Source: a virus (taxonomy: Duplodnaviria > Caudoviricetes). Taken from it: DNA of 32,306 bases. Shown here piece after piece: positions 1-32,306 of the stretch; position 1 is the stretch's first letter, and each line of letters begins with the position of its first letter. The DNA is taken from the IMG/VR virus record IMGVR_UViG_3300038393_000409, positions 1 through 32,306 of that record. The stretch is one strand, 5' to 3'. A program made the position numbers and the translations under genes. The notes beneath the pieces were generated by a model, which had not been told where the DNA came from, did no database searches, and saw only the letters and a program-made list of their open reading frames with translations.

Positions 1-120
1 CAATTACTGGAAGCAGCGCGTAATATCATTCATAATGACGTTAGCAAGCTTCGTCTAGATGAGGAGTATGCTAGAACGTATCTGGATAATATTGATAAGA
101 GGTGTTTGGAAGATGTCTGA
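1..120 (+). CDS. 3' end of a hypothetical protein (partial, runs off window)
   Basis: Frame 1 is open from base 1 (QLLEAARNIIHNDVSKLRLDEEYARTYLDNIDKRCLEDV) to TGA at 118-120. Confidence 0.55.
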   Translation, partial: QLLEAARNIIHNDVSKLRLDEEYARTYLDNIDKRCLEDV

Positions 121-131
121 GATGTTGCTCA

Positions 132-284
132 ATGATGACTCCGGTCGTCGGATTCTTTTCGATCGATACCGGCAACTTAACGAAAGAGGAAGTGGAGAAA
201 GCTTTGAGGAAAGCTCAGAAGAAAAAGAAGTTGAACGAAGGTGATGGTGGAATTGTTCTGGGTCCTCAACTTCTGAATGAGTAA
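132..284 (+). CDS. Small hypothetical protein (MMTPVVGFFS...GPQLLNE)
   Basis: ATG at 132/135 in the 102..284 ORF; fills the gap before the late promoter. Confidence 0.45.
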   Translation: MMTPVVGFFSIDTGNLTKEEVEKALRKAQKKKKLNEGDGGIVLGPQLLNE

Positions 285-299
285 TTAAAGAAGCATACA

Positions 300-339
300 T
301 ATAAATAGACATATCTATCCGTGAGGGAAATATGTCTAT
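300..339 (+). promoter_or_regulatory. T4-type late promoter TATAAATA plus RBS/start-sequestering hairpin for the homing endonuclease
   Basis: TATAAATA at 300-307. The 10-bp inverted repeat ATAGACATAT (305-314)/ATATGTCTAT (330-339) encloses the GAGGG RBS and includes the ATG. Confidence 0.8.
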
Positions 340-979
340 AAAATTGATGATTAAAGAACATTTGCATACAGGGTTAAAATATCTATGTATGACACGAAAA
401 GAAGATCATGAATCATATTCAGGAAGTGGAACTTATTGGCTTGATCATTTAAATCAACATGGTCATCATTTTTCAACAGAAGTTATTTTTGAAACGGATG
501 ATCATGACTTATTTAAAGAAGAAGCTCTTCGGTATTCAAATTTTTATAACGTCGTAGATAGTGATGAATGGGCTAATCTTCGTCCAGAAGAAGGTGATGG
601 TGGAGATACCGTTTCTAATAGAATGTGGATCACAGATGGTTCACAAGAACGTTATATTTTCAAAACAGATGAAATTCCGGAAGGATGGCATCGAGGCCGT
701 TATCGTTGCGTATTTGCTAACACGATAATACAAACGGAATTATCGAAGCGTGTTGATCGTAAGAAAAATGGATTAAAGATAAAAGAAGCATGGGATAAGC
801 GTGATCAAAATAAATTTGGAACGCGAATTATCGGAATAAAAGGTGATAAAAATCCAGCTAAAAGAGAAGAAGTAAAAGAAAAGATACGACAATCACGTCT
901 TAATGCACCTTCTAAAGAATGTCAAATTTGCGGTAGAATGACCAAAAATTTGACTAATCATATGAAGGTGCATAAATGA
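332..979 (+). CDS. Free-standing GIY-YIG/Seg-like homing endonuclease
   Basis: N-terminal TGLKYLCMT...YSGSGTYW...ANL(R)PE nuclease-like motifs, WITDG...IPEGWHRGR module, basic NUMOD-like segment, C-terminal CxxC...H Zn finger; AT-rich relative to flanks. Confidence 0.75.
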   Translation: MSIKLMIKEHLHTGLKYLCMTRKEDHESYSGSGTYWLDHLNQHGHHFSTEVIFETDDHDLFKEEALRYSNFYNVVDSDEWANLRPEEGDGGDTVSNRMWITDGSQERYIFKTDEIPEGWHRGRYRCVFANTIIQTELSKRVDRKKNGLKIKEAWDKRDQNKFGTRIIGIKGDKNPAKREEVKEKIRQSRLNAPSKECQICGRMTKNLTNHMKVHK

Positions 980-2439
980 ACGACAAAGTTATTCTTCAGA
1001 AATATAATGCAGTTAAAGATAAAGTTATAGCAGAATCTGGAATTCTTCAAGAACTTGCTGATGAATTTACTTTTCTAGTTCCTAATCATCAATTTAATCC
1101 AAAGTTTAGAGCTAAACTTTGGAACGGTAAAATTTCTTTAATTTCTCGTTACAAACCTCTTATTTACTCTGGTCTTCGTCATAAGATCAAGGAGTTCTGT
1201 GAAGTTCGAGATTATGAATTTGTAGACGAAGCGTCTGAGAAGTTCGAGCCGATCACTGAAGAGTTCTTATCAAGCTTCATTGACGAACTCGGCCTTCCCA
1301 AGGAGATGAATGGTAAACCCTTCATCGTTCGCGCTGAACAGATCGAAGCTTGTCTAAAAGCTATCAATGAACAGAGACTGACTATCCTAGCACCGACGGG
1401 AGCCGGTAAGTCTCTAATCCTCTACATCATTACTCGATTCTTCAATTTAAAGACGCTGCTTATTGTTCCAACGATCGGTCTTGTCGATCAGATGTTCTCA
1501 GACTGGGAGGAGTATGGTTTCGACTCTGAATCTCACGTTCATAAGATCTTTGGAGGACAATCAAAACACACTGATAAGCAAGTCGTAGTCTCTACTTGGC
1601 AGTCTATTCAGGACATGGACGAAGACTACTTCAGGCAATTTGAAGTTGTTCTGGGAGACGAGGTTCACGGCTTTAAAGCTAAAGAACTTACAGGAATCAT
1701 GGAGCGCTTGACTGATTGTGAGATCAGGATCGGTGCAACTGGATCACTTGATGGTACTCTGACGAATGAGCTCGTCATTCAAGGACTCTTTGGTCCAATA
1801 GTCAGAGTCGCTACAACAGCTGAGCTTATCGAGAGGGGAACGCTCTCTGCACTCTCAATAAAAGCACTCGTCTTAAGACACTCCGAAGAAGTCAGAGACT
1901 CACTGAAGAAAGCTGACTACCAAACTGAGCTCGATTACATCGTGACTTGCGAGAAGAGAAATCAATTCATCAAGAACTTAGCTCTCTCGCTCAAGGGAAA
2001 CACGATGATTCTCTTTCAGTTCGTGGAGAAGCACGGTGAAGTTCTCTTCAAGATGATTGAGAAGGAAGCAAGAGTTCCGGTTCTCTTCGTTGCAGGTAAG
2101 ACACCTAAAGACGAACGTGAGATGATACGTAAATTTGTAAATTCTCAGACTGACTCCATCACAGTCGCTTCGTCCGGTGTGTTTTCAATGGGAACAAACA
2201 TTCCTAACCTTAATAATATGATATTCTCGTCTCCAGCTAAAGCTAGGATTAAGATACTTCAATCTATCGGAAGAACACTGAGACGAACGGTATCAAAATC
2301 AAAAGCTGTGTTATATGATATAGCTGACGATCTTTCTTGGAAGGGAAAGACTAACTATACGCTGAAACACTTTGTTGAGCGTATTAAACTCTATAATCAA
2401 GAATTATTTCCGTACCGCATCTATAAGGTAGATTTGTAA
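976..2439 (+). CDS. uvsW: UvsW SF2 DNA helicase
   Basis: Walker A APTGAGKS, DEVH, TGS(L)DG and QSIGRTLR motifs; N-terminal F..P..QF.P......WNGKI typical of T4-like UvsW. Confidence 0.95.
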   Translation: MNDKVILQKYNAVKDKVIAESGILQELADEFTFLVPNHQFNPKFRAKLWNGKISLISRYKPLIYSGLRHKIKEFCEVRDYEFVDEASEKFEPITEEFLSSFIDELGLPKEMNGKPFIVRAEQIEACLKAINEQRLTILAPTGAGKSLILYIITRFFNLKTLLIVPTIGLVDQMFSDWEEYGFDSESHVHKIFGGQSKHTDKQVVVSTWQSIQDMDEDYFRQFEVVLGDEVHGFKAKELTGIMERLTDCEIRIGATGSLDGTLTNELVIQGLFGPIVRVATTAELIERGTLSALSIKALVLRHSEEVRDSLKKADYQTELDYIVTCEKRNQFIKNLALSLKGNTMILFQFVEKHGEVLFKMIEKEARVPVLFVAGKTPKDEREMIRKFVNSQTDSITVASSGVFSMGTNIPNLNNMIFSSPAKARIKILQSIGRTLRRTVSKSKAVLYDIADDLSWKGKTNYTLKHFVERIKLYNQELFPYRIYKVDL

Positions 2440-3029
2440 TGGCTGTTAAGAAACCCGCGACTAAGAGGAAGGCTCCGGTTAAGAAGGCAGAGGAACCTGA
2501 GTTGAAGACTGAGCTCTGTTACTTTAAGCTCATCACTGGAGATGAAATCATAGGTCACGTCGATGAGACGATGTTCTACGATGATGGGCTAATCGTTGTA
2601 GTAAAGCCGATGCGTCTGATGTTCTATGGTGAACAGATCATTCTGTCTCCATGGGGTCTTGCGTCTCAGAATCCAGATATTTTTACATTTCCGATGTATC
2701 ACGTCGTTTCAATCTATCCGGTAGATGAGCAGATGAAGATACTTCACACTGTTGCTCATGACAGTTATGATCTGAACAAGATGTACTTTGACCAACGCAT
2801 CTTCAATTCTATTCAAGCACATCGTCGCCTTCAGTCTCGTCGCTCGGGTCTCTTTGATCCGACTGACGAAGATCTTCGAGACATCGAGAACGAGGAGAAG
2901 AAGGGAAAGACTATCACAGCTTCCTCAGCTGTTCCTGAGAGCGTTCGTACTAGAAATGATATCATCGATTCCCTGGTTGAGCTGGCGGAGAAAGCGGGTA
3001 AAGGAAAGAATGCCAGTCGGAAAAACTAA
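2439..3029 (+). CDS. Sm-like domain hypothetical protein (conserved position between uvsW and gp55)
   Basis: FKLITGDEIIG...KPMRL...PW pattern; synteny; basic K/P/A-rich N-terminal tail. Confidence 0.55.
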   Translation: MAVKKPATKRKAPVKKAEEPELKTELCYFKLITGDEIIGHVDETMFYDDGLIVVVKPMRLMFYGEQIILSPWGLASQNPDIFTFPMYHVVSIYPVDEQMKILHTVAHDSYDLNKMYFDQRIFNSIQAHRRLQSRRSGLFDPTDEDLRDIENEEKKGKTITASSAVPESVRTRNDIIDSLVELAEKAGKGKNASRKN

Positions 3030-3516
3030 GAAGAAGACTACGAACTACGTCAACAACAAAGTTCTACACGCTGAGTTCATTAAGTATAGAGAGCAGCCAG
3101 AGCCTCGAGCTATATCAAACATAATCGGTGATGCGATCTTAAAGATATGTCATGGGTTGTCGTATAAAAGCAACTTCATCGGATATACGTATAAGGACGA
3201 GATGATAGACGATGCAGTGGAGAACTGCATCTACGCAGTCAAACACTTCGATCCATATAAGTACAAGAATCCACACGCGTACTTTACTATGGTAGCGTGG
3301 AGAGCCTTCATTCGCCGTATCTCGCTGGAGAAGAAGGAAACGTACATCAAACACAAGAACTTCCAGAATGGATACGATAACATTGGTTCAGCTCCCAACG
3401 AACACTCACACGCCGTAATTGAAGCGTTTGAGAAAAAATTGACAGAGCAAAAGAAGAAAACGAAAAACAAAAACTTACTTGCTTTAGTGAATGAAGAGCT
3501 AAATAAAGAAGAGTAA
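3010..3516 (+). CDS. gp55: Late-transcription sigma factor gp55
   Basis: NYVNNK...IG.AILKI..GLSYK.NFIGYTYKDEMIDDAVENC...FDP.K.KNPHAYFT..AWRAFIRRI..EKK. True start is probably the ATG at 3010 after AGGAAAG. Confidence 0.93.
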   Translation: MPVGKTKKKTTNYVNNKVLHAEFIKYREQPEPRAISNIIGDAILKICHGLSYKSNFIGYTYKDEMIDDAVENCIYAVKHFDPYKYKNPHAYFTMVAWRAFIRRISLEKKETYIKHKNFQNGYDNIGSAPNEHSHAVIEAFEKKLTEQKKKTKNKNLLALVNEELNKEE

Positions 3517-3528
3517 AATGTACATTTT

Positions 3529-3558
3529 ACTAAATACTTCATATCAACTATGGAGTAT
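3529..3558 (+). promoter_or_regulatory. Late promoter variant ACTAAATA plus RBS-sequestering hairpin
   Basis: ACTAAATA at 3529-3536. ATACTTCATA (3534-3543) pairs with TATGGAGTAT (3549-3558, one G-U), burying the GGAG RBS of the ATG at 3562. Confidence 0.72.
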
Positions 3559-3561
3559 GCA

Positions 3562-4179
3562 ATGTCTGGATTCATTTATCTTTGGTATGATCGAAAACAT
3601 GAAAGATTTTATTTAGGTAAGCATTGGGGTACTGTAGACGATGGATATATTTGTTCATCTACATGGATGAAAAATGCTTATAAACGTCGATCTAGTGATT
3701 TCAAGCGTAAGATTCTCGAATGGGTTTATACTGATAGAAAAGATCTTGCAGACGCAGAACACCGATGGGGTTCTATGATTAAAAAGGAAGAACTAGGTAA
3801 GAAATATTATAATCTAAAGATTCCCAGAGATCGTCATTGGTATGATGATTCCGACCAACTACTCAATGTCGGTCAGAAAATTTCTAAGATCCTAACAGGA
3901 AAAACAATCTCAGATGAAACGCGTCAAAAAATGTCAAAACCTAAGTCTGAAGAACATCGACGAAAAATGTCAAAACCTAAGTCTGAAGAACATCGACGAA
4001 AAATGTCAAAACCTAAGTCTGAAGAACATCGACGAAAATTATCAGAAGTAATGAAAGGTAGAGAAAATTTTCTTAAAGGTAAAAATGCTCCTATAGTTTC
4101 TTGCCCTCACTGCGGAAAAGAAGGTGGAATACACGCTATGAAACGTTGGCACTTTGGACATTGTAAAAATAGAACATGA
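3562..4179 (+). CDS. Free-standing GIY-YIG/Seg-like homing endonuclease with NUMOD3-type repeats
   Basis: GFIYLW...FYLGKH.G..DDGYICSS, YYNL, SEETRQKMS/SEEHRRKMS repeats, C-terminal CPHCGKEG...MKRWHF..CK; AT-rich. Confidence 0.85.
   Translation: MSGFIYLWYDRKHERFYLGKHWGTVDDGYICSSTWMKNAYKRRSSDFKRKILEWVYTDRKDLADAEHRWGSMIKKEELGKKYYNLKIPRDRHWYDDSDQLLNVGQKISKILTGKTISDETRQKMSKPKSEEHRRKMSKPKSEEHRRKMSKPKSEEHRRKLSEVMKGRENFLKGKNAPIVSCPHCGKEGGIHAMKRWHFGHCKNRT
3931..4038 (+). repeat. Perfect 36-bp tandem repeat x3 (encodes MSKPKSEEHRRK)
   Basis: ATGTCAAAACCTAAGTCTGAAGAACATCGACGAAAA at 3931, 3967 and 4003. Confidence 0.97.
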
Positions 4180-5255
4180 AAATTCCTTTAATTTGTGATA
4201 CTCACTGGGGTGTTAGGAATGATAATCGCGCAATTCTTGATAACAACAAAAAATTTTTAGATAATGTTTATTTTCCGTATCTAAAAGAACATAACGTTAA
4301 AGAAATGATATTTCTCGGTGATCTTCTCGATCGCCGTAAGTATGTAAATTTCCTTACAGCTAAGCGTCTAAGGGAAGACTTCATTGAACCTCACATTGAT
4401 CTAGGATGCTACGTGCACTTGATCCTAGGTAATCACGATGTTTACTATAAGAATACCAATGAAGTGAGTGGTGTTAAAGAACTATATGGTAACTACTGCA
4501 AAGACTATGAACTTAACATCTATAGTACAGCAGTCGATGGTAAATTATCAGATGGAACATTAGTTCTCTTCGTTCCGTGGATCTGCGACGCTAACCGTCA
4601 AGCAACAATGGAAGTTATTGAGTCAACTAAAGCTCAGATATGCTTGGGTCACCTCGAGCTAAAGGATTTCGCTTTTGATAGACACACCATCGCAGCTCAC
4701 GGAGATGACGCATCTATTTTTAGAAAATTCGACTTCGTTGGATCGGGGCACTACCATCACAAATCTTCTCAGGGAAACATTCACTACCTCGGTGCACACG
4801 CTGAGTTTACGTGGTCGGATCACAAAGACCCACGTGGATTTCACGTGTTCGATACAGTAACTCGAGAGCTGGAGTTTATTGAGAATCCATATCGAATGTT
4901 TGAGAAGCTCCACTACACCGATGTGGAGCTTGATATGAAGGAAGTTCTTGAAGAGTACGATTTTACACAGCTGACTAATAAGTATGTCAAAGTTGTAGTT
5001 CGTGATAGGAACGACGTCGCTCTCTTCAACGTGTTCATGGATCGAGTTGAGAAGTCGAATCCACTCGATATTCAAGTCGTAGACGATCATCTGAATTTAA
5101 ACTTAACTGAAGATGATACCATTATAGATGAAGCGGAAGATACGCTAACGATTTTAAAGAAAACTGTTTTATCTACAAACACATCGGGAATCGATCCGAT
5201 CAAACTTGATAAATTCATCAGTTCATTATATAGTGAGGCACTTCAAAATGAGTAG
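4176..5255 (+). CDS. gp47: Recombination nuclease subunit gp47 (Mre11/SbcD-like)
   Basis: DTHWG, GDLLDRRK, GNHD, GHLEL and SGHYHH phosphoesterase motifs; upstream of gp46. Confidence 0.95.
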   Translation: MKIPLICDTHWGVRNDNRAILDNNKKFLDNVYFPYLKEHNVKEMIFLGDLLDRRKYVNFLTAKRLREDFIEPHIDLGCYVHLILGNHDVYYKNTNEVSGVKELYGNYCKDYELNIYSTAVDGKLSDGTLVLFVPWICDANRQATMEVIESTKAQICLGHLELKDFAFDRHTIAAHGDDASIFRKFDFVGSGHYHHKSSQGNIHYLGAHAEFTWSDHKDPRGFHVFDTVTRELEFIENPYRMFEKLHYTDVELDMKEVLEEYDFTQLTNKYVKVVVRDRNDVALFNVFMDRVEKSNPLDIQVVDDHLNLNLTEDDTIIDEAEDTLTILKKTVLSTNTSGIDPIKLDKFISSLYSEALQNE

Positions 5256-5619
5256 AATTTATACGATAAACTGTCCCCAACGTGATGGTATGTACCCTGT
5301 TAATCTGGGATTTGTATTTCTCAATAAGAAGTTCTTTTCAAGGATTGTTATCACACGTCCCGCTGCAACACGTAATGATCCGACGTTTCCTGTCGTACTC
5401 GATATAGATACAGATGAAGCCGGTGATATTGAAGTTTTCTTTGATGGACAACTTCTATCTGCAGAGAGTGGTAGCTCCCTACACATTGATCCCAACGTTG
5501 TGTTTGTTAATCAGTTTAAAACTCCCGATGAATTTATAGAGTGCTACGCTCGGGAAACGAGAAACGATCTTCTCAATTGTGGATTTCCTGTAGAATTGCT
5601 TGATCAGTATACATTCTAA
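5248..5619 (+). CDS. Hypothetical protein
   Basis: ATG at 5248 overlaps the gp47 end; its stop overlaps the gp46 start. Confidence 0.6.
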   Translation: MSRIYTINCPQRDGMYPVNLGFVFLNKKFFSRIVITRPAATRNDPTFPVVLDIDTDEAGDIEVFFDGQLLSAESGSSLHIDPNVVFVNQFKTPDEFIECYARETRNDLLNCGFPVELLDQYTF

Positions 5620-7331
5620 TGAATCTCTACTTTCTTAAAATTAGCTGGAAGAACTTTTTAAGTACCGGCAATCTCATGACTGAGATGAACCTCACTGACG
5701 ACAAGATGACTCTGATTGTTGGTGAGAATGGTGCGGGAAAATCGACTATGCTCGATGTTCTCTGCTTTGTCTTGTTTAACAAGCCGTTCAGAAAGATCAA
5801 TAAGCCTCAGTTATGCAACAGCGCTACTAAGAAGGATTGTCTGGGATACGTTGAGTTCAAGACGCGTGGTTCTCATTATAAGATCGTTCGAGGGATTAGA
5901 CCGAGCGTTTTTGAGATCTGGAAGGATGGTGTTCTGATCAATCAGGACGCAAAGAGTCTCGATTATCAAGCACATCTAGAAAAACACATTCTCAGGACTA
6001 ACTTCAAGACGTTCTGTCAGATTGTGATTTTGGGTTCAGCTTCGTTTGTTCCATTCATGCAGCTTCCGGGTGGTCAACGCAGGGAGATCACAGAAGACGT
6101 TCTCGACCTGAAAATCTTTACTTCTATGAACTCTATCTTGAAAACTCGTTTCTCAAGTGTAGAAAGGTTAATTCAGGATAAGAAACGTGAAAAAGATGTT
6201 CTCTCGACTAAGATTAGTATGGCTAAGAAGCACACTAAGCAGTTGGTCGAGGAGAAGCAGAAGCAGATATGGGAGAAAGAAGAGAAGATCACCGCTCTTG
6301 ACTTTGAGCGACAGGATTATGGAATACTGATACATCAGAAGAGAAAGGAAGTCGAGGATATCTTAGCGGAGATCGCCGGCTGGGAATCTATTCAGAAGCG
6401 TGCTAGTAAGATGCGGTCGATCAAGAACCAGCTTGATGGTAAGATATCATCACTACTTCAGGACATCAAGTTCTTGAACGATCACGATAACTGTCCCACC
6501 TGCAACCAGGAGATCAACGGCAACTTTAAGGAGTGCACCGTATCTTCTAAGAAAGATGCATTAGCTGAGACGGAAGCTGGAATTAAACTTCTAGAAGAAC
6601 AATATTTGAAAGTTGAGGAACAACTTCAGAAGGCTACCGAAGCTAATAAGAGAGTCTCCGACATTAACGTCGAGATCTACGTGCTGCAAACGAAGATCGA
6701 CACAGTTGATAAGTACAGAAAAACACTTGAACGTGAACTGGAGAATCTCGATACTGAGCAGAAGGAGATAACTAGAGAATCTCTGGATGTTCTAGAGCGT
6801 GAACTCGAGGAGCTTGAAGCTGAGAAGAAGGAACTTGAGAACCAACTGTATATGATGGAGTACGTCTCCGTCCTCTTGAAAGACACTGGGATCAAGGCTA
6901 AGATCATCAAGCAGTATGTTCCGATCATCAACAAGCTGATCAATAAGTACTTAGCCTCACTCGATTTCTTTGTGGACTTCAACATGGATGAGAATTTCGA
7001 GGAGACTATCAAGTCTAGAGGTAGGGATGACTTCTCATATAACTCGTTCTCAGAGGGTGAGAAGATGAGGATCGATCTAGCTGTTCTCTTTGCTTGGAGA
7101 GCGGTTGCTAAACTTCGGTCATCGATCAACACTAACCTTCTCATCATGGATGAAGTGTTCGACAGTTCACTAGATGCCGCGGGTATCGAGGAGTTCATGA
7201 AGATCCTGGGTAAGGTCACCGAAGACAACAACGTCTTCGTCATCTCTCATAAAGCCGATCAACTCTATGATCAGTTTGAGAAAGTGATCAAGTTTGAAAA
7301 ACACAACAACTTTAGTAAGATAGCTCAATGA
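5619..7331 (+). CDS. gp46: Recombination ATPase subunit gp46 (Rad50/SbcC-like)
   Basis: GENGAGKS Walker A, coiled coils with CPTC zinc hook, FSEGE signature, LIMDEVFD Walker B, ISH. Confidence 0.96.
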   Translation: MNLYFLKISWKNFLSTGNLMTEMNLTDDKMTLIVGENGAGKSTMLDVLCFVLFNKPFRKINKPQLCNSATKKDCLGYVEFKTRGSHYKIVRGIRPSVFEIWKDGVLINQDAKSLDYQAHLEKHILRTNFKTFCQIVILGSASFVPFMQLPGGQRREITEDVLDLKIFTSMNSILKTRFSSVERLIQDKKREKDVLSTKISMAKKHTKQLVEEKQKQIWEKEEKITALDFERQDYGILIHQKRKEVEDILAEIAGWESIQKRASKMRSIKNQLDGKISSLLQDIKFLNDHDNCPTCNQEINGNFKECTVSSKKDALAETEAGIKLLEEQYLKVEEQLQKATEANKRVSDINVEIYVLQTKIDTVDKYRKTLERELENLDTEQKEITRESLDVLERELEELEAEKKELENQLYMMEYVSVLLKDTGIKAKIIKQYVPIINKLINKYLASLDFFVDFNMDENFEETIKSRGRDDFSYNSFSEGEKMRIDLAVLFAWRAVAKLRSSINTNLLIMDEVFDSSLDAAGIEEFMKILGKVTEDNNVFVISHKADQLYDQFEKVIKFEKHNNFSKIAQ

Positions 7332-8002
7332 CATTTGCTAATATGTACGGTGGCGTTCGCACCGTTAAAGAAGAACGCAACGAGCACGATCACTATCCAA
7401 CTCATCCATTCGCTACATATGCTTTATTGAAGTATCACGGTGCTCCACGTAAGATCTGGGAGCCCGCGGCGGGGCGCGGCTGGATGGCTTGGGAACTGAA
7501 CAGATGCAAAAGAGAAGTGTTTGCATCAGATCTCTATCATTATGATAATCCAGTTACTTCCTCGATTATATCTGGAAGAGATTTTTTGAAGTCTAAAGTA
7601 GATGTCGATGGGATCATCACCAATCCTCCATACGGCAAGAACATGGCCCAGAAGTTCATCGAGCATTCTATATCACTGGTGCCTTACACAGCTATGATGT
7701 GTCGATTAACGTTCGCTGAGTCTAACAGACGTCTGAAACTCTTTACAGAGACACCGCCATCTAACGTTCTTATTTTTTCCGGCCGTTTCTCGTGTAATGA
7801 AGACAGGTGGGATACAGAAAAGAAAGCTACGTCTGGAATGGTCGCTTATGCTTGGTGGATCTGGGACAACACAAAACCGTTTCAGGGCACGTTCACAAAT
7901 TGGATCGACACAAAATCAATTTATCGAGAATGGAGAGATTCTCTGTCTCCAGATGATAAGAAGCATTTTCTAGATTGTCTTCCAAAGACATCTGATAAAT
8001 AG
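7328..8002 (+). CDS. DNA amino-methyltransferase (N6-A/N4-C type)
   Basis: DHYPTHP, WEPAAGRG (SAM binding), DFL, ITNPPY catalytic motif. Confidence 0.8.
   Translation: MTFANMYGGVRTVKEERNEHDHYPTHPFATYALLKYHGAPRKIWEPAAGRGWMAWELNRCKREVFASDLYHYDNPVTSSIISGRDFLKSKVDVDGIITNPPYGKNMAQKFIEHSISLVPYTAMMCRLTFAESNRRLKLFTETPPSNVLIFSGRFSCNEDRWDTEKKATSGMVAYAWWIWDNTKPFQGTFTNWIDTKSIYREWRDSLSPDDKKHFLDCLPKTSDK
7994..8001 (+). promoter_or_regulatory. Late promoter variant GATAAATA
   Basis: Matches NATAAATA about 30 nt upstream of a gene with a strong AAGGAG RBS. Confidence 0.5.
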
Positions 8003-8031
8003 TACGTGAACACATTATAAAGGAGAGAAGA

Positions 8032-8175
8032 ATGGGAACATTGATTTTGATTGCTTTAGTTGCAGCAGGTACTTACGTTGCTTGGAAGAAGTTCGGTAAG
8101 AAGTCGTCCGCTCCGGTAGTACAGTCCAACGCTGCACCGACACCCGTATCTAATACGACTTCTACAAAAGTGTAA
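8032..8175 (+). CDS. Small single-pass membrane protein, 47 aa (not in ORF track)
   Basis: AAGGAG RBS; MGTLILIALVAAGTYVAWKKFGKKSSAPVVQSNAAPTPVSNTTSTKV*. Confidence 0.75.
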   Translation: MGTLILIALVAAGTYVAWKKFGKKSSAPVVQSNAAPTPVSNTTSTKV

Positions 8176-8183
8176 CTAACCCC

Positions 8184-8213
8184 TTGATCCTGTAAAACGT
8201 TTTACAGGATCAA
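8184..8213. terminator. Perfect 30-bp palindrome; probable terminator overlapping a putative early promoter
   Basis: TTGATCCTGTAAAACGTTTTACAGGATCAA is self-complementary and followed by CTTTT. GTGTAA (8170-8175)-N17-TAAAAC (8193-8198) overlaps it. Confidence 0.7.
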
Positions 8214-8232
8214 CTTTTATCATGAGTTTGCT

Positions 8233-8769
8233 ATGACAGATGAGATAGACGCTATTCCTCAGGGAAATCTCCATGAGATCGTAAAGAGCAGAGCGGCTCT
8301 TTTGAAACCGTGCGAGGAATTTGATTTCACTAATCCTCAAGTTGATCCGATCCAGTTAGCCGCAGATCTCGTTAAGACGATGTATGCGTATAATGGCATT
8401 GGTCTAGCTGCTAATCAGATCGGTGTTCCATACCGCGTTTTTGCTATGCGAACTGCGCCGAAAAATACTGTAGTCTTCAATCCCAAGATCATTCACTACG
8501 AACCGGAAACCGAGCTTCTAGAAGAAGGTTGTTTGTCATTTCCTGGTTACGTTGTCAAGATAAAGAGATATAAACTCATTCGAGTTCGCTTCTCCTATCC
8601 AAACGGTGAAGTGAAGACAGAAACCTACAAGGGATTAACATCTCGTGTTTTTCAACACGAGATGGAGCATTTAAACGGACAGATATTCTACGACAACGCA
8701 TCTAAGTATCACCGCGATCAAGCGGATCGTCGATTTAAGAAATATGAGAGGAATAAGAAAGCAGCATGA
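8233..8769 (+). CDS. def: Peptide deformylase
   Basis: GIGLAANQIG, EGCLSFP and QHEMEHLNG motifs. Confidence 0.95.
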   Translation: MTDEIDAIPQGNLHEIVKSRAALLKPCEEFDFTNPQVDPIQLAADLVKTMYAYNGIGLAANQIGVPYRVFAMRTAPKNTVVFNPKIIHYEPETELLEEGCLSFPGYVVKIKRYKLIRVRFSYPNGEVKTETYKGLTSRVFQHEMEHLNGQIFYDNASKYHRDQADRRFKKYERNKKAA

Positions 8770-9461
8770 GTGAGCAGGAATATTCGGATATCGTTAGTGA
8801 GTGCGCTGAAACGAGAGTAGATCTCGACACTGTTCTACACCCAACGTTTAACGGGCTTAAGAAAGCTTTCTCTATTTTATTTGAAGATTTTGGATATACG
8901 AAAAGTGATTTCAAGCGTTTATCAGATTCTGTGTACTATCAAGGAGGCTACCCAAGCCTTACTTCTCCAGCTAAGGAAGTAGCTCTGGCTGACCAAGTTT
9001 CAAAGCTACTTCGTCTACAGAAGATCGCTGGTCGGACAACATTGATTAAGTATTTTGAAGATAGAGGTGTGAAGATCGAATTCGTTGATGATTTTGTTCC
9101 AGAATCATTTCTGTCTTCATTTTCAAATGATGATGATAAAGACTTTACTGAAGCGCTTCAGTCGGCTGGTATACCCACTTCTGATATCGTCGATTCACGT
9201 TCGAAAATGCTCAAAGTGCTTTTAGATCGTGCACAGAACCTTCAGAAGGAGATCTGTCAGACTGCTGATACAATTAAAGTCGATGCAGCAGAAGAAGTTG
9301 AGACTCGCTTTAAGATCAAGAGACCTCACTTCGTCAAAGCTGTAAATCTCGCAGCAGTGAAGATGAGGAGAGGTGAGGGTCCGATGCTCGAGAAAATTGA
9401 GAATCTTCATGATTCTCAGGATAATCTCAACCAAGCACTTGAACCTCTGGAGAAGAACTAA
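8766..9461 (+). CDS. Hypothetical protein, possibly with a DsbA/GapR-like helical DNA-binding domain
   Basis: Long ORF coupled to def. The C-terminal helical pattern (LLDRAQNLQKEI...IK...E..F.IKRPHF.KAV.L) loosely resembles T4 DsbA/GapR; function is inference only. Confidence 0.45.
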   Translation: MSEQEYSDIVSECAETRVDLDTVLHPTFNGLKKAFSILFEDFGYTKSDFKRLSDSVYYQGGYPSLTSPAKEVALADQVSKLLRLQKIAGRTTLIKYFEDRGVKIEFVDDFVPESFLSSFSNDDDKDFTEALQSAGIPTSDIVDSRSKMLKVLLDRAQNLQKEICQTADTIKVDAAEEVETRFKIKRPHFVKAVNLAAVKMRRGEGPMLEKIENLHDSQDNLNQALEPLEKN

Positions 9462-9463
9462 AA

Positions 9464-9493
9464 GTTTACAGACTTCTTGATTTGAAGTACAAA
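9464..9493 (+). promoter_or_regulatory. Early (sigma70-type) promoter for the RNA genes
   Basis: AAAGTTTACA (T4-early-like -35, TTTACA 9465-9470), 17-nt spacer, TACAAA 9488-9493; predicted start at about 9499. Confidence 0.55.
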
Positions 9494-9498
9494 GTGAA

Positions 9499-9611
9499 TT
9501 GGGATGCACGTGGCTCAGTAATGGCGTCCACATTAGTGTGAATGAATAACGGATAGAGTTCACACAGCCTACCGTCAAAGTGATGTTCCGTGTAAGCTTT
9601 GACCATCCCAA
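9499..9611 (+). ncRNA. Unassigned structured RNA (multi-way junction with possible kissing loops)
   Basis: Closing stem TTGGGATG/CATCCCAA; inner stems GTGG/CCAC with a GTAA tetraloop, GTGTGAAT/GTTCACAC and GTCAAAGT/GCTTTGAC; loop segments ACGGA/TCCGT are complementary. Confidence 0.65.
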
Positions 9612-9619
9612 CTATTTCA

Positions 9620-9694
9620 GCACCTATAGTTCAGATGGTAGAACAGGGCTTTCAATCCTCGCTGTCGGCGGTTCGATTCCGTCTAGGTGCGCCA
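9620..9694 (+). tRNA. Atypical tRNA-Glu(UUC)-like gene
   Basis: Acceptor GCACCTA/TAGGTGC + G-CCA; D arm GTTC/GAAC; T arm GGCGG-TTCGATT-CCGTC; anticodon loop CTTTCAA on an only 4-bp AGGG/TCCT stem. Confidence 0.75.
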
Positions 9695-9727
9695 TTTCAT
9701 TCCGCAATAATTAAAAGGAGAAGTGTT

Positions 9728-10153
9728 ATTTCGAGCAATTGGATTTACGACATCGCCGACATGCATGAGTACTATAACATGGATGTCGCTTTCGACGAAA
9801 TTACTCTGGACAAGGAAAAAGCGAAGAAGCTTCTTGAGTTTAGAATTAACTTTCTTCAAGAAGAACTCAATGAACTGAAGAGCGCTGATAATGGGGAAGA
9901 CGTTGTCGATGCACTTATTGATCTGTGTGTTGTAGCTGTTGGCACTCTCGATGCGTTTGGTGTAGATTCGTATCAGGCTTGGGACAACGTTCTCGATGCT
10001 AATATGAATAAGAAACCTGGAATCAAAGCAGATCGTCCGAATCCGTTGGGTCTACCAGATCTGATTAAACCGGAGGGATGGGAAGCACCGTCTCATAAAG
10101 ACAACATCGGGACACTCGACATCATCTTTAAGAAGCCGGTGTGTGATTTATGA
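9728..10153 (+). CDS. All-alpha NTP pyrophosphohydrolase (MazG/PRA-PH-like; candidate dUTPase/dCTPase)
   Basis: LQEELNEL...VVDALIDL acidic motif, ANM.K, PDL.KP.GW.AP. Start is either ATT at 9728 (7 nt after AGGAG) or ATG at 9761. Confidence 0.8.
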   Translation: MSSNWIYDIADMHEYYNMDVAFDEITLDKEKAKKLLEFRINFLQEELNELKSADNGEDVVDALIDLCVVAVGTLDAFGVDSYQAWDNVLDANMNKKPGIKADRPNPLGLPDLIKPEGWEAPSHKDNIGTLDIIFKKPVCDL

Positions 10154-10782
10154 TGATCAACGAGAGTGACGTAATTCAACTTCAAAACACACCTGAAGCT
10201 ATTATCGATGCTCGAAATCTCGTTGGTTTCGAGCAGATGGTACGTAATAACTTTGGGCGTGTTTCGAACAAGAGGACTCTGAATCAAGTTCAATACGACA
10301 CGGCCTCTGGATTCGGTCTAGAAGACTACTTCACATCGACTGGCCTCTTCGTTCCCGCGAATCCCATCTATGAGAATCCAAACGAACACCCATGGTCGGA
10401 GATCGCCGTGGATTTGTACTATGGTTCTGAGTGTGTTCAGGTCAAATCCTTTACTCATTTGAGTAAGAGAGGAGACATGGTCTGGATCAGTCCAGCGACG
10501 TATGATTCAATCAAGAAATCGACTACACATAACGATTTCTTTTTATTTGGTTTTACAAAAGGTGTGAAACCCGATAGAGATAATGGATCAACAACGTTTA
10601 AATATAGGCCTGCTTTTTCAATTGCTTCGTCGGTTATATTGAACTTTATTCAAGCAAACATTGAAGAGCATTCATTGGCGGTCTCCTTAAGACTAATTCT
10701 TGATAGAGACTTGCTTATTCGTCCAAAGTATTTTCAGCCCCTCTGTCCAGAGCTTATGAAACTAGTGGAGTTAGCTAATTGA
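10150..10782 (+). CDS. PD-(D/E)xK-type nuclease, possibly DenB (endonuclease IV)-like
   Basis: LEDYF...P.W...VDL....VQVKS...WIS...DFFLF...YRP.F follows the motif order I recall for T4 DenB; located in the hmC cluster. Confidence 0.45.
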   Translation: MMINESDVIQLQNTPEAIIDARNLVGFEQMVRNNFGRVSNKRTLNQVQYDTASGFGLEDYFTSTGLFVPANPIYENPNEHPWSEIAVDLYYGSECVQVKSFTHLSKRGDMVWISPATYDSIKKSTTHNDFFLFGFTKGVKPDRDNGSTTFKYRPAFSIASSVILNFIQANIEEHSLAVSLRLILDRDLLIRPKYFQPLCPELMKLVELAN

Positions 10783-11237
10783 GTGAAATGAAAGTTCGTT
10801 CACCTGAGCGTGAATCTGTAAAAGTACTTCGTGAATGTATTGAACTTCAACTAGCGAAGTCTCAAGACTATCAAAATCCAAACTCGAACGTCGTTCAAGC
10901 CGATCACTATCGTCGAGGTATCGATACGATTTTTGATACGATGAATGGCAAGATGCTTCGGATCCAGTCACTGCTTGAAGCTTCTGCTGCTGGTGTTAAG
11001 CCTAAACATGAGTCGATTGAGGATTCTCTTAAAGACTTGATAAATTACGCGAGCTTTGGTGTATCATGGCTTCGCGGTATGATGGAAGGGCAAAAGCCGG
11101 ACCGTGATATGTTTAATAGGAAGAAGCCTCCCGAACTCACTGGTAATTTGACGAGTGGTGCTCAAGATCCGAAGCGCTATCTCGTTTCAGATAAGACGGA
11201 TGAATGGGACTTCCGTAACCCTTCAATTAACCGATAG
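10779..11237 (+). CDS. Nucleotide-modification-associated domain 1 (DUF1599-like) protein
   Basis: K..DY...K..R...ESIEDSL.DL.NYA motif; directly upstream of the hydroxymethylase; TTG start. Confidence 0.7.
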   Translation: MSEMKVRSPERESVKVLRECIELQLAKSQDYQNPNSNVVQADHYRRGIDTIFDTMNGKMLRIQSLLEASAAGVKPKHESIEDSLKDLINYASFGVSWLRGMMEGQKPDRDMFNRKKPPELTGNLTSGAQDPKRYLVSDKTDEWDFRNPSINR

Positions 11238-11244
11238 GAATAAA

Positions 11245-12030
11245 ATGCAGGGATATCGAGATAATAGAATTCTAGAAGTACGATCGCAGTTCACAGATCT
11301 TCTGCTTCGTGAGCAGTTTGTGATCGATAAGACTGGTGTTAAGACGATAGAGATCGTTGGAGCTGACTTCATCGCTGATGAACCTCTTATTTTTGGTGAA
11401 GTAAACGAAGACTACGTTTCACGTGAGCTCGAGTGGTATCAATCGATGTCTCGAAACGTCAACGACATTCCTGGTGGTCCACCGAAGATCTGGCAGCAGA
11501 TCGCATCGAAAGAGATCATTCCTGAATTGAATACTGAGCGTGTCGGATACATCAATTCAAACTATGGATTTATCTTGTACTCCGCTGAGAATTTCTATCA
11601 GTGGAGGAACGTGATCGAGGAGCTCAAGAAGAATCCGCTCTCACGCAGGGCACTGGCAATCTACAATCGTCCCTCTATGCACGAAGACTACAACAAGGGT
11701 GGTATGTCAGATTTCGTCTGTACGAACGCAGTTCAGTACTTGATTCGTGATGGTCTTCTAGACGTTGTAGTTCAGATGCGGAGCAACGATGTCTGGGCGG
11801 GTTATAGAAACGACTACGCTTGGCAAAGACACGTTCAGCACAACATGGTTGATGTTTTGAACCAGAGCTTTGGTGGTGAGCTTGACGCCGGCACAATTCA
11901 CTGGCAAGTCGGTTCTCTTCATTGCTATGAGAAGGACTTCTACCTAGTCGATCACTACGACAAGACTGGTCAGATCTCTATTAAGAAATCTGAGTATCGC
12001 GAGAAATATCCGGAGTCACCATGGAAGTAG
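11245..12030 (+). CDS. gp42: dCMP hydroxymethylase (thymidylate synthase fold)
   Basis: INSNYG, SRRA, RPSMH.DY...GMSDFVCTN.VQYLIRD, MRSNDV..G.RNDYAWQ (Asp at the cytosine-specificity position), GSLHCY..DFYLVDH..KTG closely follow T4 gp42. Confidence 0.92.
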   Translation: MQGYRDNRILEVRSQFTDLLLREQFVIDKTGVKTIEIVGADFIADEPLIFGEVNEDYVSRELEWYQSMSRNVNDIPGGPPKIWQQIASKEIIPELNTERVGYINSNYGFILYSAENFYQWRNVIEELKKNPLSRRALAIYNRPSMHEDYNKGGMSDFVCTNAVQYLIRDGLLDVVVQMRSNDVWAGYRNDYAWQRHVQHNMVDVLNQSFGGELDAGTIHWQVGSLHCYEKDFYLVDHYDKTGQISIKKSEYREKYPESPWK

Positions 12031-12938
12031 AGATTCCCAAGTGGGATAAGCGCTTTCTCGATGTTGCTAAGAATGAGATAGCTACGTGGTCAAAAGACCC
12101 GAGATCAAAGCTCGGTGCGGTAGTCGTTATCGATCGTCGAATCGTTGCGACGGGCTATAATGGGTTTCCCGAAAGATTTCCAGACGATGAGGAGTTATAC
12201 AACGATCGTGACGTAAAGCTGAAGTATGTAGTTCACGCTGAGGAGAACGCAATCTACAACGCTGCGCGAAACGGAGTTTCCTTGAAAGGAGCGACGCTCT
12301 TTGTAGATGGTATCGCTACTTGCTCTGAGTGCGCTAAAGCTGTGATACAGTCTGGTATCAAGCGAGTTGTTATGAGATATAAGCCCATGAAGTCTAAGTG
12401 GGCTGCGTCTTTTGAAGATACGAAGTTTATGTTTCAGAAGTGCGGTGTTGAGTTCGTGTGTTATGAAGTTCCCTCTACAAAGGAAATAGAGTATATTTCA
12501 ATTCATACTGGACAAGTGTTCGTAGGTGATCGCGTTGAGAAGAATGAAGTCGATTATGAAGGATATAAACGTCTGCCGTTCTATAGAAGTGATCTAGAAG
12601 CAAGATATACATTTCCACCGTCTACATCGGCAACACCCGTAACTGTAACGTATCTGTCGATATCAAATGCGAACGGAGTCATTAAAGCCGTTCTCCCTCT
12701 CTTTCAGAAAGAACATATCCCATACAGTTCAGAACCGCAGATCAACCTTAAGTTCACAGAAGATTTTTGGGAAAGACACGACCGTGAGCAAGAAGAAAAT
12801 AAACGTTCTCTTCGTGGGAATGAATCCAGCGGATCGACCGACGATCGGAATGAAGCCGAACCAAACGTTCAAGAAGCTGTCGGCGTGGGTAGACAACATG
12901 GATCTCGGTGTGATATCCTTCGTCAACTCTGTCCCTGA
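12021..12938 (+). CDS. cd: dCMP deaminase with ~150-aa C-terminal extension
   Basis: WSKDP...GAV, GYNG, HAEENAI and C..C (CSEC) zinc motifs in the first ~150 aa. Confidence 0.85.
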   Translation: MEVEIPKWDKRFLDVAKNEIATWSKDPRSKLGAVVVIDRRIVATGYNGFPERFPDDEELYNDRDVKLKYVVHAEENAIYNAARNGVSLKGATLFVDGIATCSECAKAVIQSGIKRVVMRYKPMKSKWAASFEDTKFMFQKCGVEFVCYEVPSTKEIEYISIHTGQVFVGDRVEKNEVDYEGYKRLPFYRSDLEARYTFPPSTSATPVTVTYLSISNANGVIKAVLPLFQKEHIPYSSEPQINLKFTEDFWERHDREQEENKRSLRGNESSGSTDDRNEAEPNVQEAVGVGRQHGSRCDILRQLCP

Positions 12939-13164
12939 TCGAGGCGCAGCTAAGATGGAATACGTTCAGTGGGATCTACTTCGGGAAGTGACTAAATATC
13001 ATGAAAAGATCGTTGCGCTGGGTGGATTTGCATCGAGAGTTCTCGATAAGTTGAATGTAGATCACTTTAAGCTTCCGCACCCATCACCGAGAAATCGTCT
13101 TCTGAATGATAAAGAGTTTGAACGCGCTGAGCTGAAGCGCTGTAAGGAGTATATCGAATCGTGA
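12784..13164 (+). CDS. Uracil-DNA glycosylase superfamily protein (minimal)
   Basis: VLFVGMNP, IVALG..AS and LPHPSPRNR motifs; likely GTG start at 12784. Confidence 0.75.
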   Translation: MSKKKINVLFVGMNPADRPTIGMKPNQTFKKLSAWVDNMDLGVISFVNSVPDRGAAKMEYVQWDLLREVTKYHEKIVALGGFASRVLDKLNVDHFKLPHPSPRNRLLNDKEFERAELKRCKEYIES

Positions 13165-14402
13165 TTAGCAATGTAGTTACACTTCTTGGAAGAGGTGTAG
13201 AAGGATGCGGAGTAACGAAGTTCACTATTGAACTTCAGAAGTACTTGAAGAAAAAAGGCATCAACAATCCAGTGATCGCTCTGAAGGATAAGACGTGGTC
13301 TCGGAAAGATTCCCATGAACTCGATTGCCTTCAGTTCAAGTTTGCTAAGGATGATCAGTTCAAGCACGCTATGGACATCATTAATAAAGCTGATGTGGTC
13401 ATCGTCAACTCCCTCCCATCAGTTCAAGTAAAGAAGACCGTCAAAGCACACGATGCCAAGGCCGTTGACAACTTTCTAGAGTGCATTTCTGAGTGCAAGC
13501 CCCCAATTATTATGATCCAGCACGATCATAATAAACTGTCGCTGCGTAGAAACGCAGGCACTGAGATTCTCGTAGATCGCGCTGCGGCTATCTTTGCACA
13601 CTCAACGACCGGACACTTCGCTGAGCAGGTGGCGTCATTTTCAGGTGGTGAAGGACTCGAGACTCTGTTTTCTCCTGGAAGGCAGATTGAAACGTTTCAA
13701 CCGGCGTGCGACTTTGATCTTCTCTGTGGAAGATATTGGTGTCCTATAGAAGAGCAAGATGATAGATTGTGTCGGTGGATTGGACGAACGACTTTTTGGA
13801 AAGGCTTCGTTCCAATGTTTGATTTCCACAACAATTATCTGCGTGATGCTGGATTTGCCACTGTCCTAGAAGGCATCGAAAAATCACCGGCGTATCTCGA
13901 CTTCAAGACGAAGTCGGTGTTTGTTGATATGCTGGCAAACAAAGATCCAAACACCGTTGATATGAAGGACTATCGCGGAAAAGACGCCGTAGTGTTCTCT
14001 GTATATAACAATGACGCCATGCTTAAGCGCATGGCACGAACGGCTTTTGGGTTTCAACTGTCGCTTCTAGATACAAAATTCATTGATAAGTCAGTGGAAT
14101 ACACCCACTGTGAGATTCCCGCAGTCGGTGCACTTCCAGTCTTTAGGAAAGAGTTCGGTGATGCTTGCACTCATCGTGTAACAGGCAACAAGTTAACTGC
14201 AGATGATTCTGGAACGATCTGGCTTCCAACGAATAAAGATGAGATGGGAGCGGCGTTTGAGACTATGAAGCGTCTGGTTGAAGACCCTTATGAGCGACAT
14301 GAGCAGCGTCTGAAAGCGTTTGAGTACTATAAAGCTCACCAAGACTCGCAGTTTGTTTTTGAAGATTTGATGAGGAAGATTGAAAATGCCGTACATTCAT
14401 GA
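13161..14402 (+). CDS. agt: DNA alpha-glucosyltransferase (hmC glucosylation)
   Basis: GRGVEGCGVTKF, QHDH..LSLRRN, RWIGRTT.WKGF..MFDFH, EG.EKSPA, EYTH.E, DSG.IW and HQDS.F.F are colinear with T4 Agt. Confidence 0.92.
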   Translation: MISNVVTLLGRGVEGCGVTKFTIELQKYLKKKGINNPVIALKDKTWSRKDSHELDCLQFKFAKDDQFKHAMDIINKADVVIVNSLPSVQVKKTVKAHDAKAVDNFLECISECKPPIIMIQHDHNKLSLRRNAGTEILVDRAAAIFAHSTTGHFAEQVASFSGGEGLETLFSPGRQIETFQPACDFDLLCGRYWCPIEEQDDRLCRWIGRTTFWKGFVPMFDFHNNYLRDAGFATVLEGIEKSPAYLDFKTKSVFVDMLANKDPNTVDMKDYRGKDAVVFSVYNNDAMLKRMARTAFGFQLSLLDTKFIDKSVEYTHCEIPAVGALPVFRKEFGDACTHRVTGNKLTADDSGTIWLPTNKDEMGAAFETMKRLVEDPYERHEQRLKAFEYYKAHQDSQFVFEDLMRKIENAVHS

Positions 14403-14658
14403 AGATGCACGTCAGAATCTACATGATCACTATCTTAGTTCACTCGGTGAAGCGTGTTATACGCCCGGCGAGTTGAACTACGTTATCACGACTATCTGTG
14501 ATTCTTATCTTGGTGCTAACATTATTTCATACACACGATGTAACGAGATCATCGGTGCTCTGGAGTGTGCTAAGCAGGAGTTCTATCGTCGTCTCGTAGC
14601 ATCGTATGAAGATAAGAAAATGCTCGAAAACGGCGATGTTTATCGAACACGAATATAA
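14386..14658 (+). CDS. Conserved phage hypothetical protein
   Basis: TPGELNY.IT...Y...NEIIGALECAK.EFYRR....YED.K..ENGDVY, a pattern I recognise from phage nucleotide-metabolism clusters. Confidence 0.7.
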   Translation: MPYIHEDARQNLHDHYLSSLGEACYTPGELNYVITTICDSYLGANIISYTRCNEIIGALECAKQEFYRRLVASYEDKKMLENGDVYRTRI

Positions 14659-14661
14659 ATA
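14654..14661 (+). promoter_or_regulatory. T4-type late promoter TATAAATA
   Basis: Exact consensus, ending 18 nt upstream of the ATG at 14680. Confidence 0.6.
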
Positions 14662-14679
14662 GCTCAGAGGTTTTACATT

Positions 14680-15153
14680 ATGAAATCATACAAAGTCTAT
14701 ACTGCAGGACCTATCACCGGCTGCTCTTGGGGTGGATGCACTAATTGGCGTGAGTACGTAGAAAAGCAGTTGGACGACATCTCAGATGGTAGGATCGTTG
14801 CATACTCTCCACTTCGCTCGAAGGAATACCTTTCCAACGAGAAAGAGATTCTAGACGTCTATCCAGACACGCTCTCTGTGATGTCGACTCAACGCGGCAT
14901 CTTTCATCGAGACCGCAACGACGTTAAGACATCCGATCTCGTGTTCGTAAATATGATCGGCGCTGGTCGAGTCTCCATCGGTACAGTGATGGAGATAGCA
15001 TGGGCTGATGCATGGAACATTCCCATTGTTTATCTGACAGAGAAAGATGTTCCAAATATTCATGATCACGCTATGATGCGCGAAGCTTGCCCATTTACAG
15101 TCCATGATATGGAGGAAGCTATCCTTCTTACGAAAAAAATTCTCTTACCATAA
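14680..15153 (+). CDS. Nucleoside 2-deoxyribosyltransferase/DNPH1-MilB-like N-glycosidase
   Basis: VYTAGPI, RD..DV..SD.V.V and SIGTVMEIAWA (catalytic Glu) motifs. Confidence 0.82.
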   Translation: MKSYKVYTAGPITGCSWGGCTNWREYVEKQLDDISDGRIVAYSPLRSKEYLSNEKEILDVYPDTLSVMSTQRGIFHRDRNDVKTSDLVFVNMIGAGRVSIGTVMEIAWADAWNIPIVYLTEKDVPNIHDHAMMREACPFTVHDMEEAILLTKKILLP

Positions 15154-15163
15154 AGGAATACAT

Positions 15164-16375
15164 TTGAAATTCGCGGGAATTATTCCACTGATCGGTGGAA
15201 TGGATATTGGAACGGCTAAAGCTTTTAATCAAGATCCAGAGTATCTTATTTCATATAAAGCGTTTTGGAATAATGATCGACACATCGTCAATCATTACCA
15301 GAGCACGCTCAGTAAAGACGTTCCATACTACGTAATAGACAACGGTGATTCTCCGCACACTAAAGTAGACGTTGTTCACAGCACGTGCCCTTGTGCGGGC
15401 TTGTCTCAGTTGTCTCATGGATACGGTGACGATAATCCTGCAAATGACTGGATGCCAAAAGCAGCCGAATATGTTCTGGGAACGATTAGACCAGCTGCTT
15501 ACTTCGGTGAGAACGCTCCTGGTCTAGCCGGCAAGATCGGTCAGAACGTACGCGCTAATTTAATCAGCATTGGAAAGAAGTATGGTTATACTGCTTCTTT
15601 CTATCGTACTCGATCACTCCTGCACGGCATCCCTCAAGTTCGGGAGCGTTCGTTCTATTTCTTCTGGAAAGGCAATAAGACACCCATCTTGAACTACTAT
15701 AACGAGCCTCATCAGAAGATTGAAGACTTGATCATCAACGTTAAGTCGAATTCTCAGATGGATCCAATTAACCCAAAAACTCCGTCGGAATCGGATCCGT
15801 ACTATCGCTTTATTCTAGAAGTAATTCATGGTGGAATCTCACACCGAGAATTTTCAACAAAAGTTCTTGAACCTTTAAAAGCTCGCGGCAATGATTCGTT
15901 GTCATATATCGAGCTTCAGGGTTATAATTACACTCAAGTCGGCGAGTGGATGGCGAAGCAGGGTCTCGAAAGAGAAGTCGCCAAGTGTGCTAAAAGACAA
16001 GCTAAGCTCGACGCCGGCGGAAACCTGATGCGCCGTGGAACGGTTGTTCCCAAGGACTACATCGGTGCGTTTGTAGGGCATTATCCTACTTGTCTAACAC
16101 ATCCGATTCACGATCGCTTCATCACTTATCGTGAAGCTATGTCTATCATGGGACTTCCTGAGAACTTCGAACTTCTCGATCCGAAGAAGTCAGCTAATCA
16201 CATCTGCCAGAACGTTCCCGTTAAAACTGCTCATGATATGGCTGTGGAAGTTCGTGAAGCACTTAACGGAAACAGGCAGTGGGTTAATAAACCTTTGGTG
16301 TTTCAATACAATCATACACAGAAGCACGTGTATGAGAAGGAAGCACCTAGAACACTTGAGGATATTTTGGCATGA
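15164..16375 (+). CDS. DNA cytosine-C5 methyltransferase homologue with degenerate SAM-binding motifs
   Basis: TCPCAGLS (motif IV), GENAPGL (VI), PQVRERSF (VIII), RFITYREAM.IMG.PENF (IX). Motif I reads IPLIGG and motif X reads CQNVP. TTG start after AAGGA. Confidence 0.8.
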   Translation: MKFAGIIPLIGGMDIGTAKAFNQDPEYLISYKAFWNNDRHIVNHYQSTLSKDVPYYVIDNGDSPHTKVDVVHSTCPCAGLSQLSHGYGDDNPANDWMPKAAEYVLGTIRPAAYFGENAPGLAGKIGQNVRANLISIGKKYGYTASFYRTRSLLHGIPQVRERSFYFFWKGNKTPILNYYNEPHQKIEDLIINVKSNSQMDPINPKTPSESDPYYRFILEVIHGGISHREFSTKVLEPLKARGNDSLSYIELQGYNYTQVGEWMAKQGLEREVAKCAKRQAKLDAGGNLMRRGTVVPKDYIGAFVGHYPTCLTHPIHDRFITYREAMSIMGLPENFELLDPKKSANHICQNVPVKTAHDMAVEVREALNGNRQWVNKPLVFQYNHTQKHVYEKEAPRTLEDILA

Positions 16376-16575
16376 CAACAAAGATTCACATTATTCACGG
16401 CGGAGGAAACCACGTCATCTCAGGTCGTGTTGTTGAACAACAGGAAGATGGTTCTATATACGTTGGAGATAGAACCGATCTTTTAAATCCAGGCGACTAC
16501 GCTCATTTTTATGTGTGGGGGAACAGAAAACTCATTATAGAGGAGAAGCCCATTGACCAAAATAATTCTGTTTAA
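16372..16575 (+). CDS. Small hypothetical protein
   Basis: ATGA coupling to the upstream gene; GAGG RBS. Confidence 0.6.
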   Translation: MTTKIHIIHGGGNHVISGRVVEQQEDGSIYVGDRTDLLNPGDYAHFYVWGNRKLIIEEKPIDQNNSV

Positions 16576-17140
16576 CGGCCCACCGCGTTCTGGAAAAGAT
16601 ACAGCCGCTCTCAGAGTCCAGAAGATCTTTTCATCTATTAGCGCTGATTCTCGTGTTGATTTTGATCGATTTGCAATGCCGCTTAAGGCTGCTTTTGCTG
16701 GTGTTGTAGGAGCTGACATGGATGAATATGGAAATGTAGAACCTTACGAAAGCACTAAAGGAGACATCATCCCTGAATTTAATTGTTCATATCGCCAGTG
16801 GCAGATCGATTTTTCAGAATCGTACATGAAGCTAAAGTACGGTTCGGACATTTTTGCACGACTCTTCGTTCAGCGAAATAGAAACACGAGTGCAACGGCT
16901 ATCGTTGTTCCCGATTCGGGATTCAAGGAAGAAGCTAAGCCAATTGCTGATGCTTTTGGTCTGGAGAACACTCTTCTGATCAGATGCCATCGTCCAGGCT
17001 ACGACTTTACTGGAGATTCTAGATCATACATCTCCGGCATCTCGCCGAATGAAGTAGACGTACACAACGATACGACGATCAATGAGTACTACGAAAAGAT
17101 CACGATCATCGTTGCTGAGTTCTTAAGGAAGAAAGGATAA
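16553..17140 (+). CDS. Deoxynucleoside monophosphate kinase (gp1-like)
   Basis: IILFNGPPRSGKDT P-loop, FA.PLK, R...ID.SE...K..YG.DIF and VVPD.GF.EE motifs; TTG start after GAGGAG. Confidence 0.8.
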   Translation: MTKIILFNGPPRSGKDTAALRVQKIFSSISADSRVDFDRFAMPLKAAFAGVVGADMDEYGNVEPYESTKGDIIPEFNCSYRQWQIDFSESYMKLKYGSDIFARLFVQRNRNTSATAIVVPDSGFKEEAKPIADAFGLENTLLIRCHRPGYDFTGDSRSYISGISPNEVDVHNDTTINEYYEKITIIVAEFLRKKG

Positions 17141-17141
17141 A

Positions 17142-17996
17142 ATGGTTGAAATTACAGTACCAATGTCGGAGCTGAGAAAGAACAAGCTCTTCATCGCGAC
17201 TCCGATGTATGGTGGAATGTGTGCTGGTATGTTCACTAAAGCTATTGCAGATCTAACTGCTCTGTGTGCGGTGAATGGGATTGAGATCATGCTCTACTTC
17301 CTCTCGAACGAATCACTTATCACTCGTGCTAGGAACTACTGCTGCGATGCGTTCCTGCGATCTGGCGCTACTCACTTGATGTTCATCGACGCGGACATTG
17401 GCTTTACACCGCAAGATGTTATTGCTCTGATGGCTATGACGGCTGATCCGAACTCACCGTACGACGTCATCGGTGGTCCTTATCCCAAGAAGTGCATCTC
17501 TTGGGAGAAGATCAAGATGGCTGTTGATCAGGGTAAAGCCGAATCAGATCCAAACATCCTGGAGAAGTTCGTCGGCGACTACGTCTTTAATCCTAAAGTA
17601 GGCACTGGCTCATTTCAGATCAGTGAACCCGCTGAAGTTCTGGAGATTGGTACTGGTTTCATGATGATTCCACGAAGGACTTTAGAGAAGTTCCTTCAAG
17701 CTTATCCTGAATCAACGTATCGCCCGGATCACGCACGCATGGCTGATTTCGATGGATCTAGGGAGATCGGTATGTACTTCCAAGCTGATGTAGACCCTAA
17801 AACAAAACGATATCTTTCGGAGGATTATTGGTTTACACAGAGGTGTATCGACGCTGGTTTGAAAGTGTGGCTCTGTCCATGGATGTCGATGAATCACGTA
17901 GGAACATATGTGTTTGGTGGTTCACTCGCTGATCTAGCTACGATCGGCGCATCGGCTACTGTTGATCCAGCTCAACTTAAGAAGAAAAAGAATTAA
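17142..17996 (+). CDS. GT-A fold glycosyltransferase
   Basis: IATPMYGG, NESLITRARN, FIDADIGF (DxD), GTGFM.I.R, YLSEDYWF, HVG. Confidence 0.8.
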   Translation: MVEITVPMSELRKNKLFIATPMYGGMCAGMFTKAIADLTALCAVNGIEIMLYFLSNESLITRARNYCCDAFLRSGATHLMFIDADIGFTPQDVIALMAMTADPNSPYDVIGGPYPKKCISWEKIKMAVDQGKAESDPNILEKFVGDYVFNPKVGTGSFQISEPAEVLEIGTGFMMIPRRTLEKFLQAYPESTYRPDHARMADFDGSREIGMYFQADVDPKTKRYLSEDYWFTQRCIDAGLKVWLCPWMSMNHVGTYVFGGSLADLATIGASATVDPAQLKKKKN

Positions 17997-18015
17997 CGGA
18001 GAAGAAATTTAGATT

Positions 18016-18693
18016 ATGGCACAGAAGATTAGGCTATCACTGGAGACGATTGCGATCCTTCGCAACTTTGCTTCGATCAACAAGTCCCTGCTCTTTCGTC
18101 AAGGGAATGAGATTTATACTATCTCAGAAGCCAAGAGCATCATGGTCAAGGCTACCATCGCTGAGAGTTTCGAGAGCGACTTTGCGATCTACGACATCAA
18201 TCGTCTTCTGGCGGTGATGTCGCACTTTGAAGATCCCGAGCTCTTGATTGGTGATAAGTTCATCACCATCAAAGAGGGAAAGAAGCAGCTCAATTATACG
18301 TTCGCTGATCCCAGGCACATCAACTCAGTTGATCCTGAAACGTTCAAGAAGCTGATCGCAGTCGTCGAGAAGGGAGAGATCGAGTTTCCATGGAGCAACG
18401 ACGTGTTCGCCGACGTCAACAAAGCTCTGCTGATCATGAAGCTTCCTGAGTTCGAAGTCGTAGGTAATGGTGAGACTGTTAAGCTCCGGGCGCTCGATTC
18501 TAAGAATCCGACTGGAGACACATACGAAGCTGAGCTCGATGCTACGACGGAGACGTTTACAGCTCTATTCAAGTCGGAGAACATCAAGTTTCTACCGCTT
18601 GATTACACTGTGAAGTATTCATCACGTGGAATCGCTCGCTTCGGGTCGGAGAACATCACATATCTTGTAACAACTGAAAGCAAAAAGAAGTGA
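18016..18693 (+). CDS. gp45: Sliding clamp gp45
   Basis: LS.ETI.ILRNFASIN.SL..RQG...FAIYD...LL; synteny with gp44/gp62. Confidence 0.9.
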   Translation: MAQKIRLSLETIAILRNFASINKSLLFRQGNEIYTISEAKSIMVKATIAESFESDFAIYDINRLLAVMSHFEDPELLIGDKFITIKEGKKQLNYTFADPRHINSVDPETFKKLIAVVEKGEIEFPWSNDVFADVNKALLIMKLPEFEVVGNGETVKLRALDSKNPTGDTYEAELDATTETFTALFKSENIKFLPLDYTVKYSSRGIARFGSENITYLVTTESKKK

Positions 18694-18998
18694 CAGTATT
18701 TAAGAAGTATAAGAGAAAACCAGTCGTTGTTGAAGCAGTTCAGTGGACTACAGAAGCGATGAAGTTCGCCGGTCTAACCGCGAAGCCCATCATCGATGAG
18801 ATCAACGCTTCAGGCGGTGAAGCTTCCGTCTCCCGTGATGTTTACACTCTAGAATACACGATGCGGATCGCGACACTGGAAGGTGTAATGACGGCCCGCG
18901 TAGGTGATTACATCTGTCGAGGTGTTAAGGGAGAGTATTGGCCAGTGAAGCCCGATGTGTTTGAATACACGAACGAACCGTATACAGGAGATATGTAG
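18690..18998 (+). CDS. Conserved phage hypothetical protein
   Basis: YKRKPVVVEAVQW...I.TLEG.M.A..GDYI.RGVKGE.WPVKPD.FE.T, a widespread phage motif. Confidence 0.7.
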   Translation: MTVFKKYKRKPVVVEAVQWTTEAMKFAGLTAKPIIDEINASGGEASVSRDVYTLEYTMRIATLEGVMTARVGDYICRGVKGEYWPVKPDVFEYTNEPYTGDM

Positions 18999-19292
18999 AT
19001 GTGCGCAGTTAGTATGGTCTCAGATCGATATACTGATCTTTGGAAAGAGCGTGGTTTCATCACGACTTTTCCTAGTATACCGAATCAATCACAGTTTGCC
19101 GTTGATCCTGAAAAGATCACGCGCGCGGAGTTTGATCAGCTCAAGAAGGAAGTACTTGAACTTAAGGACTGGATCATTCGTGCTAAGCAGTACGACATCG
19201 ACAACAATGAGCCGGAGTGTGAGCTCGAGGAGAAGACTGCTCTGATCAAGAAGATCGCTGAGCTCGTCGGCGTCGAGATCGATATCAAGTGA
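18999..19292 (+). CDS. Conserved hypothetical protein (MCAVSMV.D start)
   Basis: AGGAG RBS; coiled-coil segment with AK.YD....EP.CE..EK motif. Confidence 0.65.
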   Translation: MCAVSMVSDRYTDLWKERGFITTFPSIPNQSQFAVDPEKITRAEFDQLKKEVLELKDWIIRAKQYDIDNNEPECELEEKTALIKKIAELVGVEIDIK

Positions 19293-19306
19293 GAAATACA
19301 CAAAAA

Positions 19307-19347
19307 GTGTCAAAGTCAGGCTCAGTAGAGTAAAATCAACTGAGCCT
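19307..19347 (+). promoter_or_regulatory. Hairpin with a -10 element in its loop, upstream of gp44
   Basis: AGGCTCAGT (19318-19326)/ACTGAGCCT (19339-19347) flank TAAAAT (19331-19336); AAAAGTGTCA upstream; T-rich tail. Confidence 0.55.
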
Positions 19348-19365
19348 TTATATTATGGAGTTAGA

Positions 19366-20310
19366 ATGTCTGACGAATATCTTTGGACTGAGAAGTTTAG
19401 ACCGAATAAGATTGCCGATGTTATTCTGCCGGAAGATCTTAAGAGAGTGTTCCAGACGTACGTAGACCAGAAGAACGTACAGAACCTCCTTTTGACTGGA
19501 AACGCCGGTGTTGGTAAGACTACAGTCGCTAAGGCGATGCTTAAGGAGATTGGTTCCGACTACATCGTCGTGAATGGATCGCTCGATCGAAACATCGACA
19601 CTCTTCGGAACGAGATAACTCAGTTTGCATCGTCTATCTCGTTCTCCGATGGACGAAAGTACGTGATCCTAGACGAAGCCGATCACCTGAATCCCAATAG
19701 CACTCAACCGGCTCTTCGCAACTTCATGGAGGAGTTCTCGAACAACTGCGGCTTCATCCTAACGGCGAACTATCCAAATAAGATCATTGAAGCTCTGCAG
19801 AGTCGGTGTTCCATCATCGATTTCAAGATCAAGAAGAGTGATATGGCCAAGCTCGCTGTTCAGTTTATGAAGCGAGTGGAAGTGATCCTTGAACAGGAGA
19901 GCGTCGAGTACGATAAGAAAGCTCTCGCTGCTGTGATCCAGAAGTGGTTTCCTGACTGGCGACGCGTGCTCAATGAGCTTCAGCGATACTCAGCGACCGG
20001 AAAGATCGATTCTGGAATTCTCGTTAACCTTGAGTCAGTTTCACTAGATGAACTCATTGGTTATATGAAGAAGAAGGAGTATTCAAACGTACGAAAATGG
20101 GTCGCGGAGAACTCCGATACTTCACAGCAAGCGGTATTTCGTAAGTTCTATGACGCAGCATCTGAGCAACTCGATCCGAGATTCATTCCCGCTCTGGTTA
20201 TGACTCTGGCAAAGTATCAGTATCAGGCTGCATTCAGTGTAGATCCGGAGATCAACCTCTCAGCTTGTCTAGCTGAGATTATGATCGAGGGATCGGGAAT
20301 GTGGAAATAA
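19366..20310 (+). CDS. gp44: Clamp loader large subunit gp44
   Basis: LWTEKFRP, GNAGVGKTT, ILDEAD, ALRNFMEEFS, SRC, FPDWRR.LNELQRYS. Confidence 0.96.
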   Translation: MSDEYLWTEKFRPNKIADVILPEDLKRVFQTYVDQKNVQNLLLTGNAGVGKTTVAKAMLKEIGSDYIVVNGSLDRNIDTLRNEITQFASSISFSDGRKYVILDEADHLNPNSTQPALRNFMEEFSNNCGFILTANYPNKIIEALQSRCSIIDFKIKKSDMAKLAVQFMKRVEVILEQESVEYDKKALAAVIQKWFPDWRRVLNELQRYSATGKIDSGILVNLESVSLDELIGYMKKKEYSNVRKWVAENSDTSQQAVFRKFYDAASEQLDPRFIPALVMTLAKYQYQAAFSVDPEINLSACLAEIMIEGSGMWK

Positions 20311-20313
20311 TCG

Positions 20314-20700
20314 ATGGCTGAGAAAGTATCACCGTTTGTATGGGTAGACGCGATCACTCAGAAGAAGGGCGATCCTATGGTTGAGTACGGAGAGAAGGAG
20401 TATCCAGCATTCATGGTCAATCGCTCCCTCTCCTACTATCCAGATACGATCCTTCATGCAGCTGAGATCAACCTCTATCAGTATCTAGATCATAAGCTTC
20501 AGTATGATTATTATCGAGAAGCGATTCGGACTAAGAAGAGGTTTGCTAAATGGGGAAAGAAGAACTCCTCAGAGGACGTTAAGTTCCTGATGGAAGCCTA
20601 CTCGTTTTCCAGAGTGAAAGCTGAGCAAGCGGCGTCTATCCTCACTCCCGAACAGATCGAAGAGATGCGGGAGTTTAGAAGTCGAGGCGTGGAGAACTAA
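20314..20700 (+). CDS. gp62: Clamp loader small subunit gp62
   Basis: Y..FMVNRSLSYY.DTI..A.E.N......KLQYDY...IR.KKRF.KW; follows gp44. Confidence 0.9.
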   Translation: MAEKVSPFVWVDAITQKKGDPMVEYGEKEYPAFMVNRSLSYYPDTILHAAEINLYQYLDHKLQYDYYREAIRTKKRFAKWGKKNSSEDVKFLMEAYSFSRVKAEQAASILTPEQIEEMREFRSRGVEN

Positions 20701-20703
20701 GTA

Positions 20704-20745
20704 AAAGCCTAAATACAAAGCCAGTATAAAAATAAGAAGGCTTTG
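20704..20745 (+). promoter_or_regulatory. Late-promoter variant CCTAAATA and hairpin over the regA RBS
   Basis: CCTAAATA at 20708-20715. CAAAGCC (20716-20722) or AAAGCCT (20704-20710) can pair with AGGCTTTG (20738-20745). Confidence 0.45.
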
Positions 20746-20748
20746 GTT

Positions 20749-21150
20749 ATGCAGAAGTTGATTGATACATTTATCGAGATCGAGCCGTTAGATCGTCCTC
20801 AGTTTCTAAAAGTAAAAGAAACGCTCACTCGAATTGGTATTTCAAAAGATAAAACTCTCTATCAGTCCTGCCACATTCTCCAGAAGCGCGGTCGCTACTT
20901 CATCACGCATTATAAGGAGATGAGGCTACTTGATGGTATGGACGCTGGATTCGATGATGAGGATCGCGCTCGTCGAAATACTATAGCGGATCTACTTGAA
21001 CAATGGGACCTAATCCGCATCAGGACACCCAAGAACGTTATCTCGGAAAAGATTGAAGGACCCCTTCGGGAGAAGATTAGAGTGATCCACTTTGACGAGA
21101 AGAAGGAATGGACACTATCTCCAAAGTATGCTATTGGAAAGAAGAAATAA
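20749..21150 (+). CDS. regA: Translational repressor RegA
   Basis: FLKVKETLTRIGI...LYQSCHILQKRGRYFI.HYKE...LDG...RRNTIA.LL..W, K.EW.L.PKY.IG. Confidence 0.95.
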   Translation: MQKLIDTFIEIEPLDRPQFLKVKETLTRIGISKDKTLYQSCHILQKRGRYFITHYKEMRLLDGMDAGFDDEDRARRNTIADLLEQWDLIRIRTPKNVISEKIEGPLREKIRVIHFDEKKEWTLSPKYAIGKKK

Positions 21151-21251
21151 TGCGTTGGATTGTAGCAGCACTTTGTTTGATTGGTTTCTTGGTCGTTGCT
21201 AATAACACAGGACTTCTTCGAATCATCATTCCTTGGTTACTTGGAACTTGA
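21150..21251 (+). CDS. Very small hydrophobic protein, 33 aa (not in ORF track)
   Basis: TAATG coupling to regA; MRWIVAALCLIGFLVVANNTGLLRIIIPWLLGT*; ends just before a terminator. Confidence 0.55.
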   Translation: MRWIVAALCLIGFLVVANNTGLLRIIIPWLLGT

Positions 21252-21254
21252 ACG

Positions 21255-21290
21255 AAAAAAACCCCGGGACGAATCCCGGAGTTAATTTTT
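21255..21290. terminator. Bidirectional intrinsic terminator between convergent genes
   Basis: A-run, CCGGGA-CGAA-TCCCGG stem-loop (TTCG loop on the minus strand), T-rich tail. Confidence 0.75.
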
Positions 21291-21337
21291 ATGAACTAGA
21301 TGATCTCCATTCGATGAAGAATGTCAACAGCTAAAAT

Positions 21338-21769
21338 TTAGCCATTTTCATCCCGAAATGATCCATCTGGAAAGATTATCCGGATCATCCTGCCTCTTTT
21401 TCTCGAATACCGAATAGTGTACCACGTACCAGATCTAAGTTGCTCCAGATATTGAGCCGGAGTAGCTATCATTCTCAGAGCTTCGCTGACTATGTCTCGA
21501 TTTCTCGGTAGATAGTCCCGTAAGATCCGAGACTCATCGCCTAAAACGAACGCTCTCTTTGTATGATTGATGGGAGGATGAACTATGATCCTCCAGTGAG
21601 GACAGACTTCTTTAACGATGAAGTGCGCTTGTTCATCGGAACCTATGCAGTCTCCATGATGAAACTCAGTTGGAAATTGTTTTGAATCCCAGGATATGAT
21701 AGTCTCAGCGAACGCTACTCTCTGAGCTTTGCTCATTCCGTTTTGATTTCCAGTGAATCCTATCTTCAT
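21338..21769 (-). CDS. SLOG-family (DprA/YspA-like) nucleotide-binding protein
   Basis: KIGFTG, HHGDCIG.DE.AH, YL.RNRDIV and SGTW.TIRY motifs. Confidence 0.75.
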   Translation of the reverse strand: MKIGFTGNQNGMSKAQRVAFAETIISWDSKQFPTEFHHGDCIGSDEQAHFIVKEVCPHWRIIVHPPINHTKRAFVLGDESRILRDYLPRNRDIVSEALRMIATPAQYLEQLRSGTWYTIRYSRKRGRMIRIIFPDGSFRDENG

Positions 21770-21954
21770 TAGTCTACCTCATCTGGAAACGGATGTGTGA
21801 TTGTAAACGTCCATGTGACACCATTAGTATCTAGTTCACGATCTTTTATCAGTCTGACGTTGTATCGCTCTTTATAGAATTTGAAGAGAGTAGCGCAACC
21901 CTCTTTAGTCATCGCATGAAGCTTCCAGTGTTTTTCTTTCTTCTTTGCCATCAT
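21769..21954 (-). CDS. Small hypothetical protein
   Basis: GAGGAGG RBS on the minus strand; stop/start coupling with the SLOG gene. Confidence 0.7.
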   Translation of the reverse strand: MMAKKKEKHWKLHAMTKEGCATLFKFYKERYNVRLIKDRELDTNGVTWTFTITHPFPDEVD

Positions 21955-21967
21955 CCCTCCTCATACG

Positions 21968-21994
21968 AAAAAGCCGGCTATGCGCCGGCTTTTT
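21968..21994 (-). terminator. Intrinsic terminator
   Basis: AAAAAGCCGGC-TATGC-GCCGGCTTTTT perfect hairpin with T-runs on both strands. Confidence 0.85.
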
Positions 21995-22015
21995 AACCAC
22001 TTGATATTTAAGTGA

Positions 22016-22213
22016 TTAGGCTGCGGCTTGAAGTCCGTAATAGGTCTTGTTGCCCTTGCGCGAGGTGATGATTCGGTTGTCGTGATTCTGTCGAATGTAC
22101 GAGATGTGCGCCGAAACATTGCGAACGCCGAACTTCGAGCGGATCTGAGCAACAGTCAGAACTTTGCCCTTCAAGAACTCATTCAGAAGCTTCGTAGTCT
22201 TATTAGTCGTCAT
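22016..22213 (-). CDS. Small basic winged helix-turn-helix DNA-binding protein
   Basis: AAGGAG RBS; LL..L.KG..LT.AQIRSKFGV.NVSA.IS.IR...I.T....TYYGL HTH-plus-wing pattern; own promoter and terminator. Confidence 0.7.
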   Translation of the reverse strand: MTTNKTTKLLNEFLKGKVLTVAQIRSKFGVRNVSAHISYIRQNHDNRIITSRKGNKTYYGLQAAA

Positions 22214-22239
22214 TGTAAAGTATTTCTCCTTATTGTAGA

Positions 22240-22291
22240 TACAGCAACTGCACTGTGGCCGGATTATAACCACAGTGCAGTTGCTGTAGAA
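22240..22291 (-). promoter_or_regulatory. Promoter embedded in a perfect 19-bp inverted repeat
   Basis: TACAGCAACTGCACTGTGG (22240-22258)/CCACAGTGCAGTTGCTGTA (22270-22288). The 11-nt loop holds a minus-strand TATAAT preceded by TGTGG; TTCTAC lies 17 nt upstream. Confidence 0.7.
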
Positions 22292-22299
22292 ACTTTTAT

Positions 22300-22560
22300 T
22301 TACGCGATGTCGATTACTCGTCCAGTGGAATCGAGCGCGCGTGCTCTTCTGCCTGGAACTTTTCTGACTTCTTCTCGAAGCCGAACACTTACGGCGTTGA
22401 TGTTAGGTACCGATGTTCCAACTAGTGCCCATTGGAAAGTGTTGGGTTCCATAACCTCGATTCTGACTGGATCAAGGTTCGGGTGATCGGAGTCTATGTA
22501 TGAACCGCTTCCAAAGAGCCCATAAAAAGCTCCTCTAAGCATGTCTGACAAGATACTCAT
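22300..22560 (-). CDS. Hypothetical protein
   Basis: AAGGAG RBS on the minus strand; RARALD..G.VID.. C-terminus. Confidence 0.7.
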   Translation of the reverse strand: MSILSDMLRGAFYGLFGSGSYIDSDHPNLDPVRIEVMEPNTFQWALVGTSVPNINAVSVRLREEVRKVPGRRARALDSTGRVIDIA

Positions 22561-22648
22561 GATCTTTCTCCTTCTAGATCATACATATACCTTATCATCG
22601 GCATTGTACAGGGATGAGTGTTAACTATTTTACGGTCCTGAACAATGA

Positions 22649-22677
22649 GTTCACGAATGGTTATTTAGGCGTATAAT
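22649..22677 (+). promoter_or_regulatory. Early sigma70-type promoter for the WxSS..C operon
   Basis: GTTCAC (22649-22654)-N17-TATAAT (22672-22677), then a GAGGA RBS before 22707. Confidence 0.7.
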
Positions 22678-22706
22678 ATAGACTATCATTACAGAGAAGA
22701 GGAAAG

Positions 22707-22958
22707 ATGGACAGGCAGGAAGCGAAAAAAAAGATCAGTGAGCTGAAGACTCAGGCGAAAGCTCTACTAAAGGAAGCAACCAAGATCGCTGACTTGCATG
22801 AAATCTCATTTGATTTCATGCCGAGTACGTTGGGTACATATCATCCGCGTGAGCTGATCTGGCAAGCGTCGAGTGGATGCGAATGGGAAACGTCAGATGA
22901 ATGGGCAGAAGCTCATTGGTCTCATGAACACTTTGACTGGCAAGCGTCGACTTGCTGA
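22707..22958 (+). CDS. Small protein, WxSS..C paralogue 1
   Basis: Helical N-terminus, IADLHEISF, GTYHP, internal WQASSGC and terminal WQASTC*. Confidence 0.8.
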   Translation: MDRQEAKKKISELKTQAKALLKEATKIADLHEISFDFMPSTLGTYHPRELIWQASSGCEWETSDEWAEAHWSHEHFDWQASTC

Positions 22959-22969
22959 TGGAGAGTAAG

Positions 22970-23200
22970 ATGGAAGTTAATAAACAGGAATACGCTAAAA
23001 AGAAGTTCGCGGAGATTCGTAAGCAGATTCAGGAACTGATCGACACTGCTCAAAAAATTGCCGATGAGACTGGTGAGGAGTTTTTCTTCGAACCGAATAA
23101 CATTGGTACATACTACCCAATTGGGTCAAAGGACAACCCGAACGGTAGCGATGGCGAGTGGTATCCTTCATCTTGGTCGTCTTCATCGATCTACTGCTGA
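22970..23200 (+). CDS. Small protein, WxSS..C paralogue 2
   Basis: GGAGAG RBS; IADETGEEF, GTYYP, terminal WYPSSWSSSSIYC*. Confidence 0.8.
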   Translation: MEVNKQEYAKKKFAEIRKQIQELIDTAQKIADETGEEFFFEPNNIGTYYPIGSKDNPNGSDGEWYPSSWSSSSIYC

Positions 23201-23208
23201 GAAATGTG

Positions 23209-23544
23209 ATGTTAGATAAGCGTATAGAAGCTAACATCAAGATCAGCAAGATCATAGAAGAGATCGAAGCAAAATGGGATGATGCTAAGCGTATAGCAGA
23301 TGAATCTGGTGTATCATTTAAGTACACCAGCCCGGACGGTGATCATTCAGGATTTTATTATCCAAAGCGTCCTGATGATTGGGTAGTCTGGAATGATTAC
23401 GATGATGATCTTCCGGAAGGCTATGAAGAAGATCCGAATAAAAATCATCCAGAGTATGAATACTATCATCCGTGGAACAACTGCGGAGAGTATGAACACA
23501 ACTGGAATCACGGAAATTGGATCAGTTCAAGTGAAAGATGTTAA
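23209..23544 (+). CDS. Small protein, WxSS..C paralogue 3
   Basis: IADESGVSF, GFYYP, acidic/aromatic linker, terminal WISSSERC*. Confidence 0.8.
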   Translation: MLDKRIEANIKISKIIEEIEAKWDDAKRIADESGVSFKYTSPDGDHSGFYYPKRPDDWVVWNDYDDDLPEGYEEDPNKNHPEYEYYHPWNNCGEYEHNWNHGNWISSSERC

Positions 23545-23547
23545 GAA

Positions 23548-23736
23548 GTGAGTATTCTCGATGATGTGTCGTCTTCTGTTGCTGGCGCGATAGAAGACGT
23601 CATGGATAAGTATGAAGATCGATACTTCATTAGAGATTCAAAAAAAATCGGTGATGTTCATTACTACGATTTTATGATTGATGGTGAAAAATTTACTGTT
23701 GTCATTCAACGACATCGAGAGGATAACGATGACTAA
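23548..23736 (+). CDS. Small hypothetical protein (unrelated to the paralogues)
   Basis: GTG start; fills the gap and overlaps the next start. Confidence 0.55.
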   Translation: MSILDDVSSSVAGAIEDVMDKYEDRYFIRDSKKIGDVHYYDFMIDGEKFTVVIQRHREDNDD

Positions 23737-24013
23737 AGACGAAGCGCTCTCGAAGCTCAAAGGAATTGACGTTGAGCTTCGAGATTATGTGAAGAAAAAG
23801 ATCCATGAAATTGAAGATATTGCCGATGAACATGGAATCATCGTTCGCTTCAATGGTCTTCCTCCATACGATGAATATGGAAACTCTGGGTATTATTTTC
23901 CGGTTCAATCGGATGGAACACCATGGTATAGTTCAGACATGCGGAATGAATATTGGCCTCTCGAAGGGCATGGTGCCTTAGAGGGTTGGCTATCATCAGA
24001 TGCAGGTTGCTGA
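23729..24013 (+). CDS. Small protein, WxSS..C paralogue 4
   Basis: GAGG RBS; IADEHGIIV, GYYFP, internal WYSS, terminal WLSSDAGC*. Confidence 0.8.
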   Translation: MTKDEALSKLKGIDVELRDYVKKKIHEIEDIADEHGIIVRFNGLPPYDEYGNSGYYFPVQSDGTPWYSSDMRNEYWPLEGHGALEGWLSSDAGC

Positions 24014-24014
24014 C

Positions 24015-25019
24015 ATGCTCATCATTGGTTCTCATGCACTCATTGCTCACGGCGTTCGTCTGGGGAGAATTCCCTCAGATGTTGACGCTATCGCTACGAT
24101 GGATGAAATCAACGATTTTCGAGATCGTCTTCGGGAAAAAAACATCAGTTTTCATGTTGATGATTCTCGACTGAAGAAGATTATCATTCATCTTCATGTG
24201 AGAGGTGCCAAGCCGATTGAGTTTGAAATCTCAGATCCGATCGAGAATCCAACTGGATGGGAACTAAAAAGAACAGACCGAGCGCGGTTTACGGAGTTTC
24301 GTGATAAGCTTTTAAACGATCTGTTTGGTGTCGTTCGTTTCGCAGACCCGAACGTAGTTCTAACACTGAAGTTGTCTCATCGCTACCTGAAGAACAATCC
24401 TCATTTTAGGAAAACGATGGACGACATCTTGGCTCTGAGGGGACTTGGTTACAGCGTACCCCCTGAGCTTCAGGATTGGTTCAAGAGACGTGAGAAAGCA
24501 ACGTACTACTATAAACACCCGTCCCTTGAACGGAATAAGAAGCAGTTCTTCTCGGGTGATGGTGTCGAGTACAAGTATGAGCACGACGACATCCATGCAG
24601 CTTTAGCCACTCTTCCAGATCCAGATTGGCCATTTTGCATGGATGAAGACATGCAAAAAACTTCTCCAGCGTACAAGTACTTTCAAGCCGACGGCGCAGA
24701 AGTTAAGACTGATAAGAAGAAGTTTTTTGATCTTCCAACGCACGTTAAGCTTTTATCAGTTCTTGAGGAGTCCTACGTTCTCGCTCTGGAGCGCAGTCAG
24801 ATTCCGTGCAACTTCGAGATCGCACCGAGGACTTCGTTCTTGATCGCTCTGGAGAAGGTCTGCACCTCGATTACCTCCGGATGGTGGAGGGAGTACGCCT
24901 GGGAACACTACTACCAAGTTCTGGCTATGTACAACGATGACTATGTAGCCCGCTTCATCAAGGCTGAAGCGGAAGGTCGAGTTCGTCTTTATCAGGGAAA
25001 CAAGGAATTAGTATCATGA
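24015..25019 (+). CDS. Pol-beta-superfamily nucleotidyltransferase-like protein with large helical C-terminal domain
   Basis: IIGSHAL...SDVD (hG[GS]-x-DxD) at the N-terminus; K.SHRY...F.K...D, HDDIH, EE..VLALER and LEKVCTSITSGW.R motifs. Confidence 0.7.
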   Translation: MLIIGSHALIAHGVRLGRIPSDVDAIATMDEINDFRDRLREKNISFHVDDSRLKKIIIHLHVRGAKPIEFEISDPIENPTGWELKRTDRARFTEFRDKLLNDLFGVVRFADPNVVLTLKLSHRYLKNNPHFRKTMDDILALRGLGYSVPPELQDWFKRREKATYYYKHPSLERNKKQFFSGDGVEYKYEHDDIHAALATLPDPDWPFCMDEDMQKTSPAYKYFQADGAEVKTDKKKFFDLPTHVKLLSVLEESYVLALERSQIPCNFEIAPRTSFLIALEKVCTSITSGWWREYAWEHYYQVLAMYNDDYVARFIKAEAEGRVRLYQGNKELVS

Positions 25020-25171
25020 ATACCGAAGTGATCGCAGTTTTAATCGTTGTTAGCGTTGTAACAGCTCTTGCAAAGCATGGCCTAATCAATGATGAGAATC
25101 TGTCTCAGGAAGAAGCTAACGTAATATTTGATTCAATATCCAAGGATATCGTAGCGATCTTGGGTGAGTAA
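25016..25171 (+). CDS. Small protein with hydrophobic N-terminus, 51 aa (not in ORF track)
   Basis: ATGA coupling, AAGGA RBS; MNTEVIAVLIVVSVVTALAKHG...ILGE*. Confidence 0.6.
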   Translation: MNTEVIAVLIVVSVVTALAKHGLINDENLSQEEANVIFDSISKDIVAILGE

Positions 25172-25172
25172 A

Positions 25173-25889
25173 ATGAAAACGCTTGCGATCGGTGACGTTC
25201 ACGGATGCCTTGATCAACTCAAGGCACTCATTGCAGCTTATGAAAAGAACTTTCCAAGTGAGGAGACTCGCTACGTCTTCATCGGTGACTACATCGACCG
25301 CGGTCCGGATTCAAAGGGAGTGCTCGATTTCTCTCGTCGTATGAAGGAGAAGGGAGAGACCATTCGCCTGATGGGAAATCACGAGAAGATGCTCTGGGAA
25401 GCGTACTTTGGAGACAATCACTCTCAATACCAGTGGCAGGCATCGTACGGTGATACGATGGACTCATTTGGAGTTCAGGAGATCTATAACATTCCTCGTT
25501 CCTACATCGAGGAGATGATGAATCTGCCGTATTTCTTTAACGATGGTCTGAGAACGTTCGTCCACGCAGGCATCCAGCGGAGCCTTCGTCTCTCGATGGA
25601 TACTCAGAACAAAGATTATATGGTCTGGGCACGCGATGAGTTTATGCTTGACAATCGTCTAGATGGCGGATTCGTCGTTCACGGTCACACTCCGCTACAC
25701 AGCGATTGGCCCGATCTTCACCATAACCGTCTTAATCTCGACACTGCGTGTGTATTTAATGGTGTTTTGACTGGAGCGGTGTTCAATGACGTCGACGTCA
25801 AGCCCACTCACTTTATTAATCATCATGGGTCTATTGTAGAAGTCGTTAATAAGCCTACACTGCAGGATTTACTTCAGAACAATGCGTGA
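25173..25889 (+). CDS. PPP-family metallophosphoesterase (Ser/Thr phosphatase/ApaH-like)
   Basis: GDVHG, GDYIDRGPDS, GNHE, FVHAG, HGHTP, DT(A) motifs. Confidence 0.92.
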   Translation: MKTLAIGDVHGCLDQLKALIAAYEKNFPSEETRYVFIGDYIDRGPDSKGVLDFSRRMKEKGETIRLMGNHEKMLWEAYFGDNHSQYQWQASYGDTMDSFGVQEIYNIPRSYIEEMMNLPYFFNDGLRTFVHAGIQRSLRLSMDTQNKDYMVWARDEFMLDNRLDGGFVVHGHTPLHSDWPDLHHNRLNLDTACVFNGVLTGAVFNDVDVKPTHFINHHGSIVEVVNKPTLQDLLQNNA

Positions 25890-26865
25890 CAAGAAGACTA
25901 TCTTTAAGATCAAGCACGGCTCGCATCTCTACGGGACGAATACTGAATCGTCTGATCTCGATCTGAAGGAAGTTCACCTTCCCTCGGGTCGAGACATTGT
26001 TCTGCAGCGAGCTAAGAAAGCCTACGACAACTCAAAGCCTAAGGAGCACGGCGAAAAGAACACCTCAGATGACGTAGATATCCAGAGTTTCTCGATTCAT
26101 AAACTATGCGATATGCTAGTATCCGGCGATATCATTGGTATGGAGATGATCTACGCTCCTTCTCAGAACATCATTTTCAAAGACTCCCTCTACGACATCA
26201 TTCTAGATAATAAGAACATCTTTCTTTCTAGGAAAGTAGACGGTTACGTAGGATACTGCAGGCAGCAAGCAAATAAGTATGGAATCCGAGGTTCACGTGT
26301 CGCGGCTGCCAGAGAAGTTCTTCAGACGCTCGAGTACTATGAAAGCATCTCTCCTAAGGAGAAGCTTCAGGAACTCTATATCATACTTCAGAATCTATCA
26401 GATAGCGTGGAGCACTGCTCGATCGCGAGCATTCCGAACGGCGCACACGGCACACACATGCTGCACTTCGTCTGCTGCGACCGTAAAGTTCCGTTTACGA
26501 TTAAGATCGAGGATGCTTGTAAAATCTACCGACGTGTTTACAATGAGTACGGTGATCGGGCAAAGCAAGCGGAGACGAATCAGGGAATCGATTGGAAAGC
26601 TCTATCGCACGCGATTCGCGTAGGTGAACAGGCGATCGAGCTTCTAGATACAAGTCAAATCACGTTTCCCAGACAGAACGCAGATAAGCTCTTGAGAATC
26701 AAGCGCGGTGAAGTTCCATATAAAGCGATAGCCGATGAACTCGATAAATTATTAACAGATGTTGAAGAAGCGAGCGCTCGATCTTCACTCCCTGAAACAG
26801 CTGATATGCGTAAGATCGAGGAACTAATCGTGGAACTCTATCGTCAGCAAGTAATTGGAGATTAA
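25882..26865 (+). CDS. Pol-beta-superfamily nucleotidyltransferase (RlaP/Nuc-transf-like)
   Basis: HGSHLYGTNT..SDLD, GY...QA.KY, DWKALSHA.R, LL.IK.G motifs. Confidence 0.85.
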   Translation: MRDKKTIFKIKHGSHLYGTNTESSDLDLKEVHLPSGRDIVLQRAKKAYDNSKPKEHGEKNTSDDVDIQSFSIHKLCDMLVSGDIIGMEMIYAPSQNIIFKDSLYDIILDNKNIFLSRKVDGYVGYCRQQANKYGIRGSRVAAAREVLQTLEYYESISPKEKLQELYIILQNLSDSVEHCSIASIPNGAHGTHMLHFVCCDRKVPFTIKIEDACKIYRRVYNEYGDRAKQAETNQGIDWKALSHAIRVGEQAIELLDTSQITFPRQNADKLLRIKRGEVPYKAIADELDKLLTDVEEASARSSLPETADMRKIEELIVELYRQQVIGD

Positions 26866-26931
26866 AAAGAATTCTCATATACGATGTATGGTTTAATATC
26901 GAGTCAGACTAAGGATGCAGGAGGCGATCAC

Positions 26932-27120
26932 TTGAAGCACAGAGTAAAGTTTACAATCAAGAACGTTGACGAGAGTGATCCAAACTTTAAACTGATAGAC
27001 GAGCGATCACAAAAGTTTAAGACGTTCAGCAGCGCGATGTCTTTCGTTCGTGAACTTAAAGCCCGTCTCTCCGGAAAAGAAATCTTAATTGGAACACCCA
27101 TGATTGAGGAATCGAAATGA
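26932..27120 (+). CDS. Small hypothetical protein
   Basis: AGGAGG RBS before the TTG at 26932; coupled to the next gene. Confidence 0.6.
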   Translation: MKHRVKFTIKNVDESDPNFKLIDERSQKFKTFSSAMSFVRELKARLSGKEILIGTPMIEESK

Positions 27121-27479
27121 AGTTCGAGAGTAAGTACGGCATTGGTGACGTCTTCTACTGCCCTCGTTCATATGAACGAGTGCGAGTGATCAAAAAAGAA
27201 ATCGATGGTGAAGTCTGGGAGAGGCAGGAAAAATATCTATCTCCTGAAGTCAAGATACGACGGATAGTTGGTATTGAAGCTTCAGTAAACGATCACGGTG
27301 AAGTCTCGATGTGCTACCGTTGCGAGACGAAGCGCGATCCAGCAGATGAATGGTCAGTTGAGGGAATTTTTAGAACTTTCACTGATGAAATGTTCGATCG
27401 CGCTTACGACAACTATGAGAGAGCTATGGATAAAGCTCATGAGTATGCCATTCATAAGAAGCGGGAGTACTTTGGGTAG
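27117..27479 (+). CDS. Hypothetical protein (SKY.IGD N-terminus)
   Basis: GAGG RBS, ATGA overlap. Confidence 0.65.
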   Translation: MKFESKYGIGDVFYCPRSYERVRVIKKEIDGEVWERQEKYLSPEVKIRRIVGIEASVNDHGEVSMCYRCETKRDPADEWSVEGIFRTFTDEMFDRAYDNYERAMDKAHEYAIHKKREYFG

Positions 27480-27486
27480 ATAAATA
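27479..27486 (+). promoter_or_regulatory. Late promoter variant GATAAATA for the spanin genes
   Basis: NATAAATA upstream of a GGAGGAG RBS and lysis-type genes. Confidence 0.55.
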
Positions 27487-27514
27487 CAAAGTACATGGAG
27501 GAGTCACATAAAAG

Positions 27515-27907
27515 ATGTTTTCTGGATTGTTAGCTCGAGTAGCAGCGTTTTTTGCCAGTTCTGCTATTAAATATTGGCTTATTGGAATCGGTGCCGTAGC
27601 GATTGTAGGTACAGTCGGCTGGATGTATTGGTCAGTCACACACACCGCGGCTGAGAATGCTCGACTCACTGCTGAAGTAGCAGCTAAGCAGCGCGTTATT
27701 GAGGAGCAGGATGAGACGATCGCTCACCAAAAAGCACTCATGAAGCTTCAGCAAGCGGCTTCTAAAGAACTCGATGATGAGATATCAGTTCTTGGTGATC
27801 AAGAACACTCGATCAACGAGTGGCTGCAGTCGCCCGATGTTCTAAAGCACGATCGACCCTCTTCGCTTATTCTTAAGAAGACTATTGAGAAACTAGGAGC
27901 TAAGTGA
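27515..27907 (+). CDS. Putative inner-membrane spanin (Rz/PseT.3-like)
   Basis: N-terminal transmembrane helix followed by a coiled coil; directly upstream of a lipoprotein gene. Confidence 0.65.
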   Translation: MFSGLLARVAAFFASSAIKYWLIGIGAVAIVGTVGWMYWSVTHTAAENARLTAEVAAKQRVIEEQDETIAHQKALMKLQQAASKELDDEISVLGDQEHSINEWLQSPDVLKHDRPSSLILKKTIEKLGAK

Positions 27908-27908
27908 T

Positions 27909-28205
27909 ATGAAGCGTATTTTAACTGCAGCAGTACTTGTGTTCTTGGCACTTCCACTAGCCAACTGTCAGACCACAAATCAAGAATCTCCAATGAGAAC
28001 GGTTGTAGTAGCTCCTCCAGTCAACCTCTATAAATGTCCGCTTCCTAAAAAGCCAAATACTGAGACACTGACTGATTCGCAAACGGCTGATTATCTCAAT
28101 CGCTTGTACAAAGCTAGAGCCACATGCGGTGCTTCTCTGAACTCAATCAAGCGTTATTCAAATCGTGCAGTAAAGGAGGTTGAGAATGCCTCGCACACTA
28201 GATGA
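27909..28205 (+). CDS. Putative outer-membrane spanin lipoprotein (Rz1/PseT.2-like)
   Basis: Signal peptide with LANC lipobox, Pro-rich APP..LYKCP segment, second Cys near the C-terminus. Confidence 0.7.
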   Translation: MKRILTAAVLVFLALPLANCQTTNQESPMRTVVVAPPVNLYKCPLPKKPNTETLTDSQTADYLNRLYKARATCGASLNSIKRYSNRAVKEVENASHTR

Positions 28206-28413
28206 TTTCGATGTTATTCCCGAGGAGCGCATCAGGAGCATGGCTGCGACTTCTGGACTGAGTGGGAAGAACTCATTTACGAGACTTCTGAAGATCGCCG
28301 ATGAATGGAGGGAAGCTGGGTGTACCCCTGTATTCATCATTGCTGATGATCGAGAAGAAGATATGGTCATTGGATGTGTTGCCGAGGAAACGTTTGGGCG
28401 GTACTTAAATTGA
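28186..28413 (+). CDS. Small hypothetical protein
   Basis: AAGGAGG RBS before the ATG at 28186. Confidence 0.65.
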   Translation: MPRTLDDFDVIPEERIRSMAATSGLSGKNSFTRLLKIADEWREAGCTPVFIIADDREEDMVIGCVAEETFGRYLN

Positions 28414-28426
28414 TATCCAATACCAG

Positions 28427-28541
28427 ACATCGGCATCTGACCATCCAATAAGATATGTATAAGGTGTATATTTCATTTGTTATTTAGGAAAAGTGAACGT
28501 TCGGAAAATATTTGCAATAAGCTATTTACATCGGCATCTGA
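28427..28541 (+). repeat. 14-bp direct repeat ACATCGGCATCTGA (x2) in intergenic DNA
   Basis: Copies at 28427-28440 and 28528-28541; the core CATCGGCAT also occurs at 22596-22604. Confidence 0.8.
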
Positions 28542-28555
28542 TCCGGATATAAATA
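28525..28555 (+). promoter_or_regulatory. Composite early/late promoter
   Basis: TTTACA (28525-28530)-N17-TATAAA; the -10 is also an exact TATAAATA (28548-28555). Confidence 0.7.
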
Positions 28556-28645
28556 CAATGCGGGTCGTGGAAAGCACAACAAAAAATGGAAACGATACTG
28601 TTTCGCCAACAAAAGGGTACGTCGATGTAAAAAACGGGTACATGC

Positions 28646-29182
28646 TTAATTGGGCAACAATAAGCTCTGGATAAGAAGTGTAGTCTTCGGATTACGCTTC
28701 TTTCCTAGTTTTGCGGCTCTCATTTTAGCTTTTGTTTCTTCACTATGCGGTTTACGTTTTTTGCCAGCGGTTGCTAAACGTAATTTTTCTCGATGTTCAG
28801 GTGATTTAGGATTTGGGCGTCCGCGTTTTTTAACACTAATTATCGCTTTAGCTTCTTCGGTGTGTTTCCATCCTCTGCGCCTACCTGTGATACTTACAGC
28901 TTTATTTGTATATAACGAATTTTTCACGACTTTTAATTTTTGATGAAAATATTTCTCTTTAGCTGATGCTTCTTCGTAATTAGAATATTGCGTTAAAATT
29001 ATCGTTTTGAATAATTCGGGATGATTTTTAATTTCATCCCACCAAATACTTCTATAATCGCGGGACGCAACTGATCCACGATAACCTTTCTCGATGCGTT
29101 TTATATCGCAGCAAACGCCGATATAGAAAGGTGGAAGGCGATTGCCTTTATAAATCGTTAAGTAAGTGCAAGAAATTTTCAT
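28646..29182 (-). CDS. Free-standing GIY-YIG/Seg-like homing endonuclease with NUMOD3 repeats (inverted)
   Basis: CTYLT.Y...PPFYIG...GY.GS, E...KE, YTN; KHTEEAKA, SPEHREKL and HSEETKAKMR motifs; AT-rich; minus-strand ATAAATA at 29187-29193. Confidence 0.82.
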   Translation of the reverse strand: MKISCTYLTIYKGNRLPPFYIGVCCDIKRIEKGYRGSVASRDYRSIWWDEIKNHPELFKTIILTQYSNYEEASAKEKYFHQKLKVVKNSLYTNKAVSITGRRRGWKHTEEAKAIISVKKRGRPNPKSPEHREKLRLATAGKKRKPHSEETKAKMRAAKLGKKRNPKTTLLIQSLLLPN

Positions 29183-29206
29183 TCGTTATTTATTATGTAA
29201 GCAGAT

Positions 29207-29235
29207 AAAGGAGAATCGAAAGGTTCTCCTTTTTT
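29207..29235 (+). terminator. Intrinsic terminator
   Basis: AAAGGAGAATC-GAAA-GGTTCTCCTTTTTT. Confidence 0.8.
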
Positions 29236-29260
29236 CGTTTCTGTAGTATTATCTTTTCTA

Positions 29261-29283
29261 GAGACTACGGCTTTTCCGGTCTC
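29261..29283 (+). promoter_or_regulatory. Candidate gp43 translational operator hairpin
   Basis: GAGAC-TA-CGG-CTTTT-CCG-GTCTC about 27 nt before the polymerase start. Confidence 0.4.
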
Positions 29284-29310
29284 GATTTCACACAAAATCA
29301 TTAGGATTTG

Positions 29311-31914
29311 ATGACCAATCACTTCTATACGTCTGCGCACTGTCGCAGTGACACCATCTACGTTCGTGGATATTCAAATGGTAAATCGTTTAAAGAAACC
29401 ATTGAGTACCAACCATATCTCTTTGCCAGAGATCCAGTAGGTGAGTTCAGAACACTCGATGGAGAACCAGTATCGAAGATTCACTTTGACTCAATTAAGG
29501 ACGCAAAGAACTTTGTTAAAGAGTATGAGCAGAGCCTCTCTCTTAAAATCTCGAACGCACCTGATCCAGAACCGTTCTTTGGTCTGACGAACTTTCTCTA
29601 TACGTATCTGAACGATGAGTTCTATGGGGAGATCAAGTATGATCCGACACAGATCGCACGTGTCTCAGTTGATATTGAGACTATGTCAGATTCTGGATTT
29701 CCCGATCCAAAGATCGCAGACAAAGAGATCACAGCGGTAACTCTGTCGCATCGTCAGAATGGTCAGACTAAGCGTCTGATGTTTGGTACTAAAGCCTATC
29801 GTCCCAAGCTTCCAGGCGTCTCTTTTTGTTTATGTGAAAATGAACGTGAGTTGATCACTAAGCTCTTGGAGATCTGGAACGATCCTGAATGGACTCCGGA
29901 TATCTTGACTGGTTGGTTCGTTGAGGGATTTGACGTTCCTTATCTCTTGAACCGAACTAAGAACGTTCTGGGTGACTCTTATATTAAGATGTGGAGTCCA
30001 TGGAGAATCGTTCAAGAACGTGACATCGTTCGTGGTAAGTCTCAGGCACGCGCTGGCAAAGACATTTCTAATCGAGTAGATCACGTATATGAGCTGTATG
30101 GAATCACAGTTCTGGACTACATGGAGCTGTATAAGAAATTCTCGTTTAAAAATCACGAGTCGTATAAACTCGATCACATCGCTTTCGTTGAACTCGGTGA
30201 GAGAAAGCTAGACTACTCGGAATATGGTTCACTTCATAACTTCTATGAGAAGAACTATGAAGGCTACATGGACTACAACCTCGATGATACGATCAAGATT
30301 GATAAACTCGATGATAAGCTGAAGCTTATAGATCTCGTCTTAGCTATGGCGTACTCAGCTAAGATCACGTATCAAGATACGATGACGACAACGCGTCCCT
30401 GGGACGTTCTGATCCACAACTTCCTTCTAGAACAGAAGATCGTAGTTCCTCAACAAGGAAACGTTGAGAATCGCCAGATCATGGGCGGGTACGTCAAGGA
30501 TACGGTTCCCGGAATGTATAAGTGGGTTGTGTCTTTTGACTTAAACTCACTGTATCCGCATATCATTATGCAGTACAACATCTCGCCGGAGATGGTCGAG
30601 AAAGTCATATCCGGGTGGGACTGCACTAAGATCGTCAATGGGATTCCCGTTATGGATCTCGATATGTTCCTTCTCAAGTGCAAGGAGTACAACGACGAGC
30701 TTGCACGTAAGGATGTGACTACATCTGGAATCGGTGTCTTTTTCAAGAAAGACGGCGTGGGATTTATTCCAACTATCATGAAGAAGTTCTATGATGGTCG
30801 AGTCGTCTATAAGAAGATGATGATCGAAGCTCAGAAGAAGTTCGAGGAGACTAAATCGAAGGAAGATGAGAAGGAGATTGCTCGGTGCTACAACATGCAG
30901 ATGGCGATGAAGCTCTTCTTGAACTCTGGTTACGGTGCATTGGCTAATCAGTTCTTCCGCTGGTTTGATCCTAACTTAGCTGAGTCTGTTACATCTTCTG
31001 GTCAGATCACGACGATGTGGATCGAGAGAAAGATCAATGAGCTAATGAATAAGCTGCTTAAGACTACCGACTTCGACTACGTCATAGCAGCTGATACAGA
31101 CTCCATCTACATCAACTTCGAACCCTTGGTGAAAGCCGTTGGTCTTGAGAACGCACCGCATGAGAAAGTTATCGATTTCCTTGATGTCTCGTGTAAGAGC
31201 AAGTTTGAACCATACATTGAGAAGTCGTTCGAAGAACTTCAGAAGATAGTCAACGCTCCTTTCCAGAAAATGAAGATGAAGCGGGAGATCATCGCGGATA
31301 AAGCAGTCTTCTCAGCTAAGAAGATGTACATCTTGAACGTCTGGGATTCCGAAGGTGTTCGCTACAAGGAACCTAAGCTTAAGATGAAGGGTGTTCAAGC
31401 AGTTCGCTCATCAACGCCGATGATAGTTCGTGATAAGATTAAGGATATCTACTCAATCATCATGAACAAAGACGAGAAGGAACTGCAGAATTTCGTTGAA
31501 AAGTTCCGTGAAGAGTTTCGTACATTACCCTTCACAGATGTTGCTTTTCCTCGTGGATGCAATAACATGGAGAATTTTAAAGATTCCTCTTCTATATATA
31601 GTAAGGGCACACCGATTCAAGTCAAAGGTGCTTTGATCTACAATCATTTGATCAAAGAGATGGGACTTGAGAATAAGTATGAACTCATTAAAGAAGGGAG
31701 TAAAATAAAGTTTGCGTATCTCAAGACACCTAATCACATTCACCAGAGTGTGATCGCGGTTAATGACGTACTTCCTCCTGAGTTTGAACTAGAAGATTAC
31801 ATTGATTATGATACTCAATTTGTGAAGACGTTCCAAGATCCAATCAGCAAGATCACTGATATAGTTGGTTGGAAAACTGAAGCGGGGAGTGGATCACTGT
31901 TTGACCTCCTCTAA
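29311..31914 (+). CDS. gp43: Family B DNA polymerase gp43
   Basis: ExoI DIET, ExoIII YNLDD, SFDLNSLYP, K..LNSGYG, ADTDS, KK.Y; uninterrupted 868-codon frame. Confidence 0.98.
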   Translation: MTNHFYTSAHCRSDTIYVRGYSNGKSFKETIEYQPYLFARDPVGEFRTLDGEPVSKIHFDSIKDAKNFVKEYEQSLSLKISNAPDPEPFFGLTNFLYTYLNDEFYGEIKYDPTQIARVSVDIETMSDSGFPDPKIADKEITAVTLSHRQNGQTKRLMFGTKAYRPKLPGVSFCLCENERELITKLLEIWNDPEWTPDILTGWFVEGFDVPYLLNRTKNVLGDSYIKMWSPWRIVQERDIVRGKSQARAGKDISNRVDHVYELYGITVLDYMELYKKFSFKNHESYKLDHIAFVELGERKLDYSEYGSLHNFYEKNYEGYMDYNLDDTIKIDKLDDKLKLIDLVLAMAYSAKITYQDTMTTTRPWDVLIHNFLLEQKIVVPQQGNVENRQIMGGYVKDTVPGMYKWVVSFDLNSLYPHIIMQYNISPEMVEKVISGWDCTKIVNGIPVMDLDMFLLKCKEYNDELARKDVTTSGIGVFFKKDGVGFIPTIMKKFYDGRVVYKKMMIEAQKKFEETKSKEDEKEIARCYNMQMAMKLFLNSGYGALANQFFRWFDPNLAESVTSSGQITTMWIERKINELMNKLLKTTDFDYVIAADTDSIYINFEPLVKAVGLENAPHEKVIDFLDVSCKSKFEPYIEKSFEELQKIVNAPFQKMKMKREIIADKAVFSAKKMYILNVWDSEGVRYKEPKLKMKGVQAVRSSTPMIVRDKIKDIYSIIMNKDEKELQNFVEKFREEFRTLPFTDVAFPRGCNNMENFKDSSSIYSKGTPIQVKGALIYNHLIKEMGLENKYELIKEGSKIKFAYLKTPNHIHQSVIAVNDVLPPEFELEDYIDYDTQFVKTFQDPISKITDIVGWKTEAGSGSLFDLL

Positions 31915-31928
31915 CAAAGGAAAGACTA

Positions 31929-32258
31929 ATGATAGCATTCTTACTTGTTTTAGCCACACTGTTCTCTACACCAGCGTTTTCAGAATCTCGCTGTGTTGTT
32001 GCTTCATATTATCACGAAGGAAAGAGAACAGCTAATGGAGAAAGGTTCAATCCAAATGGATTCACAGCAGCACATCGGACACTTCCTTTTGGAACTCGAT
32101 TGTACGTCACGAATCCTCGCACTGGAAGATCTGTCTCTGTTCGGATCAACGATCGTGGTCCGTTCGTTAGAGGACGGTCGCTGGATCTATCGGCGGGTGC
32201 CGCCAGAGCGATTGGTCTTACGAGACAAGGCGTTGGAAAAGTTTGTTATACGAGATGA
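31929..32258 (+). CDS. rlpA: RlpA-like double-psi beta-barrel lytic transglycosylase with signal peptide
   Basis: ASYY...TANGERF...TAAHRTLPFGT...V.VRINDRGPFV.GR.LDLS..AA..IG. Confidence 0.9.
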   Translation: MIAFLLVLATLFSTPAFSESRCVVASYYHEGKRTANGERFNPNGFTAAHRTLPFGTRLYVTNPRTGRSVSVRINDRGPFVRGRSLDLSAGAARAIGLTRQGVGKVCYTR

Positions 32259-32306
32259 GTAGAAACATAGTAGAATATCCCATCACGATGGATGAAGTCT
32301 GGGAGA
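32255..32306 (+). CDS. 5' end of a hypothetical protein (partial)
   Basis: ATGA overlap with the rlpA stop; frame open to the window end (MSRNIVEYPITMDEVWE). Confidence 0.5.
   Translation, partial: MSRNIVEYPITMDEVWE

Follow-up and report, generated by a model that had tools for sequence, protein, structure and literature searches.

The 113-nt segment at positions 9499-9611 of a T4-like phage DNA is, as judged from sequence comparison, a real structured RNA, of which the helices termed P1a and P2 have been kept by compensatory change. The RNA, which is absent from catalogues and belongs to a phage lineage that is rare and uncultured, is known from two sequences. The evidence for the fold, the surroundings of the element, and the explanations that may account for it are presented below.

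The Phage and Its Relative

The DNA that harbors the element (the window, i.e., the whole stretch of 32,306 nt that was analysed) is a 32.3-kb linear virus record with an estimated completeness of 18%, and it contains a T4-like gene set, which was assigned with PHROG and Pfam as UvsW, gp55, gp47, gp46, gp45, gp44, gp62, RegA, and gp43. The nearest cultured relatives are distant, the best record reaching 56% for the clamp loader and 45% for the DNA polymerase. Words of the element region are present in six soil and rhizosphere metagenome runs; the stretch 9466-9697 recurs with 0 differences on a single contig from a separate soil study (run X2), the element is not covered in runs X3-X5, and none of the runs listed for the stretch is an RNA run. 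The sole relative found to carry the element is a 117-kb phage record, designated here as G001, which was reached via the 231-aa protein encoded upstream and which carries the promoter motif, the element, the tRNA, and the MazG-like gene in the same order as the window. The features of the region are as follows.

8766-9461, plus strand: upstream gene, encoding a 231-aa protein that belongs to no recognized family (no PHROG or Pfam match; 14 homologues including itself; no solved relative)
9465-9493, plus strand: predicted sigma70-like promoter TTTACA-17-TACAAA (motif match; TTTACG-17-TATAAA in G001)
9499-9611, plus strand: structured RNA with a four-way junction (minimum free energy fold; covariation with G001 in P1a and P2; P1 and P3 almost invariant)
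9499-9506/9604-9611, plus strand: P1, closing helix of 8 bp
9510-9531, plus strand: P1a, hairpin with a GUAA loop and a 1x3 internal loop
9536-9543/9558-9565, plus strand: P2, 8 bp
9549-9553, plus strand: L2 segment ACGGA, predicted partner of L3 (complementary; invariant in 2/2 sequences; no covariation)
9566-9573, plus strand: P2-P3 junction, 8 nt
9574-9581/9596-9603, plus strand: P3, 8 bp, abutting P1
9587-9591, plus strand: L3 segment UCCGU, predicted partner of L2 (complementary; invariant in 2/2 sequences; no covariation)
9612-9619, plus strand: spacer of 8 nt (9 nt in G001), which would remain on the RNA after a cut at the putative RNase P site
9620-9694, plus strand: gene of a tRNA or tRNA-like RNA, CCA included in the DNA, with a probable origin from Glu(UUC) (ARAGORN; Rfam tRNA)
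9716-10153, plus strand: Shine-Dalgarno sequence (9716-9720) and gene of a MazG-like nucleotide pyrophosphohydrolase with an ATT start at 9728-9730 (phrog_671, PF01503)
10150-21150, plus strand: co-oriented gene run (PHROG/Pfam), presumably a single transcript, with a terminator-like hairpin at 21264-21279

In the family of the 231-aa protein, the motifs YYQGG(Y/W)P and QxxIC are invariant among the 14 members. Homologues with 46-87% identity sit on Logan, JGI, and ENA contigs of up to 178 kb, and distant copies occur in two jumbo phages, the one in RsoM2USA lying near tRNAs. Pfam, PHROG, the PDB, and the Atlas yielded no usable assignment for the protein, and a likeness to DsbA or GapR was unsupported (hhalign probability 0.2%). 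Elsewhere in the window, three homing-endonuclease-like ORFs (332-979, 3550-4179, and 28646-29182) lie within gaps of the blastn alignment with G001 and appear to be insertions that are absent from the latter. A small unlisted ORF of ~47 aa (8032-8175), which has a Shine-Dalgarno sequence and a hydrophobic N-terminus, follows the methyltransferase gene and precedes a hairpin (8184-8213) that strongly resembles a terminator.

Fold, Covariation, and Conservation

All the helices that an earlier note had drawn from the sequence were recovered by inspection and folding, including the GNRA-capped hairpin and the two 8-bp hairpins with U-G closure and 14-nt loops starting with GA, and its complementary loop segments were likewise confirmed in the sequence. 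P2 and P3 are pseudo-symmetric, each being composed of 8 bp, a U-G closure, and a 14-nt loop of the form GA...RA, with the complementary 5-mers both at loop positions 6-10. The kissing interaction between ACGGA and UCCGU is predicted; the chance of a 5-bp complement between shuffled L2 and L3 loops was 0.087, and 0.015 if both segments are central. A K-turn reading of the GA...RA loops was discarded, the required G being present in one of the four loops (by eye, against the K-turn consensus).

The folding energy of the element corresponds to a z-score of -2.06 (7/200 shuffles) and that of its G001 counterpart to -1.42 (19/200), and the minus strands fold as well as the plus strands in energy terms. 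When 12 shuffled windows were scanned with a loose descriptor of two hairpins with complementary loops and a closing helix, every one of them gave between 1 and 13 matches, so the architecture alone is no better than chance. In the full precursor of the window, P1 and P3 have a pairing probability of 0.11, compared with 0.92 and 0.97 in G001, and the low value is attributable to a competing element-tRNA fold (-57.4 vs -54.6 kcal/mol), which is not retained in G001.

Support beyond chance comes from the comparison of the two phages. The alignment of the element is gapless, and 21 of the 113 bases differ, 12 of them in stems. Among the 31 pairs, 24 are the same, five are changed on both sides, one is changed on one side with pairing kept, and one is broken. 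The covariation that the earlier note had named as a check was thereby observed as compensatory changes in P1a (two) and P2 (three) with one relative, but no two-sided change occurs in P1, in P3, or in the predicted kiss. When the same substitutions were placed at random, 0 of 200,000 trials reached five two-sided changes (null P < 5e-6). In a count that also took in the terminal pair and the predicted kiss, 98.6% of the cells were paired, versus 27-49% for slid-partner controls, and a within-pair shuffle gave 12/500, which is the practical floor with two sequences and so few changes. The conserved bases amount to 92/113 overall (P 9e-6) and to 33/36 in loops and junctions (P 8e-5), against a neutral identity of 62.4% between the window and G001 (932/1494 four-fold sites in 13 genes); covariation and conservation alike are drawn from these two distinct sequences. 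The covariation with G001 and the conservation of loops and junctions therefore indicate that the RNA is real and that selection acts on the sequence of its unpaired bases. Six G-U cells and the GNRA loop on the plus strand, alongside one A-C cell, point to the plus strand as that of the RNA.

The claim that no plausible ORF covers the element stands, because a 129-aa minus-strand ORF shrinks to 27 aa in the G001 copy and a 46-codon minus-strand ATG frame, although open in both phages, differs at 17 of its 46 residues, a divergence beyond that of 13 real genes (82-99% identity). No ORF over the element is accordingly conserved as a protein.

Searches for Homologues

A search of Rfam 15 over 9499-9611 returned no family at the gathering threshold, which was reached only by the tRNA behind the element, and at E<=10 only partial matches of 12-16 bits, far below the threshold, which bears out the description of the element as unassigned. 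The element or its G001 copy was compared by blastn with 50,697 phage records and with 72,556 plasmids; apart from matches to the tRNA, this gave a single 19-nt match, which is ascribed to chance. Motif scans were also conducted, the candidates of which were screened by structure, by a two-sequence covariance model (R1), and by nhmmer. In viral contigs, 1 of 15, 1 of 59, and 0 of 120 candidates proved real (the last scan over 23/64 parts), with nothing beyond G001; the corresponding figures were 0/119 for metagenomes (61/64 parts) and 0/16 for GTDB genomes. R1 on the scan loci (54, 100, 96, and 100 sources; about 350 loci) led to no acceptance beyond G001, a 12-bit match in RsoM2USA being rejected as a homologue, and the best outsider of nhmmer over 391 loci had an E value of 0.16 (19 metagenome loci were screened by nhmmer and structure only). 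On 55 whole records, R1 found 0/39 and 0/3, and besides G001 only a 12-bit and a 9.7-bit match among 5 and 8; the T4 genome gave no match. A tRNA-pattern scan, which returned 3 unrelated loci, is uninformative, because it missed the known positive G001 although G001 holds the pattern.

Since a two-sequence model detects close kin only, the blanks of R1 do not show absence, and the rarity of the element is shown at present sensitivity only, some scans having been partial and one having missed a known positive. Antisense matches to the element above 11 nt were not found in the window or in G001. The literature searched contains no description of the element, and its loop motifs are absent from the searchable part of the supplement to PMC10690425, whose 10,006 candidates may nonetheless include it.

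Promoter, tRNA, and Downstream Genes

Transcription generally starts 5-8 nt downstream of the -10 hexamer. The predicted +1 of the promoter at 9465-9493 is accordingly expected near 9498-9501, namely, at the first bases of P1, and its -10 lacks the T at -7. An E. coli-type promoter scan misses this site because the last T of the -10 is absent. The -7 T is missing from most alphaproteobacterial sigma70 promoters, according to PMC8407463, and its absence here is a weak hint of an alphaproteobacterial host. The motif derived from this site has one further occurrence in the window, at 28525, with 0 in 100 shuffles and 3 in G001; the other promoters with the same motif have no copy of the element, the covariance model finding one copy per genome. 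The view that the closing helix begins at the predicted transcription start is upheld as a prediction, in that a conserved motif match puts +1 at the 5' end. The element is likely transcribed from its own promoter. Near 28525, a 14-nt direct repeat, ACATCGGCATCTGA, was noticed (28425-28440 and 28528-28543) in a conserved intergenic region ahead of the genes of a NUMOD3 endonuclease and the DNA polymerase; its second copy lies inside a promoter in which a -35 of the sigma70-like type is combined with the TATAAATA of T4 late promoters. The repeat, of which there is also an incomplete copy near 22593, is a possible operator.

ARAGORN assigned the tRNA behind the element to SeC(tca) in the window, whereas its G001 counterpart was assigned to Glu(ttc). 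Rfam tRNA (RF00005) scored the two at 48.5 and 55.8 bits, and bases are missing from the 5' strand of the anticodon stem in these alignments. Selenocysteine tRNAs are distinguished by a UCA anticodon, a long variable arm, and an extended acceptor-T axis. This identity was rejected in view of the length of 75 nt, the 7-bp acceptor, the short variable region, the Glu(ttc) call of the G001 copy, and the match to RF00005; the SeC(tca) call is a register artefact, and the tRNA is probably derived from Glu(UUC), not SeC. The acceptor, D, and T arms and the CCA are identical in the two phages (positions 1-25 and 44-75, 57/57), and the surfaces read by RNase P are intact in both. The 18-nt anticodon arm (window 9645-9662; G001 locus L003 3881-3898) differs between the phages, its alignment needing an indel, and its 5' side is short by 2 nt and 1 nt, respectively. 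From the D stem to the loop there are 4 bases in the window and 5 in G001, versus 6 in a canonical tRNA. The loop CUUUCAA, as in Glu(UUC) tRNA, is kept in both, and an alternative drawing, in which two G-C pairs close an 8-nt loop CUUUCAAY, fits both as well. The short-armed tRNA is possibly nuclease-evading, frameshifting, or non-decoding. It has been proposed, in PMC10264068, that phage tRNAs alter their anticodon loops to escape host nucleases, a proposal that the odd anticodon arms of several G001 tRNAs fit. On the minus strand of G001 at locus L248 (121-199, 2207-2279, 4783-4857, and 45-114), there are tRNAs with non-canonical anticodon loops, one of 9 nt (Ile), one of 6 nt (unassigned), and an odd one (Met), together with a low-score tRNA-like element labelled Stop(tta) by ARAGORN. 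The element and its tRNA sit apart from the other 14 ARAGORN tRNAs of G001.

A rare AUU start may damp expression or couple it to IF3. The ATT (AUU) start of the MazG-like gene is located 7 nt past a good Shine-Dalgarno sequence and is kept in G001 (locus L003, about 3953-3970); in 14 of the 16 other homologues shown, an ATG is found at this position or within one codon of it. No terminator-like sites occur between 9499 and 10107, and the nearest ribosome-binding site (9716-9720) lies 105 nt past the element, behind the whole tRNA. The subsequent run harbors, within 10779-16375, genes for DUF1599, thymidylate-synthase-family, dCMP deaminase, UDG-like, DUF6899, nucleoside deoxyribosyltransferase-like, C5 methylase, and alpha-glucosyltransferase proteins (the last with 38% to Klebsiella phage enzymes), which suggest that this T4-like lineage, a non-enteric one, modifies its DNA with glycosylated cytosine. 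It further contains genes for a dNMP kinase, gp45, gp44, gp62, and regA, and a late-type TATAAATA site is present near 14654.

Proposed Function and Alternatives

The explanation placed first, in which our confidence is even, holds by analogy with T4 RNA C and RNA D that the element is a stable RNA released by RNase P, which acts as a protein-binding scaffold or decoy. Transcription from near 9499 would produce a precursor consisting of the RNA, the spacer, the tRNA, and the operon, in which P1 would close before the tRNA is made. A cut by RNase P at 9619/9620 would then set free an RNA of ~120 nt with its ends locked in P1. P2 and P3 would pack side by side via the 5-bp L2-L3 kiss over stacked sheared G-A pairs, and the invariant loops would bind a protein partner. 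Such a partner is suggested because the unpaired bases are invariant and no antisense target was found, and a scaffold or decoy is favoured because there is no antisense target above 11 nt and no terminator or ribosome-binding site in reach. The tRNA would serve at least as a processing signal, for which only the acceptor, D, and T arms are needed, and these are unchanged; RNase P is known to process T4 pre-tRNAs and tRNA-like substrates (PMC11143913). Weighing against a stand-alone RNA, the element heads a long gene run and is apart from the other tRNAs, which fits a cis role equally.

Such a cis role, the chief rival reading, is doubtful. The put RNA of phage HK022 and the Bacillus EAR are antiterminators that bind RNA polymerase, and, like the element, they are structured RNAs just past a promoter and at the head of a long operon. 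A comparable element at +1 would bind RNA polymerase and carry transcription through the 11.4-kb operon, or it would shield the 5' end. This accords with its start at the predicted +1, its place ahead of the co-oriented run from 9728 to 21150, its two adjacent hairpins with invariant loops, and the 18 terminator-like sites on both strands of 9400-21400 (9.4 +/- 2.9 in shuffles), although these internal sites are weak consensus matches. On the other hand, the element shares no sequence or model match with put or EAR, no Rfam leader matched at E<=10, same-motif promoters elsewhere have no copy, and a tRNA follows, where the expected RNase P cut, 8 nt downstream, would detach the element early. 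The ligand-sensing leader envisaged by the earlier note, for the operon downstream, is weakly supported. A purine-riboswitch-like aptamer formed by P2, the 8-nt junction, P3, and the kissing loops, which senses a nucleotide and gates the folding of the tRNA or its cleavage by RNase P and thereby the operon, is improbable. Two hairpins, an 8-nt joining strand (J2/3), and complementary loops do recall the purine riboswitch (RF00167), and nucleotide enzymes are encoded downstream; in addition, a pairing of 9569-9576 with 9634-9641, in the D-loop of the tRNA, can form in either phage, one C-to-U change being kept as a wobble, and the competing element-tRNA fold is present in the window. This pairing is nevertheless at chance level (helix length P 0.55 and 0.70; duplex energy P 0.19 and 0.77), and the competing fold is absent in G001. 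The junction is four-way rather than three-way, the loops have 14 nt, no J3/1 base exists, and RF00167 gave nothing at E<=10 in G001, while control genomes gave matches. A classical riboswitch is unlikely because no terminator or ribosome-binding site, i.e., no expression platform, is within reach of the element. The alternative pairing of GGCU with AGCC, which had been offered as a switch, is not conserved, G9513 being replaced by A in G001 and compensated within the small hairpin.

Quite improbable is a tRNA-processing switch, by which the junction strand of a nucleotide aptamer would pair with the D-loop of a crippled tRNA and the ligand would set the RNase P cut and thus the output of the DNA-modification operon, the AUU-start MazG gene first. 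If a put-like antiterminator or such a switch were true, it would represent a mode of control that was not found in the literature searched for T4-like phages. Csr-binding hairpins have GGA in the loop as a consensus, and known sponges carry many of them. A CsrA/RsmA-type sponge, in which two U-A pairs would close the loop that presents the ACGGA of L2, agrees with the invariant ACGGAU of L2 and with the 5-nt ACGGA loop closed in the minimum free energy fold; it is very improbable, in that the element has only one looped GGA, and the exact complement in L3 would mask it. That the segment produces no RNA of its own, being instead a palindrome that matters as DNA, the remnant of a tRNA, or a fold that arose by chance, has been largely refuted. 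The weak folding z-scores on both strands and the frequency of the loose architecture in shuffles would fit, but the five two-sided changes, the G-U pairs on one strand, and the conservation above neutral contradict it, and neither ARAGORN nor the Rfam tRNA model calls the element. The remaining probability belongs to mechanisms outside those listed.

Comparison with Known RNAs

The proposed stable RNA has its closest counterparts in phage T4. According to PMC9697503, the tRNA region of T4 yields two stable RNAs, RNA C and RNA D, to which no function has been assigned. RNA C (species 1, 139 nt) and RNA D (species 2, 119 nt) resemble the element in size, in their origin from a T4-like phage, and in tRNA adjacency, the element likewise adjoining a phage tRNA gene, being non-coding, and falling at 110-140 nt. 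The earlier suggestion of a stable phage RNA like these two consequently remains the best analogy by context, but no sequence match was detected (blastn, word size 7) and the folds differ, RNA C ending in a T-arm-like hairpin, unlike the element. Moreover, RNA C and RNA D are late RNAs from the end of a tRNA cluster, whereas the element follows a sigma70-like promoter and precedes a single tRNA and an operon.

tRNA-like processing signals are known from the plant mitochondrial t-elements and from mascRNA. These share with the tRNA behind the element a tRNA shape whose cleavage by RNase P would set the 3' end of the upstream RNA; unlike them, that tRNA keeps the CCA and the CUUUCAA loop and may still decode. 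GOLLD and ROOL are described in PMC12286853 as RNAs that phages encode close to tRNA genes, that contain kissing loops, and that have no assigned function, their length being 659 to over 800 nt; they are five to seven times larger than the 113-nt element, and, although both are in Rfam, they show no match to it. The stable small RNAs beside phage tRNAs, T4 RNA C and RNA D as well as GOLLD and ROOL, have gone without an assigned function for decades, and the element is easy to make and probe because it is small, its fold is clear and covaries, and both its promoter and its RNase P end can be predicted. By analogy, the element would have T4 RNA C and RNA D as its nearest kind.

Follow-up and report, generated by a model that had tools for sequence, protein, structure and literature searches.

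A predicted nucleotidyltransferase and a variable array of small acidic partners form a conserved two-part phage module

Gene content of the locus

We analysed a window of 32,306 nucleotides from a Caudoviricetes virus (IMG/VR record IMGVR_UViG_3300038393_000409), in which four small ORFs precede an enzyme with a nucleotidyltransferase (NTase) domain (Table 1). All four small ORFs match PHROG 899 (E 4.7e-10 to 4.9e-4). Local alignment scores of the paralogue pairs lie 4.6–18 SD above those of 500 shuffles, and the alignment of the four holds IAD, G-x-Y-x-P, W and C among its invariant columns. The original prediction had described four diverged paralogues with terminal tails and these shared motifs, and both points were confirmed. 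The 1-nt gap between the fourth stop (ending at 24013) and the enzyme ATG (24015) was found as described. A phosphoesterase and a second NTase follow the enzyme, as had been stated, but two ORFs of 62 and 51 aa had been overlooked. Elsewhere among 80 enzyme loci (see below) the 62-aa ORF is present only in the near twin, locus L008, and it is probably a passenger in the array.

Compared with L008, the partners are 66–84% identical with their final 7 residues unchanged, and the enzyme is 94% identical; the near twin has a fifth paralogue. An early promoter had been proposed ahead of the array. A candidate with both hexamers kept in L008 does lie there, but such sites are not more frequent than expected by chance (5 found versus 9.2 expected from shuffles). 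No terminator-like site was found on the plus strand in 22500–27600.

Table 1. Features of the array and its neighbours, with positions in the window
Feature	Position	Strand	Basis
Candidate sigma70-like (early-type) promoter, TTCACG-16-TATAAT	22650..22677	+	Consensus match only; both hexamers kept in L008
Partner protein 1, PHROG 899, 83 aa, tail WQASTC, internal copy WQASSGC	22707..22958	+	PHROG match, alignment, shuffle scores
Partner protein 2, PHROG 899, 76 aa, tail WSSSSIYC	22970..23200	+	PHROG match, alignment, shuffle scores
Partner protein 3, PHROG 899, 111 aa, tail WISSSERC	23209..23544	+	PHROG match, alignment, shuffle scores
62-aa ORF between paralogues 3 and 4, no tail, unrelated to the paralogues	23548..23736	+	No PHROG or Pfam match
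Partner protein 4, PHROG 899, 94 aa, tail WLSSDAGC	23729..24013	+	PHROG match, shuffle scores
Core enzyme, 334 aa, NTase domain and DUF7275	24015..25019	+	PHROG 2141, PF23942+PF23940, AF2, fold matches, conservation
51-aa ORF between enzyme and phosphoesterase	25016..25171
Calcineurin-like phosphoesterase	25164..25889	+	PF00149, phrog_246
RlaP-family NTase	25882..26865	+	PF10127, phrog_388

Linkage of the enzyme with two small-protein families

To relate the enzyme to PHROG 899 (partner family A), we used a clade A set of 80 enzyme loci, the best of 196, which includes many close T4-like relatives and is therefore not a set of independent loci. By the tail motif, 69 of the 80 loci were linked to the family, with 179 same-strand copies; with the profile added, 73/80 had same-strand partner copies within 5 kb. 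Five further loci hold copies on the opposite strand or elsewhere in the genome. Among the seven without a same-strand copy, four have a conserved opposite-strand ORF ending in YW[ED]DSGC, one has two partner members elsewhere in the genome, and two have fewer than 360 bases upstream. Because the partner alignment has no conserved stretches for a locus scan, the reverse direction was scanned with a DNA pattern of the tail, which favours a single set of codons and a single class of tail. Of the 32 matches to this pattern, four did not lie at the end of an ORF and were removed. The enzyme was in the same genome for 27 of the remaining 28 tail-ending ORFs, and the single miss is a 36%-complete contig. 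The opposite-strand control was imperfect, since 4/5 of its matches are probably real members. Genomes hold up to six diverged partner copies, some 60–100 kb away on different scaffolds, and the tails occur on exchangeable scaffolds.

In a second clade of the enzyme, the partners at 63 of 70 loci belong to a different small-protein family, B, which is unrelated to A; the other seven have at most 462 bases downstream. The partner families are mutually exclusive: A was found at 0/70 B loci and B at 1/80 A loci, 5 kb away. In a quick tree of the enzymes, a single branch separates the two partner types (SH-aLRT 99), and profile comparison found no similarity between the A and B scaffolds. The sister set to PHROG 899 and PHROG 2141 consists of PHROG 6944 and PHROG 8206/18295/13591/16046. 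All of these, like DUF7277+DUF7275, are catalogued families without an assigned function. Natural fusions support the small proteins as dedicated partners of the enzyme; those of enzyme and B are reproducible (4 full-length proteins on 7 contigs), and an A-enzyme fusion occurs on one contig only. The predicted partnership with the 24015 NTase was thus borne out by linkage in both directions and by fusions. The enzyme with its variable array of small acidic partners is a conserved two-part phage module. In the mostly open-access literature searched we found no description of the pair, and DUF7275, DUF7277 and these PHROG numbers were not named there.

No third neighbour gene recurs across lineages within 4–5 kb of the enzyme loci. 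A calcineurin-like phosphoesterase is part of 13/80 clade A and 0/70 second-clade loci, and RlaP of 2/80 and 0/70, which does not support the proposed writer/eraser pair in a five-gene operon. Such an operon, with phosphoesterase and RlaP as fixed parts, would fit the 8/80 loci with a phosphoesterase at most ~530 bases downstream of the enzyme, but these eight represent about three lineages, and we consider it highly improbable. The phosphoesterase is at most a lineage-limited accessory. RlaP is a neighbour outside the module and not linked to it. The 25882 protein is an ordinary member (PF10127, 45.8 bits versus a cut-off of 23) of a family described in PMC7824862 as acting in RNA repair.

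Conserved motifs of the partner families

Family A members, selected on the body alone, carry W-x-x-S in 165 of 166 cases, and in family B the Ser is present in 145/145 sequences, within G-[WY]-Y-x-S-Y-x-G. Judged by these motifs, an aromatic-x-x-Ser with an invariant Ser is the feature common to both partner families. The original prediction had given Cys as the last residue of the tails, but the terminal Cys is not the common denominator: Cys is not the last residue in 11/166 A members, family B has no conserved Cys, and Ser is shared instead. For the same two reasons, activation of the C-terminal Cys carboxylate was rejected as a general chemistry. Family B partners resemble folded domains, and their Ser is predicted to sit inside such a domain and not at a terminus.

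The original prediction had likened the array to RiPP precursors. RiPP clusters combine a conserved leader with a variable core, in which the motif may be repeated, next to a modifying enzyme; here conservation is found in the helical N-terminal part and again at the very end of the tail, with a variable middle between them. In a RiPP-like maturation the Ser would be nucleotidylated, eliminated to dehydroalanine and closed with a nearby Cys into a thioether ring. This would agree with Ser-x(1-5)-Cys in 163/166 A members, with internal motif copies in 13/172 members (1.2 in shuffles), and with an enzyme Cys283 kept in 105/106 A enzymes. However, Cys283 is also found in 34/34 Limnohabitans-clade enzymes, whose partners are family B, and enzymes of the B clade retain both of their conserved sites (see below) although their partners have no conserved Cys. 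Moreover, no conserved protease or transporter gene lies near the enzyme loci, and no dedicated protease, transporter or RRE recurs as a third gene across lineages within 4–5 kb. Together, this makes such a maturation very improbable. Strict covariation between Cys283 and the partner Cys was rejected.

Fold of the enzyme and a possible reaction at the serine

The only Pfam matches of the 24015 enzyme above cut-off are DUF7277 and DUF7275. Its AF2 model (pLDDT 90) has an N-terminal domain (~1–165) like the Pol-beta NTases of the MenT/AbiEii type, with key residues G5, S6, D22, D24, K119, H122 and K133, which are essentially invariant among 176 aligned enzymes. The predicted Pol-beta-type GS...DxD is present (G5 S6 D22 D24), and the model combines the G-S/G helix start and the DxD metal ligands in an NTase alpha/beta fold that mark this superfamily. 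The best fold matches of the domain are MenT1 (Z 10.9, rmsd 4.0, 158 aligned), MenT3, MenT4, ANT(2'') and LnuA, and nine NTase-fold chains gave Z 8.1–10.9. MenT/AbiEii (DUF1814) toxins are the closest solved fold for residues 1–165 and have the DxD and a catalytic-type lysine in common with it. They share 14–18% identity with the enzyme, which has the DUF7275 domain in addition. In Pfam and PADLOC the enzyme has no AbiEii/DUF1814 sequence-model match; PADLOC gave no match of any kind, and 118 family members gave no relevant NCBIfam match. A sequence search of the PDB returned nothing. In the ESM Atlas the enzyme matched only clusters of DUF7275/7277 and a single one of DUF6036, and partner 2 had no match.

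With MenT1, MenT3 and MenT4 as top folds, the enzyme might be a MenT/AbiEii-like RNA-end NTase for host takeover or tRNA repair, which the small proteins would inhibit as pseudo-substrates, in the manner of antitoxins, or regulate. The antitoxin MenA1 is likewise small and helical (PMC11375011, accessible part), and some enzyme loci adjoin tRNA clusters or RNA ligases. However, one inhibitor would be enough, and the diverged copies, up to six per genome and partly distant, argue against this reading, and so does the absence of a conserved RNA-repair gene next to the enzyme. Unlike MenT/AbiEii-MenA, the enzyme has multi-copy Ser-bearing partners and occurs almost only in phages. The cis phospho-acceptor position of MenT, two residues before DxD, is Pro20 here and mostly Pro or Asn in the family, with Ser/Thr in 6/93 A and 13/65 B enzymes parsed. 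We regard this alternative as unlikely. According to the accessible part of PMC11375011, MenT1 and MenT3 auto-phosphorylate Ser/Thr at this very position. The enzyme could therefore be an NTase-fold kinase that moves gamma-phosphate onto the partner Ser in trans, a two-gene version of this reaction, since the cis position is mostly not Ser/Thr while the partner offers an invariant Ser. Trans-phosphorylation by a MenT fold was not found in that part of the paper, and the enzyme retains all the metal-site and lysine residues of an NTase, so that we consider the kinase quite improbable.

The C-terminal DUF7275 domain is predicted with confidence (pLDDT 91.5), and H190, D191, H194, E251, E252, E259 and R260 (HDxxH/EE/ER) are invariant in both enzyme clades. 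Foldseek, the one structural search applied, found no match for it in the PDB at E<=0.001, and its fold may be a known one. This His/Glu-rich second domain could attach a small protein, activated at the NTase site, to a protein or nucleic acid of the host, much like a ubiquitin tag but with a phosphodiester linkage; SidE offers an analogy. The exchangeable scaffolds of the tails, the invariant residues and the confident fold speak for such a two-step ligation. Its target is not known, the family B Ser lies within a predicted folded domain and not at an end, and a free C-terminal Cys is evidently not needed. We rate it as decidedly improbable.

Our preferred reading, tentative and somewhat short of an even chance, is that the enzyme nucleotidylates the invariant Ser of each partner's aromatic-x-x-Ser in trans. 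It builds on the observed pairing, the Ser kept in two unrelated partner families, the intact NTase motifs and the fusions. The NTase would transfer an NMP, possibly grown to a short chain, onto this Ser as the acceptor, and the C-terminal domain may bind metal and hold or further process the client. The module would be expressed early in infection, and its tagged partners would counter different host factors, most probably those of defence, as mimics of nucleic-acid ends or as decoys. Partner bodies would evolve quickly and be gained and lost, with their tails unchanged. A link to defence did not emerge from PADLOC, which gave no match, or from the neighbourhood, where no third gene is conserved. 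The nearest solved folds act on tRNA ends or antibiotics and not on proteins, which counts against nucleotidylation. As MenT-type folds can move gamma-phosphate onto Ser/Thr (PMC11375011, accessible part), the mark may be a phosphate and not NMP, and an invariant Ser suits a pseudo-substrate inhibitor equally well. Nucleotidylation also accounts for neither the near-invariant Cys after the Ser (163/166 A members) nor the second conserved site. A broader reading, which we find doubtful, is a tagging and ligation machine: a two-site enzyme (NTase and metal-binding domain) would charge interchangeable small proteins on Ser with a nucleotide or oligonucleotide and deploy or ligate them against host targets, with two unrelated client scaffolds recruited via one aromatic-x-x-Ser motif. 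Overall, the observation behind the original prediction was confirmed and its interpretation partly supported.

Known NTases that modify a hydroxyl group of a protein with NMP or oligo-NMP include HEPN/MNT, in which MntA modifies a HepT Tyr, and Hailong HalB. Both belong to hosts, have a single substrate and use Tyr as acceptor, and both are absent from the fold matches of the enzyme. Gad2, compared by description only, is likewise an NTase-fold phage protein, predicted as an NTase and with a tested anti-Gabija role (bioRxiv 10.1101/2023.05.01.538930, accessible part); unlike the enzyme, it has 400 aa and acts as a single gene, with no partner array described in that part. No match in NCBIfam or PADLOC linked it to the enzyme, the presence of a Gad2 model in NCBIfam being unconfirmed. 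If the Ser is modified as predicted, the module would be a protein-tagging system not described before, which phages may use to counter the defences of the host. Phages would then own a dedicated writer for fast-evolving small effectors, an expandable toolkit and not a single anti-defence protein, and a domain without a Foldseek match among solved structures would gain a function.

The enzyme was detected in 736 of 50,697 GenBank phage records, including those of the laboratory phages RB69, KVP40 and 44RR. In RB69 the enzyme is RB69ORF134c, with RB69ORF136c and RB69ORF137c as partners. Among representatives at 50% identity, the enzyme has 1,726 relatives. It is almost confined to phages, with 5 loci in 185,579 prokaryote genomes. 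The enzyme family also has relatives in giant eukaryotic viruses.

The small-protein array and its enzyme

Judging by its translated ORFs (clamp loader, RegA, family-B polymerase), the window, a virus record of 32,306 bases, presumably covers the part of a T4-like phage genome that encodes replication functions. A near twin in IMG/VR (L005/L008) encodes an enzyme with 94% identity. The original prediction placed four tail-bearing paralogues immediately ahead of a nucleotidyltransferase (NTase), and this arrangement was borne out. All four small ORFs (83, 76, 111 and 94 aa, with tails WQASTC, WSSSSIYC, WISSSERC and WLSSDAGC) match PHROG 899, and their mutual similarity exceeds that of shuffled sequences (z 4.6-18). 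The stop codon of the fourth lies one base ahead of the ATG of the 334-aa enzyme (PHROG 2141, Pfam DUF7277+DUF7275). Absent from that account were a 62-aa ORF within the array and a 51-aa ORF 3′ of the enzyme, listed in the table with other local features.

Features of the window and of compared loci
Feature	Position	Strand	Remarks
Promoter-like site	22650-22677		Consensus match only; kept in twin
Further site containing GCGTATAAT, shared with the candidate promoter that precedes the array	about 8383-8395	+
62-aa ORF	23548-23736	+	No family match; among 80 loci, elsewhere only in near twin, 51% identical
51-aa ORF	25016-25171	+	No family match; elsewhere only in near twin, 90% identical
143-aa ORF	21338-21769	-	Weak phrog_289 match (E 3.7e-5); 97% conserved in twin; presumably a SLOG/DprA-type nucleotide-binding domain
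178-aa ORF	28646-29182	-	Directly ahead of DNA polymerase gene; resembles a homing endonuclease of the GIY-YIG type, with basic repeats
Split RB69 paralogue (RB69ORF139c/138c)	L215:1048-1354		Two ORFs, tail WVSSPALC, beside two intact copies
Vibrio phage K412 locus	L145:63-2178		Short-clade enzyme three genes 3′ of nicotinamide phosphoribosyltransferase and PRPP synthase; single case
Acinetobacter phage Ac42 enzyme	L082:4380-5615		Unrelated N-terminal extension, about 95 aa
Acinetobacter phage phi1_092060 (PQ885451.1) enzyme homologue	L002:2992-3945		Labelled 'DefenseFinder protein' in GenBank

Linkage of the enzyme with two partner families

Linkage was assessed in 80 enzyme loci from IMG/VR, the best of 196, using the motif W-x(1,2)-S-x(0,4)-C at the C-terminal end of small ORFs. 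Same-strand ORFs with this ending were present in 69/80 loci; the motif occurred in 179 of 3,730 small ORFs on the enzyme strand versus 5 of 4,370 on the opposite strand. A profile search added four loci. The proposed linkage to these PHROG 899 proteins (family A) thus held in 73/80 loci, a count that does not represent independent events because many loci are close relatives, as is also true of the reverse counts below. Among the remaining seven, four are related to one another and share a conserved ORF on the other strand with the tail YW[ED]DSGC, and the one whole genome examined among them has a further ORF ending in WCSSSMEC; another (L038) has two family A members elsewhere in the genome, and two have <360 bases of upstream sequence. 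The same pairing was seen in named phages of Myxococcus, Acinetobacter, Ralstonia, Xanthomonas, Aeromonas, Klebsiella and E. coli (RB69). In the reverse direction, a search with a DNA pattern taken from the tail yielded 32 matches, 28 of them at an ORF end. The enzyme lies within 6 kb of 23 of these ORFs and elsewhere in the record for four of the other five, giving 27/28; the fifth is in a record that is 36% complete. Three of these distant members, close relatives of one another, bear the tail on a different protein scaffold and lie 60-100 kb from the enzyme.

Phages of Gordonia, Streptomyces, Vibrio and Limnohabitans encode more distant matches to the enzyme (PHROG 6944-like, 250-270 aa), in which the motifs are retained but which have no PHROG 899 neighbour. 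This sister clade is accompanied by small, acidic family B proteins (PHROG 8206/18295/13591/16046), with 156 copies in 63/70 loci, essentially all 3′ of the enzyme on the same strand, or fused to it; in the seven loci without them the sequence ends within 462 bases. The two families are mutually exclusive across enzyme loci and share no profile similarity, and one branch of a quick enzyme tree without bootstrap separates A- from B-paired enzymes (60 vs 39 rows, SH-aLRT 99). The two-part phage module is real and widespread, and we found no description of it in the literature searched; its chemistry and purpose are predicted.

Fusions of the two parts also occur. A 387-aa enzyme (L181) bears a family B domain at its C-terminus, in a cluster of four full-length members on seven contigs. 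A family A protein fused ahead of the enzyme (P0150) is known from a single contig, where misassembly is a possible cause. A 721-aa protein (P0290) consists of the enzyme followed by a region holding Y-E-D-S-G-C, resembling the short tail class. Longer DUF7275 proteins of Sylvanvirus and Satyrvirus (508 and 571 aa; BFVD A0A3G5AJ90, A0A3G5AE53) are predicted relatives. PADLOC returned no match for the enzyme.

The shared serine and candidate chemistry

A family A profile built without the tail collected 166 members; W-x-x-S lies close to the C-terminus in 165 of them. Cysteine follows soon after in 163 and is C-terminal in 155. In family B, all 145 distinct sequences have serine inside G-[WY]-Y-x-S-Y-x-G. 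Aromatic-x-x-Ser, often preceded by Gly, is common to both families, and the module centres on serine rather than cysteine. Thioether ring formation is highly unlikely in our estimation. On the enzyme side, Cys283 is present in 105/106 clade A, 0/36 actinophage/Vibrio and 34/34 Limnohabitans-type enzymes and is therefore not strictly tied to the partner cysteine.

The AF2 model of the enzyme is confident (pLDDT 90). Its first 165 residues match MenT1 (Foldseek E 9e-5; Z 10.9), with further matches to MenT3, MenT4, ANT(2'') and LnuA and weaker ones to viral poly(A) polymerases. Across 176 enzymes of both clades, G5, S6, D22, D24, K119, H122 and K133 are essentially invariant, as are H190, D191, H194, E251, E252, E259 and R260 of the second domain. 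Folded alone, this domain reached pLDDT 91.5, and Foldseek gave it no match in the PDB. We tentatively favour a mechanism in which the enzyme would modify the invariant serine of its partners in trans, the mark most likely being a nucleotide. Partners acting as pseudo-substrate inhibitors of an RNA-modifying NTase seem unlikely; kinase-like phosphate transfer is distinctly unlikely, and we rate two-step ligation no higher. MenT toxins are reported to auto-phosphorylate a Ser/Thr two residues ahead of DxD (PMC11375011); the enzymes of this module mostly have Pro or Asn there.

Neighbouring genes and turnover of the partners

Iterated profiles placed a calcineurin-like phosphoesterase in 13/80 loci (best 80 of 196), just downstream of the enzyme in eight of them, which come from about three lineages, and RlaP in 2/80; neither was found in the 70 sister-clade loci. 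Both genes are neighbours of the module, which is narrower than originally drawn. These counts speak against the fixed five-gene writer/eraser set first proposed, to which we give hardly any credence; in some lineages the phosphoesterase may be an optional eraser.

The partners are 66-84% identical to those of the twin, with the final seven residues unchanged, while most neighbour genes are 90-97% identical (two are 80% and 51%), and a fifth paralogue is present in the twin. Fixed tails attached to bodies that change quickly and are gained and lost would fit clients in a conflict. Only promoter position, size and turnover point to a putative anti-defence role. Recurrent minus-strand ORFs lie antisense over the enzyme gene in 51/80 (best 80 of 196) and 27/36 loci and cluster by BLAST; they are probably shadow frames of conserved codons.
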